Source: an uncultured Gammaproteobacteria bacterium (GTDB taxonomy: Bacteria > Patescibacteriota > Patescibacteriia > Magasanikbacterales > UBA922). Taken from it: DNA of 64,000 nt. A program made the position numbers and the translations under genes. The DNA lies in NCBI GenBank assembly GCA_964519725.1, contig CAZFKS010000003.1, positions 15,821 to 79,820 on the forward strand, read 5' to 3'. Below, one piece after another: positions 1-64,000 of the stretch (position 1 is its first letter; each line of letters opens with the position of its first letter). The notes under the pieces are model-generated. The model did not search any database. It was not told where the DNA came from and saw only the letters and a program-made list of their open reading frames with translations.

Positions 1-2367
1 AATATCCTGAATTCCACGGCGCCAGTATTTCAAACGCAAACTCGCAATTGGACCAGGCACATTATATGACTCAGCTGGGTAAATTTTATCAGTACCTGGG
101 TAGAACATCACCCCGTCACCATTGGAATAATTCCAACCAGTTTCCCCGCGCACGCTATCATCACCGCTCTTACCACCAAAAGTCATGGCTTGTTTGAAAA
201 CATTAGTCTGACCAGTCCCACCTTGGTAATTATTATAATAGGTTGATTCCCAGTAAAACCAGCGGTCAACATTTTTCTTGTACTGACCCCACGCTAATTC
301 GCGGAGTGCCACACCGTCGTCATCAGTCATAAATGAACCTTGACCTGGCCGACCACCGTTGTACATGAGGAATTTTTTCCCTGGTGTGGTCAAATAATAA
401 TTCACAGCTGTTTGCCATTTATCAGTTTCACCCAAGGTCATGCCAGACACAGCGTAATCTAGACTTGGAGTGTTTTTGTAAGATTCAGTGGCCCAAATCG
501 TAGCCATAGACGGAACATTTTTCCCAATACCTGGATTACTATTAATCCATTTGGCCCACTGTTCAATTTGTGGGTAATCACTACTTTCATCAATTAAATA
601 TAAGAAATAATCCACGCCTGGGGCATTTTGCGCAAACCAATTAGCCCAATTATCCGTATGTTTCCACATTCCAGCCTGGCCTTCATTTTTCCAACCCCAT
701 GAACCATATGGACCAATGGCATAAACACCATTACCGACTCCAACCCCTGGGCCATCATATCCGTTGGCTGCACTAAACAATGAACCATTCAAACGCGGCA
801 ACATGTCTGGGCGAGGTGCGTCCTGATTCCACACCGCTTCATTTGGATCAGCATCAATCAAAGAAATTTTATGTCGGTGTGCGAGCGCGTAAAATTTATC
901 ACGCAAACTTTTTATTGCCGCCACGTTGGTATCAGTGCCAGCTGGATAGGCTTCACCAAAAAAGCGTTCATTAATATCGCGGTAGCCAAGGTACAGCATG
1001 GTTTTGGAACTTGGTGTGTCAGATAAAGCAAAACTTTTCACTGTTAATTCAACGGGAATTGTTTTGGTCACTGCACCATTTTCTTTAATGGTAACATTTC
1101 CAGCGTACAAACCAGCTGGGGCCGTTTTAGGAATGTAAATATCAGCCCAAATACTTTGGTTTTTATTAGCGGCAATTGTGAAAGTTGGGTGCAGCTCAAG
1201 TGGCACTGCAATGTCTGGGAAATTTTTATTAGCGGCCACCCGATTAGACCAAAGTCGATCAGAGACGCGGAGTCGGGCTGGTAATTGCTGTTCATCATAA
1301 TTTCCAGCCATAAAAGCACTCAGGCCTTTGATTTCCAAATACCGCACGTAAAATAATTCAATGTTCCGATCAGTCCATTTGTACAAATCAGATCCAGCTG
1401 CTGGTTTTCCTTTGATTGTAAAATTATTTGGGCCAGTCAATGTGTCAAAATTAACTGACACATTATTTACCGCATTATTTTTGGCTTCTAAAATTACATT
1501 AAAATTAATCACTTCATTTTTGGCCCCAAAAACAGAAATCTTGCTTCCATTCCACACTGAGTTAGTTACATTTAAATTATTCGAAGCGCGCAAATCTTCT
1601 TGCACCACTTTATCCCCGCCTTCATTGGCCCAAACCGCAGTGATATTTCCGGCTGTCACTGGTGGCGTTGGATTTTGATTTGGAATTGCAGGTGGTGTTG
1701 AAGGGGTCGCTGGAACAGTTGGGGCGACTGGGGCAGTGGTGGAAATAAAATATCGGTTGCGCGAAAAAGTGGTTTTACCAAATTTTGTTGTGAGCGTAAT
1801 GTAAACGTATTTATTTTTCTGTGGCAAATTAGTGGCCGTAAAACTAGTTGCTTTGCCAGTGTATGAGCCATAATTACTAGCCCCATAATAATTACCTACT
1901 TTAACTGTGTAGGAATCAGCTCCAACATCCGTCCAAGTAATAACGGCACTGGTCCCAGGAATTTTTTGACCATTATTTGGTTCAGTAAAAGTCGCTGCTT
2001 TTGGCGTCACTGCAGTTTGATTTGGTGTAGAGTTTGCAGTTGCTGGCAAAACAAAATCTTGCGCTGCACCACCAGCAAAAACCCGAATATTTACTTTGGA
2101 AACCGCTGGTAAATTATCTACCTGAAAAGTAGTGCAGGACGCTGAATTAAACCATTTATAATCTGGTGATCCAACGGAAGAGCCAACCGCGAGCTCACAA
2201 TTTGTACCACTTGGTGCGCCAATATTAATAACCGCAGTGCCATTGGAAAAAGTACTCGACGGTAATAATGAAACTGCAACGGCCTGTGCTGGCAGAGCTT
2301 GCAGTGGAGAAATAACCAGCGCCACTAAAGCAATTAAAGTAGTGGTCAAACGTTTACGGAAAGTCAT
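1..2367 (-). CDS. secreted protein, 5' complete and 3' truncated by the window edge; signal peptide, Thr/Pro-rich linker, C-terminal W/Y/G-rich domain with glycoside-hydrolase-like flavour (product uncertain)
   Basis: Continuous 789-codon reading frame on the minus strand from ATG at 2367 to position 1, verified codon by codon. It is absent from the ORF track only because it runs off the window. N-terminus MTFRKRLTTTLIALVALVISPLQALPAQA is signal-peptide-like. The short track ORFs in this region are in other frames. Confidence 0.7.
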   Translation of the reverse strand, partial: MTFRKRLTTTLIALVALVISPLQALPAQAVAVSLLPSSTFSNGTAVINIGAPSGTNCELAVGSSVGSPDYKWFNSASCTTFQVDNLPAVSKVNIRVFAGGAAQDFVLPATANSTPNQTAVTPKAATFTEPNNGQKIPGTSAVITWTDVGADSYTVKVGNYYGASNYGSYTGKATSFTATNLPQKNKYVYITLTTKFGKTTFSRNRYFISTTAPVAPTVPATPSTPPAIPNQNPTPPVTAGNITAVWANEGGDKVVQEDLRASNNLNVTNSVWNGSKISVFGAKNEVINFNVILEAKNNAVNNVSVNFDTLTGPNNFTIKGKPAAGSDLYKWTDRNIELFYVRYLEIKGLSAFMAGNYDEQQLPARLRVSDRLWSNRVAANKNFPDIAVPLELHPTFTIAANKNQSIWADIYIPKTAPAGLYAGNVTIKENGAVTKTIPVELTVKSFALSDTPSSKTMLYLGYRDINERFFGEAYPAGTDTNVAAIKSLRDKFYALAHRHKISLIDADPNEAVWNQDAPRPDMLPRLNGSLFSAANGYDGPGVGVGNGVYAIGPYGSWGWKNEGQAGMWKHTDNWANWFAQNAPGVDYFLYLIDESSDYPQIEQWAKWINSNPGIGKNVPSMATIWATESYKNTPSLDYAVSGMTLGETDKWQTAVNYYLTTPGKKFLMYNGGRPGQGSFMTDDDGVALRELAWGQYKKNVDRWFYWESTYYNNYQGGTGQTNVFKQAMTFGGKSGDDSVRGETGWNYSNGDGVMFYPGTDKIYPAESYNVPGPIASLRLKYWRRGIQDI

Positions 2368-2462
2368 AGAAATAGTTCTTAACGTCAATGACGGTGAGTA
2401 AAATGTCTATGGGAAGAGGTACTATAGGTTAATTTTAGGAGTTTGGCAACCTATGATTTGGA

Positions 2463-2495
2463 ATAAAAAATCCCTTATTGGGGGATTTTTTATTG
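2463..2495. terminator. bidirectional rho-independent terminator (AAAATCCC loop GGGATTTT flanked by A/T runs)
   Basis: Perfect 8-bp stem with A-run upstream and T-run downstream, between the stop of the 883-aa gene and the start of the gene at 2367. Confidence 0.6.
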
Positions 2496-2499
2496 TTAA

Positions 2500-2691
2500 T
2501 TATCTAGTCCCAGTTCGCATGCCCATGCGGCCTTTTTTGCCACCCGGAGCTTTGCCATTAGATCGGAAAGAGGTTGGGGTGGGACGCTGACCACGAGGCA
2601 CACCAAGCCCCCCGCTTCGCTTGCCAGTTTCCATGTTTCCTTTAAATTGACCACTGTACTGAGTAATTTTAACTACATTTAGTTTAGGCAT
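2500..2691 (-). CDS. small basic Gly/Arg-rich protein (64 aa from MPKLNVVKIT...), existence uncertain
   Basis: ORF-track frame 2500..2715; internal ATG at 2691 sits 1 nt after the upstream gene stop. Very basic composition. No family recognised. Confidence 0.25.
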   Translation of the reverse strand: MPKLNVVKITQYSGQFKGNMETGKRSGGLGVPRGQRPTPTSFRSNGKAPGGKKGRMGMRTGTR

Positions 2692-2692
2692 A

Positions 2693-5344
2693 TTATAAAG
2701 CTTGAATTGATTCAATAATTGTTTGGGTGGCTGGCGCAGTGGAGCCAGTTTCGATTTTCAAAATTGAATTTGGTTTTAATTCGACTTCATAAATAATGAT
2801 TGGTGAAGTGGTCGTGGTGTCAGTAACAAAGGTAAATAATTTTCCTGGCAAACCACTTTTGGTCATAAAATCAGTGGACGAAGTGCTGCCAAATTTGGTG
2901 AGGGCCGAGAACACAAGGGCATCATTAGCTTCAGCATTTTTTAAGGTAAATGTTTTTGGTGAATACAAGGCTTCAAAACGGCGCGGGTGAGTCACTTTGA
3001 AATCAGCAAAACCAGTCACAGTGGCAGTCGTATTTTCATTTAAGGCTTGCTCGCGCTCTTCAGCAATTGCACTCATAATTTCCGCGCGGATTTGGGCCGG
3101 TGTCAGTTGTGGCGTTTCTGGAACTTTGGCCCCCATCCCACAACCAGCCCCAACCGTCATAATGAGTGCACCCAAACAAGCAAAACCAGCGACCAGTCCA
3201 AGCAATTGGTGATTAGTGCCAAAAGTTTTTCCCACTGAGCGCTCGGCTTCATAGGCTGAGTGGTGGACAGCGGCACTTTCATTGTGATTAACAATCAAAG
3301 TTTTAATCCCACTTTTCACTGCCGAAAAAACCAGCTGTGGTTCGCGCGCCAGCCATTCGCCAGACAATGCAATGGTGGTTTTTTCTTTGGCTGCAGTTTT
3401 GGCAATTGCGCTCAAAGCTTGCTCAACAGTTTTTTGACGGATTGCAGTCATGGTTTTACTGCGTTCGCCAGTAGTACTTTTGACCAGTGAGTCTAAATCA
3501 AAAATTAATTCATCAATTTGGCGCGCTAGTGATTCAGTTAACAGAGCATGACCAGGCAGGTCAGTCGCTAAACTAAACCGCCAACCTTGTTCACGACTAA
3601 TCCCCTGTTTTTTAAGGGCAGTTAAGAATTCTTCTAATTCAGAAACTGACCGACAGTATGGTAAAGTCAAAGTAAATTGGAGACCAAAACGATCACGAAC
3701 AGCTTTGAGTGCTGTGCATTCAGCAGCAAAAACACGCGTATATTGATTATGCAAATAACGTTCAGCCCCACGAGCAGACTGACGTAAATGTAAAAGACGT
3801 TCAGCTTTGGCGCCACCACTTAAATCTACAAACACACTTGGAGTACTACTACTCATGGCGACCATAAGCCGCGGCGCATCTTTCTTGGCAATTGATTCCG
3901 CGAGTTTTTGGCCCAGTAACTCAGCGTAATTAGCCGTTTGTTTGGCGGCAAAATAATCTAACGGGTGACGGTTATTTAATTCGCACAACACATCATCAAG
4001 CGCAATGGTAATTTCTGGAGTACGGAGTTCAGTTTTAATTTTTGGTTGTTTGGTAACAATTGGTTTAACTTCGTATGGCAAGGCACCAGCGTAAATTGCA
4101 CCATTCTCGGCTGTCAGGGCTATGGTCACTGTTGTGCCAGTGCGTAAGCGTTTGGTAGCATGTTTTGTGCCGAGTAAAACTGGCACAGTTAAATCCAGAG
4201 TGCGCAGTTTAATTTCCGCCCCCTGACTAGCATCTTCAATAATCAGACCAGCGGCCAGTGAAAGATTTGTATTTGAAACTAAACTAAAGTTTTTCGCGAC
4301 CACAATATCACCAGATTCAATAATTTGACTTGGATTACGAATTACGGCTAGCTGACCAACCGCAATCCCCTGACCAAAAAATTTTCCAGTGCCAAGAATT
4401 TGGCTGGTGGTTTTGAGATTATATTCGACTTTATTTTCCGTAGTAACTGCCGGAAGCACATCTAGTTGCCACACTGTGGCTTGATTTTTGGTTAGATCAA
4501 TACTACCTGTGACTACAATGGTTTGGTGAGTGTGTTTTTCAATTTCTAAAATTGGGGCAACAATTGCGGCGACTAAAGTTTCTGAAATTAAAGTTTGGGT
4601 CCAAGCATTTAAAAATAGAGCTTTTTTGCTGGCTACAGCTGGCTTATACAAACTAAAATCTGTGCCATTAATTTGTAGACTAGCAACTTTGCTACCAATG
4701 TTAGTGATTAATTTAAAATTCAGGTCAGTTTTTTTACTAGCGCGAACACTAACCAAAATACTGACTGGTAAATGCGCATGACCAAAACCACGCTGTTCGC
4801 GTTCACGCAAAAAACGTTCGCTATACAGCGCACTTAAACTTTGGCGGAGCAATTTGAGTAAGCCAGCTTCAGTGGCTGGAGCAGTAAAGGTGGGTAGCCA
4901 ATCAGTGCGGCCAATGGTTTCAGTTTCAAAGTATAGTGCAAATACGACATCTGCTTTGGTGTTTTTTGGTAAAGCCGTGTGCAACTTTTTCCATTCATTT
5001 TTCCAACTACTTGGTAGAGTTTGGCGACTAATTAGGCGCTGAATACTGGCCGCCGCACTAGACAATGAGCGAGGGTGACGCAGATTAATCGTTGTGGTTT
5101 GGTTTTTTATTTTTTTGTCTAATCCTTGCCAAGCCCAAAAATCCTGAATTAACTGGCTTGGAATTACTAAACTACTTGCTTTAATTACACTGGCCTCAGG
5201 TTTGGTAAGTTTAGCTAATTCTAAAATGCCAGTTGGTAGGTTTTCACTAATAATTTCTGGTAAACGCAAAATCTCAGCTGGTTTAGCTGCTTCAGTTGGC
5301 TTTAAAAGTGCCACTTTTTTAGAAATGGCCTGAAAAAATTTCAT
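2693..5344 (-). CDS. PEP-utilizing enzyme family protein (PEP synthase / pyruvate phosphate dikinase-like), apparently degenerate
   Basis: 883 aa. Central swivel-like segment GDIVVAKN...IIEDASQGAEIKLRTLDLTVPVLLG...RTGTTVTIALTAENGAIYAG aligns to the PEP-utilizing mobile domain. C-terminal LTLPYCRSVSELEEF...REQGWRFSLATDLP resembles the PEP-utilizing TIM-barrel. A hydrophobic segment LLGLVAGFACLGALIMTVGAG is present. Located directly upstream of pyk. Confidence 0.55.
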   Translation of the reverse strand: MKFFQAISKKVALLKPTEAAKPAEILRLPEIISENLPTGILELAKLTKPEASVIKASSLVIPSQLIQDFWAWQGLDKKIKNQTTTINLRHPRSLSSAAASIQRLISRQTLPSSWKNEWKKLHTALPKNTKADVVFALYFETETIGRTDWLPTFTAPATEAGLLKLLRQSLSALYSERFLREREQRGFGHAHLPVSILVSVRASKKTDLNFKLITNIGSKVASLQINGTDFSLYKPAVASKKALFLNAWTQTLISETLVAAIVAPILEIEKHTHQTIVVTGSIDLTKNQATVWQLDVLPAVTTENKVEYNLKTTSQILGTGKFFGQGIAVGQLAVIRNPSQIIESGDIVVAKNFSLVSNTNLSLAAGLIIEDASQGAEIKLRTLDLTVPVLLGTKHATKRLRTGTTVTIALTAENGAIYAGALPYEVKPIVTKQPKIKTELRTPEITIALDDVLCELNNRHPLDYFAAKQTANYAELLGQKLAESIAKKDAPRLMVAMSSSTPSVFVDLSGGAKAERLLHLRQSARGAERYLHNQYTRVFAAECTALKAVRDRFGLQFTLTLPYCRSVSELEEFLTALKKQGISREQGWRFSLATDLPGHALLTESLARQIDELIFDLDSLVKSTTGERSKTMTAIRQKTVEQALSAIAKTAAKEKTTIALSGEWLAREPQLVFSAVKSGIKTLIVNHNESAAVHHSAYEAERSVGKTFGTNHQLLGLVAGFACLGALIMTVGAGCGMGAKVPETPQLTPAQIRAEIMSAIAEEREQALNENTTATVTGFADFKVTHPRRFEALYSPKTFTLKNAEANDALVFSALTKFGSTSSTDFMTKSGLPGKLFTFVTDTTTTSPIIIYEVELKPNSILKIETGSTAPATQTIIESIQAL

Positions 5345-5351
5345 GGACTTA

Positions 5352-6758
5352 TTATACTGCTTTTACTTCCAAAACGGAAACAACCTGTGTATTACTAAGT
5401 GGTTCGCCAAGGGCAACCACAGCGTCAGCGCCGACTGGGGCAAGATTTTTGGCTAGGGTAAAAGCGTGAGCTGCTTCAATGGCGGCTTCAGCTGAACTAA
5501 GTGAGCCAACCGTGGCGTAAACACCAGAGTACAAGCCAAGTTGGCGGGCCAAACGATCACTCGGGGTCACGGCGACAATTGGAACTTGCGGGCGGAAGTG
5601 ACTAATGTGAGCCGCAATCGCGCCATCAGTGGTGGCCGTGTAAATTACTGCGGCGTTAATTTCTTCCACTGTGTGCCGAACTTCTAGGGCTAAACTATCT
5701 GAATTATGATCAGGTGGGGCTGGCAAACGGTCGTCATACACTGACTGTTCAGTTTCGGTCAAAATACTAGCCATCATGGCCACAGTTTCGCGCGGGAATT
5801 TTCCAGTTGCACTTTCGTTTGACAGCATGACCGCATCGGCCAAGTCAATTTCTGCGTTGGCCACGTCTGACACTTCAGCGCGAGTTGGGAGTGGACTGTC
5901 TTGCATGGAATCTAACATTTGCGTGGCCACAATCACCGGCTTACCAGCCGCCAGAGCTGCTTCAATTAATTGTTTTTGCACCACCGGCACTTTGCTTTCA
6001 GCAATTTCAATTCCCAAATCACCCCGTGCAACCATGATTACATCCACCACATCAATAATTTTAGTGGCATTTTGAATGGCTTCGGGTCGTTCCATTTTGG
6101 CAATAATTCGGGTTGGAAATTCCACTTTGCCTTCGTGTTTGGTAATTAAATCACGCAGTTCTAACACATCTTTTGGCTCACGAACAAATGACAACGCAAT
6201 GTAATCAACGCCTTGGCTAAGCCCAAACACCGCGTCAGCACGATCTTTGTCAGTCAAGGAACTACTGCTAATGTGTGAGTCTGGAACATTTAAGCCTTTA
6301 TGTGAACTGAGTAAGCCACCGTGTTCAACTTTGGCCGAAATTTTTGTACCCTCAATCTGAGTGGCTTTGGCAACCACTCGGCCATCATTTAGTAAAATTC
6401 GATCCCCGCTTTTTACTGACTCGTGTAATTCTTTAAAATCAACGGGGAAAATTTTATCAGCGTAATCTGATTTACTAGTGTCAAACACAATTTCTTCGCC
6501 ATCAGCCACTTCAACGCCATTTTCTGGCAAAACCCCCAACCGAATTTTTGGGCCTTGTAAATCTTGAATAATTGGAATATGAACCTTTTGCTCAGCCGCA
6601 GCCGCGCGCACCATCGCAATAAGAGCAGTATGATCATCGTACGAACCATGCGAAAAATTTAAACGCACCGCGTTCAAACCATTATTAATTAAATCAGTAA
6701 TAATTTCTTTAGTGTGGGTGGCAGGACCAAGCGTGGCAATAATTTTGGTACGTTTCAT
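5352..6758 (-). CDS. pyk: pyruvate kinase
   Basis: MKRTKIIATLGPAT...LNFSHGS...VMVARGDLGIEI motifs; 468 aa. Confidence 0.92.
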   Translation of the reverse strand: MKRTKIIATLGPATHTKEIITDLINNGLNAVRLNFSHGSYDDHTALIAMVRAAAAEQKVHIPIIQDLQGPKIRLGVLPENGVEVADGEEIVFDTSKSDYADKIFPVDFKELHESVKSGDRILLNDGRVVAKATQIEGTKISAKVEHGGLLSSHKGLNVPDSHISSSSLTDKDRADAVFGLSQGVDYIALSFVREPKDVLELRDLITKHEGKVEFPTRIIAKMERPEAIQNATKIIDVVDVIMVARGDLGIEIAESKVPVVQKQLIEAALAAGKPVIVATQMLDSMQDSPLPTRAEVSDVANAEIDLADAVMLSNESATGKFPRETVAMMASILTETEQSVYDDRLPAPPDHNSDSLALEVRHTVEEINAAVIYTATTDGAIAAHISHFRPQVPIVAVTPSDRLARQLGLYSGVYATVGSLSSAEAAIEAAHAFTLAKNLAPVGADAVVALGEPLSNTQVVSVLEVKAV

Positions 6759-6759
6759 A

Positions 6760-7107
6760 TTAATGACGAGTGGAAGTGTTGGCCCCAGGAATAAATTTCA
6801 AAAAGCTGTTCACATTATTTTGCAATTTTTCTTGCGGCGCAACCACGGTGTTTTGGTACCAATCTTTGGCTTCGCGGTAATATGGTGGCAAGAAAATTGC
6901 CGCCGCAATCACTGGTGCAAGCAGTAAAAATAATTTCACCCAGCCCCAGAGCTGCATGGTAAATAAGCGGCGGCGGATTTTTTTCACGTCTTTGTAAACA
7001 ACCTCACTCCACTGAATGTTTTGCCGTACTAAAACCTCGAGGTCATTAATTCTGGCTTCAAGTTTAGCCATTCCTGATTCATCTGACACGGGAGATTTTT
7101 CTGGCAT
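6760..7107 (-). CDS. hypothetical small membrane protein (one TM helix)
   Basis: 115 aa with hydrophobic WGWVKLFLLLAPVIAAAIFLPPYY segment. Tightly packed between pyk and nrdR. Confidence 0.45.
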   Translation of the reverse strand: MPEKSPVSDESGMAKLEARINDLEVLVRQNIQWSEVVYKDVKKIRRRLFTMQLWGWVKLFLLLAPVIAAAIFLPPYYREAKDWYQNTVVAPQEKLQNNVNSFLKFIPGANTSTRH

Positions 7108-7108
7108 A

Positions 7109-7573
7109 TTATTTGCGTGGTTTATCTTTGGTTAAGGATTTAAGTTCAGTTTGAAATTTATCAACGTCAGTAAACGCGCGGTAAATTGAAGCAAATCTAA
7201 TATACGCCACTTTGTCGAATTTACGCAAATGACGCATGACACTTTCACCAATATCTTTACTGGTGATTTCGCGTTGTTTTTTCTTTTGAATATCAGTTTC
7301 AATGGCGTGGACAAGCTGTGCAAATTGTTCTTCAGTAAATGGTCGTTTGGTGAGTGAACTTTGCAAACCTTTTTCTAATTTGGTACGCGAGTATGATTCG
7401 CGACGACCATCATTTTTGACCACGGTAATGTCTAAGAGCTCCATTTCTTCAAGCGTGGAAAAACGATAGGTGCATTTGGCACATTCCCGACGTCGCCGCA
7501 CAGCTGCGCCATCTGACGCAACCCGTGAATCAACCACTTTGGTTTCTTTATGGCGACAAATCGGGCAATTCAT
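7109..7573 (-). CDS. nrdR: transcriptional repressor NrdR (zinc ribbon + ATP-cone)
   Basis: MNCPICRHKETKVVDSR...RRRRECAKC zinc-ribbon N-terminus; 154 aa. Confidence 0.9.
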   Translation of the reverse strand: MNCPICRHKETKVVDSRVASDGAAVRRRRECAKCTYRFSTLEEMELLDITVVKNDGRRESYSRTKLEKGLQSSLTKRPFTEEQFAQLVHAIETDIQKKKQREITSKDIGESVMRHLRKFDKVAYIRFASIYRAFTDVDKFQTELKSLTKDKPRK

Positions 7574-7575
7574 AT

Positions 7576-8928
7576 TTATTGACCCATTTTTTTACGGATG
7601 AAAGCAGGGATTTCTAAATCTGGGTCTTCGGTTTCAGTAGTTGGGGTTGAGACTGGTGGGGTCGGTGGTACAGAAAAGGACCGGCGCGGTTCGGTTATGA
7701 CCGGAGTTGGTGGTTTCGATGGAAAATGAGTTGGTTTAGGTGGAATCGCCCGAATTGGCATGACTGGTTTCGGAATCAACGGCTCTTCAAGAGCCGCAGT
7801 AATGTCATCATCTTCGCCATCGTCCAAATCAGGAATAGTGGCCACGAGTGGTTCAGGCACACGCTTTTGGAAAATAGGCATGCGGAGTGGTGAACGACGA
7901 ATTGATGGGGTGACTGTTTCAGTTGGTTCAGCGCTGAAGGCTTTTTCAATTCCCCGACTTTCAAAACCAGTGGCAATTACGGTAATACGTACTTCCTCAC
8001 CCATGGTTTCATCAATCACAGCACCAAAGATAACGCGCGCATCTTCATGCGCTGAACTGGTAATAACTTTGGCCGCCTCAGAAACTTCCTGCATACCGAG
8101 TGATGAACTACCGGTAATGGTAAACAGAATACCGCGTGCGCCGTCAATCGCAATATCAAGAAGTGGACTAGAAATAGCTGATTTGGCAGCTTCCAGCGCT
8201 CGATTTTCACCCGACCCAAGCCCAATCCCCATGAGCGCTGTGCCAGTGTCACTCATAATGGTGCGGACATCAGCAAAGTCAACATTGATCAGACCCGGAA
8301 CAGTGATTAGTTCAGAAATTCCTTGCACACCTTGGCGGAGCACATCATCAACAATCTTGAACGCTTCCATCAGTGAAGTTTTTTTATCAATGATTTGCAA
8401 AATCCGATCATTTTGGATAGTAATGATCGTATCAACATTGCGGGAAAGTTCTTCGTGTGCGCGTTCTGCAATTGCGCGCCGCTGCGGACCTTCAAAAGAA
8501 AACGGTTTGGTAACCACAGCCACAGTTAAAATTCCCATGTCACGCGCAATTTCAGCCACCACTGGGGCGGCCCCTGAACCAGTACCGCCACCAAGACCAC
8601 AGGTAATAAATACCATGTCTGTGTCTTTTAACATTTCGCGAATTTCATTTTGTGATTCTTCGGCCGCGCGTTTACCAACATCTGGATTCATGCCCGCACC
8701 AAGACCACGAGTCACCGCTTTCCCAATGTGTAATTTATGTGGTGCACTATTGTGGTGCAGCGCTTGCACATCAGTGTTCATTACCAAAAAATCAACCCCA
8801 CGAATGCCCCCTTTTACCATTCGATCAACAGCTGAATTTCCTGATCCCCCAACGCCAATCACTTTAATTTTGGCAAAAGTTTCAATCTCTGGTTTAACTT
8901 GCGGCATATGAACAATTTTTGTATTCAA
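7576..8928 (-). CDS. ftsZ: cell division GTPase FtsZ with Pro-rich C-terminal tail
   Basis: GVGGSGNSAV...GGGTGSGAAPVVAEIAR tubulin-signature motifs; 450 aa. Confidence 0.95.
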   Translation of the reverse strand: MNTKIVHMPQVKPEIETFAKIKVIGVGGSGNSAVDRMVKGGIRGVDFLVMNTDVQALHHNSAPHKLHIGKAVTRGLGAGMNPDVGKRAAEESQNEIREMLKDTDMVFITCGLGGGTGSGAAPVVAEIARDMGILTVAVVTKPFSFEGPQRRAIAERAHEELSRNVDTIITIQNDRILQIIDKKTSLMEAFKIVDDVLRQGVQGISELITVPGLINVDFADVRTIMSDTGTALMGIGLGSGENRALEAAKSAISSPLLDIAIDGARGILFTITGSSSLGMQEVSEAAKVITSSAHEDARVIFGAVIDETMGEEVRITVIATGFESRGIEKAFSAEPTETVTPSIRRSPLRMPIFQKRVPEPLVATIPDLDDGEDDDITAALEEPLIPKPVMPIRAIPPKPTHFPSKPPTPVITEPRRSFSVPPTPPVSTPTTETEDPDLEIPAFIRKKMGQ

Positions 8929-8989
8929 TTTGGCTAACTATGAACAAAATATGTATGTATTTTAGAAGCTTTTCCTAGGAGTGTCAACT

Positions 8990-9020
8990 AAAAAAATCCC
9001 CCTGCTTTTGAGGGGGAGGA
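8990..9020 (-). terminator. rho-independent terminator after ftsA (hairpin TCCCCCT/AGGGGGA plus U-run on minus-strand RNA)
   Basis: Hairpin begins a few nt after the ftsA stop (9029); A-run at 8990-8996 gives the U-tract on the minus transcript. Confidence 0.5.
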
Positions 9021-9028
9021 TTTAGGCT

Positions 9029-10297
9029 CTATGGAAGCAAATTTTTCAAAAATGACCTGACCCCGTCCGAAAGTTTACCAGTGGTCGCGCGCCAGGATTC
9101 ACCTTTGCTTGGACCGGCTGAGACTGCGCTCGCTCCCCATTTAACGAGACCAATGACTGAACCAAAAGCCACGTCTTGAACTTTGTCACTGATACTTTCA
9201 ACGGTGAGTGGATAGCCCAGTGCGCACGGAAGTTGTAATTCTTCTTTGGCTAATTCAACTAGGCCGCCGAGACGTGCCCCACCACCAACAAAATAAGCAC
9301 CGGCTGGCAAGAGACCACTGCGGCCAATTTTGGTCAGCTCAGCATCAACTTTCTCTAAAATTTCCGAAACGCGCGCTTCAATAATTTGACCCACGTAGTA
9401 ACGAGAAACAACTTCTGGTTGAGGTGCACCTAGGTCAGCTAAATTGATCATGTCTTTTTTAGATAAACCTTGTGCCACACACTGGCCATATTCAATTTTC
9501 ACGCGTTCGGCCACATCAATTGGAGTTTTAAGTCCAAGCGCTAAATCATTGGTAATATGTCCAGCACCCACTGGTAAAACCGCAGTGTGTAAAATATCAC
9601 CTTCTTCGTACACCACTAAACTGGTGGTTGAGTTACCCAAATTAATTACCACTGCGCCCAATTCTTTTTGGCGACCAGTTAAAACCACATCACCAGCCGC
9701 AATGACTGACAAGACAAAGTCATCGATGTTGACACCAGTACGATATACGGCTTTGGAAACATTTTTTATGTGCGCTGTCGCCCCAAAAATAATTTTGGTA
9801 TCCACTTCTAACCGGATTCCAGTCATGCCCACTGGATCTTTGATTCCAGTTTGACCATCAACTGAAAAACTCCGCGGTAAGACATGGATAATTTCGTAAT
9901 TAAGTGGTGAAGCCACAGTTTTGGAAGCTTCAAGCGCGCGGGCCACATCTTCTTCCGTAATCTCTCCGTCTGACCGGGCCACAGCTACTACCCCTTTGCT
10001 GTCTTGAGAAATAATATTAGCACCCGATAAACCAACCCACACATTTTCAATTGGCACACCCGTGACTTTTTCCGCAGTTTCTAGCGCATTAGCGAGTGAT
10101 GACACCACTTCTTCAATACTCACAATAATTCCTTTTTGGACACCTTCGGATGGAACTTCAGCGGCACCAATAATTTGCACCGTTCGATCATTTGGGTTCG
10201 CACCAGGACCGCCAACCTGACCCACGGCCACGCGGATGCTTTGGGAACCAATATCAATTCCAGTAATATATTCTGTGTGTTGTTTATTTCGGGCCAT
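9029..10297 (-). CDS. ftsA: cell division protein FtsA
   Basis: Actin-like ITGIDIGSQSIRVAVG N-terminus. Start taken at in-frame ATG (MARNKQH...) 24 codons inside the track ORF. Confidence 0.9.
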   Translation of the reverse strand: MARNKQHTEYITGIDIGSQSIRVAVGQVGGPGANPNDRTVQIIGAAEVPSEGVQKGIIVSIEEVVSSLANALETAEKVTGVPIENVWVGLSGANIISQDSKGVVAVARSDGEITEEDVARALEASKTVASPLNYEIIHVLPRSFSVDGQTGIKDPVGMTGIRLEVDTKIIFGATAHIKNVSKAVYRTGVNIDDFVLSVIAAGDVVLTGRQKELGAVVINLGNSTTSLVVYEEGDILHTAVLPVGAGHITNDLALGLKTPIDVAERVKIEYGQCVAQGLSKKDMINLADLGAPQPEVVSRYYVGQIIEARVSEILEKVDAELTKIGRSGLLPAGAYFVGGGARLGGLVELAKEELQLPCALGYPLTVESISDKVQDVAFGSVIGLVKWGASAVSAGPSKGESWRATTGKLSDGVRSFLKNLLP

Positions 10298-10322
10298 AGT
10301 TGTGCCAATTATACCACGGGAC

Positions 10323-10676
10323 TTACCAGCGCTCAATGACATGGGGGATAAAAATGAAACTAGCCACAATTAGGGCGGTTAAACTAGCAATTAAAACCGC
10401 GCCAGCCGCAATGTCTTTGATCACTCCTGCCTGATCAGTGAGCCTTGGTTTAATCACATCAAGCATTTTTTCTAGAGTGGTGTTGACTAATTCTAAGGCC
10501 AAAACTAAACCTGAGACCACAGTAATAGCCAGCCACTCAGCGCGAGTAACACCAAAATATAAACCAGCCAAAGCCACAACAATGAGGAGGGTTAGTTGAA
10601 CCTGCACATTTTTTTCGCGCCAAAACGCAATCCCAATCCCCCGCGCTGCGTGTTTAAAGCTGGTTAATAAACTCAT
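10323..10676 (-). CDS. dgkA: diacylglycerol kinase family protein (DgkA / undecaprenol kinase)
   Basis: 117 aa, three TM helices, typical prokaryotic DAGK size and layout. Overlaps ybeY by 4 nt. Confidence 0.8.
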   Translation of the reverse strand: MSLLTSFKHAARGIGIAFWREKNVQVQLTLLIVVALAGLYFGVTRAEWLAITVVSGLVLALELVNTTLEKMLDVIKPRLTDQAGVIKDIAAGAVLIASLTALIVASFIFIPHVIERW

Positions 10677-11104
10677 AAAACTGCGGCTAAATATTTTTCT
10701 TGTTTACCAAACATAACTTTGGCTTCAGCTTCGACCAGGTGGTCATAACCAAGAATATGAAGAGTGCCGTGAATGAGCATGCGCAAAAACTCTTCTTTGG
10801 CACTTACTTCCCAAACTTTGGCTTGGCGCTTGATTTGCGCAAGACTAATGAACATGTCACCCAACTCAGATTCGGTTTTGCCTGGCCAATTACCTTCGGT
10901 GGCCGCAAACGATAACACATCTGTCGTTTTATTTTTGCCGCGGTGCACATGGTTCATTTTTTTCATGGTCGCATCACCAATTAAGTGAACACTGATTGAA
11001 CCTTTTTTGTGTTCTCTTTGCAAAACAAAAAAAATTGTCTGTTCAATTTTTTTGTTCGATACTGGGGCTTTGGTTTTTACTTTGGAAAAAATGAGGCATT
11101 CCAT
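10673..11104 (-). CDS. ybeY: rRNA maturation endoribonuclease YbeY
   Basis: HGTLHILGYDH zinc-binding motif and TDVLSF motif; 143 aa. Confidence 0.9.
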   Translation of the reverse strand: MECLIFSKVKTKAPVSNKKIEQTIFFVLQREHKKGSISVHLIGDATMKKMNHVHRGKNKTTDVLSFAATEGNWPGKTESELGDMFISLAQIKRQAKVWEVSAKEEFLRMLIHGTLHILGYDHLVEAEAKVMFGKQEKYLAAVL

Positions 11105-11105
11105 A

Positions 11106-12161
11106 TTAGGTTGAAGAAGTGGTCACAGCCGGCGCCGTGTCAGTAATTCCCACTCCTTTGACCCGCAAACTCTCCAGCATCATCCGGAAAATGTGACGGA
11201 AATTAATTGGACTATTTGTAGCTGGATGATAAATTAAAACCAAAACACTGTTTGGCATATCAACATAAGCTGACAAATCATCTTTGCGGCGAAGATAGGA
11301 AATTTTGAAACGATTGACTCCGCTTTCTAAATCAGTAATCCGCTCACTAGTCGCTGCCCGACCAAACCAGGTGCCAAAATCTTCACCAGAATTTTTTGGA
11401 TATTGCCGGACTTCAATATAATCACCATTGGCGGCTGTAATTAAAATGGTATTTCCAGCGGGATCAATGGTGCCAACAGTCCAAGGCACTGGGTAATACA
11501 AACGGTAAGCATCGGCTGGCGCTACGTACTCACGGACCAAACCTGAGTCAATAATTCGAACTGGAGCCAGGCCCTTTGGGTTGTACAAATTTCCCACTTC
11601 TTGGCCGTCATAATATTCGTCTTTGTCAGTATCAAACACTGAGGGATCAGTCCCAAACACTTCTTCTTCAGCGTCAGTTAGACCATCAGCATCAAAATCT
11701 GTGGTATCAATTTGATTAATGGTTGAAAATTCTAACGCTAGTTCAGATAAACTAGGTAAATTTGACGTTGTGCTTGAAGGCGTAGTTTCATCAGTACTAG
11801 TTGGGGTAATAATTTCTGTAGTTGTAGTTGGTGTAACAATCGCGACTTCGGCTGGTTTTTTCTCAGTGGTAACAGTTTTAGCTGGAGTATCTAGTCGCAA
11901 ATAATTCCAGTAATACCAGCCTGCAGCGGCACAAGCACTGACAAAAATAAAAATCATGACCGCGGCAATAAGTTTGGTTCGGACTGGACTGACTACATCA
12001 GAACTTGGGGCTGAAATTTTAGGAGTCAGAACTTTACCTGAGCTAGTACTAGTCTGTACCGCCTCTGGATCATTACCACCATAAAACACTTCGGGAATGG
12101 TCATGACCGAAGCATTAGCATTTACCGGCGCTGGCGTGGATTGGTGACCGCGACCAAACAT
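11106..12161 (-). CDS. membrane-anchored Thr/Pro-rich protein with thrombospondin type 3-like calcium-binding repeats
   Basis: N-terminal TM (LIAAVMIFIFVSACAAAGWYYW), Thr-rich linker, repeats DADGLTDAEEEVFGTDPSVFDTDKDEYYDGQEV (DxDxDG-type). Confidence 0.6.
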   Translation of the reverse strand: MFGRGHQSTPAPVNANASVMTIPEVFYGGNDPEAVQTSTSSGKVLTPKISAPSSDVVSPVRTKLIAAVMIFIFVSACAAAGWYYWNYLRLDTPAKTVTTEKKPAEVAIVTPTTTTEIITPTSTDETTPSSTTSNLPSLSELALEFSTINQIDTTDFDADGLTDAEEEVFGTDPSVFDTDKDEYYDGQEVGNLYNPKGLAPVRIIDSGLVREYVAPADAYRLYYPVPWTVGTIDPAGNTILITAANGDYIEVRQYPKNSGEDFGTWFGRAATSERITDLESGVNRFKISYLRRKDDLSAYVDMPNSVLVLIYHPATNSPINFRHIFRMMLESLRVKGVGITDTAPAVTTSST

Positions 12162-12163
12162 AA

Positions 12164-13114
12164 TTATTTTGTGGTTGTCGCTGTAGCAGCTGTCGCACTG
12201 GTTGAGGTTGGGGTTGGGAACAATTTACCATCTCCACGCGGGTTATAACCATTGCGGATTTCCATACCATCTGGATAAGTATCACCATCAGTATCATTTT
12301 TCTTTGGATCAGTTTTCCACGTTAACACTTCATCACCATCACTAAGCGTATCGCTGTCTGTGTCCCAAAGCAGCATGTCAGTGCCGATTTTCTTTTCGTA
12401 TTCATCATCAAGACCATCGCTATCAGTATCTAACGTTGGTTCACCAAATAAAATCCGACTATCAGTACTACTAGCATTACCATTTGTTTGTTCTGTAGTT
12501 TCGGTATTTTCGGTTGGGGTTGTATTTGGTGTAGTGGTAGCTACTGGTAAACTTGGAACCACTGGCGAACTACTTGGGTTAATATAAGTAAAATAAACCC
12601 AGGCTCCAGCCGCACTAACCACACCTAAACTCAAAACCACCATTAAAGTTACCCAGACTTTGCGCCCGCCCATTGGGTCACGGAGCATATTGTCAGGTGG
12701 GGTCCCAGCCATGGTGTTCATTGGTGCGTTCATTCCCGCACCTTGACCCAGACCAGCCAAACCACGCATGGCTCCAGTTTGAGCTGGTGGCATGGTTGGG
12801 TTCAGTGATGGTGCTTGGCGAACTGGTGCCGTTGGTGTGGCCACCGTTGGCAGTGGCGGTAAATCTGGCAAGTCCATACCTTCCATGTCTTCATCAGCCA
12901 CTGGAATTGATGGTGGCAATGGACTGCGTGGTTTGAGCACTCCAGCATCCAAAGCTGACGGCACCATTGGCGCAGGCTCAGTTGGCAAAGAAACATTAGG
13001 TGGAGAAGAAAAATCAGCGCCCATGGCCGAACTATCTGAACCAGCAAACATGTCGTCTGGCTCACCGACTGGTAAATTTGGTGGCGTAGTGTTTGGGGTC
13101 TGATTATCAAACAT
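12164..13114 (-). CDS. Pro/Thr-rich membrane protein with TSP3-like repeats (paralog of neighbours)
   Basis: TM segment VWVTLMVVLSLGVVSAAGAWVYF; C-terminal DTDSDGLDDEYEKKIGTD...DTDGDTYPDGMEIRNGYNPRG repeats. Confidence 0.6.
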   Translation of the reverse strand: MFDNQTPNTTPPNLPVGEPDDMFAGSDSSAMGADFSSPPNVSLPTEPAPMVPSALDAGVLKPRSPLPPSIPVADEDMEGMDLPDLPPLPTVATPTAPVRQAPSLNPTMPPAQTGAMRGLAGLGQGAGMNAPMNTMAGTPPDNMLRDPMGGRKVWVTLMVVLSLGVVSAAGAWVYFTYINPSSSPVVPSLPVATTTPNTTPTENTETTEQTNGNASSTDSRILFGEPTLDTDSDGLDDEYEKKIGTDMLLWDTDSDTLSDGDEVLTWKTDPKKNDTDGDTYPDGMEIRNGYNPRGDGKLFPTPTSTSATAATATTTK

Positions 13115-13115
13115 A

Positions 13116-14039
13116 CTAGTTCTTTTTTACTTCGTAATTTTTAACAACTGCTTTAAGATACAAAGTTGTTTCAGCCTTAAGCTGTGGTTTAAGCAATTTA
13201 ACATTAATGAATTTAAGCGAACTAGTAGTTACGCTGGCCGCACGGTTACCTGTCCCCATCGGGTTGTAACCTTGCAGTACTTCAACCGCATCAGTGTAAC
13301 CATCATTATCTGAATCCCGAGAATTTGGGTCAGTGCCGTATTTTTCTAATTCGACTCGGTCACTAAGACCATCACCATCAGTGTCAAAATTTTCACTACT
13401 GAGACCAAGGTCAGCTTCGGCAGCATCATCAATTCCGTCACGGTCTTTATCTTTGGCTTTGACTGGACGCACAATCCCTGAAGCGTCAGGCGTTCGAGCC
13501 GCAGTCCGGCTCTCAATAAAAGCAGCGACCGTAGTTCTTTGGTTGCGTAAAGCAGTGACCGCATCAGTAACTTTGGTTTTATCAGTTTCATTGGTTATAT
13601 TACCAGCAATATCACGGAGCAAGTCTTCGGCTGCACCAAAGTACACTTCAACACTATCTACCAGATCAGCTTTGACTTCTTCGTTTCCGTCTTGCCAACG
13701 CTCGAGCCGCTTGCTCACTACTTCTGACAAAACAGCGGCCCGTTCCACTAATTTAGAGGCTTTGCTGTCAGTAGTGCTACCAAGCTGGGCACTCGCAATA
13801 ATATTGGCGAGGTGTAAATTATCACTAGCAAACTGTACTCGCAAATCAGTATCAGACTCTTCATTAAAGGTAAACCACAATTGCATCCGTTGATTTAAGT
13901 CGCGAAAAAATAAAGAGACAGCGCCTGGGACATCCTGGCTTGGCGGAGCTGACGTGGTGCGAGTTTGGGCCAAAGTTACGGCTGGCACCAAACTTAACAC
14001 AAGCATTGAGATGGCGACGAGCTTTAAGAGTTGTTTCAT
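13116..14039 (-). CDS. secreted protein with N-terminal helical domain and C-terminal TSP3-like repeats (paralog of neighbours)
   Basis: Signal peptide MKQLLKLVAISMLVLSLVPAVTLAQ; DKDRDGIDD...DTDGDGLSD...DSDNDGYTDAVEVLQGYNPMG repeats. Confidence 0.6.
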   Translation of the reverse strand: MKQLLKLVAISMLVLSLVPAVTLAQTRTTSAPPSQDVPGAVSLFFRDLNQRMQLWFTFNEESDTDLRVQFASDNLHLANIIASAQLGSTTDSKASKLVERAAVLSEVVSKRLERWQDGNEEVKADLVDSVEVYFGAAEDLLRDIAGNITNETDKTKVTDAVTALRNQRTTVAAFIESRTAARTPDASGIVRPVKAKDKDRDGIDDAAEADLGLSSENFDTDGDGLSDRVELEKYGTDPNSRDSDNDGYTDAVEVLQGYNPMGTGNRAASVTTSSLKFINVKLLKPQLKAETTLYLKAVVKNYEVKKN

Positions 14040-14076
14040 AATTATTACTAATTATACCACGGTCAAAAAATTAATT

Positions 14077-17000
14077 CTATTGACTACAACTTTCACCTGG
14101 AATGTGATTCAGAGTTGAACAAAAAGTACTCTGCAACATACCATCAGCGTATTCACCAGTGACTGTACCAGAACTATTGGTTTGTGGAACTTTTTTAACT
14201 ACATACACATTCCCCTCTTTGACTAAATTGAATGCGTGCCAATATTGCGCCGCACTTGGATTAGATGTACTTGAACCAGTATTTTTAATACTGAAAGTGT
14301 AGGTTGGACCATAAATTGAATAGAGTGGTACTTGGCCGTCGCGATATTCGTACACCCGAACTTGGAGGTCGCCGTTGCGCTGGGCAGGCAAACCACTGGA
14401 ACCATATTCACCAACCAAGAAAGCAAATGGCTTAGTACTATTGGTTGGAGGTTTAATGGTAAATGCAATGGTTTGCACAGTTTTTGAATTTACTTGCTCA
14501 GAAATTTTTACACCATTGACTTCACGACACAGGTACCGCGCTTTACTACTGTAAGGTAATTTGTTAGCAAAGGTACGGAAACCCAGGGCGTTTGGTGCCC
14601 AGTATCCTGCAATTTGGCTCATGTTATTGCACGCATCAATCGTAGGCGGAACAAATTTATTGACTTCGTTCATCCAAGCTTCGAGGCCATCTTTAATCTC
14701 TTCATCAGAGCAAATACTACCGCCATTGTCAGCTTCTGATCGAGGTTGGCCATAAACATCAACACAAGGATGTTCCTGGTAAGTACTGTCATTGTTAATC
14801 ATATCAACCACGGTTTGCAGATTTGGAATCAGAGTTTGTGCAGTGGCTGCAGTCAAATAATCAATGAGTGAATCTTCTTTTACGGCCGTACTGCCTGTAC
14901 TTGGAGTTTCATCATTGTAAACCAGGCCATTGAATTTTGCGTTCGTGTCAGTCCAACTCATCACCACCCGGAAAGTACTTGGTGGTACTGCCGGTGAGTA
15001 GAAAATTTGTTGTTCAATTTTATCAGCCTGCCCATTTACTGGGAAGACAAAAGTGCTACCATTTAAATCTGAGCCTTTAATTGTACTGGCAGTTGAACCA
15101 TTTTTTACAACTTTAGCCGCATTAAAGACAACTGTGTATTTGTTAGTACACTGATTATTAGTTTGAATGTAGTCATCTATATCGCCAGTTACACCATTAA
15201 CCATGCGGCGCAAATTAAGTGCAGTGTTATTATTAGCATATTTGGTGAGCCCACTTGAAAGAGCCTGTTTTTGTGCATTGGTGCCAGTTTGATTGGCGTC
15301 TAAGCCGCGGAATAAGGAGATGGTGTAACTATCATCGTACAGGTCACCAAAGCTTTGGGTAGCTGGAACAAGTGGATTAATAACCCGAACTTGTGGTAAT
15401 GCACCTTTCTCAAAAAAACCACATTGCAAACATTGCGGTATTACGGTTTTACAACTTGAACAAGAATACGAACCAAATTCTGAACAACTAGCCACAAAGG
15501 TAGATGGAGTGCAATTTGAGTATTTTTTGTTACAAGCAGCATTACAATCAGCGTTACCATTACAGGTTAAGAGACATTCTTGCAGGCCGACTCCACAGTC
15601 AGAAGTATTGCCTGAACCACTCAGTGCGATAATACTACCATCACTCTTAGTTTCACATTTTTCACCTGGATCAAGCGTGCCATTACCACAGTAAACTAAA
15701 TTATCAGTGGTTAAAATCTTACAACCCTTACCACAATAACTGCAGTATTTTTCACCAGTTACTGGTACACATTTTACATCATTATTTTTTCCCGCATCGC
15801 ACTCCTCACCTAACTCTTTTTCCAAAACACCGTTTCCACACTGAGCGGCTGCAGTATCTGGCGGCAAGTTATTCACCCCTCCTGGTACATAAATTCCATT
15901 ACAACTAACCACATCTGGAGCAAGAACTGCTAACACAAAATCACTGATCTTAGAAGATACTCCTAATTTAGAATAATTACTATCACAACCAAGTACAGTT
16001 GAACCAATTTTTACTTCTTTACACGTTAAATTGGCCGCGGCGCATAAACTACGTGGCGTGGCGGCATTACAAGAACTTTCTGATAAAAAGCCGCCGCTAA
16101 TTGGAAGGGTGAAATTAGTAACACCATTTTCAATGGTTGATTTAGCTTCCACCGCTTTGAGACAACTAATTGCTGGCAATTTACAATTGGCCATACATTT
16201 AGCATCGTCTTTGGTATTACCATCATCACACTCCTCACCTTTATCAGTTTGGGTAAGGCCATCACCACAATACGCGCCGTATTCCTGACAATCCCAAGCA
16301 CATGATTTGGCTTGAGCCGCATTATAATTGGCTGTAAACAAACTACCTGGGACTGACGGGTCACAGAATTCAAGAGCTTTACCAGTTGAGTCTTTGTCGA
16401 GTTTACCATTACCACAATAGCCAGCGGCCGCCAGGCCAGTACATCCAGGGGCGCCATCAGTAGGAGCATTACAGTGACCGTAGGTGCCATTTAGAGCACC
16501 ATCATCGCAACTTTCACCACCCTCGACAATCCCATTACCACAAGAACCAGCACTACCACAAGAACCATATTGCCAAGTACAAGAATTGGTACAGGTGCGG
16601 GTAACAATTTGGTTAGCTGGACACTGAACCGTACCATAACCACTTGGCACACAAGTATCAGAGGTAAAGGTAGCTGTCTTAGTTAAAGTTTCATTACAGT
16701 AAAAATTAGGCTTTTCTGAATTGTAGTAGTTGGCAAAATCACCAAGCCCACTTGGGGCTTTGGCTAGGGTTTTAGCGGCCGGATCATACGATGCCAAACC
16801 AAGATTAGTTAAATTATTTCCTGCATCATAGTTTCGATCAACCTGACAATTGGCGTTTGAACTACAAGACACTAATTCAAATTCATCATTACCTTGGCGC
16901 GGCATGGTTCGGTACGGTAGTAAAATAGCTGATCCACGGTTAACAGCGCAGACCCCTTGTTTTCCATCCGCTACGTGTACTTTGGCTGCGGGTGATCCGG

Positions 17001-20000
17001 TAGCAAAGTTTTGTGAATATTGACCACATTGAGCTGCGGTGGTGCAAGATTTAGAACTAGCCCATGATGCACATTTAAACGTAGTGGCATTTTGAATTTC
17101 AGTCACTTGTTCAATTGTTCCTGGCGGTTCACATTGTTCGTTAGCATTTAAAACCCCGTCACCACATTTTTCACTAAATGGATTGTACGCGCCAGAAGCA
17201 CAACCAGCCCAGCGACTAGAGCTAAAGTTAGCCACATTTACTTGGTCTTTAGTAACCTGGTCATTAACCGTGAAGAATTCAAGTGGAGCGTGGAAAATAT
17301 AAGACCGAGTACTTGGGACATATTCATATTCGTAAACACTGGCGTATTTTGGACAGTAATACGTAGTGTTGCCCGCGTTCCAACAGGTTTGCTTGTCATC
17401 AGCCTGACAATTGGTCCACTGGTTAAGTGGATCAGTTGGGAGTCCACCCACTAACGTTTGTAGTGTGCCCCATGATTGACCCCAACGTGATACCGTGTAA
17501 CCCGGTGCAAATGAGCCACCTGCCAAATCACCTTTAAAATCAAATTTATCTTTGTTAGCCGCAAAGTATTCATCAATGTTTTCTTGGGCTGTACGAACAT
17601 CAGCTAGGCGCTTCCAATCACGTTGGAATTTAGTGCGTGCGTTGGAACAAACACCACTGGTTCCAGCCAAAGCCACGCCTTCGGCATCGCGACAATTAAA
17701 ATCAGTCGTACACTGAGTGGCACTAAACAGATTTGGATTAGTGCGAATATTTCCACCAGGTTTTAAACAATAACCATGGTTAGTAACATTAATGTTGAAT
17801 TGCAAATTATCAATGAATTTCTTAAACACAGCCCGACTTTCATCACTCGCATTTGGATTAATACTGAACAAATAAATATTACTGTAAACTTTATCATCAG
17901 TTGGTGAGCTACTGGCGCCCGGAGCTAAATTCAAGGCTTGAACATAGTAATTATTATTGTCAGTCAGGGCGCGGTAACCACCAACGGTTGTAGCTTGCAT
18001 TGAGCCAGTGGTACCAAATTTCTTTTCATACCATTCGACGAGTGGTTCTTCACTCGAGAAAACTTGAATCCCAATCGCGTCCTCATTTTTATCATTGAAG
18101 AATACTAATTTGCGGAGCGTATCAGTTGAGCCAGGCACACCACCCAGTGATAAAGCATCTTTTAACAGCGGTAAATCATCACTGGCATCACCAGCTTTAC
18201 CGCTGTCAGCACAATAACCAGTAGAAAAATTATACTCAGTGTCTTTGTATGGGAAATTAGCTTCACTTGGCCATGGACGTTCACAGAAGAATGCAGTCAA
18301 TTGGAACGTGCCACTAAAAATTTTACCCTTTTGATTATTTTCTGTGCTCGCATCTTCAGTCACAATTGCTTGCGCTACACCAGTTACTTCACCAGCTACA
18401 TTTTTAGCAGTTACATTTAATTTATTAGTTGGTGTTTGCGGTGCAAAATCAAAGACTGGATTGTTTTGTGGTAACCAAGCCCAATCCCAGCGGTAACCCG
18501 CGACTGGGACAATTTTACCGGTCGTGCCCGCGTCATCAGTAAAGCCAAGCGCAGTAAAGGTGGCTGAAGTATTTGGTTTTTTGAATAAATAGCTTGTTGG
18601 GTCAACGACTACACCAGATAATTTACAAATTTTCGCGCCAGTTTTGAAGAACCAGGAATCATTACGACTGTTATTTTCGCTATCTGGTTTTGAGCCAAGT
18701 GGAACACCGCGCACATCAGTAATACCACCGCGATCACCACGGAGTAGCACACCGTACACAGTGGTTGGTTCAAGCGCCTGACTAATTGCCAGTGAAGCTA
18801 CGGTTGCTTTGGTACTATCTGGTTTGGTAATGGTGTGTGACTCAGTGGTCACTGGCATGCCAACTGAACACCAGGTTTTAATATTTTTAAATTCTGACAA
18901 ATCAGTCACAGTGGTAGCGGTTGCTGAATTTCCCAGCAAATCATGGAACCAAGCCACAATACGCTGCCACAGTCTGGCCCAGAACCCAAGATCTGGAGTT
19001 TCACCAGCCACAGTTTTTTTAACGTAACTAGTGAAGTCTTGGCCATTCACAGGATCAGCGGTACAATCAAAATTTGACTCTGTAAAGCCACGTACCAAGA
19101 ACATGTTTTGGGAAATGGTGTCAGAGTTTAATTCTTTGCTAAATTCAACTTCAATATTGGTGTTGCGACACACACCCGCACTAAAGAAACCAGCGCCATC
19201 AGCTGGGCTTTCTGCCACCCGTTTTGGTCGCAATTGACAACATGATTGACCATCGACACCTTTGCTATTATCATAATTATTTGGACAATCATTGTACGCA
19301 TTACCCTCAACATCTGCGTCAATTTTGGACAAACTAATTGGTTGATCAAATTCTTGGTAACCACATTGCAGGCGATAATCAGCCGTACTGCTCACAGTTT
19401 TATTTTCGGTCACCGTGTTCACGTGGATATCAGTTTGCTGGTAGGTTTGACCAGCCACTAAACTACCCTGACCAACTGCTTCCACTAATTGAGTTGGGCC
19501 AGCCGTATTACTGCTATCACCACTTGGTAATTCACAACTTTTGTTTTCACCAATACCAATCGTAGTGTCACCACAAATTGATGGCGTGCTGTAACTAGTT
19601 TTTGAACCTTGAAGCGTACACTTATTAGTACAACCTAAGTCACCAGCCTGGCATGGACGTTTATCAGCTGGTAAACCGCAAGCATCAATAAACAAACACT
19701 GCGAGCTACAAACACCAGCTCCAGACGCATTTGGGCCACTAATTTCACAATCTTCAGCCTGCTCAATAATACCATTACCACAGACACTCACGCTGTTCAA
19801 ACAGGCTGGATTAGTACCAAAATTAGCTTGATTATCTTTACACCAGAAACTCGCGACTTTGGTGCCAGCATGCAAACATTGATTAGTACAACCTGCTTTT
19901 GTAGCTGGATCATTTGGATCACACAGTTCTTGGCCAGCTGTTACAAAAGAGTCGCCACAATTAGCCACACCAACGGTGGTATTACCTGTCGTTGAACCTT

Positions 20001-23000
20001 TGAGTAAACATTTACTTGAACAAATTGGATCATCAGTTTTTACTTTGCCATCTTTATTACCCGGATCACATTGTTCACCCACCTCAGCTTCCACTGTGCC
20101 ATTTCCACAAACATTGGCACCATTGTTTTGGTCATTAAACGCATTAGTATTACCTGGTCTCAAACAAGTCAACGAACAAGACACACCTGGTTTTTCACCA
20201 GTGGCCGCAATATCACAGTCTTCACCGGCGTCAATTTTACCATTACCACAAATTGGTAGATCAGCTGCGCCAGTTGCGGCTGTAATCGTACTCCCTTTTT
20301 TGAGACATGAATTAGTACAGAAACTAGGAATGTTACTAAATGAAGCTGGTTTTATTTTTGATATTTTAGCCACGGCCAGGCTCGCCACACTCCAATTATA
20401 TTGATAATCCCATTTGTTAAGCGCTTGACCAACTTTGCTACACGCATTTGGCGCACTGTATGGTGTAACCGTAAATTGATCACGCTGACCAATTTCAGTG
20501 GCACTGAAACTAACTGGGGTCACTACCAGTGAACTAACTTTACATGGTGTGCCATCATTTTTAGTTTTGAAAATCCACTCAGTTTTTGGCAGAGCCTTAC
20601 CTAGTTTTTTTGGATTCGCCCCCAGTAAGGCTTTAATGCTTGAGCCGGTACCATTGAGTGAAACTTTGTAATACGTATTTTTATCAAGAACCGAACCAGG
20701 TTTTAAATTAGCGCGCAAACTAATCGCAGTTGAAGTCTGTTCATCAATTGCATACTGTGAAATTTCATCAGCTTGAGCACAAGCGACACCGTCATTACAT
20801 TTGTAAATCTTGAACCCATCCGCAAAAGTGGCCGTATCCATTTGACGATTAAAATCAGCACGCAAACTAGTGTTAACACAAGACTCAACACAATTTGGTT
20901 CATAATACGTCACTTCTGGATCAGCCAAATCAATGGTGAGTTTACTGGTTGGGGTAAATTTAGAACTACTTTTAACAGTTAAATCAATCACATCATTGCG
21001 CAGGCGAATTGCAAAATACGTTGGACCTGGATCACTAGCTGGAACTTTAGTTGTGACCATCGCGGCCGCATTGTCAGTGGCCAATGGTACTCCAGCTGGT
21101 AAATTAGTTTCTGCCTTATTACTTAAATTATTTAAATCAATCCAGGTTAATTTTTTACTATTTTGATCCCAAGTAAGTGCGATATTGTAAATTCCACTAT
21201 TGCTAAGTGACGGAGTAAAGCAGTGTTGTAAATCAAGTGTAACTGCCCGATAAGTGGTGAAGCAAACTACTGTACCAATAACATTTACCTTATAACCAAT
21301 GCGCGGTTGGGTAATATTCCGCCGTTCAAGCAAGTTAGTGTTAGTTAAACTTGGGGATTTGGAATATTTAAATTGGAGGGTAAATGAACTTTGCAAAGAA
21401 ACGAGCGAACTACCCGCAGTGTTGTAGGCTTTGCCCATTGGTGATACATAACCCGTCGCTGGAACAATAATGTCACTGGTGGCCAGGACATCAGTACCAC
21501 CAATCGTATCTAGTGATGAACCCCCAGCTGACGGATTACCATTATTTACATTTGAAATAGTGGCTTCAGCTTTAATAGTTACAGTGTCTGGCGCAGTGTG
21601 AGCACGCGCAGCCACAATTCCACGACTATTTAGGTATGGTAAAGTCGTTGTCGTTGCTGCTTTGACCGATTTAAATGCGCTCGCTTTATCACTGTCAGTC
21701 CCAGTAATGCCTGGTGCCCACACCCATGGGTACTGATCAACATTTAACACTGAACAATCCTGATTACCTTTTCCCCAAATGTAAAAATAATTTGGAAATG
21801 GTGGAATTTTTTCTGGTGGATTTTGCGTTGGCAAATACAAATCAGCTGAGTTAAATGGAAAACGTGGGTCCTGAATAATACCAAGTTGACGCGTCGTATA
21901 TTCAGCTGGATTAATCCCCGCATCAGTGAGCACACATTCCGCACTATTAGTTTTAAAAGTAAAACAATAAGCCGTTCCATTTCCACACGGACGAGTGGCC
22001 ACAATTGGGGCTGACACAGTGGTGTCAACTCCTAAAAATTTAGTGGCTTTTTTTGATGTTAATCCAGAGCCAATTTCCACCTGGTACCAAGTGTTGGCAG
22101 CCAGAGTTGGCGGGGCCTGTTTAATAATTAGAGTTTTACCTGCACTTTGGTAAGACAAACCAGTGGTCACTGGATCTTTTTTCGCTGCACAATCGATTTG
22201 GCCGTCTTTGGTGCCACAAGCAAAAACTTTAATCGTATTGTTATTAATGGTCGCTTCATCCATGTCTTCAGAAAACCGCACCGCAATACTACTATTTACA
22301 CAGGCAGTGGAATTTACGGCCAAACCAGTCCCCTGACTCCGTGGGGTTGGTGATGGGAACACACTACCATCAGCTTTACATTCTTCGACTACTTTTGGCG
22401 GATAGGTCAAAATACCAGTGGTAAACCGCCACAAATAGGCTGAGTCGCGTGCTTCACCCTGACAAGATTGACTATTAGCTTTCCACTGACCAGCATCTGG
22501 ACCACTTGGACAACAGTGAAAACCTGGTAATGGTGATTTACTGTTTACACAACTATCAACCGTGTATGTAACGCCATTACTAAGTAAATTAGTACCAAAA
22601 GATTTAAATTTAATTGGTCCAGTACTCATTGACCGACCAGACTGATTACTGACTGGTAAAGTGGTGACAATTTTACTACTGGTAATGTCTTTAATTACAT
22701 TTAAACCATCAAACCGATCGCGAGTTGAGTCTAACCAGGTAGCGTAATTATTTGGATCAGCGCCACTTTGCCAAAAATACAGGGTTGGATTAGTTGTTAC
22801 AAAATTTAAACCATAAATTGTGAGTCCACTGCTGCCAGATGGTAATGGTGCTGGACCAGCATTTGGGGCTAAGCGACAAATACCTGGGCGTGGTTCACCA
22901 TTCACAACCTCAATCGAATCTTGTGCGCTACTGGTAAAACCACTGGAATTTTTAATAATAACTACTGCTTTTGAGCCATTAAACGAACCTGGAATTTGAC

Positions 23001-25365
23001 CAATAATTTGTGTATCACCCCAGGTGTCCCCACACTGAGTTGGGAGTGAATCAATATTTAAAAGTTTACAGTCTGGATCAGGAATACTTCCAAGGCAGGC
23101 TGTAGTTGGATTAAGTGGGCGACCGGCTGGGAATAACCAGACTTGGCCAGTCTCATTACCAAACCCACGACCATTAATTGTAACTAAACTTAATTTAGTG
23201 GTACTGGTTGGATCAATACTGCTAATACTTGGGACAATTTGCGCTTTATCAGCTGACAAAATATTAAATTTAACGCCGTTACTTGATTGTCCACCAGCAC
23301 TTACGTGCACCGCATAATTACCAGCTTTCAAATTACTTGGCACACGTGAATTGATCGCGAGATCAGTCCAGTTATTACCTGAAGTTTCAGCTGGAAAACC
23401 ACCACTCAGCGCACCAGTGATTGGATTTTTATTAGCCCCAAACACTAAGCGATCCGTGTCACCTTTGGTCCCAAAACCAGAACCTTTCGCAGTCACTGGC
23501 ACATCTGGTAAACCAGCTTCATTACCAGCTGGGAGCGTAACTTTTTGTCCGCCCAACGTCACTTCCGTGTCAGTAGTGACCCCAACTTTACACAAACCTG
23601 GACGCTGGGTCGTATTAATTACAAAGAGCCCATCAGTGTTTGGTTTTGGTCCAAAATCATTGATAGTCGTGTCAGTTTTATTATCAGCCGTAACGATTTT
23701 AATTGGGGTTTCCACACCCGTGGAAAAATCCGCACTTGGACCAGGCACAGCTACTACCACCCAGTATGGACTCCAGGATGCGCCGGTTCCACAATTGACT
23801 ACAGTCGCCTCCACCCACTCATTGTCAGTGGTGAATTTACCATCATCATTACGATCGACACCAAAGTACACTTTACCTTGTTTAGTGCCAAAATTTTTAC
23901 CCGCAATCGTAATCCAATTACCTGGCGCACCATTACCTGGATCAAGATTAGTAATGGCTGGGGCTGGTGAGCATTTATTATCAACACACTGGTAGCCACT
24001 GGAACAATCTGAGTCTTCACTACACTGATCCCCATCACCACCACCACAAGAACCACCACTGTCTGGACCAGTTTCATCACCATCTTGAATATCATTATCA
24101 CAGTGCGTAGCGACTACTCTAAAATTCACGCTACTGGTCTGCACATTACCATCAATATCAAAAGCAGTTAAAGTAACCAAATAATTCTGACCGGCTTTAA
24201 ATTTCCCGCTTAGTTTAGTCGAGTAATCAACAGTGAACGGCTGAGAAGATCCTTCCTGTCCAGTTGGGGCACTATAACCAGTCAGTATTGTATTTCCTCC
24301 CACTTCACTTATGACTATTTTTACCAAACCATTACCACCATAACTCACGTTTTTTCGATCATTTATGATTGCTGAAATAGTAAAGTTAGAATTCAAAGGA
24401 AAATTAAGGTCAGTGCCAGACAGACCATTTAAACTAATTTGTTCCACAGCAGGTTTGGTGGCATCATTAATATCCTCATCAACAGTAAAGTACCCTGTAT
24501 TTCCATAAGTAACCTCACCCACTGAGTATTTAGTTTTGAGACTTTTTCCAGAAGTATCTTTCAGATCAGGATTAACTGTCACTGTTATATAATTACCACT
24601 ATTAACTCTAAATGGCGTGGCAACACCATTTTCCACGTAGTTAATTTCCAAAACCCGGTTTCCCTCAACAAGAGAAATTTTAATTGGCAAAGGATTATTG
24701 TTAATGACCAGACTAGCCGCCTTACTAATATCATTTTCATCACTAAGCGGCCGACTAAATAGAACACGGACCGTGACATTCTTCATGCCCGTTAAAATCT
24801 GATTTTCAGAGTCACTACCTGGTGTAATCGCTTTGACATAAAACTCTCGCTCCTGACAAATTGATGCTCCTGGGTTGTCTTGGCAAAACCGATCACAATC
24901 ATCAGCATTATAATTATCACCTTCACAACTACCTGGGTCTGGCAGATCACTAGAGCCATTATCACTGGCCACATCAGAACCCCCATTAATGGCACTGTTT
25001 AATTGGTTAAACACAAATTGGACAATGGCCCAAGCCGAAAAAATAATCACGAGACCAATAACTGCGTTCACAATGTATTTTTTACCTTCGGCCACCCGAT
25101 CTTCATTACCACCAGCGGTCATGTACAAAAAGCCACCGTACAAAATCAGTCCAACCGTAATAATTCCAAGTAAACCAAGCGCAATATTAATAAACCGGGC
25201 GGCAATTTCGCGGATGTCACCTCCACCCAAGGTCAAAGCATTATCAACTGGCTTTAAACCAAAAGTGTCACCTTCATTTTGCGCGCTTACCTGCGTGGCA
25301 ATACCCAAAAACACCAAACCAGCCATGAGTAGGCCGGCAAAAAATAGTTTGGTGCGTTGCTTCAT
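14077..25365 (-). CDS. giant (3,762 aa) surface protein: signal peptide + T4SS-pilin-like (TrbC/VirB2-like) two-helix N-terminal module, then long extracellular region with many Cys-rich CGNGxxExxEECD repeats
   Basis: Single uninterrupted ORF. N-terminus LGGGDIREIAARFINIALGLLGIITVGLILYGGFLYMTAGGNEDRVAEGKKYIVNAVIGLVIIFSAWAIVQFVF matches the pilin-like module common on CPR surface proteins. Repeats CGNGKIDAGEDCD, CGNGTVEAEVGEQCDPGN, CGNGIVEGGESCDDG, CGDGLTQTDKGEECDDGN. Confidence 0.8.
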   Translation of the reverse strand: MKQRTKLFFAGLLMAGLVFLGIATQVSAQNEGDTFGLKPVDNALTLGGGDIREIAARFINIALGLLGIITVGLILYGGFLYMTAGGNEDRVAEGKKYIVNAVIGLVIIFSAWAIVQFVFNQLNSAINGGSDVASDNGSSDLPDPGSCEGDNYNADDCDRFCQDNPGASICQEREFYVKAITPGSDSENQILTGMKNVTVRVLFSRPLSDENDISKAASLVINNNPLPIKISLVEGNRVLEINYVENGVATPFRVNSGNYITVTVNPDLKDTSGKSLKTKYSVGEVTYGNTGYFTVDEDINDATKPAVEQISLNGLSGTDLNFPLNSNFTISAIINDRKNVSYGGNGLVKIVISEVGGNTILTGYSAPTGQEGSSQPFTVDYSTKLSGKFKAGQNYLVTLTAFDIDGNVQTSSVNFRVVATHCDNDIQDGDETGPDSGGSCGGGDGDQCSEDSDCSSGYQCVDNKCSPAPAITNLDPGNGAPGNWITIAGKNFGTKQGKVYFGVDRNDDGKFTTDNEWVEATVVNCGTGASWSPYWVVVAVPGPSADFSTGVETPIKIVTADNKTDTTINDFGPKPNTDGLFVINTTQRPGLCKVGVTTDTEVTLGGQKVTLPAGNEAGLPDVPVTAKGSGFGTKGDTDRLVFGANKNPITGALSGGFPAETSGNNWTDLAINSRVPSNLKAGNYAVHVSAGGQSSNGVKFNILSADKAQIVPSISSIDPTSTTKLSLVTINGRGFGNETGQVWLFPAGRPLNPTTACLGSIPDPDCKLLNIDSLPTQCGDTWGDTQIIGQIPGSFNGSKAVVIIKNSSGFTSSAQDSIEVVNGEPRPGICRLAPNAGPAPLPSGSSGLTIYGLNFVTTNPTLYFWQSGADPNNYATWLDSTRDRFDGLNVIKDITSSKIVTTLPVSNQSGRSMSTGPIKFKSFGTNLLSNGVTYTVDSCVNSKSPLPGFHCCPSGPDAGQWKANSQSCQGEARDSAYLWRFTTGILTYPPKVVEECKADGSVFPSPTPRSQGTGLAVNSTACVNSSIAVRFSEDMDEATINNNTIKVFACGTKDGQIDCAAKKDPVTTGLSYQSAGKTLIIKQAPPTLAANTWYQVEIGSGLTSKKATKFLGVDTTVSAPIVATRPCGNGTAYCFTFKTNSAECVLTDAGINPAEYTTRQLGIIQDPRFPFNSADLYLPTQNPPEKIPPFPNYFYIWGKGNQDCSVLNVDQYPWVWAPGITGTDSDKASAFKSVKAATTTTLPYLNSRGIVAARAHTAPDTVTIKAEATISNVNNGNPSAGGSSLDTIGGTDVLATSDIIVPATGYVSPMGKAYNTAGSSLVSLQSSFTLQFKYSKSPSLTNTNLLERRNITQPRIGYKVNVIGTVVCFTTYRAVTLDLQHCFTPSLSNSGIYNIALTWDQNSKKLTWIDLNNLSNKAETNLPAGVPLATDNAAAMVTTKVPASDPGPTYFAIRLRNDVIDLTVKSSSKFTPTSKLTIDLADPEVTYYEPNCVESCVNTSLRADFNRQMDTATFADGFKIYKCNDGVACAQADEISQYAIDEQTSTAISLRANLKPGSVLDKNTYYKVSLNGTGSSIKALLGANPKKLGKALPKTEWIFKTKNDGTPCKVSSLVVTPVSFSATEIGQRDQFTVTPYSAPNACSKVGQALNKWDYQYNWSVASLAVAKISKIKPASFSNIPSFCTNSCLKKGSTITAATGAADLPICGNGKIDAGEDCDIAATGEKPGVSCSLTCLRPGNTNAFNDQNNGANVCGNGTVEAEVGEQCDPGNKDGKVKTDDPICSSKCLLKGSTTGNTTVGVANCGDSFVTAGQELCDPNDPATKAGCTNQCLHAGTKVASFWCKDNQANFGTNPACLNSVSVCGNGIIEQAEDCEISGPNASGAGVCSSQCLFIDACGLPADKRPCQAGDLGCTNKCTLQGSKTSYSTPSICGDTTIGIGENKSCELPSGDSSNTAGPTQLVEAVGQGSLVAGQTYQQTDIHVNTVTENKTVSSTADYRLQCGYQEFDQPISLSKIDADVEGNAYNDCPNNYDNSKGVDGQSCCQLRPKRVAESPADGAGFFSAGVCRNTNIEVEFSKELNSDTISQNMFLVRGFTESNFDCTADPVNGQDFTSYVKKTVAGETPDLGFWARLWQRIVAWFHDLLGNSATATTVTDLSEFKNIKTWCSVGMPVTTESHTITKPDSTKATVASLAISQALEPTTVYGVLLRGDRGGITDVRGVPLGSKPDSENNSRNDSWFFKTGAKICKLSGVVVDPTSYLFKKPNTSATFTALGFTDDAGTTGKIVPVAGYRWDWAWLPQNNPVFDFAPQTPTNKLNVTAKNVAGEVTGVAQAIVTEDASTENNQKGKIFSGTFQLTAFFCERPWPSEANFPYKDTEYNFSTGYCADSGKAGDASDDLPLLKDALSLGGVPGSTDTLRKLVFFNDKNEDAIGIQVFSSEEPLVEWYEKKFGTTGSMQATTVGGYRALTDNNNYYVQALNLAPGASSSPTDDKVYSNIYLFSINPNASDESRAVFKKFIDNLQFNINVTNHGYCLKPGGNIRTNPNLFSATQCTTDFNCRDAEGVALAGTSGVCSNARTKFQRDWKRLADVRTAQENIDEYFAANKDKFDFKGDLAGGSFAPGYTVSRWGQSWGTLQTLVGGLPTDPLNQWTNCQADDKQTCWNAGNTTYYCPKYASVYEYEYVPSTRSYIFHAPLEFFTVNDQVTKDQVNVANFSSSRWAGCASGAYNPFSEKCGDGVLNANEQCEPPGTIEQVTEIQNATTFKCASWASSKSCTTAAQCGQYSQNFATGSPAAKVHVADGKQGVCAVNRGSAILLPYRTMPRQGNDEFELVSCSSNANCQVDRNYDAGNNLTNLGLASYDPAAKTLAKAPSGLGDFANYYNSEKPNFYCNETLTKTATFTSDTCVPSGYGTVQCPANQIVTRTCTNSCTWQYGSCGSAGSCGNGIVEGGESCDDGALNGTYGHCNAPTDGAPGCTGLAAAGYCGNGKLDKDSTGKALEFCDPSVPGSLFTANYNAAQAKSCAWDCQEYGAYCGDGLTQTDKGEECDDGNTKDDAKCMANCKLPAISCLKAVEAKSTIENGVTNFTLPISGGFLSESSCNAATPRSLCAAANLTCKEVKIGSTVLGCDSNYSKLGVSSKISDFVLAVLAPDVVSCNGIYVPGGVNNLPPDTAAAQCGNGVLEKELGEECDAGKNNDVKCVPVTGEKYCSYCGKGCKILTTDNLVYCGNGTLDPGEKCETKSDGSIIALSGSGNTSDCGVGLQECLLTCNGNADCNAACNKKYSNCTPSTFVASCSEFGSYSCSSCKTVIPQCLQCGFFEKGALPQVRVINPLVPATQSFGDLYDDSYTISLFRGLDANQTGTNAQKQALSSGLTKYANNNTALNLRRMVNGVTGDIDDYIQTNNQCTNKYTVVFNAAKVVKNGSTASTIKGSDLNGSTFVFPVNGQADKIEQQIFYSPAVPPSTFRVVMSWTDTNAKFNGLVYNDETPSTGSTAVKEDSLIDYLTAATAQTLIPNLQTVVDMINNDSTYQEHPCVDVYGQPRSEADNGGSICSDEEIKDGLEAWMNEVNKFVPPTIDACNNMSQIAGYWAPNALGFRTFANKLPYSSKARYLCREVNGVKISEQVNSKTVQTIAFTIKPPTNSTKPFAFLVGEYGSSGLPAQRNGDLQVRVYEYRDGQVPLYSIYGPTYTFSIKNTGSSTSNPSAAQYWHAFNLVKEGNVYVVKKVPQTNSSGTVTGEYADGMLQSTFCSTLNHIPGESCSQ

Positions 25366-25368
25366 AGA

Positions 25369-27597
25369 TTATTGTAAGTCTGGTGGTGGACTCCACGGAC
25401 TGGCCGCTTTGACTTTGATTAAACAGGCCGCTAAATCTTTTTGAATTTGTTCGCCTGGGACTTGTCCAAAAATACAGGCCGTGTCACTAATCGCATCAAA
25501 GGTCACAGGCGCACAATTTTGTGATTGGGCTGGGCTTCCATTTACCCCCTCAGTATAGCTACAGATTGGCGAGGTATTTTTTTCACCTGGAATTGGCACT
25601 GGACCCCGACCTGGATACAAACAATTTTGATTTTCAGCTTTAACTGTGCTTGAAACAAAGGGGAAATAGTAAAGGTCAAGGTTTCCAGTCCCAAAGTCGC
25701 GGGGATGCTGGGCCGTGGCAACCGTATTTTCACCACCCTCTGCTGGTGCCATTTCAAAGTAGTATGGAAAATCTTCTAACTGGATGCCGTCCCGACCAGT
25801 CACATTGGCTGGATATTCAATTACACCACTGCCTTTTGGGATAGTACTATACCACATTGGCTTGCTGAAATAAATTTTTACCAGGTCCTTACCACCCACA
25901 CCTTCGCCCTCTAAATTTGGGGTCACTTGTTTAATGTAGGGCACAGTATTATCAATTGCATTTTTTACTTTAAAACCCCAGAAAAAGTTATCTGGTACTT
26001 TTTCATTTTCGGCTACAGTTTTAAAATTGCCAGGCAATTGCGGTTTGTGTTTAGTCGTTTGGCCGGGAATTGTCGCGAGCAGACCATCAGCTTTATTATC
26101 TGGACCATTATCAAGCGCATTACCCGCCATATCATTCACCCCGGTAAATGGTTGGGCCACAAATGAATTTTCGGCTGCATTTAACAGCGCGGCAGTGCGC
26201 ACCAAACCATTGTAATCAGCGGTACAATTTAAATCAGTTGGCGAACAATTACTTACTGGTAAGCAGTACATCTTTTCACCGCAACTGTTTTGCCCACACT
26301 CTTCAGCCGAAATAAATTCAAGGGTGGAATAACCATTGGAAATTCGCCACTCGCCTTTTACATTTGGGTTACCAAAAATAATATTCGTGAACGCACTATT
26401 ATCACCTAGTACGCCTTGAGTCACCGTTGGGTCAACCGGTTCATTAAAATTAATTTGTACAATAATATTACGTGCAATCGTTTGACCAGCTTTTGGCCGA
26501 GTCGATACAACGTGCGGTGGCGTTAAATCAAGCGTGGTATTGGTTTCAAAATTCCAGGCATAAAATTTACTAATAAATTGTTGTGGGAAAATGTCTGTAC
26601 CATCAAGCCGCTTGATACCAACATTTTTATTTTCACCACCAATTAATTTAACCGTGTTCCAAACATTTTTTAAATCACTACCCAGCGGTTCAAGTGGCCT
26701 AAAGGTAAAGACCGTGGCCTTTTTTTCTTGATCATATACCGCGAGTGCCGCCATTTTAGCGTAAGTTTTGGTAGTACTAGTAGCCTGTTCTTTTGGAAAT
26801 ACTTGCACCGCATCAGTGCGCACCTGATCACACTCAGTTTCCCAATTAATGGCTTGATCGTTATTTAAATCAACACAATCACCATAATATTCCAAATCTT
26901 TGCCGTCTTTATCTTTAAGACAAGCATCTGGCGCAATTTTGACTGGCTCGATGAAACCCATTTTTGACCAACAAGTTTGGTTAGTATTAGTAATTAAACT
27001 GCTTGGTAAAATTGGTTCAGCAAAAGTAACGGCAATTTTTGTGTTGCGCGCCACATTAACTTGGTTTGGACGTGGGTAATGATCTTTAATAATTGACCCA
27101 AGACCACCGGTTCCAACGTAGGAAGCAAAAAATGGTTGTGGCGCATCACTGTCAGTGTTATTAAATCCACCGCCAAACGTGTCCGAGAGTGATTTGAAAA
27201 TAAAACGCACAATTGCAAAGGTGGACATGATAATCACTAGACCAACCACAGCGTTAGTGAGTACACGCTTACCTTGCGCCACTTTTTCTTCATTACCCGC
27301 TGAGGTCATGATTAAAAAGCCCCCGTACAAAACCAAACCAAAGGCAATAATTCCCAGTAAGCCCAAAATTACATTAATAATTCGGCCCGCAATTTCCCGA
27401 ATATCGCCACCACCTAAATTAATCGTGTTTTGGACTGGCTGCAGTCCCAGCGCATCGGTTTGCGCCAGTACAGGGTTTGGGATGGCACTAAAAACGAAAA
27501 TAAAAAAAACAAAGACTAGAGCGGTTCTGACGAACTGTCTAGTCTTGTTAGAAGTAACCAGTGAGAGAATCCAAGGAAGCATGAACCTGGGACTCAA
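25369..27597 (-). CDS. 742-aa paralog: signal peptide + T4SS-pilin-like N-terminal module + extracellular domain
   Basis: N-terminal region LGGGDIREIAGRIINVILGLLGIIAFGLVLYGGFLIMTSAGNEEKVAQGKRVLTNAVVGLVIIMSTFAIVRFIF is near-identical in layout to the giant protein N-terminus. Start 4 nt after giant gene stop. Confidence 0.75.
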   Translation of the reverse strand: MSPRFMLPWILSLVTSNKTRQFVRTALVFVFFIFVFSAIPNPVLAQTDALGLQPVQNTINLGGGDIREIAGRIINVILGLLGIIAFGLVLYGGFLIMTSAGNEEKVAQGKRVLTNAVVGLVIIMSTFAIVRFIFKSLSDTFGGGFNNTDSDAPQPFFASYVGTGGLGSIIKDHYPRPNQVNVARNTKIAVTFAEPILPSSLITNTNQTCWSKMGFIEPVKIAPDACLKDKDGKDLEYYGDCVDLNNDQAINWETECDQVRTDAVQVFPKEQATSTTKTYAKMAALAVYDQEKKATVFTFRPLEPLGSDLKNVWNTVKLIGGENKNVGIKRLDGTDIFPQQFISKFYAWNFETNTTLDLTPPHVVSTRPKAGQTIARNIIVQINFNEPVDPTVTQGVLGDNSAFTNIIFGNPNVKGEWRISNGYSTLEFISAEECGQNSCGEKMYCLPVSNCSPTDLNCTADYNGLVRTAALLNAAENSFVAQPFTGVNDMAGNALDNGPDNKADGLLATIPGQTTKHKPQLPGNFKTVAENEKVPDNFFWGFKVKNAIDNTVPYIKQVTPNLEGEGVGGKDLVKIYFSKPMWYSTIPKGSGVIEYPANVTGRDGIQLEDFPYYFEMAPAEGGENTVATAQHPRDFGTGNLDLYYFPFVSSTVKAENQNCLYPGRGPVPIPGEKNTSPICSYTEGVNGSPAQSQNCAPVTFDAISDTACIFGQVPGEQIQKDLAACLIKVKAASPWSPPPDLQ

Positions 27598-27606
27598 AAA
27601 TAAATT

Positions 27607-28053
27607 TTAGCCGCCGAGCTGTTTCAAAATCTCAGTTCTGACGCGACTACCATCAGCCTTGCCTTTGACTCGGCCCATTACAGCGCCGGTGGCTTTACCA
27701 CTGTCTTTGGCAGTCAGTGGTCCAAGCGTTGCCAGCACTTCTTTAACAATGCTTGCAAGCTCTTCATCACTTAACTGCTCAGGCAAAAAGCTGGTCAGTA
27801 ATTTTATTTCGGTGTTGGTTTTATCAATCAAATCTTGCCGACCAGCTTTAGTAAAATCACCTAAAGCATCGGACAATTGTTTGACCTGTCTGGCCACAAT
27901 CGCTTCTGCGTCTGTGCCAGTTACGGTTTTACCGTGATTGATTTCTTCATTTTTTATGGCTGCCAAAACATTCTGCAAACTGTCTAGAGTCACACTGTCA
28001 TGACTTTTCCGAGCGGTTTCTCTAGCAGCTTTCAGGGCTTCAACAATTTCCAT
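27607..28053 (-). CDS. yqeY: GatB/YqeY domain protein
   Basis: 148 aa; typical YqeY family sequence (LKAARETARKS...ILKQLGG). Conserved yqeY-rpsU neighbourhood. Confidence 0.8.
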   Translation of the reverse strand: MEIVEALKAARETARKSHDSVTLDSLQNVLAAIKNEEINHGKTVTGTDAEAIVARQVKQLSDALGDFTKAGRQDLIDKTNTEIKLLTSFLPEQLSDEELASIVKEVLATLGPLTAKDSGKATGAVMGRVKGKADGSRVRTEILKQLGG

Positions 28054-28055
28054 AG

Positions 28056-28319
28056 CTATTTACTATTGCGTTTTTGGTACTCAGCCAATTCTTTTTTCGA
28101 CATTTTACCATTATTGCGGCGATATTCCATCCGGCCTTTGGTCTCAATGCGACTTACGGCTGATTTACGGCGAGCGTTTTTAGTTGGCTTACCTTTGAAG
28201 TATTGGCGTTTCTTGCTTTCAAGAATCCGACCAGAACTTTGCCAGCCTTTTTTGACCCGGCGCATGTAACCTTCAAACTGCTCGTTTTTGTGACGTTTAA
28301 TTTCTGACACACTATTCAC
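28056..28319 (-). CDS. rpsU: 30S ribosomal protein S21 (bS21)
   Basis: EIKRHKNEQFEGYMRRVKKG...KKRQYFKGKPTKNARRKSAV aligns to the S21 pattern; adjacent to yqeY as in many bacteria. Confidence 0.75.
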   Translation of the reverse strand: MNSVSEIKRHKNEQFEGYMRRVKKGWQSSGRILESKKRQYFKGKPTKNARRKSAVSRIETKGRMEYRRNNGKMSKKELAEYQKRNSK

Positions 28320-28379
28320 CTCCTGAGGTGATTAATAATTAATGGCTGTATCTTAACTAAAATTAGCCTAAATGTCAAA

Positions 28380-29816
28380 TTAATTTTCTAGAATTTTGAG
28401 GATAGCTTGGCGGAGTTTTTTCTGGTCTACAATTTCCTGGTTACCAGACTCCATATTCCGAATCAAAACCGTACCATCTTGGACCTCTTTTTGACCCAAA
28501 ATTAAGGTGTGAGTGGTGCCGTACTTGTTGGCCAGTTCCATTTGGGTCTTGAGTGAGGCTTTGGCCAAGTTGTGACGGACCATGATTCCACCCTGGCGCA
28601 GTTCTTCAATTAATTTAAGCACACGACGACGAGCCTGTTCACCAAGTTGAGCAAAGAAAATCACTGGCTTAGTACTTGGAGCTGGGGCTTCCGCCATCTT
28701 TTGGGCGCGTTCAACCGCACTGGCCACGCGTTCGAGACCAATTGCAAACCCAGCCGCTGGAGTTGGTTGACCACCTAATTGCTCAATGAGTAAATCATAA
28801 CGACCACCACCACCCAGAGCACTTTGGGCACTTTCATCAGTACCCTCAGTGTAATATTCAAAGACTGTGTGGGTGTAATAATCAAGTCCACGCACCAAAG
28901 TTGGTGTCAAAACGTATGGAATACTTAATTCATCAAGATATTCAAGTACACTCATGAAAAAAGCTTTTGAACTTTCAGCGAGCCAGTCTACAATTTGTGG
29001 GGCCTCAGCCACCACACCCGCGCAACTTTCTACTTTACAATCTAAAACGCGAAGTGGATTTTTTAAGAGACGCTTTTTACAATCTTCACAAAGATAAGCA
29101 CGCTTACCACGCAGGTAGCCAACCAATTCAACCAAATATTGTTCCCGATCTTGTGGCGTACCAAGTGAGTTAATACGTACGGTTACATTTAAACCAAGCT
29201 CACGTAGGTAATTGTAACCAACCGCAATTAATTCTGCGTCAATCACTGGCGCTGACTCACCAATTGTTTCACAATCAAACTGGTGAAATTCACGATAACG
29301 ACCAGCTTGGGGGCGATCATAACGGAAAAGTGGACCAATACTCCACATTTTTACTGGCTGTGATTGGGTGTGTAAACCGTGCATGACAAACGCGCGCGCT
29401 ACTGAGGCAGTCATTTCTGGACGAAGCGCTAATTTACCACCATCACGATCTTCAAATACATACATTTCTTTATCAACTACATCAGTACCACGACCAACCG
29501 CGCGTACAAATAGTGACGCCATTTCTACGGTTGGCGTTTCAAAATAGTGAAAGTCGTAAGCAGTCGCAATGTTGGCGGCATTTTGCCACAACCGCAACCA
29601 CTCATCACCTTGTGGTGGCAAAATATCTTTCATGCCGCGCACCAAAGCCAATTGACTAGCCGTTTTTTTATTATCTTCAGCCGGTGCAGCGACCGCTTTT
29701 ACTGGGGCAACTTTTTTTACTGGCGCTGGTTTAGCTACTGCTTTAGCCGCCACTTTCATTGGCTTGGCTGGGGCTTTTGGCGCTAGTTTCTTTTTAACTT
29801 CTTTTTTTGGTGACAT
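28380..29816 (-). CDS. hisS: histidyl-tRNA synthetase with N-terminal Lys/Ala/Pro-rich extension
   Basis: Class II aaRS / HisRS motifs (RGMKDILP, RPEMTASVARA, GGGRYD). Start taken at ATG 29816 (MSPKKEVKKKLAPKAPAKP...). Confidence 0.9.
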   Translation of the reverse strand: MSPKKEVKKKLAPKAPAKPMKVAAKAVAKPAPVKKVAPVKAVAAPAEDNKKTASQLALVRGMKDILPPQGDEWLRLWQNAANIATAYDFHYFETPTVEMASLFVRAVGRGTDVVDKEMYVFEDRDGGKLALRPEMTASVARAFVMHGLHTQSQPVKMWSIGPLFRYDRPQAGRYREFHQFDCETIGESAPVIDAELIAVGYNYLRELGLNVTVRINSLGTPQDREQYLVELVGYLRGKRAYLCEDCKKRLLKNPLRVLDCKVESCAGVVAEAPQIVDWLAESSKAFFMSVLEYLDELSIPYVLTPTLVRGLDYYTHTVFEYYTEGTDESAQSALGGGGRYDLLIEQLGGQPTPAAGFAIGLERVASAVERAQKMAEAPAPSTKPVIFFAQLGEQARRRVLKLIEELRQGGIMVRHNLAKASLKTQMELANKYGTTHTLILGQKEVQDGTVLIRNMESGNQEIVDQKKLRQAILKILEN

Positions 29817-29821
29817 ACAAA

Positions 29822-30427
29822 TTAGTAGGTAGGATGGGAAAAGGCAGTCAAACGTGACACTGGCCAACCGCGTAACCAGACGCGACCAACAATGTCAGCT
29901 TTATCAATCGCGCCAAAGCGGCGGGAATCAAAACTAGCATCACGATTATCCCCCATCACAAAATATTGATTTTGCCCAAGGGTGATGGTAATTGTGCCTG
30001 GGGTTTCTTCGGTTAAATAACTTTCGGTTAATACCATACCTTGCGGATTGGCGTCATTGTAGACAATTACTTTATTGCCATCCACTTTTACGCGCTCGCC
30101 AGGGAGGCCAATCACGCGTTTCAAGAAAAAATCATCAGTTGGACGGTAATGAAACACAATTACTTCACCCCGTTCTGGCTCGCGGAAACGGTAAGATAAT
30201 TCATCAATAATTAAATAATCCCGTTCTTCAAAATTTGGTTCCATGGACTGGCCTTTCACGTAAAACGGCTTGAACAAAAAGTAACGCACCAGACCAATCG
30301 TGAGACCAGCCAAAACCGCAATTTTAATAAGTTCAAACAGGACACTGCCTGCCTTACTCAAAAAACTCCGCTTTGGTTGATGGAGCTCCTCTAAGACCTC
30401 GGCATCACTAGTTTTTTCTTCTTCCAT
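29822..30427 (-). CDS. lepB: signal peptidase I
   Basis: GQSMEPNF (Ser box), RVIGLPGERV, GDNRDASFDSRRFG boxes; 201 aa. Confidence 0.85.
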   Translation of the reverse strand: MEEEKTSDAEVLEELHQPKRSFLSKAGSVLFELIKIAVLAGLTIGLVRYFLFKPFYVKGQSMEPNFEERDYLIIDELSYRFREPERGEVIVFHYRPTDDFFLKRVIGLPGERVKVDGNKVIVYNDANPQGMVLTESYLTEETPGTITITLGQNQYFVMGDNRDASFDSRRFGAIDKADIVGRVWLRGWPVSRLTAFSHPTY

Positions 30428-30494
30428 AGGGTATAAATTTATTTAAATATACTGTTTTTTTGGCCTGTTGTCAACCGCGCCAATCTGCGCCATA

Positions 30495-31145
30495 ATGTCT
30501 AAATCTATGACTTCCTCCCCTATTTCTGAGATTCTAACTGACCTGGCCGCAGGCCGACTGGTCTTGGTTTTTGATGATAATCCTGGGCGTGAGCTTGAGG
30601 CAGATTTGGTGGGCGCAGCCAGCCTCATTACCCCGGAACAGATCCGGTTTATGGCTCATTTTGGCGGTGGGATTATTTGTGTGCCCCTGACTGGCGAACG
30701 GCTAGATGCCCTGCAAATTCCAAACATGGTCAGGAACAATCACGACCCCCTAGGCACAGCTTGGACCGTGTCAGTGGATGCGCTTGGCACCGGGACTGGT
30801 ATTTCGGCTTTTGACCGGACTACTACTATTCACCGTTTGATTGACCCACAAGCAGTGAGCACAGATTTTATTCAGCCTGGCCACGTGTTTCCCCTTCGCG
30901 CCCGAGCTGGTGGTGTTTTGGAGCGGCCTGGTCACACTGAATCTTCGGTTGATTTAATGCGTTTAGCTGGCCTTGAGCCAGCGGCCGTAATTTGTGAAAT
31001 CATGTTGCCAACTGGCTACATGGCCCGCGAACCAGAAACACTTGAATTTGCGCGCGCACATAATTTGAAAATGTGCCGGATTAGTGAAATTATTGCAGCC
31101 GTGAAAAATGTTCCCACGGTCAAAACTTTGGTATACTCTAATTAA
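30495..31145 (+). CDS. ribB: 3,4-dihydroxy-2-butanone 4-phosphate synthase
   Basis: RLVLVFDDNPGRELEADLVGAA...ICVPL...GHTESSVDLMRLAGL DHBP-synthase motifs. Start at ATG 30495 (track ORF begins at an upstream TTG). Confidence 0.85.
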   Translation: MSKSMTSSPISEILTDLAAGRLVLVFDDNPGRELEADLVGAASLITPEQIRFMAHFGGGIICVPLTGERLDALQIPNMVRNNHDPLGTAWTVSVDALGTGTGISAFDRTTTIHRLIDPQAVSTDFIQPGHVFPLRARAGGVLERPGHTESSVDLMRLAGLEPAAVICEIMLPTGYMAREPETLEFARAHNLKMCRISEIIAAVKNVPTVKTLVYSN

Positions 31146-31159
31146 TTTTAATTAAAACT

Positions 31160-31747
31160 ATGAAAAAATCTTTGCTAGTTACCTTGGCCGCAGTCGCTTT
31201 AATTGGTGGCGGCTGTTCTAAGCCAGTTGCCCCAACCAGTACGGCAGTGGTTCCAGCTGGTTACCAGACTTATGATGCCAAGTATTACCGATTTAGCATT
31301 AGCCATCCGGCTGATTGGACTGCCACAGCAAGTGATGGGCAATCAAATATTGCCGCAGAATTTACCTCACCTCTTAAAAATTCCGCCGACACCTTTAGTG
31401 AAAATTTAAATGTTATTGAAACTGGTTTAACAGGAAAAGTTACACTTGAGGATTTTTTTGAACGCGGCCGCGCGCAAAATCAAAACGCCCAGGATTACAA
31501 AGAAATTAGTAACACTGACACAGTGCTTGATGGTTATCCAGCCAAGCGTTTGGAGTTTGAATTTACTTACCCGTTGGAAAGCGGTGCAGCTACTTTGAAT
31601 GCACACATGATTCAATACGCGGCCCTCAGTAATGCCAGTGCTTACACCATTACTTGTACACTACTGAAAGAAACTGCTAAAGAATACGTTGACACGTGCG
31701 ACAAAATGGTTGCTTCACTGAAAATTCACGCTGAGGCAAATAAATAA
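31160..31747 (+). CDS. lipoprotein
   Basis: MKKSLLVTLAAVALIGGGCS signal peptide with lipobox Cys; 195 aa. Confidence 0.7.
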   Translation: MKKSLLVTLAAVALIGGGCSKPVAPTSTAVVPAGYQTYDAKYYRFSISHPADWTATASDGQSNIAAEFTSPLKNSADTFSENLNVIETGLTGKVTLEDFFERGRAQNQNAQDYKEISNTDTVLDGYPAKRLEFEFTYPLESGAATLNAHMIQYAALSNASAYTITCTLLKETAKEYVDTCDKMVASLKIHAEANK

Positions 31748-31754
31748 TCAAATA

Positions 31755-31806
31755 AAAAATCCCCCCTGATCCGTCAGTTGACGGACGAAGGGGGATTTTT
31801 TATTTT
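31755..31806 (+). terminator. strong rho-independent terminator (nested hairpin ATCCCCC...CCGTC-AGTT-GACGG...GGGGGAT followed by T-run)
   Basis: Long GC stem directly after the lipoprotein stop, followed by TTTTTTATTTT. The low-GC block ends here. Confidence 0.7.
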
Positions 31807-32076
31807 CGGTGTGGGCCCAGAGCAACGACGTCACGAACCAGATTCACGGTACCGACGTCGCGGAGGCGCCTCCGGCAAATAATAATAACTTCGTGAACAT
31901 CCGGCCGCACTTTGACAAGATCCTCAAAGGACAACCGGACTGAGCGCCGGTCGGGTTGCATTGGGGACGCAGTCCGTGGTGACGCGTGAGCCCTTTCGCC
32001 TCACTACAGGGAGCGCACGGTAGTTCATAGACGTTGTGTCCGCGTGCCGCTTCTGGTACCAAAGCTCCGGAGGCCC

Positions 32077-32466
32077 ATGGTGAAAACGATCAGGCAAGTC
32101 AAAATTCAGGCGCACAGCCAGAGCCTCCGGAAGGCGGCCCGGTTGGTGGCAGAACAGTTGACCGAAACGCCGGCTCCGACCGGAGATTCTCCGTCACGCG
32201 ACTTCCGGAAATCCCTGGAACTTGCTCTACGTACGAGCGATCAGCGAGCCCTGGATTGGTACCGGCGCGGCCTGGAGTACGGAATGCGCGTCGCTACCGA
32301 CCTGATCTGCGACGGCACGCTCGTGTTCGCGGATGGATGGCTGACCGCACCCGGCGCGACCCGTGAGCAGCTGGTTGTGAAGAGGTGGGTCAAGCTGAAA
32401 GGCCGAGCGCGAGCGCAAAGGACGTTCAGAATCAAGCTTGCTCGTCTCGGTTTCGATACAAAGTGA
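32077..32466 (+). CDS. hypothetical protein
   Basis: ATG at 32077 preceded by GGAGG 5 nt upstream; GC-rich third positions; 129 aa; no recognised domain. Confidence 0.4.
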   Translation: MVKTIRQVKIQAHSQSLRKAARLVAEQLTETPAPTGDSPSRDFRKSLELALRTSDQRALDWYRRGLEYGMRVATDLICDGTLVFADGWLTAPGATREQLVVKRWVKLKGRARAQRTFRIKLARLGFDTK

Positions 32467-32514
32467 ACTGCTGGCGCGCGAGTCTTCGACGTTGCGGGTC
32501 GTAGCCTCACCACG

Positions 32515-33183
32515 ATGAAGCACTCGATACAAGTGCTCACTTCCGTGGTCGGGGTGAATGGTCCGCGACTTCCTGACGTCACTGAGTCGGCCCTCGGCGC
32601 TGTCGAGATGTTGTACGACGGCGGCTCGCGCGTAGATTTCCGTGTTTCCTATCTCGCATGGCGGTCTTTGTCAGTTGTCTCTGACGGTCGCGTAGAGAGC
32701 GTTCGGCTGCAGGTCCAGCGGACGGCCTACGTGCGATTCCTTCGCCACGACAACGTCATCCTGGTTCATGGTCGCTCGCGAGCGTGGCCAACGCTCAGTG
32801 CCGTCCTATGGCCCAACCTGTCGACGCGCCCGCACATCACGGCTCCGACGTGGAGTCTACGGCCTGTCATCGAGGGCGCGTCAACCGATACGCCACTGCG
32901 GCTCCTCAATGTGAGGCTGCAGGACGTAGTCGTGGATTCGATGCTGGCTTCCACCATCGTTTTCGGGCATATTGATGCTAGCCGTCTGATTCCCCTTCTT
33001 GCACGAACACACGCACAGGTGCGAAGCTTTGAGGTTGTGGTCGAGTCCAGGCCTCCCTGCCGAGTAACGCTTCATGCGGATGGCCGGTGTCGGCTGGTCC
33101 TCGATGACAGTCCCCTCGACGCACTCGCGCGTTTTGAAGCCATAGCTAGGGAGCTTGGCTATTTCCCGAGGAGGGAGCCGTAG
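32515..33183 (+). CDS. hypothetical protein (first of three co-directional unknowns)
   Basis: 222-aa ORF; stop TAG abuts the ATG of the next gene (33184). Confidence 0.45.
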   Translation: MKHSIQVLTSVVGVNGPRLPDVTESALGAVEMLYDGGSRVDFRVSYLAWRSLSVVSDGRVESVRLQVQRTAYVRFLRHDNVILVHGRSRAWPTLSAVLWPNLSTRPHITAPTWSLRPVIEGASTDTPLRLLNVRLQDVVVDSMLASTIVFGHIDASRLIPLLARTHAQVRSFEVVVESRPPCRVTLHADGRCRLVLDDSPLDALARFEAIARELGYFPRREP

Positions 33184-34089
33184 ATGGGCGGTGAGCAGGG
33201 TCAGGAGGGCTGGGCCAACATCAAGCTCTTCTCGGAGCATGCAAGGCAACTGGGCTGGAGAACGTGGGGCGGGCTTGATCGAAACGCACCCTGCGACGCC
33301 TGTCCAGCGCGCAGATCGGGTGACAAAGCGAGCCACGGCGTCGACGGGTTGTTCTCCTTCGCGTGCCCCTTCCTCCGACGAGAGCGAGCCGTAGTGGTCG
33401 ATGGAAAGCGTTATGCGATGGGCTCCGTTGGCGGTCCCGCGAAGCTGAAGGAATGGATTTCTGCGGGAACCAAAGTGGCCGACCATTTGTCTCGCTCCGC
33501 CTCTGCGCTGCAGGAACAGAGGTCGATTCCTGCGGATGTCACCACGAGCTTAGACACGTCAATCATCGCCTGGGATTGCGAGGATGGATGGGATTCTGAG
33601 AAGGCCGAGGGTTGGCTCTCGGAAAGCGTCCTCGAGCTCCGGCCGGAGAAGGCCATCCAGTCGCTGATCCTGACCAAGGACCGCCTGGACTGGCTCGCCA
33701 CGCTTTCCAACTTCTCTCGCCTCCACGAAGAACTGGAGTTGTACTACTTCCTGGAGCCCACCCCCCTGTGGCATCACGTCCTTGTGCCTGAGGCGCTTTT
33801 TTGGCATTTCATTCGCGTGAGGTACAGCGCGTTGGGTTCTGCCAAGTCCGGAGTGCTCATTCCCAACTGGCATGGTGCGCCGCTAGCCCGATCTATCCTC
33901 AAGTTCCTCGCATCCTCAGACGGACTCTCGACGGACTTGACCTTCTTCGTCCGCTCGCCGAAGCACACGGTTCCGCAAGTCACCGAGGTACTAACGACAG
34001 AACGAGACGCACTGTTACATAAGTTCGACCCGAACCGTCGGCGAGCCATTCACGTCGAACAAATGACCTCAGTGCTTTTCTCTTCCTAA
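33184..34089 (+). CDS. hypothetical protein
   Basis: 301-aa ORF immediately following the previous stop. No recognised domain. Confidence 0.45.
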   Translation: MGGEQGQEGWANIKLFSEHARQLGWRTWGGLDRNAPCDACPARRSGDKASHGVDGLFSFACPFLRRERAVVVDGKRYAMGSVGGPAKLKEWISAGTKVADHLSRSASALQEQRSIPADVTTSLDTSIIAWDCEDGWDSEKAEGWLSESVLELRPEKAIQSLILTKDRLDWLATLSNFSRLHEELELYYFLEPTPLWHHVLVPEALFWHFIRVRYSALGSAKSGVLIPNWHGAPLARSILKFLASSDGLSTDLTFFVRSPKHTVPQVTEVLTTERDALLHKFDPNRRRAIHVEQMTSVLFSS

Positions 34090-34101
34090 CGAGGGTGAAA
34101 C

Positions 34102-35175
34102 TTGAAGGCGGAGCAACACTTCCCGACTGCTTCAGACGTAGAGGCACTGCTGGCAGGGAGCAAGACGGCTGACATCCGTGCGTCGCTTGCCCCAGAAGGA
34201 ATATTCCTCGCCTGCCCAGTAGGGCGAATCCCCGAGTTCATGGGCCGCTACCTCCTTGAAGAGGACTGGTATTCCGATCTCATTGAGTCGGTCGAACAAA
34301 AGCGCCGTGGCTTCTCGATCACCGGAACGCGCGTGTCCCTACCAGCGAGCGAGGTCAGGAAGATCGTGGAGGCGCAATCTCTTGCAACGCCTCTGGTCCC
34401 AGGTCCGGATCCCATCTGGATAACGAGCCCGCATGTGACCGCTAACGTCTTTCGATTTCAGGTCGAATACGAGAAGAGAAAGGCGAACAAGGCCTCCTTT
34501 TTCCAAAGAGAACGGCGGAGCTTCTGGCTGGAGGTGTACCCGGGCGACGGCTCACCGGGCGGTGGCGCCGAAACCGACGTCGTCGGGTTCACTGCGTCCA
34601 ACGGCGACGCCCTAGCGGCCCGTCGCGCGTTCGAGGTCCTCGTGGGCAAGTACGTCGTCGACGTCCATCTCGAAGACCTGCCCCTTCCTGCGAGAGTAAC
34701 AGCTTTCGACCAGCTTCTCGCATCGGAAGGGCTTGCCACGTACCGCGTTGCAGAAAGTTGTGGGTTTACCATCCGACGCGGACATGACGAGACCGACGAC
34801 GTCGATGATGCTCAGATGCACCTCTTGAATTCTGCCATCCTTGAGGGGCGCTCCCTCCGTACCCATCCCTTCGTTGAGGATCTCATCGGAAAGAGCTACT
34901 ATTTCTCCGCGACAACATTCTGGGCGACGTCGCGGCTCCAAGTGAGTGATAACAGCGAGCTGAAGGTAGCCGTGAGCTTCAAGCAGAACCCAAAGGTCAT
35001 CTTGGTTTCCGTGGGAGGAAAGCGGACTCCGACCGAGGGCGACGGTTGGGACCATGGTGTCCCCACGAAGGCGGAAGCGTCGACCGTCGCGCTGGCATAT
35101 TGGCGGCACCTGTACTCCGTCCTGCAAGAGCAAAAGCACGTCGCAGACCAGTCCGGTCTAATTATTACTGGCTAG
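34102..35175 (+). CDS. hypothetical protein
   Basis: 357-aa ORF 12 nt after the previous stop. No recognised domain. Confidence 0.5.
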   Translation: MKAEQHFPTASDVEALLAGSKTADIRASLAPEGIFLACPVGRIPEFMGRYLLEEDWYSDLIESVEQKRRGFSITGTRVSLPASEVRKIVEAQSLATPLVPGPDPIWITSPHVTANVFRFQVEYEKRKANKASFFQRERRSFWLEVYPGDGSPGGGAETDVVGFTASNGDALAARRAFEVLVGKYVVDVHLEDLPLPARVTAFDQLLASEGLATYRVAESCGFTIRRGHDETDDVDDAQMHLLNSAILEGRSLRTHPFVEDLIGKSYYFSATTFWATSRLQVSDNSELKVAVSFKQNPKVILVSVGGKRTPTEGDGWDHGVPTKAEASTVALAYWRHLYSVLQEQKHVADQSGLIITG

Positions 35176-35375
35176 CGGCAGCAGCTCTCGGAATCGGAGG
35201 GAGTCGCAGGACAGTGCGGGCGCGAGATGATCGTGCTCAGGCACGCGCAGACGTCAGCGGTGTCAGAAACCAGGCCCTCGCCGAGCCAAGCGACTTTCCT
35301 GGACATCCCGGGTGACGCCTCGTGCATCGGGTCGGTCCGTTGGCAACGGGCGTGCCGCTCGCGACTACTACCCAC

Positions 35376-36434
35376 TTACGCACGGTCCAAACTCAGCAAG
35401 TCCAGCAGCTCTCCATCAGCCGCCACGCTCGCACTCGGCATGATGAGATCTAGGTGATGACCTGTATCGTTCGGAGAGCCGTCATCGCGAAGCCCAGGGA
35501 CCTCGATGCCAAAGCCAAGGTGAGGCCCGACACATCGTTCTTCCCACGAATAGTCCAGTCCTGGAACGCTACGTATCGCGGGGTGCGTGCCGATTCCAAA
35601 CTCAGCTAGGCGATTGGCGCCCTTCTCGTCAAAGAAGCAGTACATGAGGTCATCTCGAAGCCCAGGCACATCAGCGTCTACTTCGACGATGTAGCCACTG
35701 CGAACAACGAGCCGAACGCAGGGGTCGTGCATATAACCATACTTCCGTCCGACGGGGATTGTCCCGTTGAACGCACCATCCATGACGATTACGCCATCTG
35801 CTCGTAGTGGCTTACTCGCCACTTCACCGGCAGGTAGTTCGTACTGATGGGCAGGAGTACCGTCGCAGTTCTCCCAAACATCGGATGCGAGCGTGATGTG
35901 CAGGTCAGTGCCAGCAGGGCTGGTGATGTGAAAGGCGGTCTTCTTGCCGAGCTGCGCGAGAAGCATGCTATTGCGCCGAGAAATAATGTCGCCTGGCTCT
36001 CGGAAAAAGACCGAGAAGAGTTGATCCGTTAGATCGCGCGCAAGTCGGTACTGACCGGCATCACGGATGTGCCACCGGAGATGCTCCTGAAGCCACAGCT
36101 GAGACAGGGGCGGGTCGCTGGATCGATATCTGGTCGCATAGAAGTTCAGAACCATGGGCTCATCGGGGAGTAAGCCGCAAAGTTCGTTCTCGACCGCGCC
36201 CCAGGCGCTGTCCGAGACGTCAGTCCGTAGGAGAACAGTTTTCGCGCCGGCGTCGGCGCACAACCTAGCGATGCGGCCAACTGCGCCTGTGACCGGAGCG
36301 TCGTGTAGAAGCACTACGACGTCTCGGAGAGTTCCCCGCAGATATGAGTCGAAGAAGTTTCGTGCGGCGATGTCCAGCGACGCTTGGGCATCACCGTTCA
36401 CTACTTGCCGCCAATGATGCAGTTGTATGCCCAC
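35376..36434 (-). CDS. peptidase M29 (aminopeptidase T/S)-like protein
   Basis: C-terminal LAEFGIGTHPAI and GHHLDLIM resemble the GEFGIGTN / HxDx metal-ligand motifs of M29 aminopeptidases; 352 aa. Confidence 0.45.
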   Translation of the reverse strand: MGIQLHHWRQVVNGDAQASLDIAARNFFDSYLRGTLRDVVVLLHDAPVTGAVGRIARLCADAGAKTVLLRTDVSDSAWGAVENELCGLLPDEPMVLNFYATRYRSSDPPLSQLWLQEHLRWHIRDAGQYRLARDLTDQLFSVFFREPGDIISRRNSMLLAQLGKKTAFHITSPAGTDLHITLASDVWENCDGTPAHQYELPAGEVASKPLRADGVIVMDGAFNGTIPVGRKYGYMHDPCVRLVVRSGYIVEVDADVPGLRDDLMYCFFDEKGANRLAEFGIGTHPAIRSVPGLDYSWEERCVGPHLGFGIEVPGLRDDGSPNDTGHHLDLIMPSASVAADGELLDLLSLDRA

Positions 36435-36684
36435 TTCTTGCAGGCAGTCAGAGGCAGATTGATATCCGCTTGACGGGGCTCAAGCCCTTCGGTCGGAAGA
36501 TGGCTGCGCGGTGGATGTGCACTGCCGCCCTGCTCGTTGCCCTTCACATCCTTGATGGCAGCATTCGGTACTCGCAGCATACTAGTCTCCTGTCGGTCCT
36601 AAGGGTCGAATGCTACAGGTGACATGGCCGCGAGGCAAGCTCCTCTCCACAAGATTGTCAGCCGTCGTCCGCCATCGCGGCGCT

Positions 36685-39018
36685 TCAGCGAGGTCTTTCG
36701 CAGGCATACCCAAAGAGCGCTGAGCATGGAACGTCTGCCCACCCCGCAGCTCCGCAGCCGGCGGACTGAAAGTCTGGAGGGCACGTCGCGATGCACTCCT
36801 CTCGCTTTGGGCCATTCGGATCTCCGGGCTGCCAGCGCTCATAGCTCCATTTTGCGCCGGTCGACCATGCGAACCGTCTCTTGTGGTTCTTGTATGTCGC
36901 GCGTGCTCCGAGCCAGAGCGAAGCTCTGAGCGTGGAGCTAATCTCGTCGATCGCCGCTTGCTCCTCAGCGGTTGCAATCGCTGCCAGCGCCATCTTTCGC
37001 TGCGTGCAATCGGCCAGCGCACCTTCCCATGACCGGCGCACTGACGTTGCCCAAAACTGCTTGCTCTTGGTTACCGCTACAGCTATGGCCACTGACGACG
37101 TTGGGGTGGATGGCATCTGCGGCACTTGCGATCGAGGCTGGGCAGACGGCACGGGATGGGCATCAACCCGGGCGTTTGCGGCACGTTCAACAGCGCCCGA
37201 GTCGTTCCCCGACTTCTTCTTGGGCTCGTTCATTGGCGAAGTGTCGGCCCGCTTGGGGACTGCAAATACGAGAACGGTCAGCGCGATGATGAATCCAAGT
37301 GGTACCCACACCAACCAACGTGACCCACCACCAGGCCGGGGCGAGGGGAAGCCCGGACCGTCTAGGGTCGTTCCGGATGAAAGTTCACGCTGAGATTGCG
37401 TGGGTTGCCGCGGTGCTGTGCGCGAACGCGCAGGCCCGGAGTCAATCCCGACTCGGCGGTCTAGTTCGCGGTGAGCTTCATCGGAAATCGCGCGAAGTTC
37501 ATCCGACACGAGCACTGTGGGAGCGCCCGCGAGCGAAGCCAAATCGACGTCGCGTGAGTCCTTTATTCTCGACAAGATCTCCGCAGCCCTATGGGGCAGA
37601 TGCGACGCAAATAGCATCGCGGACGTGAACGGCGCCTCATCGGCCACAATATGAAGGTACAAGATCCCCAATCGTCTGTCGCCGATGCCCCGGTTCCCTT
37701 CGAGGCACCACTGGGCGGCTTTGAAGCACCGAAGCAGCATGCCTTCGTGAAGCAACTTCAAACACTCCGGATAATCTCGAAGTGGTTCGAGGCCAGACTC
37801 CCGCAAACGTGTCTGTAGCGCTCCTTGGGGATGTTCCGCCTCGTAGACGGCGAATTCCTTGGCACTGATAAGCCCGTACCGTCGATTCGACGGGAGCAAC
37901 TTCGTCGCGACGCCAGCCGAGGGCGCGGGAGAATCCTCGCTCGTTGGAGCGTTGCCGTTCACCGGGCCGTACTTCGGAATGAAGACAACCGGTGTCGGCT
38001 CCTCATGAGGGTCGAGCGAGAACGAGCGGTCAACCATGTTCGTCCGCGCGACGGCCGCGTTCCAGATCGCCTTCTCCTGCTCTGCCGTCACCCGGAGGCG
38101 GAGCGACAGTTCGCGGTGGATGTTGGTGGCATTTTCGAAGAGTGAGTTCGCAACGCGCGCATTGCGACTGCGCAACTCGCTCGCACCGAATAGCAGCGGG
38201 ACCAGGATGGCGGGAAGGAGCAACGGATCGAATCGATCGATCGTCCAGGCAAGCAGTACTAGTGAAATCCCGCGGAACACCGCGTCGTCATTGCTCTCAC
38301 GAAAGGCGTTAAGAACGTTGCGGCTTAGAACAAGGGGAATGAGAGGACCCACGATCGAGGCTCCGAGTGCATTCCGAGTGCCTCCTCCGTCGAACTCGAT
38401 GGGGGCAAAATTCCCCGTTCGCAGGAACGAGCAGATGTCGATCAGCATTTGAGCGAAAGCCGGGTGGCCGTGCCGCCACATCCCGCGATACCCTGGATGT
38501 AGCTCAGTCTCGCCGAGTAGACCTGTTACGCTGCTCTCCGCGACGCGAAACCCGACCTTCGTTGGTTCCTCGGCACTCCAGGGTCCCTGCGTGGTCGCGA
38601 TGTGGCACAGATAGCCGAAGAGATTCGAGACATCTCGGTCGAGGTTCGAGAGCAGTTCGCGCGTAGTCGGAGCCAAATGTGGCCTCGTGTCGAACAGTGC
38701 CCGCTCAATCGAGCCAAGAAGAGCACCACAGTTCCGCATCGGGAGTGCAAGAACTTGAGTCAGGTCGATGGTGAGACAATGCGTCCACGCCCACGTCAGT
38801 CCGCGGTCTAGGAGGCCACCGAAGTCGGGCAGCGCTGCACCGCCTAGTACTTCCCTGCACGCCTCGAATCTCTCGCCAAGCGTGCCCGCACGTAGGAAAA
38901 CGCCGCTCCACACGGCTGCAAATGATGTCGAAACCGCGGGTGACGTGGAGTCGCGCACCTTGACCTCCAAGCTGGCGCGGGACAGCGTAGCAGAGCGAGA
39001 GAGTCCCGTGAAGGCCAC
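36685..39018 (-). CDS. membrane protein with large N-terminal cytoplasmic domain, single TM helix and C-terminal extracellular C-type lectin domain
   Basis: TM WLVWVPLGFIIALTVLVFAV. C-terminus WATSVRRSWEGALADCTQRKMALAAIATAEEQAAI...WLGA...WSTGAKWSYERWQPGDPNG...EECIATC...GWADVPCSALFGYACE is a C-type-lectin-like pattern. Confidence 0.6.
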   Translation of the reverse strand: MAFTGLSRSATLSRASLEVKVRDSTSPAVSTSFAAVWSGVFLRAGTLGERFEACREVLGGAALPDFGGLLDRGLTWAWTHCLTIDLTQVLALPMRNCGALLGSIERALFDTRPHLAPTTRELLSNLDRDVSNLFGYLCHIATTQGPWSAEEPTKVGFRVAESSVTGLLGETELHPGYRGMWRHGHPAFAQMLIDICSFLRTGNFAPIEFDGGGTRNALGASIVGPLIPLVLSRNVLNAFRESNDDAVFRGISLVLLAWTIDRFDPLLLPAILVPLLFGASELRSRNARVANSLFENATNIHRELSLRLRVTAEQEKAIWNAAVARTNMVDRSFSLDPHEEPTPVVFIPKYGPVNGNAPTSEDSPAPSAGVATKLLPSNRRYGLISAKEFAVYEAEHPQGALQTRLRESGLEPLRDYPECLKLLHEGMLLRCFKAAQWCLEGNRGIGDRRLGILYLHIVADEAPFTSAMLFASHLPHRAAEILSRIKDSRDVDLASLAGAPTVLVSDELRAISDEAHRELDRRVGIDSGPARSRTAPRQPTQSQRELSSGTTLDGPGFPSPRPGGGSRWLVWVPLGFIIALTVLVFAVPKRADTSPMNEPKKKSGNDSGAVERAANARVDAHPVPSAQPRSQVPQMPSTPTSSVAIAVAVTKSKQFWATSVRRSWEGALADCTQRKMALAAIATAEEQAAIDEISSTLRASLWLGARATYKNHKRRFAWSTGAKWSYERWQPGDPNGPKREECIATCPPDFQSAGCGAAGWADVPCSALFGYACERPR

Positions 39019-39213
39019 TGCGCCTCAAGAGGCCCTCACGAACCTGCTTGGGAGCGGACGTCACCTCCTCGCGCTTCGTTGGCGTTGTAGTTCCGGGCTG
39101 GCGCCTTTTGATTCCCGACCAACGCTGTGCCTGTCGTGCTGCTTCGCTGCCGCATGAGGAATGTCTCACCGGAACGGCCGTCTCGCGCGCCGTCAACTCG
39201 TAATTAGGCGCCT

Positions 39214-39229
39214 GTTTCCCCGGGGAAAC
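39214..39229. promoter_or_regulatory. 16-bp perfect palindrome GTTTCCCCGGGGAAAC (copy 1), candidate operator
   Basis: 10 nt after the giant Cys-rich gene stop and about 195 nt upstream of the CTLD gene start. Confidence 0.5.
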
Positions 39230-39238
39230 ACGGTTCCT

Positions 39239-42200
39239 TTAGTTGCATGGCAAGCCCTGGTAGCAGACGTTCGCCGCCGTCTTCCCGGCTGGCGAGAGCA
39301 CTCCCGTTCCGGCGTCCTTCGCAACCGCTAGGCTTCCCGTGTAGCAGCAGTTGTCGTCCGCTCCCGTCCAGCTGAACTCGCCGAGACGCGAGTCGACCTG
39401 CGTGTACTGCATGTATCCCGGGTTTCCGCCGTCCTTGGTTCCACACCGGAGGAAGGAGAACCGAAATGGCAGACCGTCGGCGCAGGTCGAACATCCAGGA
39501 TACGGCTTCAGGCCCACCTTGATGTTCGGCAGCAGGTACTCCACCCAGCCATCCCCGTCACTGTCCGAGACGGAGATCTCCTGGTGACCCCAGGCTTCTC
39601 CGTACGCCCAGCCGATCGCGCAGAGAGTCCCGCTCGCAACGAGCGTTGCGAGGTTGGTGCCGTCGTGGAGGTAGAAGGCCGACACCTTTAGGAGGATGCT
39701 CTTGTTGTCGGGGGACAGCTTGATCGCGAGCAGTGACGGGTCGGCGATGCAGGTCCCCCACGCGCAACCGGCAGAGCACGTAAGAGTGCCCGGGTTTCCA
39801 TTCGTCCAGCATGACGTCTTTGCCCCTGGAGCGCAGGCTCCTTCGCCTTGGCACTGACCCCAGCTCCAGACGCACGAGCTCGTGCAGGTCCGAATCCGCG
39901 AGCCGCAGTTTCCACAGGCGACCGAGTCCTGTGTGCCGGCCATGCAGACGCCACTTTGACCCATACACGTGGTCCAAGCGCCCCAGAGGCAGGTCGCCCC
40001 GCATGTGCGCGACTGGGTGCCGCACATGCCGCAGCTCGCCGTCTGGCTCCCGCCCGCAGGTGAACACGTCCCATCCGCATAGCCATCGCAGTCGTCGTCC
40101 TTCGAGTTCCCGCATACCTCGGCAATGGGAACGACCTCTCCGACACAGGCGCCGAGGCTGCCTCCCGAGCAGCTCCGAACGCCGGGCTTGCACGCGCCGA
40201 CTCCCTTCGTCGCTGCCGGTCCGGAATAGCAGGACTCGGTGTAGGCCGTAGCCACGTGGGTGCAGCCGCTCGAGCTCGCGCACGAGTCCTGGGTGCAGGG
40301 GTTACCGTCGTTGCATGCCGCGGCCGTCCCCGAGCAGAGCCCAGCCTGGCAAACGTCACCAGTCGTGCAGGCGTTCCCGTCGCTGCAGCTCCCTCCGGTC
40401 TGCGCCGCGTGGGTGCAGCCGGATGCCGCCGCGCACCCGTCCACGGTACAAGGCAAGCCATCGTCACACGGGACCGGCGTCCCCTTGCACGTGCCACTCG
40501 CGCAGGAGTCGTTCGTCGTGCAAGCGCTCCCATCAGAACAAGCACCAGGGGAAGGCGTGAACACGCATTGCCCGCTCGCGCAGGAGTCCGAAGTGCAAGG
40601 GTTCGAGTCATTGCAGACGAGCCCGGCGCCTGCGCAGGTTCCACTCGTGCACGTGTCGCCCTGCGTGCACGGGTTCCCATCGGAGCAGGCGGTGCCATTC
40701 GCAAGCGCGCCGTGCGCGCAAGCTCCCTGGCTGCAGGCGTCGCTCGTACAGGCGTTCCCGTCATCTGGGCACGCTCCGGACGCCGCTGGATAGCTGCATC
40801 CACTTGCTGGAACACACTCGTTGCTCGTGCAGGGATTTCCGTCGTTGCACGTGACGGGCTGGCCCTGACACGCACCCGCGACGCAGACGTCGGACGCCGT
40901 ACACGCGCTCCCATCGCTGCAGAGCGTTCCGTTGCCCACAGCGGTAAGAAGGCACGTTCCCGTAGCCGGCTGGCACGCGTTCTTCTGACACGCGTTCGCG
41001 GATGCGGGGCACGTCACAATGCTGCCTGGCTTGGTCGCGCATTCGTTGAGGACGTTGCAATACCGACTGCCGTTGCACTTGTCCGCGTCGTCCGGGCAGT
41101 CCGCATCGGTCTGGCAGGCGCACACGAGGGCGCCCGCCTTGCAGCTGCCGTTCTGGCAGGCGTCTCCGGCTGTGCAAGCGTTGCCGTCGCTGCACGCGGC
41201 CGTGTTGTTCACGGTCTGACAGCCCGAGGCGGGCGCGCAGGAGTCGTTGGTGCAGGGATTCGAGTCATTGCAGACGACCGGCACGCCTGCGCAGGTCCCG
41301 TTCGCGCAGGCGTCTCCGCTCGTGCACGCGCTCCCATCAGAGCACGAGGCTCCTGAGAGCTTCGCGTGCGTGCAAGCTCCGGTCGCTGGCACGCAGGCGT
41401 CCGTGGTGCAGTCGTTCCCGTCATTGCAGTTCGTGACCGTCCCCACGCATGCTCCAGCGACGCAGACGTCCCCCGTGGTGCAGGGGTCATTGTCCGAGCA
41501 CGCGTAGGCGCTGCCGGACACCTTCGGGTGCGTGCAGACGCCGTTCTGGCAGCTGTCGCCAGTGCAGGGGTTGCCGTCGTCCTGGCACGCGGTGCCGTTC
41601 GGCTTCCCCGCGCACGGAGCGCAGCCGTCATCCGGAACGCCGTCACAGTCATCGTCGAGATTGTTGCCGCAGACCTCGAGTACGGCCCCGCAGCCGCCGC
41701 AGGGGTTCTTGACGCCGTCGTCGACCACCGCATCGCAGTCATTGTCCTTCCCGTCGCAGGCCTCGACGAGTCCAGGCCGTGCGCTCGCGTCGTGATCGTC
41801 GCAATCCCCCTGATTCGGCGTGTATCCATCCTGGTCCGTATCCGCGCACGCTGGCGCCAGACTCCCGCCCTTGCAGGTTCCGCTGGCGCACGTGTCACCG
41901 AGGGTGCAGGCGTTTCCGTCCGAGCACGCCGCTCCGGCTGTCACGGCGGGGTGCGTGCAGGACCCGTTGTCACAGACGTCGAGCGTGCATGGGCTGCCAT
42001 CGTTGCACTGCGCGCCGCTTGTGCACTCGCACGCGAGCCCCGCCTTGCACGCACCGGCCTCGCAGTAGTCGCCATGGGTGCACACCGCCGGATTTTGAAC
42101 GCACGGTCCCGACGCGTAGCTCCACTGGCAGCCGACGCCGACGTTGCACCAGTTGTTCGTGCAGACGTTCTCGTCGGAGCACGCGGCGTCGCTCGGGAAC

Positions 42201-45127
42201 CCGATGCAGTCCCCTGTCTCGGTAACAACATCCCCCGTGGTGCAGGCTATGCCGTCGTCGCACGGCTCCCCCGGAACCGGCCCGCAACCATCGTCGACCG
42301 TGCCGTTGCAATCATTGTCGAGGTCGTCGCCGCAAATGTCGTTGTGCTCGTAGTCCTCAGGATCAACCAGCGGATTGCTGTCGTCGCAGTCGGTGTGGCA
42401 GTTCCATTCCGCGGCCGGGTACGCGTTGGTGGCGTAGCACTGACAGACGGAGATGGACGGGGCGCCGCATCCGTCCTTGTCCATATCGACGTAGAACGGC
42501 TTGCAGTTCGGGCCGTTCATGTCGTTATGCGTCCCGTCGCAGTCGTCATCCTCCTCGGTCGTGCAGTCTTCGGTTGCTGCGCAGCTCGTGCAGGTCGAGG
42601 TGTCGAACTTGCAGTTCACGCAGCCAAGTTGGCCACTCGGCTTGCCCTTTGCTTGGCAACTCGAGGGAATCGCGGAGCCATCACACTCCTCAGCTCCCTC
42701 GACGATGCCATTGCCGCAGATGGGGTTGATACCCCCGCAGTCCGAGTCGGGCCAGTCAGCCTTGCCGTCGCAGTCGTCGTCGAGCCCATTCCCGCACTGC
42801 TCAGCGCCGAGGACCGCATGCACCTTCGGGTCGTAGTCGTTGCAGTCGCCGGCGACGAGCGTCGAATAGATCCCGAGGGGGCCGCACGCGCAGCGGATGT
42901 CGCCCTCCTGACCGTACCCATCCTGGTCGACGTCCAAGTAGTAGGGGGTGCAGCCAGGGCCGTTGCGGTCATCAACATCGGTGTAGCCGTCGCAGTCCTC
43001 ATCCACCCCGTTCCCGCAGGACTCAGTGGCTGCCGGTGACACCGCGCCATCCGAGTCGTTGCAGTCGTCGCTGTTCGTCGAAGTAAACACGCCAGACGGC
43101 CCGCACATGCAAACGTCGCCGTTGATCCCGCCGTACCCGTCGCCGTCATCATCCTCGTAGTACGTGGAACAGCCCGTGAGGCTGAAGTCCTCGGTGTCGA
43201 CCTTCCCGTCGCAATCGTTGTCCTTGCCGTCGCAGATCTCCTGACCTGAACAACCCGCGCCGCCGCACTCGGTGTCCTCGCCGTCGACGGCGCCATCACA
43301 GTCATCGTCGGCCCCGTTCGAGCAGCTCTTCTCCTTGGCTTGGCAGCCGTACCCGCACGAACTGACGACGAACGTGCATTTGGTCGAGCACTTGAGGACG
43401 CCTGCGGTGCTGTAGTCGAGCGTGTCACACGTCGCCCCGCCGAACTGGGTACCGTCGCAGAACTCGCCCGGGTCCAGCACCCCGTTCCCGCATTTGGAAC
43501 CACCCCCAGCGACGCCTCCCTGCGGATTCCCGGTCAGCTTGGCGTAGTCCAAGCTGACCTCGTCGAACTCCGTATCGCTGCAGGCCTTCGCGAAGTCGAA
43601 GCGGACCAGAGTGACTGGGCCGCCGTCGGTCCAGCACCTGTTAGTACTCATGTCGAGGTTGAACGTGCACCACTCGCCAACGCCGCATTGAATCGTCCCG
43701 CATACCTTGATGTTGGCGTCGTTCGGTGCAGAGAAGTTAGCGCAATCCACCTCGCTTCCGTTCCACGAGATCTTCTTGGAGCCCTTGAAGTAGAGGCACG
43801 CGGTCCGGTCAGCACAACGTGACGACAGGTAGGAGCTAAACTGGCTGCAGGTTTTTCCATCGATCCACGCATTTTTAAACGTAATGCTTGGATCAGTTGC
43901 CGCAGGGTCGAGGTTCCACGGGATGGCGTCGCCTGGTGGCGGTTGCCGTGTTTTCCCTCTTCCCGGTTCCACGACCCAGCCAGAGAACCCCTTACTGGCA
44001 AACTTCCAGTTCGGGCACCCGGCGGCGTTCGGAACGGGAGTCTTCGTCGCTAGGTCGCAAGTTGTTCCGTCTGGGGGTATGCAGGCGCCGCCACAGCCAT
44101 CGGTTTCAGGGCCACATTTGGCGCCATCGCATTTCGGAACACAGCAAATATTAGCCTTCGTGCATACCGCTGGGAGCGTGCACCCCGGACAGAGCTTCCC
44201 AGGGCAGTTGCTCGCCTGACCGCACTTGCCGGCGCACTGCGGAACGCAGCAGTCTGGGTCCTTGGAATCCGTCGCACCATCGTCGTCATCATCCAGGAGG
44301 TCACCACAGAAAGATTCGTGTCCGGCCGGCGTGCAAGCGCCGCATGTGAACGTGGCCTCAGCTCCGTGATCCTCGATCGCGCCGGGAGCACAAAAACCGG
44401 GTGTCCATCGTTCGAACTGAGCTTCCGGTCCACAGTCAAACCCGGCCCCTGACCCGGCGCCCATGAAGTATGGGCATCTGTCGACGACCTCCGAAACGAG
44501 CCACTTCTTGAGCACGCAATGCGTCGAAAAAGACGTGGCCGCCACGCTAGCTGTTGTGCTTTTCGTGGATCCGGGAAACAGTGGCAATGCAAAGTGGTAA
44601 TCGGTCTTTTCCTTCAAGAGGGTCGCGTCGTATACCCCGACAGCAAAGTTGCCGCCGAACGTCTCAGGCTTGCTCAAGAGGAAATCATAGTACTTGTCCG
44701 TTGCTATCTGGTTGTTTGCAAGAAACGGCAAGCCGCACGTTTTCACGTAGTCCCAGGTGTTGAACTTACCGATTGGCTTGTCGTAGTTGAAGACGTCGAC
44801 GTAGTAGTTCCCAGCTGGCAGATTCGTGTCCAACTGCTTGGAGGTGAAGTTGAAGTCCTTGCCAGGATTTAGTGCATCCCAACCCGGGGCTGCGAACGTG
44901 TGATCGCACACGTCCACCTGGATCTCCAACGCAGATGTCCCGTTCGCATAGGTCGGGAAGCTGGGCTTCTTTTCATACCGAAAATCCACACGCACCAGAT
45001 GGTGTGTCAGGGTCACTTTCAGGTAGTCCGGCTTCGGTATCGTCCCCGCGCTTGCCGTGAAGCTTCCGACGAGCAGGCACCAGCTGACGACGGCAGAAAT
45101 TCCAGGGGAGATCGGCATGATGCTCAC
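39239..45127 (-). CDS. 1,962-aa secreted cysteine-rich repeat protein (Myxococcus-type CGNGxxExxEECD repeats, CDGxDNDCDG putative metal-binding motifs, many about 27-aa CxDGNxCTxDxCxxGxC repeats)
   Basis: Signal peptide MSIMPISPGISAVVSWCLLVGSFTASAG; one continuous ORF. Antisense ORFs listed over it are Arg/Ala-rich composition artefacts. Confidence 0.75.
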   Translation of the reverse strand: MSIMPISPGISAVVSWCLLVGSFTASAGTIPKPDYLKVTLTHHLVRVDFRYEKKPSFPTYANGTSALEIQVDVCDHTFAAPGWDALNPGKDFNFTSKQLDTNLPAGNYYVDVFNYDKPIGKFNTWDYVKTCGLPFLANNQIATDKYYDFLLSKPETFGGNFAVGVYDATLLKEKTDYHFALPLFPGSTKSTTASVAATSFSTHCVLKKWLVSEVVDRCPYFMGAGSGAGFDCGPEAQFERWTPGFCAPGAIEDHGAEATFTCGACTPAGHESFCGDLLDDDDDGATDSKDPDCCVPQCAGKCGQASNCPGKLCPGCTLPAVCTKANICCVPKCDGAKCGPETDGCGGACIPPDGTTCDLATKTPVPNAAGCPNWKFASKGFSGWVVEPGRGKTRQPPPGDAIPWNLDPAATDPSITFKNAWIDGKTCSQFSSYLSSRCADRTACLYFKGSKKISWNGSEVDCANFSAPNDANIKVCGTIQCGVGEWCTFNLDMSTNRCWTDGGPVTLVRFDFAKACSDTEFDEVSLDYAKLTGNPQGGVAGGGSKCGNGVLDPGEFCDGTQFGGATCDTLDYSTAGVLKCSTKCTFVVSSCGYGCQAKEKSCSNGADDDCDGAVDGEDTECGGAGCSGQEICDGKDNDCDGKVDTEDFSLTGCSTYYEDDDGDGYGGINGDVCMCGPSGVFTSTNSDDCNDSDGAVSPAATESCGNGVDEDCDGYTDVDDRNGPGCTPYYLDVDQDGYGQEGDIRCACGPLGIYSTLVAGDCNDYDPKVHAVLGAEQCGNGLDDDCDGKADWPDSDCGGINPICGNGIVEGAEECDGSAIPSSCQAKGKPSGQLGCVNCKFDTSTCTSCAATEDCTTEEDDDCDGTHNDMNGPNCKPFYVDMDKDGCGAPSISVCQCYATNAYPAAEWNCHTDCDDSNPLVDPEDYEHNDICGDDLDNDCNGTVDDGCGPVPGEPCDDGIACTTGDVVTETGDCIGFPSDAACSDENVCTNNWCNVGVGCQWSYASGPCVQNPAVCTHGDYCEAGACKAGLACECTSGAQCNDGSPCTLDVCDNGSCTHPAVTAGAACSDGNACTLGDTCASGTCKGGSLAPACADTDQDGYTPNQGDCDDHDASARPGLVEACDGKDNDCDAVVDDGVKNPCGGCGAVLEVCGNNLDDDCDGVPDDGCAPCAGKPNGTACQDDGNPCTGDSCQNGVCTHPKVSGSAYACSDNDPCTTGDVCVAGACVGTVTNCNDGNDCTTDACVPATGACTHAKLSGASCSDGSACTSGDACANGTCAGVPVVCNDSNPCTNDSCAPASGCQTVNNTAACSDGNACTAGDACQNGSCKAGALVCACQTDADCPDDADKCNGSRYCNVLNECATKPGSIVTCPASANACQKNACQPATGTCLLTAVGNGTLCSDGSACTASDVCVAGACQGQPVTCNDGNPCTSNECVPASGCSYPAASGACPDDGNACTSDACSQGACAHGALANGTACSDGNPCTQGDTCTSGTCAGAGLVCNDSNPCTSDSCASGQCVFTPSPGACSDGSACTTNDSCASGTCKGTPVPCDDGLPCTVDGCAAASGCTHAAQTGGSCSDGNACTTGDVCQAGLCSGTAAACNDGNPCTQDSCASSSGCTHVATAYTESCYSGPAATKGVGACKPGVRSCSGGSLGACVGEVVPIAEVCGNSKDDDCDGYADGTCSPAGGSQTASCGMCGTQSRTCGATCLWGAWTTCMGQSGVCMAGTQDSVACGNCGSRIRTCTSSCVWSWGQCQGEGACAPGAKTSCWTNGNPGTLTCSAGCAWGTCIADPSLLAIKLSPDNKSILLKVSAFYLHDGTNLATLVASGTLCAIGWAYGEAWGHQEISVSDSDGDGWVEYLLPNIKVGLKPYPGCSTCADGLPFRFSFLRCGTKDGGNPGYMQYTQVDSRLGEFSWTGADDNCCYTGSLAVAKDAGTGVLSPAGKTAANVCYQGLPCN

Positions 45128-45133
45128 TCCGGG

Positions 45134-45829
45134 CTAGTTGGGTTGGCCGGACTCGCGAGAAAGAGGTTGCTGGGGCAGGATGATTGGCCACACGGCCGCT
45201 GAACTTTCGCCTTGTCCATGAACGGCACGAATGAAGGCAGGATAGGTGAGCCACATCGACAGGATTGCCTGCCCGGACCCACGAATTCGGAACCCGTAGA
45301 TTGCCAAGCGACCGCCTTCAAGTGCCGTTGACAAGTCTTCCAGCTTGCGTCGGCGCTGAGATTCCTCGGTCAACTTCATTTCGTAGTGCAGGCTGCTCCG
45401 GACGGCAGCGTCTGCTTCCCCAAGATCTGAGCCGTCAACGACGTCGAGTTCGAGATCCTGGGACGTGCTCGTCGAAAGCACCGAGTAGGAAACGACGCGG
45501 ATATCGTGAGCATTTCCCAGGACGGACGCGAGCTCCTCTGGCGTCATGAGGGAAGGGAGAAGGACTTCTCCCACCAGGACACTTGAACCGAACGACCGGA
45601 GTTCCTCAAACCACAACTTCTGCAACGCCGCGTCCTCCGCCCTCAGGGCCAGACACACCGTCGCGTTACTTTCGACTCTGGACGCCGAAGAACCAGGCGG
45701 GCAGTTGAGAACCCGCGGTTCCCTGAAGTCGCCCTCCGACCCGCATGCCACCAGTAGCAGTACAGCCAATAGGAGGGTGATCCACGGACACCAACCAAAG
45801 TCGCGAGGATAAGTGTTGATAGAATTCAT
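45134..45829 (-). CDS. lipoprotein, co-transcribed with the giant Cys-rich protein
   Basis: In-frame ATG at 45829 gives MNSINTYPRDFGWCPWITLLLAVLLLVACGSEG (lipobox). Stop 7 nt before giant gene start. Confidence 0.55.
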   Translation of the reverse strand: MNSINTYPRDFGWCPWITLLLAVLLLVACGSEGDFREPRVLNCPPGSSASRVESNATVCLALRAEDAALQKLWFEELRSFGSSVLVGEVLLPSLMTPEELASVLGNAHDIRVVSYSVLSTSTSQDLELDVVDGSDLGEADAAVRSSLHYEMKLTEESQRRRKLEDLSTALEGGRLAIYGFRIRGSGQAILSMWLTYPAFIRAVHGQGESSAAVWPIILPQQPLSRESGQPN

Positions 45830-45938
45830 ATGCCTTATTGTCTCACACGGCACACCAGCACGCAAGCGCGTGCGCGATCGGCTGTGGCGATGCCACAGGC
45901 GGTCGAAGACCAGTCTTGACCAAAGTGGGGCTTCCGCC

Positions 45939-45954
45939 GTTTCCCCGGGGAAAC
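45939..45954. promoter_or_regulatory. 16-bp palindrome GTTTCCCCGGGGAAAC (copy 2) in divergent promoter region
   Basis: Between the lipoprotein gene start (45829, minus) and the GHKL gene start (45998, plus). Confidence 0.5.
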
Positions 45955-45997
45955 GACTGGGTTCGTTCTTTCTTCCACGCTCGTCTGACGGCACGAT

Positions 45998-48085
45998 TTG
46001 ACCGGTCTCGGGTGTCCGGCTACCGTGTTCCGAGTGAAGGAGATCGAACTAGGCAACAGCGCAGCAAGCAGCCCCGTGCCCGAGCCGCCGCAGCCCGAGA
46101 TGAAAGTCGACGTGCTCGGGTGCGTGCGCGCGACTCACGTCCCGAAGGATTCGGCCTTTCTTCCGGTATTTGAAGCCGTCGTGAATGCGATCCATTCAAC
46201 TCAGGATCGATTCGGTACTGACGTTTTGGCTCAAGGACGGATCGAAGTGCGTGTTGTGCGCGTTCCTCAGCCTGATCTCCCTGGCTCGCCGGGTCGCCCT
46301 AGCGTCCTTCCGATCGAGCGCGTGGTTGTCACGGATAACGGCCAGGGATTTACGCCGCGGAACCTCGGTTCGTTCCAGACGGCGTACACGACGGCCAAGC
46401 TTGACCGAGGCGGGAAGGGCGTTGGGCGCTTTTCGTGGCTCGCCGTGTTTCGCGAAGCTCACGTCGAAAGCACGTACCATGAGGAGTCCGGCCCGCGGCG
46501 CCGGTCTTTCACGTTCCGCCCGACCCCCCGCGGAATCGAAGGTCACACCGACCTGCCGGTCGAGCCTGAGGCCGAACTCACAACAGCGGTCGAGCTTCGC
46601 GGCATTCAGCCGAAGTACGCGGACGCACTTCGCCGCGGAACCGACGTCATAGCCGAGAAGATCTTCGAGCATTGTTTCCCCTACTTCGTGGTCGGCGACT
46701 GCCCCGAGGTATTGCTAGTCGACGTCCTTCCTGACGGGGCTGAGCGTGTTCTCGTCAACGACAAAGTGAAGGAACTGCGGATCGGCCCGCCCCAGCCGCT
46801 GAAAGTCGGCTCTCATGTCCTCGAGGCTCGGCACGTCCAGCAACAACATCGTGGCGAACGACAACACACCGCCCACCTGTGCGCGAACAAGCGAGAAGTA
46901 GAAACGTTCAAGTTGTCAGCAGTTACCGAACTAGGCGACGGACCAATCGCGAGTTCGGATGGACAGTCGCTCGTGCATCACGTATTCGTGAGCGGCGGAG
47001 CGCTCGACGAGGCCGTTAACAGCGTTCGAACCCGGTTGGTTCTCGCAGAGGACGATTCGTTGTTCGCGAGCGCCGGCGAACTCGACATGAAGAGCATCAA
47101 GGCTGCCGCTGGTGAGCAGGTCCGGACCGAGCTCGCAGGGTTTCTCGAGGACGAGAAGAAAACGAACTTCGAGAGGATCGAGCGGCACATTCGCACCGTG
47201 CAGCCCGAGTACCGCCATCTCCTCACGCGAAAGCCCGATGAGCTCTCGCGCGTCAGGTGGACCGACAACCCACGGCAGCTCGACGAGAACCTCTACAAGG
47301 TCCAACAAGCTTGGGACACTGAGGCTCGTGCGCGACTCGCTGCCGTCGAGGAGAAGGTACTCGAGGGAACCAATCCGGAGCTCTTCGCCGATGAGCTCGG
47401 CCGCGTATCCGCAGAAGTGAATGAAGCCGGTGAGGCGAGCCTGATCAAGTACGTCGTCCGGCGTCGTGCCATCCTCAAGGTGGTTCGCGCTCTCCTTGGT
47501 CGAAATGCGCTCGAAGCACACATTCATCAGATTCTCTTTCCTCCCAAGAAGACCGCCGACGATGTCGAGTACGGTGATCACAACCTGTGGCTCGTCGACG
47601 ACACCTTCTCGTTCTACGAGCACGTCGCGTCCGACCTTCCGTTCTCGGCGATTTCGGCCGCCCCGGTTGACGGCCTGCGGCGGCCGGACCTCCTCGCGTT
47701 CAAGACCGGTGACTCGCCCTACCAGCACGTGGCCCTGCTCGAACTCAAGCGCCCGGAACGTGGCAACGACAACCCCGCCCAGCAGCTCATGGACTATGCC
47801 GTGCTGCTGCGAGAGGGCGGTGCGAAGAACGTGCATCACATGACCATGCCGGGAATCCCGAAGTCCGTTCGCATCGACGGGGTGGCACTTGTTACTCTGG
47901 GCCCCGAGATGGAGCGTCGTCTACGGACAGGGCCGGGGAACCTACGCAAGGCCGATGGTGAATGGCGCTGGTACGGCTTTGTGCCGGAAGAGAACCTAAG
48001 CATTGAGGTTCTCGATTTCCAGGCATTCGTCGTTCGAGCGGAGCAGCGCAACCGAGCGTTCTTCGCAAAGCTCGGCCTGAGCTAG
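45998..48085 (+). CDS. GHKL (histidine kinase/Hsp90/MORC-like) ATPase fused to a C-terminal PD-(D/E)xK-like nuclease domain; candidate single-gene defense protein
   Basis: VVTDNGQGFTPRNLGSFQ...KLDRGGKGVGRFSWLAVF = Bergerat-fold N/G boxes. C-terminus PDLLAFK...HVALLELKRPE = D...ELK nuclease-like motif. Track start is TTG at 45998; ATG at 46103 is an alternative. Confidence 0.6.
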   Translation: MTGLGCPATVFRVKEIELGNSAASSPVPEPPQPEMKVDVLGCVRATHVPKDSAFLPVFEAVVNAIHSTQDRFGTDVLAQGRIEVRVVRVPQPDLPGSPGRPSVLPIERVVVTDNGQGFTPRNLGSFQTAYTTAKLDRGGKGVGRFSWLAVFREAHVESTYHEESGPRRRSFTFRPTPRGIEGHTDLPVEPEAELTTAVELRGIQPKYADALRRGTDVIAEKIFEHCFPYFVVGDCPEVLLVDVLPDGAERVLVNDKVKELRIGPPQPLKVGSHVLEARHVQQQHRGERQHTAHLCANKREVETFKLSAVTELGDGPIASSDGQSLVHHVFVSGGALDEAVNSVRTRLVLAEDDSLFASAGELDMKSIKAAAGEQVRTELAGFLEDEKKTNFERIERHIRTVQPEYRHLLTRKPDELSRVRWTDNPRQLDENLYKVQQAWDTEARARLAAVEEKVLEGTNPELFADELGRVSAEVNEAGEASLIKYVVRRRAILKVVRALLGRNALEAHIHQILFPPKKTADDVEYGDHNLWLVDDTFSFYEHVASDLPFSAISAAPVDGLRRPDLLAFKTGDSPYQHVALLELKRPERGNDNPAQQLMDYAVLLREGGAKNVHHMTMPGIPKSVRIDGVALVTLGPEMERRLRTGPGNLRKADGEWRWYGFVPEENLSIEVLDFQAFVVRAEQRNRAFFAKLGLS

Positions 48086-48586
48086 AGCTCATGTCGCTGC
48101 GAGGCGCGAGCGGGGAGTCGAGGAATTCCGTGGTGATTTCCTTGAAGTTCGCCTGCTGCCGGAGCGACGTCTTCGGGCTTTCTGGTCAGTACGAAGCGCG
48201 TGACAAACGCACTTCCGGCCTCCACAGGGCCAAAGAAGTGGCCCACCAGTCTAATCAGAAAATGTGGCGCAGTCGCGCGATCAGCCACATCGGGTGGCTC
48301 CACCCGGTTTCATCCCGCCGTGGTGCGCGAAGCCCATCTCGAACTAGCTATGACCATCCTGACTGAGTACGAGTGCGAACACGAGTCGCTCTTCGATGCA
48401 GACGCGCTCCGTAACCCAAGCAGTGGTGCCGGTTAACGTTGGCACCCACGCAGCGTCCCCGTTTCCCAGGAGGCCGTGCGTCCCGCGGATCTGCCGAACT
48501 TTGTCGTAGGCGGTCTGAGCCAGCGGGCCGAGGATGTGTACCGAACACAGTCCAGAATAGCTCGTTCATCTGGGGAGTCCTTTGGT

Positions 48587-49354
48587 TTAGGGCCCGGCCA
48601 GGGTCAAGCGTGCATGCTCGTCGGCCGCCGTTTTCAAGCACGCTTTCTTGGAAATAGCCTTCTGCACCTTCGCGTCCTCGTACCCCTGGTCACGCTGCCT
48701 CAAGAATGCTGTTCGGAGCACCTCCCAAGGGAAGATCCCGTCCACGGCGACTCTCCGTAGCTCCTCGACGGTGATAAGGATGTGAATTCGGCCGCGCAGC
48801 CAATCATGAAACAGATCACCGGCATAGCCCTTCCCGCTACCGAACCCGAATCCCGCGGCAGAGAATGCCACGCCGAAGGTGCAGCCGTGACTACTCATGC
48901 GGCCGCAGTGCTGAGCCCAATCTGCAGGCCCCATCGGAGCTATGTGGTTCTTCGCCTCCATGTAGAGGTTCGGTCCGGCGACGACCGCCATCCCAGCGCC
49001 GAGAATTCGGTCGATACGGTCGGGGAATACCTCGCCCTTACCATCGATGGTCCATCGGTTGCTGAGCCCACCTTTCTGTACGTCCCGCGCCACTCCACCT
49101 CTTTCGAGAAAGTAGCGCGCCACATCCTCCAATGGATCGCCCTTCACCGCTGTTGTCTGGTTGCCAGCCGCGGGGAGGTTTGCCTGCGTCGACGTGATAA
49201 AAGCGCGGTAGAGCTGCCGATAGGCCGCGGGATCCCAGCCGCCGAGAACCGCGTACGTGGCCTCGTACACCGCCCCCATCCCGCCAAGTTCATGAACCCG
49301 AGCGGCAATGGCCATCAGATGGCTAACATCCGGCTCAGGCGTGGGCGCGGTCAT
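48587..49354 (-). CDS. hypothetical protein translationally coupled to the 3' end of the Type ISP gene
   Basis: 255-aa ORF from ATG 49354, overlapping the upstream gene by about 20 nt. Gly-rich GFGFGSGKGYAGD segment. No family recognised. Confidence 0.45.
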   Translation of the reverse strand: MTAPTPEPDVSHLMAIAARVHELGGMGAVYEATYAVLGGWDPAAYRQLYRAFITSTQANLPAAGNQTTAVKGDPLEDVARYFLERGGVARDVQKGGLSNRWTIDGKGEVFPDRIDRILGAGMAVVAGPNLYMEAKNHIAPMGPADWAQHCGRMSSHGCTFGVAFSAAGFGFGSGKGYAGDLFHDWLRGRIHILITVEELRRVAVDGIFPWEVLRTAFLRQRDQGYEDAKVQKAISKKACLKTAADEHARLTLAGP

Positions 49355-52300
49355 CAAGGGCCCCTTCGGCCAAGAAGAACCGGATTCTGATCACCACGTC
49401 GTGCGGGCCATCGACGACGCGCGCGCACTCAGGGCAGGCGCTATTATACCGTCCTGCGAGCGCGAGGCTCTGAACACGGTCGGCGCTCGGCTCCTCCGGC
49501 CCGACGGCGCCGTTGCAGACCCGGTGATGAGGAATGAATCTCGCTCGAAACCATCCAACAAGCAGGAGCGCCAGCATGGCGTCACGAGCGGGCTCAGGAT
49601 TCCAATCTTTGCTGATCATCGCCGCAAGTGGGACTTGCCCGTCCAGCGTCGCAGCACCCACTTCAGCAGAGCGGCGTATGAACGCTGCGGCCTCCGCGGG
49701 CTCGAGGCGGAAGGTGCGCCTCAAGATCTGAATTGACCGGCCAAGAATGTCCCTGGGCGCTTCATCCTCGGCCGCCGCTGGATCCAGTTTGCCGGTCAAA
49801 CCACGAATAATCCGAACGGATTCGACCGCGACGGTGACCGCCTTCTTTAGAAGCCCAACAATATACATCGGATCGGACGACGCATCGTTCGGGTCCGACG
49901 CTATGCCGCTGTCCCTATCGGATGACGCCTCGTACTGATCCATCACCCATTCGAGGGGTGTCCGACCATTGATGACGTACTCATGTGCCTCGGGAGGGAT
50001 ACCGGCGAGCATAAGAGAAGAGTTTACACAGATACAGCTCTTGTCTACCTTCTTGCCCTCCCGCGCATATTGCATTCGGGTCACACGATAGGCACCTGGG
50101 TCGCGAGTCAGCGCAGTCCATTGCTCGCGCAGCGGGTACTCCGCTGCGGTCTCGTACCCCACATGCAGGGCAGAAAGCCTTCGACCGGCCGCAGCGAACG
50201 CGTCGAATGCACGACTCAGCGGAATGCGAGGAGGTTGGACCTTCAACTCGTTGGCGAACCGATCGCGATAATCGGGAGAGTGAAGAACGCCATAGACATA
50301 GAAGAAGATATCTTCCTTGGTGATGTCGTCTCGCGCGTAGCTGACACGGAACCAGTTTAGCGCTGCGTCTGTAATCGCCTCCCGGCGTCCACCAATTTGG
50401 TCGCCCGACGTTGCCTGAAAGAGATCAGTGGGCGACCCCTCGGCGGCGTAGACGAATCTCGGAAAGAACTGCGTGCCATCCGGAGCCACCTTCGAGTCTG
50501 GCAAGGTATCGGTCATTAGCACCGAGAACGCCCGTCGAGTTCCTGCCGCCGGCACGCAGATGGCGAGGTTCGGCGAGTTCGCCCCCGGAAACATCTCGGG
50601 GAGTTCGCCAACCAGTTCATTCATCCCGCGGTCGAAGTAGACCCACTTCTTGCAAAAGGGACGATACAACGCGCGTACGATGCGCTCTTCCGAGAACGGA
50701 TGGTCCCTTCCTGCCTTCAAAGCGTTTTTTAGACCGCGGCTCCATTTGATGCGGCGCTCGTCACGGTCAATGAAGGACTCTATGTCGAGCCATTGGGCTT
50801 TCTTGCGGCCGCTATTCGCCTTCCGGTAAGCAATGACATGCTGGTTGTAGACGGCGCTCATTCGTCGCATGTTGGCGGCCACTGCTGCAGCCGAGAAGCC
50901 ATACGCCCAGGCGTCGCGATTGGTCACGATGCCTGACGCGTACGTGCTGAACACGGTGAGCGGCTCGGTTCTGTCGCGGTCCTTTTCACCAAGCGCCAGG
51001 AGATGGCCGAAGTCGTCGCCTCGCTGTCTGACCCAGTCCCCCGCCGCGTTCGGCGTCACCTCGACCCAAGGCACTCCCTTGACGCTCTGGAACTCGGCCA
51101 CGCGCTGGAGCTTCTCGGGCGCGGTTAGGTAGTCGCCAATGTCATGGTAGAGCAGTCGCCTGGGTTGTGCCGCGGATGGATTACGCACGAGGACCGTAAT
51201 CGCGACTCCCGCCCTGCTTCCAGAACCGAATACCTTTCCGCCCTCCATCCGTGAAACAACGCCCTGGGTGCGCTGATCCCCACGAAGGTCGAAGCAATAG
51301 ATCGAGGTGAACTCGTCCCCAACACACTTCCGGAACCCGTCCATTGTCTTCTTCGACACGATGGCGCCGTTGCTTACGAACGCAATGACCCCTCGTTCCT
51401 TCAGGCGGTCGCTGGCCCATCTGAACGCCCGAATATACGAGTCGTAGAGGTTTCTTACCAAGTCCGCGCTTGAACTCGCCGCATAGGTTTGGCGGATACG
51501 TTCGTCGAGCTGAGGGTATTCGAGGTTCACGTTCCCGTCGTTCTGGCTCTCCTGCCCCACCGACCATGGTGGATTGCCAATTACGACGCGAATATCGGTC
51601 TCGTTCTGCAAAGCAGCCCGCCGATTGTTCTCTGGGAACATTGAGGCGAGGGTAGTCCCTCGCGTCTCGGTCATCTGAAAGGTGTCGGTTAGTACGATCC
51701 CCGGAAATGACTCGTATGGGGCTCCGGACAGCGCGTGGTAGGTGCTCTCGATGTTCACAGCCGCGATGTAGTACGCAAGCAAAACGAGCTCGTTGGCGTG
51801 AAGCTCTTTCAAATACTTGCGGCGGAGGTCCGCGCGGGCAATGAGGCCGCTCTGAAGTAGGCGAACGAGGAAGGTGCCTGTACCCGTAAACGGGTCCAGG
51901 ACGTGCACCCCCTCAGCCGAAAGACCGACGCCGAACTCCGCTGTCAGCACCGCCTGTACGCTGTGAATGATGAAATCCACGATCTCGACGGGGGTGTAGA
52001 CAATGCCAAGGCGTTCCGCCGTCCGCGGGAATGCGGTCCGGAAGAACTTGTCGTAAAGTTCAATGACGATGCGCTGCTTGCCTTCGGCATTATCGATCCC
52101 GCGTGCGCGGATTCGAACGCTCTCATAGAAGCTCTCCAGGGCCACCGTTTCCTTTTCGAGGTTCTCCTCCTGGAGTGCATCCAGCATCTTCTGCATGGCC
52201 ACGGAGACTGGATTCGAGCGAGTGAACTCATGCCCATCGAATAGCGCGTCGAAGACTGGGCGAGTGATAAGATGCTGCGAGAGCATTTCAATCGCGTCAT

Positions 52301-54551
52301 CTCTGCTGACGCTGGGATTCAGACTCGCTTGCAGCTCGGCAAGGAACTCTGCAAAGGCACGGCGCGCGACGCTACCCTTTCCATCCACAAGGGCCGATAT
52401 TCGAGCGACGTGACGTTCCGCGATTTCAGCAACATCCTTTGCCCAAGTCTCCCAGTAGCGCCGGTCTCCGCACTTTTCGACGATGCGCGCGTAAATGGCA
52501 TCGCGCCACTCCCCAATCTGCGGGAATGCGAGGTAGTATTGCTGCCCCTCACCATTCGGCGCGCGGCTCTGGCTCGTACCCTCGGTCTCGCGGCCCGAGA
52601 CGCCGACTACTTGGATCTGCGGTGGTCTGGTCTTGTTCAGTTCCAGCTGATTGATGGTCGCATTAAACCGGTCATCGTGCGCCCGCAGGGCCTGGAGAAC
52701 CTGCCATACGACTTTGTACTTCTGATTGTTTTTGAGGGCTTCATCCGGGCGCATGTCGGCAGGAATCCCGATAGGAAGGATGATGTACCCGTACTGCTTA
52801 CCTTCAGCTCGTCGCATCACCCGGCCAACCGACTGCACGACGTCGACGACCGAGTTTCGGGGGTTTAGAAACATGACGGCGTCGAGCGCAGGCACGTCCA
52901 CGCCTTCTGAGAGGCAGCGGGCATTCGAGAGGACCCGGCAGATCCCATCGCCGCCGGACTCTGCCTTCAGCCAATCAAGTCGTGCATTCCGCGCCAGCGC
53001 ATTGAAGGTACCATCCACATGGTCGACCTCGCACCGCAGCAGGCCTGGCTCTTCGGGATGCTCCTTGATGTAGGACTCGACAACCTGACCAAACAGGCCG
53101 GTGATTCGTTTGCTGTCTTTGATTGACCGGCAAAACGCCACCGCCCGCTTCATCGGAGCTGGGTCGGTCTCAGTCGCAGCTGAATCCTCGGTGAACCGCT
53201 TCGCGAGGCCGTTCCAGCACCCGGTGATCTTGACCGCGTCCTCGAGCCGGAGCTCGGAATCTTCGTCCGCGAGCTGCTTTTGGAACGTGCGGCTCACGTA
53301 TTTCTCGTCGACCGCGAGCACCATCACCTTGTAATCGGTGAGGAGTCCGGAGGCGACCGCTTCGGAAAACCCGAGCCGATGGAACTCCGGACCGTAGAGC
53401 CGTTCGTCGTCCATGGACGCGATCTCAGCGTCGTTCTCCTCGGCCTTCGTCTTGGTGACGTCGCTGAAGATACGCGGCGTGGCGGTCATGTATAGCCGGC
53501 GCTGAGCACGCACGAAGTCGCCGTCATGGACTCGGACGAAGTGCGATTCATCCTCGTCGGCGAGTTTCACGCCGGTCGTGCGGTGAGCCTCATCGCAGAT
53601 AATGAGGTCGAACTCCGGGAGCCCCTTTTTCTGAGCATCGGCGACTGCCTGGATCGACTGGTAGGTCGAGAAAACGACCGTGAGCTTTCCGTTGCCACCG
53701 TGCTTCCCGGCCTTTGCGAGGAGAGCGGCGTTGGTAGTGGCAGGGAACGCCAAGTCATGCGTGTGGAGGTCCTCGCTGTCGGCCGGCCGTCCGACCTGGG
53801 TATCCGAGCACACCGCGAACGCGCGAAGTTTCCGGCTCGCCTCCGAGGTCCACTCGCGGAGGGACTGAGAAAGCAGGGAGATCGATGGAACAAGAAACAG
53901 GACCGTAGCCGACTCTTTCGGAGTGAGTTCCTCGGCGATGCGAAGGGCAGTGAACGTTTTGCCGGTCCCGCAGGCCATGATTAGCTTTCCACGGGCGCTC
54001 GTCCGGAAACCATCACGTACTTTTCCTAGCGCGACCTGTTGATGCGGACGAAGGTCTTTCCGTTTGCGGAGCTGGATGTCCTCGGGCTTCCTGAGACTGA
54101 ACCGGCTCCAATCGATTGGACTTTCCGCCAGGTCCTGAACGCGAAGGCGCGTTACCGGAAGCGTCTGTCCGGTAAGCGCGTCCTCGGCATGCTTACTCCA
54201 CCGGTCAGTGGTGGAAACCAAGAGCCGGGTCGTGAAGGGTGCCTTTCCAGAGGCCGTGAAAAAAGAGTCGATATCGCCCTTCTGAAGATAGTGATCCGGG
54301 TCGAAGAACTTGCACTGGATAGCGCAGAAGCCTTCGGTCTCGCGCTCGCGCGCCACGAGGTCAATGCCCGTGTCCGGGCGGTGGCCACGCTCGGGCCATT
54401 CATTCCACAGCCACACGTCGCTGAACCGAGCCTTGTAAAGGGGGTCGGTCCGGAGATACGCCGCGATCAACCGCTCGAAGCGGTCGCCCTGGTCTCGCTT
54501 GGAGCGGGCTCCGACGCGCAGTTCGTCAAGGATGGCGTGAATCGAGGGCAT
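49335..54551 (-). CDS. Type ISP-like single-polypeptide restriction-modification enzyme: N-terminal Mrr-family PD-(D/E)xK nuclease, SF2 helicase-like ATPase, gamma-class N6-adenine DNA methyltransferase, C-terminal target-recognition region
   Basis: DTGIDLVARERETEGFCAIQCK (D...E.K nuclease); MACGTGKTFTAL Walker A; LIICDEAHRTTG DEAH box; VLDPFTGTGTFLV (MTase motif I); VIGNPPWSVGQ (motif IV NPPW); 1,738 aa. Confidence 0.75.
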   Translation of the reverse strand: MPSIHAILDELRVGARSKRDQGDRFERLIAAYLRTDPLYKARFSDVWLWNEWPERGHRPDTGIDLVARERETEGFCAIQCKFFDPDHYLQKGDIDSFFTASGKAPFTTRLLVSTTDRWSKHAEDALTGQTLPVTRLRVQDLAESPIDWSRFSLRKPEDIQLRKRKDLRPHQQVALGKVRDGFRTSARGKLIMACGTGKTFTALRIAEELTPKESATVLFLVPSISLLSQSLREWTSEASRKLRAFAVCSDTQVGRPADSEDLHTHDLAFPATTNAALLAKAGKHGGNGKLTVVFSTYQSIQAVADAQKKGLPEFDLIICDEAHRTTGVKLADEDESHFVRVHDGDFVRAQRRLYMTATPRIFSDVTKTKAEENDAEIASMDDERLYGPEFHRLGFSEAVASGLLTDYKVMVLAVDEKYVSRTFQKQLADEDSELRLEDAVKITGCWNGLAKRFTEDSAATETDPAPMKRAVAFCRSIKDSKRITGLFGQVVESYIKEHPEEPGLLRCEVDHVDGTFNALARNARLDWLKAESGGDGICRVLSNARCLSEGVDVPALDAVMFLNPRNSVVDVVQSVGRVMRRAEGKQYGYIILPIGIPADMRPDEALKNNQKYKVVWQVLQALRAHDDRFNATINQLELNKTRPPQIQVVGVSGRETEGTSQSRAPNGEGQQYYLAFPQIGEWRDAIYARIVEKCGDRRYWETWAKDVAEIAERHVARISALVDGKGSVARRAFAEFLAELQASLNPSVSRDDAIEMLSQHLITRPVFDALFDGHEFTRSNPVSVAMQKMLDALQEENLEKETVALESFYESVRIRARGIDNAEGKQRIVIELYDKFFRTAFPRTAERLGIVYTPVEIVDFIIHSVQAVLTAEFGVGLSAEGVHVLDPFTGTGTFLVRLLQSGLIARADLRRKYLKELHANELVLLAYYIAAVNIESTYHALSGAPYESFPGIVLTDTFQMTETRGTTLASMFPENNRRAALQNETDIRVVIGNPPWSVGQESQNDGNVNLEYPQLDERIRQTYAASSSADLVRNLYDSYIRAFRWASDRLKERGVIAFVSNGAIVSKKTMDGFRKCVGDEFTSIYCFDLRGDQRTQGVVSRMEGGKVFGSGSRAGVAITVLVRNPSAAQPRRLLYHDIGDYLTAPEKLQRVAEFQSVKGVPWVEVTPNAAGDWVRQRGDDFGHLLALGEKDRDRTEPLTVFSTYASGIVTNRDAWAYGFSAAAVAANMRRMSAVYNQHVIAYRKANSGRKKAQWLDIESFIDRDERRIKWSRGLKNALKAGRDHPFSEERIVRALYRPFCKKWVYFDRGMNELVGELPEMFPGANSPNLAICVPAAGTRRAFSVLMTDTLPDSKVAPDGTQFFPRFVYAAEGSPTDLFQATSGDQIGGRREAITDAALNWFRVSYARDDITKEDIFFYVYGVLHSPDYRDRFANELKVQPPRIPLSRAFDAFAAAGRRLSALHVGYETAAEYPLREQWTALTRDPGAYRVTRMQYAREGKKVDKSCICVNSSLMLAGIPPEAHEYVINGRTPLEWVMDQYEASSDRDSGIASDPNDASSDPMYIVGLLKKAVTVAVESVRIIRGLTGKLDPAAAEDEAPRDILGRSIQILRRTFRLEPAEAAAFIRRSAEVGAATLDGQVPLAAMISKDWNPEPARDAMLALLLVGWFRARFIPHHRVCNGAVGPEEPSADRVQSLALAGRYNSACPECARVVDGPHDVVIRIRFFLAEGALDDRAHA

Positions 54552-54938
54552 CGTTCGCTGGTGTCGTCCGTGGCCATGAACCTAGTCGAGTAGTGCCGCA
54601 TCCGTCAACGTTCGGCTAACCGCTGCGACCGTTCCTACATGAGTGCCCTCGCACTATCTTTCGCTAGTTCAGGTCGCCGTTCGGTCCATGGACAAGGCTC
54701 CTCAGGGCGACGAGCTCGTGCTCAATAGCTTGCCGCGATCGCTCCTCGCGGAGGTCAACGAGTCGCTGGGCCGGAAGGAGGAGCCCCGCTGTCTCCGCGT
54801 CGCGAGCCCAGCTGAGGAGCAGGTGAAGAACACCCTCGCGGTCCAGCTCACTGCGTCGGAACGCGCGAATCGTCCCATCGAGCTGTCGAAGAAGGCGGAG
54901 CCGGTCGGAAACGTGCACGGGCACCACAGTCGGCGCGT

Positions 54939-55625
54939 CTACTCGACCGTGCCATCGGCGCGGGCCGCGAGCTGCTCCCGGAGCGCCCCGAGCCGCTCCC
55001 ACGCTTCGTCGAGCTGGAGCCGCATCTCGCGGGCCGCCTTCTCGTCGAGCCCATCCAACTTCGCCGGCGTCAGTCGCTTCAGGTTCAGCCCGTCGAGCGC
55101 CTTCATGACCTTGCGAAGGTTCTTCACCGGCTCTGGCTCCGGCTTCCGTCCCCGCTTCTCCCCCGGAATCTCCTTGGCCCGGACCTTCTTCACCCGCTGC
55201 TCGAGCTCGCGCTTCCCGAGGTTCTTCTCGATAGCTTCGCTCGCGAGCTTCAGCTTCTTCTCCGGGTCCTTGACCGGCAGGAGGAGCTTGTGGTGCGAGA
55301 GCGGGAGCGCCTCCGCGATGTTCTCGGGCAGCTGCTTCAGCTGGTCCACGACCGCGACCGCGTTCCAGATGAACTGGTAGTTCACTCGGAGGTCCGTCCG
55401 CTCCCCGAGCTTTCGGAACGTGACGTGCTTCCTTCCGTGCGTGCGGAAGTTCGCCGTGTCCCCGTCAAAGAACCGGTCGAGGACGTACGACCCGATGGCC
55501 CGGGTCATCTCGAGGCCCTTCGCTACGTAGAGGCGGTTGATCTCGGCAACCGCCTCGGACAGCGCGGCCTCGTCGACTTCGCCACCTTCTTCCGGAACCA
55601 CTGCGAGCGTCTTCTCACGCGCCAT
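54939..55625 (-). CDS. ParB/KorB-like nuclease-domain protein
   Basis: LSHHKLLLPVKDPEKKLKLASEAIEKNLGKRELEQRVKKV resembles the ParB HTH/linker region; 228 aa. Coordinates from ORF track. Confidence 0.45.
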   Translation of the reverse strand: MAREKTLAVVPEEGGEVDEAALSEAVAEINRLYVAKGLEMTRAIGSYVLDRFFDGDTANFRTHGRKHVTFRKLGERTDLRVNYQFIWNAVAVVDQLKQLPENIAEALPLSHHKLLLPVKDPEKKLKLASEAIEKNLGKRELEQRVKKVRAKEIPGEKRGRKPEPEPVKNLRKVMKALDGLNLKRLTPAKLDGLDEKAAREMRLQLDEAWERLGALREQLAARADGTVE

Positions 55626-55692
55626 GGCGGCACCTCCAGAGCAGGGACGCTAATCCCCTCCACGCCCTAGGTCAACTCGGAATCAGGTGCTT

Positions 55693-55708
55693 GTTTCCGC
55701 GGGGAAAC
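55693..55708. promoter_or_regulatory. 16-bp near-palindrome GTTTCCGCGGGGAAAC (copy 3, one asymmetric position)
   Basis: About 68 nt upstream of the ParB-like gene start; next to element B copy 1. Confidence 0.45.
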
Positions 55709-55731
55709 ATGCCGTCCCGCAGGGACGTGCT

Positions 55732-55868
55732 TCCCCCTCTGGGGGAGGGGTGGCCGTGAAGCGGGCGGCCCTCCGGCATAGGGGGACCGAGGGGGTGACG
55801 GGGCCAGCGGCCGCCCCGCCCCCAAGGGGGGCGGAAGCGCCGCGGCCATAAGAAGATAGGCCCACCCG
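55732..55868 (-). repeat. element B copy 1: about 137-bp GC-rich multi-hairpin element just downstream of the P-gene stop
   Basis: TCCCCCTCTGGGGGAGGG...GCCGCCCCGCCCCCAAGGGGGGCGG...GATAGGCCCACCC; about 88% identical (by eye) to 61125-61263. Confidence 0.6.
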
Positions 55869-55871
55869 CAT

Positions 55872-56228
55872 TTATTCATTCTGCCTGGCCGCAAGCGCGG
55901 CGCGGAGACGGCGGGCGCGCCGGTCAAGCGAAACAAGCGTCTTCGCGAGTTCGGCCGTAGGGAGCCGGTGGTAGTACTCGAACATGACGGCTTCCCAGTC
56001 GAAGACAAGGGCGGCGTCGGGCTCGCCCGGCACCGAGAACGCGACGGACGCGGCGTAGATTTCCATCGCTATCGGCTCGTCCTGGGCGTGCAGCGTGAAC
56101 GCGAGGCCCGTCGACTCGACGAACGCCGCGAGCTGCGTCGGCGATGGGCGCCGGGATGGAAACGCGGACCGTAGCCGGTCGGCTATCCCCCGTGCGGTGG
56201 CGAGCCGGTTCTTTCGGTCGCGGGTCAT
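55872..56228 (-). CDS. small protein, family P member 1 (unknown function)
   Basis: 118 aa; homologous to the genes at 56225-56587 and 61268-62005 (QLAAFVESTGLAF...ALVFDWEAVMFE...LDRRARRLR). Confidence 0.5.
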   Translation of the reverse strand: MTRDRKNRLATARGIADRLRSAFPSRRPSPTQLAAFVESTGLAFTLHAQDEPIAMEIYAASVAFSVPGEPDAALVFDWEAVMFEYYHRLPTAELAKTLVSLDRRARRLRAALAARQNE

Positions 56229-56587
56229 AGGACTGCAAGTCGGGCGGCGAGCGCGGCGCCAACCGTCTGGGCCTCGGCGTCAAGCCGAAGAATCTCTTCG
56301 GCGAGCTCTTCCATGGTCCAGTGGCTGCCGAAGCCGAAGAGCGCTTCGTCGCCAAAGAGGGCGCCTGACACAAGGGACGTACCTGAAAGCGGAATCGTGA
56401 GTGGCGCGACGGCGACGAACGCCCGGAACCCGGTTTCCGGGTCGTGCGTGTCAATGAGCCTGACGGTAAGGTCCGAAAAAGACACGAAAGCGGCGATGTC
56501 GTCGTGCGTCGGCGCGTCCGGGAGCTCGTCTCGAAGGCGCTCGGCGAGTGCAAGAACCTCGGGTGAATAGGTCGTATCAGCGGTCAT
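56225..56587 (-). CDS. small protein, family P member 2 (unknown function)
   Basis: 120 aa; overlaps member 1 by 4 nt; shares the DDIAAFVSF...FRAFVAVAPLTIPL core with the paralogs. Confidence 0.5.
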   Translation of the reverse strand: MTADTTYSPEVLALAERLRDELPDAPTHDDIAAFVSFSDLTVRLIDTHDPETGFRAFVAVAPLTIPLSGTSLVSGALFGDEALFGFGSHWTMEELAEEILRLDAEAQTVGAALAARLAVL

Positions 56588-56993
56588 ACGGAACGGTTAC
56601 GAACAAGAGTGCGAGCCCGCGAGTGGTCGGGGCGGCGCGCGGAACACGTGGTTGCCGGTGGTGGTCGAGGTCGTGTCATAGGAGGCGGGCCGGGGCCGTT
56701 ATCCGCCCCGCGGCTCCCGCGTGGCGACTGGACTCCCTGCCCGATACCGGGAGCCGATTAGCCAGGCGGCCCGTCCACAGGTCAAGGCCCTCGGCCGCTC
56801 TCGGACGGGCGCCTTGCCGCCCGGGGGTAACCTGTGGGCGGACGTCTGGCAGGCTCAACCGGCAGGGCGGGAGGCCGGGAGCTGAGCGGGACCGCTCGTG
56901 TTCGCGTTGTCTCTCGGCTGTTGGCTGTTCGGGTGGGCCTGTCCGGCCGACGTGCGCCGTGGGGCGCCGACGGCAAGGACTCCTTATGGGGGG
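56588..56993 (-). repeat. element A copy 1: about 400-bp conserved non-coding leader directly upstream of the P-gene start codon (candidate structured RNA / regulatory leader)
   Basis: About 95% identical (by eye) to the split copy at 62006-62367 plus 62797-62853. Contains long GC stems, e.g. CGGCTCCCG...CGGGAGCCG and GGCGGCCCGTCC...GGACGGGCGCC. Track ORFs over it are Arg/Pro-rich artefacts. Confidence 0.6.
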
Positions 56994-57056
56994 AGCCGCG
57001 CCGCGGCGACTAAGTCCCCCATGGAAGCCCGGCGCGCGCGGGCGCAGCGATAGCGT

Positions 57057-57072
57057 GTTTCCCCGGGGAAAC
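57057..57072. promoter_or_regulatory. 16-bp palindrome GTTTCCCCGGGGAAAC (copy 4)
   Basis: Between the SMC-like ATPase gene stop and leader element A copy 1. Confidence 0.5.
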
Positions 57073-57172
57073 AGCATGACCTGGCGCGCTTGCGGCCACG
57101 TTCGCACCCAACCGCGTTCCCACGGCGACGGCCGTTCGTTCGCCACATTTGGCCGAGTTGCGCCACCGCTTC

Positions 57173-58957
57173 CTACTTCACTTCGCCGAGGAAGTGCGGA
57201 CTCTTGGGCCCCTGGAAGGTCGGGGCCCAGGTCTCATCGATCCCTGCCGGCACAACCTCAATATCGGTGGCGCTGTACACGAGCTGAATGGGCGGGTCAG
57301 TCGTCGAGATCATCTTCTTGAACTCAACGACGAAGTCTCGTAGGTCCTCGGCGCTCAGCTCTTGTTGACGGGGCGCATCCAAGATAAGAACTCGGGGATG
57401 CTGCCCGTTCGTCTTGAGCGAGGCTTCGACGAGTGCGGCGTGATATGCGAGCACGAACCGGGCTCGCGTGCTGCCCGAATGACCAGAACCCTTCTTGAAG
57501 ACTTCTCCGTCCACGACGAATCGAAAATCTTCATCCCACGTGACGTCGAGAGCGGTGTTAGGAGTTCGGAGGACCGCCAGCCACCTTCGCGCTGCACCGG
57601 CCAATGCTGATCGAGCGTCGAGGACCCGGTCTCCCGGGCCGCTCCGCCTCGCTCGTGGACGGAGGGAGTCAACTAACTCGGCTTCGGCCCGCTCGCGGTC
57701 GAGAAGGGCGTTGAGCTGGGCTCGCTCGCGCTCGATGCGCTGCAGCCGATCGAGACGGACCCGAACGTCACCGATCTCTCTACTCAGGGTGTCAAGCATG
57801 GCCACGACCGATTCGCCGGGGCTCCGGGCGAGGCCGTCAGTCTTCTCTTTGACGGTAGTATCGAGGGCCGCCTGCGCTTCAGCGAGCTGCGAACCAAGCA
57901 GCCCGATTTCGGTATTCGCGTCCCCGATCCCCGTGACGAAGTCCTTGAGCTGGTCCCTCAAGTAGAGCACCCGGCGGCCATATGACGCTTCCGGGTTCCG
58001 GAAAAACTGGCAACTGCCACTGCCGCACAGCCTTCGGAACACGTCGGCCGCAATTTCGTTCTGTTCGAGAGCAGACAACTCGGTCTCAATCTCGGCCTGA
58101 GCGGCTTGCACCTGCATCATCCGACGCCTCAGGGCGCCATGTCGTTGGCCTAGCTCGTCGCGAATCCTCGTTGCCTCTCGGATTCGGCCATCGTAGACCG
58201 CACTGTCCGCAGCCAACACCTCGAGTGCGGAGTACATCCGAGTTAGCTCGCGCTCCAGGGTCGCGTGCCGCTCCCGAAGTAGAACCGCGCCATCGGGGCT
58301 GGCATCGGCGCCAGTTTCGCGCTGGAGCGCTTCGAGCCCGAGCCTCTTGAACGATATCTGTTCGCGTGTGCCGCCAAGACGTTCTTCAGCGGTTCGGAAG
58401 GCAGACTTGTCGACGGGCTTGTGCTTCGGTGGCAGGTCGAGGAGCCACCGCACCACTTCCTCGCGCTGGTCTCGCACGAACGTAGCTGTCGGCTCGTACC
58501 CGGTGGTCCAGCCCCCGTCCTGCTCAACCAAGAACATCGGGCCAGCCACGCTCAGGTACGCCGGAACTGGAGAGCCGTCACCACTTGAGGTGAGAGTCCG
58601 CGGCGCCGTACCGATTCTCGGAAGTACCCACGCCGAGAGTTCTCGCTCGGTTGCGATTTCGGTGCGCTCGCCGTCAGGTCCCTGAACGCGCACCTCAACT
58701 CCCTTTGCAACGATCTGCCGTTCGAGCGTGTGCTCGCCTAGGCCATCCGTGAGAACGAGGCGGACTGCTTGGCAGCGCTCGCGCACGTCCTTCGGGAACT
58801 CCACCGGAAGCCCCAGCGCGTACATAATCGCCTTCATTACCGGCGTCTTGCCGGAGCCGTTCGGCCCGAGGACCACCGTCGTGTGGCGCCCGAAGCGGAG
58901 TTTGCCAGAGCCCCAGCCTGCTTCGCCCCGCGGGAGGATTTCGAATTCAGTGAGCAT
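57173..58957 (-). CDS. SMC/ABC-type ATPase with central coiled coil (LmuB/DdmC-like)
   Basis: VVLGPNGSGKTPVMKAI Walker A at N-terminus; long Ala/Arg/Glu/Leu-rich coiled coil; C-terminal RVLILDAP Walker-B-like box (Asp-Ala rather than Asp-Glu). ATG overlaps upstream stop (ATGA). Confidence 0.7.
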   Translation of the reverse strand: MLTEFEILPRGEAGWGSGKLRFGRHTTVVLGPNGSGKTPVMKAIMYALGLPVEFPKDVRERCQAVRLVLTDGLGEHTLERQIVAKGVEVRVQGPDGERTEIATERELSAWVLPRIGTAPRTLTSSGDGSPVPAYLSVAGPMFLVEQDGGWTTGYEPTATFVRDQREEVVRWLLDLPPKHKPVDKSAFRTAEERLGGTREQISFKRLGLEALQRETGADASPDGAVLLRERHATLERELTRMYSALEVLAADSAVYDGRIREATRIRDELGQRHGALRRRMMQVQAAQAEIETELSALEQNEIAADVFRRLCGSGSCQFFRNPEASYGRRVLYLRDQLKDFVTGIGDANTEIGLLGSQLAEAQAALDTTVKEKTDGLARSPGESVVAMLDTLSREIGDVRVRLDRLQRIERERAQLNALLDRERAEAELVDSLRPRARRSGPGDRVLDARSALAGAARRWLAVLRTPNTALDVTWDEDFRFVVDGEVFKKGSGHSGSTRARFVLAYHAALVEASLKTNGQHPRVLILDAPRQQELSAEDLRDFVVEFKKMISTTDPPIQLVYSATDIEVVPAGIDETWAPTFQGPKSPHFLGEVK

Positions 58958-59436
58958 CAGAGTAGCTCCAGACCTCGGAGTCGAACCCGCTCGTGTGCCT
59001 TTGCGAGTGATCGAACAAGCGCACCAACATCGGTAATTTGAACCCGCAGATCCGAAAGAAGTGCCCGGCCGGTGGCGGAGGTGCTGACGCGACGAAGCGA
59101 CCCCTCGACCACATCAACCAAGCCAACAGTCTCAAGAATTGCGAGACCATCGGCGCACCGAGCGCGAAGCGAAACAGACCACTTCAGTCGACTTCTCGTC
59201 CCTCCGTCCGGGTCGAATCGCTCTGCAAGCACCGCGAGTGTCCATGTGGCTAGTTCACTGGTGCGGAGTTCGCCGTGACGCGCGTGTGTCACGACAAGAA
59301 TCGCGAGTGCGATAAGAGGCGTGTGGAAGAGCGTGTCGGCCGACAGGCCAGCTACGCGGTCGAGCCCGTCGGCGTTGACCTGCAACCGGACGTTTGCCGC
59401 CATTGCTGCTTCGATCAATTGTTCGAGGGTCCTCAC
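58957..59436 (-). CDS. small middle subunit of the three-gene operon (LmuC/DdmB-position protein)
   Basis: 159-aa ORF (GTG start at 59436, or ATG 59403) overlapping both neighbours. Confidence 0.45.
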   Translation of the reverse strand: MRTLEQLIEAAMAANVRLQVNADGLDRVAGLSADTLFHTPLIALAILVVTHARHGELRTSELATWTLAVLAERFDPDGGTRSRLKWSVSLRARCADGLAILETVGLVDVVEGSLRRVSTSATGRALLSDLRVQITDVGALVRSLAKAHERVRLRGLELL

Positions 59437-60605
59437 GGCTCCGCCTCGACAGCCAGCGCCAGGATCGCGCCGAAAACGAGTGACTTGGTGAGTGGCTTCG
59501 TGGCGCCAATTGTGGCGTACCTCTGTGCGAGTGCACTCGCCTCATTCACGAGCCAGTCTAACGCCTTTCGGTCGGACACGTAGATCCGGAGCACGTCGCG
59601 GCAGTCCTTCTTTAGCAGGAGCAGGTCAGCAAGGTCGATCGTGGATCGTTCGGCGATAACCCACTCATCCCATCCCGTCTTCAGCTGACACCAGTCGGGA
59701 ATATGTGATTCGTCAATGCCGCTTCGCTGACAAAGCCGGTGAAGGCGCGAAAGAGCTACTACAGTTTGAAGGCCGGTCTCCTTAAGCGCTCGGTATCCCG
59801 TCGCCGAGAGGCTGAGGAGCTTTAGGATGTCCTCGAGGACGAGCGCCTTTTCCGACCGCAAGTCTGCCGGTGTCGACGGAAGGGCCTTCAGCACACGCTG
59901 GGACTTTCCGCGCACGACCGTGACAAGGCTTTCGCCGATGCGGAGTGCCTCGGACATTCGCAGGTCGACCTCAGAGAGCTTTCGAATTCGATTGCCGATC
60001 TCCAGCCGGCAGACGTCCTGATCGTGGAGTTTCCCGACGCACTCCTGCACGTGGAGACGCTGGAGGAAGGAGAGGAAGCTGGCCTCATCAAGACCAGGAA
60101 CCGCGGCCGGAAGGACTGCCACGACGTCCTGAAATATCCGAAGCGACTCACCGGCAAGCTGCGAATGAGAGGTGACGTTCTTCGCCTCCGTCAACAGGGC
60201 GTCGAACTCCGACGCAACCGCGGCGTTCGTGACGAAGACGAATCGGGCGCAACGCCCTCCGAAGCGAGTGGTGTGATCGAACATCTTCGGAAAAATGGCG
60301 GTCGCGTCGGCGGTGTACGGTGCCCTACGTCCTTTGAGCCCGAAGAACTCCTTCCACGACCAGGGACCTTCACTCGGCGAGCGGGTCTTCACCTGGTGGA
60401 ATCGGTACGAGATTATCGTGGCTTCCTCGAATACGTAGTCATCATGCCACTCGCAATAGATGCACACGTACTGATTTTCATCGAGAACGAGAAGCGCATC
60501 GTATGCCGCTTGATGATATTGGAACTCATAACGAGCGCCGGTGACGGCGCCGACCTGCTCGCGCGGCTCGCTCTGAAACAGTTCACGTCCGACCGGAGCG
60601 CTCAC
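59433..60605 (-). CDS. DUF4297-like (Cap4/LmuA-type) PD-(D/E)xK nuclease-domain protein, candidate effector
   Basis: N-terminus GARYEFQYHQAAYDALLVL then CEWHDDYVFEE...FHQVK fits the D...QxK restriction-endonuclease-like core; 390 aa; GTG start. Confidence 0.55.
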   Translation of the reverse strand: MSAPVGRELFQSEPREQVGAVTGARYEFQYHQAAYDALLVLDENQYVCIYCEWHDDYVFEEATIISYRFHQVKTRSPSEGPWSWKEFFGLKGRRAPYTADATAIFPKMFDHTTRFGGRCARFVFVTNAAVASEFDALLTEAKNVTSHSQLAGESLRIFQDVVAVLPAAVPGLDEASFLSFLQRLHVQECVGKLHDQDVCRLEIGNRIRKLSEVDLRMSEALRIGESLVTVVRGKSQRVLKALPSTPADLRSEKALVLEDILKLLSLSATGYRALKETGLQTVVALSRLHRLCQRSGIDESHIPDWCQLKTGWDEWVIAERSTIDLADLLLLKKDCRDVLRIYVSDRKALDWLVNEASALAQRYATIGATKPLTKSLVFGAILALAVEAEP

Positions 60606-60984
60606 CGCAGGTCACCTCTTGTCCAGTCAGTGCCTTGAGGTGCGCGCGGTCACGCACCGTAGGCAGATCCCGTTCATCGCCGATACAGTAAGTGGGGCGG
60701 AGGTAGGCGTCAATCCGGGAAATTGCGGAAGCACCGAGTTCTCTTTGGGGGAGGAGACGGAGGAGACGGCAACTTCCCGCGGTCAAATCCATGTGCGGTC
60801 CTGTCCCACTGGCTGCGCCCGAAATGCCCGTCGACAGCAAGAACAGGTGATCGTCTTCTTCGCGAACAGGGACGATGAAACGCGAGTCCAATGCCCGCAT
60901 GGGCGGGACCGCGGCTGACAGGACGTCCTCGTCGACTGGAAGGACGCCCGGGAGTGAAGATGCAGGCGCGTTGCTATCATCCAT
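60583..60984 (-). CDS. possible 133-aa ORF at the head of the operon
   Basis: ATG at 60984 lies 51 nt downstream of a GTTTCCCCGGGGAAAC palindrome and overlaps the next gene by 23 nt. No domain. Could be spurious. Confidence 0.25.
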   Translation of the reverse strand: MDDSNAPASSLPGVLPVDEDVLSAAVPPMRALDSRFIVPVREEDDHLFLLSTGISGAASGTGPHMDLTAGSCRLLRLLPQRELGASAISRIDAYLRPTYCIGDERDLPTVRDRAHLKALTGQEVTCGERSGRT

Positions 60985-61034
60985 GAGAACCCGTCCTGGC
61001 GACCGGGATTACGGAGCGTCAACGGAGCAAGCCT

Positions 61035-61050
61035 GTTTCCCCGGGGAAAC
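61035..61050. promoter_or_regulatory. 16-bp palindrome GTTTCCCCGGGGAAAC (copy 5)
   Basis: 51 nt upstream of the ORF starting at 60984. Shares flanks cctGTTTCCCCGGGGAAACacg with copy 1. Confidence 0.5.
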
Positions 61051-61124
61051 ACGCCAGGCGCGCGTTGTCGAAAGACAGCAGCCGGCCAAGCGTTCTCGTT
61101 CGCGGGCGATGCCGCGAACGGACA

Positions 61125-61263
61125 TCCCCCTCTGGGGGAGGGATGGCGGCGAAGCCGACGGCACTCCGGCACAGGGGGACGGGAGGGGGTGACGGGGCCA
61201 GCGGCCGCCCCGCCCCCCGAAGGGGGCGGAAGTGGCGCGGCCATAAAAAGATAGGCCCACCCG
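61125..61263 (-). repeat. element B copy 2
   Basis: Same hairpin series immediately downstream of the family P member 3 stop. Confidence 0.6.
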
Positions 61264-61267
61264 GCTG

Positions 61268-62005
61268 TTAGTCTTCGGTTGCTAGCATGATGGTTGCGAC
61301 GATTTCGAGCTGGTCGCCGCGGTGAACGGCTACGACAAGGGACACCGCGCCGACTTCAAACGGGAGGCGCTCGCCAAGGTCAACGCCGCCTGCGGCCTCG
61401 ATGGCTTCGCGGGCGCCGGCGAGCGCGGCGAGGATTTCGAGGCCGCCGCGGTCCTTCTCGTCGCGCGGCTTGCCAGCCCGGAGGTCCGCGAGCGCACCCA
61501 CCGTGATTGCGACCGGCACCGGAAACCCGGCCGTGCGGGCGACCCCTTCGGCATCTATGAGGACGCCGTCCCCGATTGCCTCGGCGCGGGTGTAGCTGAA
61601 CACGTAGGCGCTCCGGTCCGCGAGTCGGTCCGGCGACCGAACCGGGAACTCAAAGAGCCAGGCAAAGCGAATCGCCCGCGCCCGTTGGTCAAGGCAGTCG
61701 AGCGCGTCCGCGACCTCGGCGGGTTCAAGCGTCTCGGGCTCGCCCGGCTCGAACGCGAACGCCTCGCGGTCGAATACGAGCGCGGCCCATTCGTCCCGTA
61801 CGCCCGTCTTGACCGTAAGCGGGAGGGCCGCGGCGTAGATGGCAAAGTCGTGCTCCGCATGAAGACGCGACAGCTCGAACGCCAAGAGCGGCGAGGCGGA
61901 CACGAACGCGGCAAACTGGTAGTGCCGCGGCCGCGCGTCCGGGAACTGCTCGGTATAGGCGGTCCGAATCTCGGTAAGCGTGGGCGGCGTAGTGCGGTAT
62001 AGCAT
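61268..62005 (-). CDS. family P member 3 (245 aa, N-terminal P-family core plus C-terminal extension)
   Basis: N-terminal 115 aa align with members 1 and 2 (QFAAFVSASPLLAFELSRLHAEHDFAIYAAALPLTVK...ALVFDREAFAFEP...LDQRARAIR). Flanked by the same A and B elements. Confidence 0.5.
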   Translation of the reverse strand: MLYRTTPPTLTEIRTAYTEQFPDARPRHYQFAAFVSASPLLAFELSRLHAEHDFAIYAAALPLTVKTGVRDEWAALVFDREAFAFEPGEPETLEPAEVADALDCLDQRARAIRFAWLFEFPVRSPDRLADRSAYVFSYTRAEAIGDGVLIDAEGVARTAGFPVPVAITVGALADLRAGKPRDEKDRGGLEILAALAGAREAIEAAGGVDLGERLPFEVGAVSLVVAVHRGDQLEIVATIMLATED

Positions 62006-62367
62006 ACATGATGGTTAGTAAGAGCGGGCCACGGTACCGGGGGCGGTACGTGGTCACGGGACGGCGCGCGGAACGCCGCGGTTACCGGTGGTGGTCGAGG
62101 TCGTGTCATAGGATGCGGGCCGGGGCCGTTATCCGCCCCGCGGCTCCCGCGTGGCGACTGGACTCCCTGCCCGATACTGGGAGCCGATTAGCCAGGCGGC
62201 CCGTCCACAGGTCAAGGCCCTCGGCCGCTCTGGGACGGGCGCCTTGCCGCCCGGGGGCAACCTGTGGGCGGACGTCTGGCAGGCTCAACCGGCAGGGCGG
62301 GAGGCCCGGGAGCCTAGCGGGGCCGCTCGTATCGCGTTGGCTGTTGGCTGTTCGGGTGGGCCTGTCC
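62006..62367 (-). repeat. element A copy 2, proximal part
   Basis: Aligns from the P3 start codon through ...TTCGGGTGGGCCTGTCC, where the alignment is interrupted by a 429-bp insertion. Confidence 0.6.
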
Positions 62368-62796
62368 TTGGGCGCTCACGAGAATTGACCCGGGGTCTGC
62401 TCGTCTGGAGTGATCCAATCGCAGCGTGGGTTGGGTGGTTCGCTCCCGCGGGGTTGCGCTCGTTCCAGTCGGCTGCGAGCCGCGTCCGGCGCACGATCTG
62501 CGACTTCGAACGCAGCCGACTTCCACGACCGCCCATTGGAAGGCCACAAACCGGTTGCTGGACCGTGGGGCCTATGGCATCTTCTCCCTCGTGACGCCGC
62601 TCCGAGTGGTGTCAGCCTCCGTTGGCCCGTGGCAACCGGGCAACGTCGAGGCCATGAGCCGAAAACGTTGTACATCAAAAGTAGTTGGCGGGCGCGCGCG
62701 GTGCTTCGAGACCTGAGGAGCGCGGCTGGGCGGTCGTGTTCCGTCGGTGGATCAGTTTCGGCGAGCACGATTGGATCAGTTCAGGCGAGCACCGAA
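62368..62796. mobile_element. 429-bp MITE-like non-autonomous insertion flanked by 9-bp direct duplication GGCCTGTCC, imperfect terminal inverted repeats
   Basis: Absent from the otherwise collinear copy 1 of element A. GGCCTGTCC present at 62359-62367 and 62797-62805. Ends TTGGGCGCTCACGAGAATTGACC ... GGATCAGTTCAGGCGAGCACCGAA are imperfect inverted repeats, and GATCCAATCG / CGATTGGATC lie near the two ends. Confidence 0.5.
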
Positions 62797-62853
62797 GGCC
62801 TGTCCGGCCGACGTGCGCCGTGGGGCGCCGACGGCAAGGACTCCTTATGGGGG
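62797..62853 (-). repeat. element A copy 2, distal part (resumes after the insertion)
   Basis: GGCCTGTCCGGCCGACGTGCGCCGTGGGGCGCCGACGGCAAGGACTCCTTATGGGGG identical to 56937-56993. Confidence 0.6.
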
Positions 62854-63046
62854 CGCTGCGTCTGACTGCGGTGGCCGTCTACCTCCGAAATCAAGTCGGG
62901 AACCGCTCGCGCGTCGGTAGCACGCTTGACGTGTTCAGGGGCGGACTCGTACCGTCCTCGTTCCGCGTCCGCTCGCCCAGAAGGAGAGGCACCGAGCGGC
63001 GCAGTGGGCTCCCAAGGACCACCACGGGCAACTTTTGAGAGGCGTC

Positions 63047-64000
63047 GTGAGCTACGCACTTCGAGTCTTCGTGAGTTCAACGTGCTACGAGCTTCGCGAC
63101 TTGCGTGCGCTCATCAGGCAGTGGCTCGAAGACCATGGTCTTAGTCCGCAAATGAGCGATGCAAACGGGTTTCCAACGCATGACGGCTTGCCGCCATACG
63201 CCTCCTGTTTGCGCGTTCTGGAGGAGTGCCCGCTGGTAATCGCCGTCATCGACCGACGGTACGGCACGGTCTTCGACGACTGGGGCCCGTACGAGAAGTA
63301 TCGAGGGCTTGCACCAACGCATGCGGAAATCGTCCATGCTCTAACCCGAGGGAAAAGGACGCTTATTTTCGTACAGGAAGAACTGTGGACCTTTTACGAG
63401 GTGTGGCGCAAGAATGGCGCTATGTTCGAGGGGCCTAGTCTTCCCTCTGGTCTCCAACGAGAAACCTTGTTGATGTTCCACGAGATCAAGCAACGGAAGC
63501 CGGCGCCCTGGATACGCAAATTCGGCACGGCGACGGAGATAACGAAAGCCCTTCAACTTGAGTTTGTGAACGAGCTTTATGCTCACCTCCACGCTCGGGA
63601 GCGAGAGACGACGGATACCGCAACCTTCCTGCTTGAGAAGCTCACCGGCGCCGCTCCAAACGTCCGACAGCAGATCGAGCGCGCCCTCAACCCGGACCTC
63701 ATTCGTGAAAAGGAGGCTCTTGAGCAGCGCTTGGCGGAGATCGAGCGTCAACTCGCCGCATCTGCAGAATCGGCTGAGCAACAGGTCCAGATTCTTGAAG
63801 AGCAGAAGACCGCCGTCGCCAGGCAGTTGGATGGTGTTCGCAGTGAAGTTAGTCGCCTAAGCGTAGTCCTGGCGCATGCTGCCATACGAGATGCAACGTG
63901 GTTGGACTTGGTCCGGCGGACCCTAATGCCGAAGACGCCGGGCCGGGTACCGTTCCACAACTCTGCTGAAATCGCGCTACGCGGATTTCACGTCAACCAA
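63047..64000 (+). CDS. DUF4062-like domain protein (N-terminal VFVSSTCYELRDLR... module) with C-terminal coiled coil, 3' truncated by the window
   Basis: GTG at 63047 preceded by GAGAGG. Open frame to the window end (hence absent from track). VFVSSTxxELRDLRxxI motif is typical of DUF4062 N-terminal domains of defense proteins. Confidence 0.5.
   Translation, partial: MSYALRVFVSSTCYELRDLRALIRQWLEDHGLSPQMSDANGFPTHDGLPPYASCLRVLEECPLVIAVIDRRYGTVFDDWGPYEKYRGLAPTHAEIVHALTRGKRTLIFVQEELWTFYEVWRKNGAMFEGPSLPSGLQRETLLMFHEIKQRKPAPWIRKFGTATEITKALQLEFVNELYAHLHARERETTDTATFLLEKLTGAAPNVRQQIERALNPDLIREKEALEQRLAEIERQLAASAESAEQQVQILEEQKTAVARQLDGVRSEVSRLSVVLAHAAIRDATWLDLVRRTLMPKTPGRVPFHNSAEIALRGFHVNQ

Follow-up and report, generated by a model that had tools for sequence, protein, structure and literature searches.

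The leading regions of conjugative plasmids such as F and ColIb-P9 reportedly carry single-strand DNA promoters, the Frpo/ssi elements. In both plasmids, these regions contain multiple Frpo/ssi repeats, in an arrangement similar to that of the repeats described here. The attC sites of integrons are imperfect palindromes of 57–141 nt with R''/R' core sites. Single-strand promoters are widespread, and several per island are possible (PMC11541004).

In the window, the 64,000-nt stretch of DNA analysed here, there are two copies of an element of about 400 nt, which we call element A, adjacent to genes of an orphan protein family, P.

56623–56993, no strand assigned: element A copy 1, the part common to both window copies and to the homologous loci L003, L005 and L006
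62050–62367, no strand assigned: element A copy 2, inner part
62797–62853, no strand assigned: outer portion of element A copy 2, a 100% match to 56936–56992
62368–62796, no strand assigned: MITE-like insertion of 429 bp splitting copy 2
56588–56622, minus strand: P-proximal linker of copy 1, with a TTCGTAACC motif, a small hairpin and a pyrimidine-rich tract
56225–56587, minus strand: P1a, orphan P-family gene (120 aa)
55872–56228, minus strand: P1b, P-family gene (118 aa) whose start overlaps the P1a stop (ATGA)
61268–62005, minus strand: P2 (245 aa), a P domain (residues 1–119) fused to a DUF6573-like domain

Element A resembles Frpo/ssi (Masai & Arai 1997; PMC11541004) in that it is a non-coding segment of a few hundred nucleotides with a long imperfect hairpin formed by the strand serving as template for the genes that follow. 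Its copies are likewise dispersed in the same orientation upstream of small, fast-evolving genes, near ParB-type and methylase genes, and the genes it precedes likewise have no ordinary upstream promoter. It differs from Frpo/ssi in that its stem lacks −35, −10 and UP boxes, its sequence is unlike that of PLSDB plasmids, no oriT, relaxase or T4SS is seen, and it occurs in a high-GC, Myxococcales-type setting in which the downstream genes are defence systems. The attC sites of chromosomal integrons (VCR) are likewise structured repeats, closely alike within one genome, that flank small genes which are unrelated or much diverged, and they fold in a strand-specific manner, but element A, at ~400 nt, is about three times longer than attC, has conserved blocks on both sides of the cassette, and is conserved in sequence between genomes too; no integron integrase domain is seen among the ORFs scanned.

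The repeat is genuine and far beyond chance. Specifically, blastn aligns 56623–56944 with 62050–62367 at 92.6% identity over 326 columns (E = 1e-133), a 233-nt gap-free core is 97% identical (56647–56879 versus 62077–62309), and the outermost 57 nt are 100% identical (56936–56992 versus 62797–62853). The two copies are dispersed in the same orientation, with 5.4 kb between them. A sequence-only reading of this DNA had placed a conserved leader of about 400 bp immediately upstream of P; the repeat is confirmed, at 97–100% identity in parts, but the 35 nt adjoining the ATG (56588–56622) are poorly conserved between the window copies, and the element does lie 5′ of P, with the P genes on the minus strand. 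The TTCGTAACC motif of the copy 1 linker is common to L003, L005 and L022.

Indels between the window copies (1 nt at 56646 and at 56874, 8 nt at 56902–56909) break the reading frame, which excludes a coding explanation; element A is non-coding. The conserved part contains ~13 point differences, at least nine of which fall at unpaired positions. Two others are compatible with wobble pairing, a further two create or disrupt a pair, and none is doubly compensatory. The example given in the sequence-only reading, CTCGG versus CTGGG at 56802, is a C·C mismatch in copy 1 and a G–C pair in copy 2, and so not compensatory. Because the same element is 64–80% identical between genomes, the 97% identity within the window is not evidence of selection; the near-identity reflects recent duplication or homogenisation within the genome, and not selection alone.

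A 9-bp direct repeat, GGCCTGTCC (62359–62367 and 62797–62805), flanks the 429-bp insertion in copy 2, whose terminal inverted repeats are imperfect and which also has an inverted repeat of 24 nt in its interior. Element A was rejected as a MITE or insertion-sequence end: its 13-nt inverted repeat lies 50–130 nt inside conserved blocks, with no flanking direct repeats, in contrast to the insertion, which has both features.

An exhaustive HMMER profile search revealed only three P relatives outside the window, and in each of their contigs P is immediately preceded on its 5′ side by an element A homologue with unchanged orientation (nhmmer, E about 1e-83). In the JGI contigs L022 and L023, the contig break falls inside element A, and its last 123 nt are present. 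A homologue is found upstream of every P-family gene with retrievable upstream DNA, on an evidence base of four independent sequences. Word-indexed searches with the P proteins returned self hits only, searches of Pfam, PHROG, NCBIfam and PADLOC gave no family except a sub-threshold DUF6573 match to the C-terminal half of P2, and an AlphaFold model of P (pLDDT 74) had no significant fold match in the PDB.

The P proteins of the window have a common N-terminal domain of ~115 aa with 31–45% identity, in agreement with the one-third identity estimated earlier. Between loci, element A is 55–71% identical (core 64–80%), and the P gene is 38–55% identical in nucleotides and 22–47% in amino acids. 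The earlier claim that the leader is better conserved than P holds in every comparison (55–71% versus 38–55%), and element A evolves more slowly than P. Furthermore, blocks of 20–27 nt are invariant in at least three other sources in which the adjacent P proteins are only 22–36% identical. Whichever way it acts, element A offers a signature in both sequence and structure by which further modules can be found, and the invariant blocks GAGCCTGCCAGACGTCCGCCCACAGGT, GGGCCTTGACCTGTGGACGG and ACGGGCAGGGAGTCCAGTCG serve this best.

The sequence past the outer edge of element A is unrelated in every locus and belongs to a divergent gene in three of four contexts. A shared divergent leader was rejected, the far-side DUF4062 protein, STAND-like protein and L005 fragment being mutually unrelated. 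Gene content between the conserved flanks also varies, comprising two P genes, a P–DUF6573 fusion, or P, DUF6573 and P; the DUF6573-like domain is a separate gene in L003 and L005. In the two plasmids examined, DUF6573 genes belong to extended runs of small genes that share one strand, and one of the plasmids (Thermobacillus) has RadC as well. The 877 nt of non-coding DNA that precede one plasmid-borne DUF6573 gene (L020) show no homology to element A.

The sequence-only reading had recognised no RNA family, and the Rfam scan agrees: there is no match in the whole window at gathering thresholds, and permissive thresholds over 55500–63100 give chance-level matches only (E 0.33–5.9, far below gathering scores). 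A tRNA/tmRNA scan found none. A blastn search (word size 11) of 55700–57100 against 72,556 PLSDB plasmids, which we assume to include F and ColIb-P9, gave nothing at E ≤ 1e-3, and blastn against phages gave no match. An exact-word scan with two 22–24-mers found nothing in viral contigs, a scan with one word found nothing in genome contigs, and two further viral-contig scans, one of them with an incorrect spacing, were empty. A two-block pattern gave 12 genome matches and one viral match, of which only L009 is genuine (the same contig as L003). A 22-mer match in the metagenome contig L002 was set aside as probably chance, with unrelated flanks and no nhmmer match. A retron msr-msd was rejected because there is no reverse transcriptase domain in neighbouring ORFs of the window or L003.

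Element A heads a larger module, whose remaining features are as follows.

55725–55868, no strand assigned: 3′ block copy 1, conserved and hairpin-rich, with a recognisable counterpart following the final P gene in L003
61118–61263, no strand assigned: 3′ block copy 2
56931–56943, plus strand: 13-nt repeat GGGTGGGCCTGTC, with its inverted partner just past the P1b stop codon
55855–55867, minus strand: inverted partner GGGTGGGCCTATC, 4 nt past the stop codon of P1b
55693–55708, no strand assigned: parS/NBS-like palindrome GTTTCCGCGGGGAAAC, upstream of the promoter-like site of the ParB-like gene
57057–57072, no strand assigned: perfect palindrome GTTTCCCCGGGGAAAC, in the gap separating the end of lmuB from element A copy 1
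61035–61050, no strand assigned: perfect palindrome GTTTCCCCGGGGAAAC, past 3′ block copy 2
54939–55625, minus strand: ParB/Noc-HTH-like protein, 228 aa, 43% identical to its L003 equivalent

The two 3′ blocks are 89% identical (55725–55868 versus 61118–61263), and the 13-nt inverted repeat GGGTGGGCCTRTC brackets P and element A in both window copies, with a counterpart in L003. There are five parS-like palindromes, compared with 0.35 expected. The ParB-like gene appears to have a TTGACC-17-TAGCGT promoter-like site and a GGAGG (by eye; the scanner reported no site). In context, the window resembles KorB/ParB-operator regulons in having a ParB-HTH protein and several 16-bp palindromes resembling parS/NBS before operons, including that of its own gene, but differs from them in that the predicted protein matches the HTH domain only and neither a ParA gene nor a CTPase N-domain is recognised. 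Beyond these, the downstream genes encode defence systems (Type ISP R-M and Lamassu) and not known anti-defence functions, and an N6/N4 methyltransferase lies downstream in L003. The module runs in the order element A, one to three small orphan genes (P and/or DUF6573), conserved 3′ block, parS-like palindrome, ParB/KorB-like gene and restriction/defence genes. Mobility is hinted at by the ParB-like gene, by the palindromes and by the relatives of DUF6573 on plasmids, and the module headed by element A is probably mobile.

To describe the fold, three further features are needed.

56713–56893, plus strand: core rod-like imperfect hairpin of copy 1, with a stronger fold on the plus strand
56657–56682, plus strand: motifs GGTGGTGGTCG ... 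GTCATAGG, conserved, unpaired or weakly paired
56945–56993, no strand assigned: outer hairpin GGCCGACGTGCGCC/GGCGCCGACGGC and boundary motif GGACTCCTTATGGGGG

Element A is composed of a ~200-nt rod-like hairpin, with ~85 nt per arm, and two to three smaller hairpins; the GC-rich stems pointed out earlier are genuine. The hairpin arms at 56761–56790 (GCCAGGCGGCCCGTCCACAGGTCAAGGCCC) and 56830–56856 (ACCTGTGGGCGGACGTCTGGCAGGCTC) are near-invariant and include conserved mismatches of both kinds, while the tip, at about 56791–56829, is variable in length and sequence. On the P-sense strand, 56657–56682 reads TATGAC-N7-CGACCACCACC, with a spacing that is fixed in four of five aligned sequences (W1 and W2, the window copies, L003 and L005; not L006) and also in L022. 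The outer hairpin covaries between loci, and the boundary motif GGACTCCTTATGGGGG, which reads CATAAGGAGTCC in the P sense, marks the point at which conservation stops in every locus. This outer boundary coincides with the base of the plus-strand helix enclosing the covarying hairpin (helices 14 and 15).

Element A folding exceeds shuffle and register-shift controls, with some compensatory pairs. Specifically, on the plus strand of the window 86% of cells are paired, compared with 41–46% when partner columns are slid, and 23 pairs are changed on both sides, compared with 4–12 in slid controls; none of 500 shuffles reaches the observed value. On the P-sense strand 86% of cells are paired, compared with 31–46% slid, and 16 pairs are changed on both sides (0/500 shuffles). 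Additional copies, proposed in the sequence-only reading as a check, show both the linkage to P and pairs changed on both sides beyond shuffle controls.

The two strands are not equivalent: element A folds distinctly better on the complement of the P mRNA, which is the template strand. The z-scores of the core hairpin are −4.4 to −5.3 on the complement and −1.5 to −4.4 on the sense strand, with the same direction in all five sequences. DNA parameters give −67 kcal/mol (z −4.1) for the template strand versus −58 (z −2.1) for the sense strand, RNAalifold gives −119.6 kcal/mol for the complement versus −90.2 kcal/mol for the sense strand, and the covariation signal is weaker on the sense strand than on its complement. 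The sense strand is rich in C (41%), and its unpaired stretches are rich in C and A. Four G·U pairs (A6 columns 190/371, 235/330, 461/516 and 462/515) do not vary among the five sequences. The strand signal is consistent and not decisive, because the G-rich strand of a GC-rich palindrome gains G·U pairs.

No ordinary promoter was found for P. A search for TTGACA-N16–18-TATAAT-like sites (at least 8 of 12 matches, including A2 and T6) gave none on either strand of the five sequences, and promoter scanning tools reported no σ70-like site on either strand of any homologue. By eye, no σ54, ECF-type or oriT nic-like motif is conserved across homologues. No Shine-Dalgarno sequence precedes the P1a ATG. 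All homologues have a GC hairpin of differing sequence, then a pyrimidine/U-rich stretch (CUUCUUUCGUAACCCGUUAUG), then the ATG; pairs of this proximal hairpin covary (A4 columns 456/493 and 457/492), and a simple terminator scanner does not call the P-proximal hairpins. The plus strand shows neither a promoter-like site close to the start of P nor a terminator where the element ends on its outer side.

We tentatively propose that element A works in cis while folded as one strand, in the manner of a single-strand DNA promoter. It would control P gene expression while so folded, and the mechanism that we favour is that of the single-strand DNA promoters or priming signals of conjugative plasmids (Frpo/ssi). 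The template strand of the module would be single-stranded at some stage, for example on entry into a new cell, and the hairpin formed on it would offer RNA polymerase a duplex entry site. The fast-evolving P and DUF6573 genes, whose candidate roles are in establishment or anti-defence, would thereby be the first to be expressed, from a transcript that would pass through the small hairpin and U-rich tract to a start codon lacking a Shine-Dalgarno sequence.

The fixed linkage, the slower evolution, the pairing beyond slid and shuffled controls, the template-strand fold and the lack of an ordinary P promoter all argue for this single-strand proposal, as do the two dispersed same-orientation copies, the ParB/KorB-like gene with its parS-like palindromes, the plasmid-borne DUF6573 genes and the methyltransferase of L003. 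Against it, −35 and −10 boxes are absent from the hairpin arm expected to hold them, there is no similarity to any PLSDB plasmid, the GC hairpin and U-rich tract before the ATG fit a sense leader equally well, and the comparison comprises four independent sequences only. Furthermore, a transferable element is assumed, because neither the 32–64 kb part of the window nor L003 (incomplete contigs) has a recognisable gene for a relaxase, T4SS, integrase or replication, and the downstream genes are defence, not known anti-defence, genes. A more far-reaching version, which we consider unlikely, is that element A would be the first single-strand-active promoter or priming element independent of σ70 boxes outside the enterobacterial Frpo/ssi, heading mobile modules in Myxococcota-type genomes and driving immediate expression of P/DUF6573 proteins that counteract or regulate the adjacent restriction/defence systems.

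A possible, somewhat doubtful, alternative is that element A is a sense-strand leader RNA: the P operon mRNA would begin with a long, structured 5′ UTR that ends in an attenuator-like hairpin and U-rich tract, and its fold, or a factor binding the invariant blocks, would control read-through or translation from the P start, which lacks a Shine-Dalgarno sequence. Like leader RNAs (riboswitches, T-boxes and processive-antitermination leaders), element A lies 5′ of an operon and combines a conserved structure with a hairpin and U-rich tract before the start codon. Its position and orientation directly 5′ of P are fixed in all loci, its structure is supported on the sense strand too (86% paired, 16 double-changed pairs, 0/500 shuffles), and the covarying GC hairpin and U-rich stretch precede the ATG in every homologue. 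In copy 1, lmuB lies upstream on the same strand, and read-through could supply the transcript, a possibility that applies to copy 1 only.

However, the leader RNA of the P mRNA suggested by the sequence-only reading is not favoured by the fold, which is weaker and less unusual on the C-rich sense strand than on its complement in all five sequences. No promoter was found within or upstream of the element, where the outer sequences are unrelated in every locus and carry a divergent gene in three of four contexts; the terminator scanner is silent on the proximal hairpins; and the start codon has no Shine-Dalgarno sequence. An architecture of ~85 nt per arm is unlike known riboswitches and leaders, and there is no Rfam match. 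The notion of a riboswitch-like sensor receives no specific support, element A being a long rod-like hairpin and not a compact multi-helix junction. Overall, the interpretation given in that reading is partly supported.

A divergent or antisense non-coding RNA of ~400 nt, transcribed from the plus strand from near the P start codon to the GGACUCCUUAUGGGG boundary and acting either in trans or, as an antisense to the 5′ region of P, in cis, is unlikely, although it is, like the leader RNA, still a live rival. It would account for the same strand asymmetry as the single-strand proposal, for the invariance of the G·U pairs in all five sequences and for the coincidence of the outer conservation boundary with the base of the plus-strand helix. 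It is opposed by the plus strand having neither a promoter near the P start nor a terminator at the outer end, by the 429-bp insertion in copy 2, which would cut off its 3′ domain, by the lack of an Rfam family, and by the strict linkage to P, which a trans-acting RNA does not require.

It is improbable that element A works as double-stranded DNA, either together with the 3′ block as a flank or recombination site for exchange or inversion of the P/DUF6573 cassette, or as a protein-binding array marking the end of a mobile module. The conserved flanks around variable gene content, the 13-nt inverted repeat around P and element A, the near-invariance of both hairpin arms with their conserved mismatches, and the abrupt end of conservation against unrelated neighbours would fit such a role, as would the break of L022 and L023 inside the element and the insertion of the MITE exactly at the repeat. 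However, no recombinase, invertase or transposase was recognised near element A, the inverted repeats lie inside conserved blocks and not at the ends, there are no target-site duplications, and folding as a single strand is indicated by the self-complementary tip of variable length and by an asymmetry between strands that is consistent. Finally, the idea that element A is a recently duplicated intergenic segment with no function, compatible with window copies that are 97% identical and show no doubly compensatory changes, is highly improbable, being contradicted by the 20–27-nt blocks that are invariant in at least three other sources despite P proteins of 22–36% identity.

If element A works while folded as one strand, the range of single-strand promoter or priming signals would extend past the few enterobacterial plasmid sequences known to high-GC environmental bacteria, and the orphan P and DUF6573 proteins would be candidate early-expressed establishment or anti-defence factors. 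If element A instead acts as RNA, it would represent a family of structured RNAs, ~400 nt long, that has not been described before and is linked to genes of defence islands.

Element A, the non-coding, hairpin-rich element 5′ of the P genes (P1a, P1b and P2, a minus-strand family of small orphan genes), is a structured and conserved cis element that is linked to P and belongs to a family not described before. Its two copies in the window are 97% identical across a gap-free 233 nt, 100% identical in the outer 57 nt, and 92.6% identical over 326 aligned columns including small indels (blastn, E 1e-133). A coding role is excluded because of frame-breaking indels between the copies, in agreement with the sequence-only reading. 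The same reading described about 400 bp upstream of P as well conserved; the repeat is real, but the 35 nt adjoining the ATG differ between the copies, and copy 2 is split by a MITE-like insertion. The insertion carries a 9-bp direct repeat or target duplication, GGCCTGTCC, and its terminal inverted repeats (TTGGGCGCTCAC / TTCGGTGCTCGC) are imperfect. Within it lie an inverted repeat of 24 nt (62398-62421 / 62768-62791) and, close to its right end, a 24-nt sequence repeated in tandem.

Features of the two modules and their surroundings (window positions)
49335-54551, minus strand: Type ISP restriction-modification enzyme
54939-55625, minus strand: ParB/Noc-HTH-like gene
55725-55868 and 61118-61263: conserved hairpin-rich 3′ block after the P stop codons, 89% between copies
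55855-55867 / 56931-56943 and 61250-61262 / 62354-62366: inverted repeat AGGCCCACCCG ... CGGGTGGGCCT around the P genes and most of element A
55872-56228, minus strand: P1b, 118 aa
56225-56587, minus strand: P1a, 120 aa
56623-56993: element A copy 1, non-coding
about 56650-56712: inner hairpin of copy 1
56713-56893: central rod-like imperfect hairpin of copy 1, ~180-215 nt
56945-56974: outer hairpin of copy 1
57173-60605, minus strand: complete Lamassu system
61268-62005, minus strand: P2, 245 aa
62050-62367 and 62797-62853: element A copy 2, non-coding
62368-62796: MITE-like insertion splitting copy 2, 429 bp
39214-39229, 45939-45954, 55693-55708, 57057-57072 and 61035-61050: 16-bp palindrome

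The P genes lie directly 3′ of element A, read on the minus strand, and share an N-terminal domain of ~115 aa (31-45% identity), which in P2 is fused to a DUF6573-like domain. A 13-nt inverted repeat, GGGTGGGCCTRTC, flanks P and element A in both copies. Its counterpart on the outside contig L003 (at about 5708-5720 / 7173-7185) has displaced yet retained complementarity (GGCCCACC-CGGCG / CGCCGGTGGGCC), and the repeat could serve long-range 5′-3′ pairing or constitute paired recombination or binding sites. Throughout both modules (3′ block, P coding sequence and element A; 55725-56993 and 61118-62367) G exceeds C on the + strand, with a skew of +0.04 to +0.15. The P genes thus have a C-rich sense strand, which sets them apart from the minus-strand genes nearby (-0.13 to 0).

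No P2 relatives were found in a word-indexed protein database, and when a P-domain profile was run exhaustively with HMMER over 1.84 billion representatives, only three outside P relatives (P0004 to P0006) emerged. Their contigs are L003/L004/L009 (Myxococcales MAG_44, GCA_018780435.1, and a Logan assembly) and the Logan assemblies L005 and L006. At all three outside loci a clear element A homologue (nhmmer E about 1e-83) is positioned immediately 5′ of P in the same orientation. Two JGI contigs, L022 (3300032523) and L023 (3300033064), start within element A, 123 nt ahead of the P gene (positions 1-123), which would fit repetition of the element in those communities. After P and DUF6573 on these contigs, a third P-like gene ends at about 14 codons (~43 nt) and unrelated genes take its place. 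No further copies were detected in plasmids, phages, viral contigs or GTDB representative genomes, and the 12 matches of a genome pattern scan are chance, save an already known contig; the family is rare. An exact 22-nt match to GGCTGTTCGGGTGGGCCTGTCC on L002 (Ga0194120_10005146, 560-581), 25 nt 5′ of the start codon of a glycosyltransferase operon, is probably chance, the rest of its context being unrelated. The 877-nt non-coding region ahead of the DUF6573 gene of a Stenotrophomonas plasmid (NZ_CP102943.1, 1307-2183), C-rich on the sense strand with repeated CCTACGGG hairpins, has a similar layout and no homology to element A.

The aligned homologues contain invariant blocks, on the P-sense strand CATAAGGAGTCC, GGCCCACCCG, GAGCCTGCCAGACGTCCGCCCACAGGT, GGGCCTTGACCTGTGGACGG, ACGGGCAGGGAGTCCAGTCG and TATGAC-N7-CGACCACCACC, separated by stretches variable in sequence and length. 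Between loci, nucleotide identity of element A is 55-71% overall and 64-80% in the core, versus 38-55% (22-47% at the amino-acid level) for the first P gene; within the window the values are 91% and 97% versus 47% (31%). Element A therefore evolves more slowly than P, as had been claimed from the window, and selection alone does not explain its surplus identity there, which stems from recent duplication or homogenisation. Element A is thus more than a local duplication.

The consensus fold is a central rod-like hairpin, with nearly invariant arms and a tip variable in length and sequence across loci, flanked by the outer and inner hairpins. We evaluated it on a five-sequence alignment (four independent sequences) against partners slid by 1-3 columns and 500 shuffles. 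Standard pairs occupy 86% of cells on the window + strand (41-46% with slid partners) and 86% on the P-sense strand (31-46%), while pairs altered on both sides number 23 (4-12 slid) and 16 (3-7 slid), respectively; 0/500 shuffles match the observed values on either strand. For example, L005 carries compensating changes in both arms of the conserved stem. The structure thus beats both controls on both strands, which with four independent sequences is supportive, not conclusive, of the proposal that the element is structured and conserved. The compensatory example originally offered is really a mismatch in one copy and a pair in the other; the window copies alone contain no double compensation, the majority of their differences falling at unpaired positions.

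The better fold is consistently that of the window + strand, the complement of P mRNA. RNAalifold gives -119.6 kcal/mol and 124 pairs on this strand versus -90.2 kcal/mol and 95 pairs on the sense strand, and the core hairpin alone, in 5/5 sequences, has z of -4.4 to -5.3 versus -1.5 to -4.4, with a free-energy gap of 14-29 kcal/mol. DNA parameters give -67 kcal/mol (z -4.08, 0/200 shuffles) versus -58.4 (z -2.08). The asymmetry lies in the long hairpin, with little in the flanking hairpins. Several G.U pairs are invariant on the + strand. Two caveats qualify the strand preference: the sense strand is C-rich (41% C), and in any GC-rich palindrome the strand richer in G acquires wobble pairs; moreover, some conserved stem positions form wobbles on the opposite strand.

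On the minus strand, copy 2, P2, its 3′ block, a palindrome and a 133-aa ORF are followed by Lamassu (LmuA with a Cap4 nuclease domain, LmuC and LmuB), then by a palindrome, copy 1, P1a, P1b, the other 3′ block and a palindrome, and lastly by the ParB/Noc-HTH-like gene and the Type ISP enzyme. Lamassu thus lies exactly between the module copies, and each defence system is downstream of one module. The L003 module has a matching order (A, P, DUF6573-like gene, P-like gene, 3′ block, palindrome, ParB-like gene, 43% identical to that of the window), followed by genes for a REase-like-domain protein and an N6/N4 methyltransferase. In the high-GC half of the window the palindrome, GTTTCCCCGGGGAAAC, which we take to resemble parS and the site bound by Noc, is present five times (one copy with a single mismatch) against an expectation of 0.35, and a similar one precedes the L003 ParB-like gene (7377-7392). 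One window copy is just 5′ of a promoter-like site of the ParB/Noc-HTH-like gene (TTGACC-17-TAGCGT, by eye), and the sequences suggest a KorB-like candidate operator set. On plasmids, DUF6573 genes form part of long runs of small hypothetical genes that share a strand; one such run is beside RadC and another adjoins a T4SS-type transglycosylase.

Near 31800, G+C content rises sharply: it is about 43% over 1-31.7 kb and about 60-62% over 31.8-64 kb. The low-GC part encodes housekeeping proteins such as HisRS, signal peptidase, YqeY and DHBP synthase, a 3762-aa ORF and a T4SS-pilin-domain protein; the high-GC part holds every feature discussed. A chimeric contig is one possible explanation, a large foreign island making up the high-GC part another. 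The high-GC part encodes, on the minus strand, a 1962-aa cysteine-rich protein with MopE-type and Dictyostelium-type repeats (39239-45127; the source of the 40-43 kb direct-repeat families) and an adjoining protein of 777 aa that bears a C-type lectin domain (36685-39018), features typical of Myxococcota.

Our preferred reading, of low confidence, is that element A would be a signal that works while folded as a single strand of template DNA, by analogy with the Frpo/ssi single-strand promoters, which switch on early genes when plasmid DNA enters a cell (PMC11541004). Such a model would account for the fold strand, the invariance of both arms, the presence of two copies in one orientation, the plasmid-like neighbours and the lack of an ordinary P promoter: no sigma-70-like promoter was found in element A on either strand of any homologue. 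Past the outer edge of element A, the sequence is unrelated at each locus (the 3′ end of lmuB at copy 1, a divergent DUF4062 gene at copy 2, a STAND-like gene on L003, an unrelated fragment on L005). However, element A fails the defining -35/-10 test of Frpo/ssi, and neither 32-64 kb nor L003 has a recognised gene for a relaxase, T4SS, integrase, replication or RT; element A is therefore not an Frpo/ssi member and can at most resemble that family in how it works.

A sense leader RNA with an attenuator-like end is slightly less probable. Every homologue has, on the sense side, a GC hairpin of differing sequence and then a pyrimidine/U-rich tract running into the start codon (CUUCUUUCGUAACCCGUUAUG). 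These proximal hairpins are not called by a simple terminator scanner, and no homologue has a Shine-Dalgarno sequence before P, while the ParB-like neighbour has GGAGG by eye. The strand evidence somewhat disfavours the leader RNA or riboswitch of P mRNA first envisaged, whose structured and conserved part stands. A divergent + strand ncRNA is rather unlikely. Less probable still is a double-stranded flank, for recombination or protein binding, that would serve cassette exchange, and a functionless duplication, contradicted by cross-genome conservation, hardly merits consideration.

The finding is real and more general than was visible from the window: element A lies outside any described family, although structured cis elements of mobile or defence-associated modules are already known as a kind.
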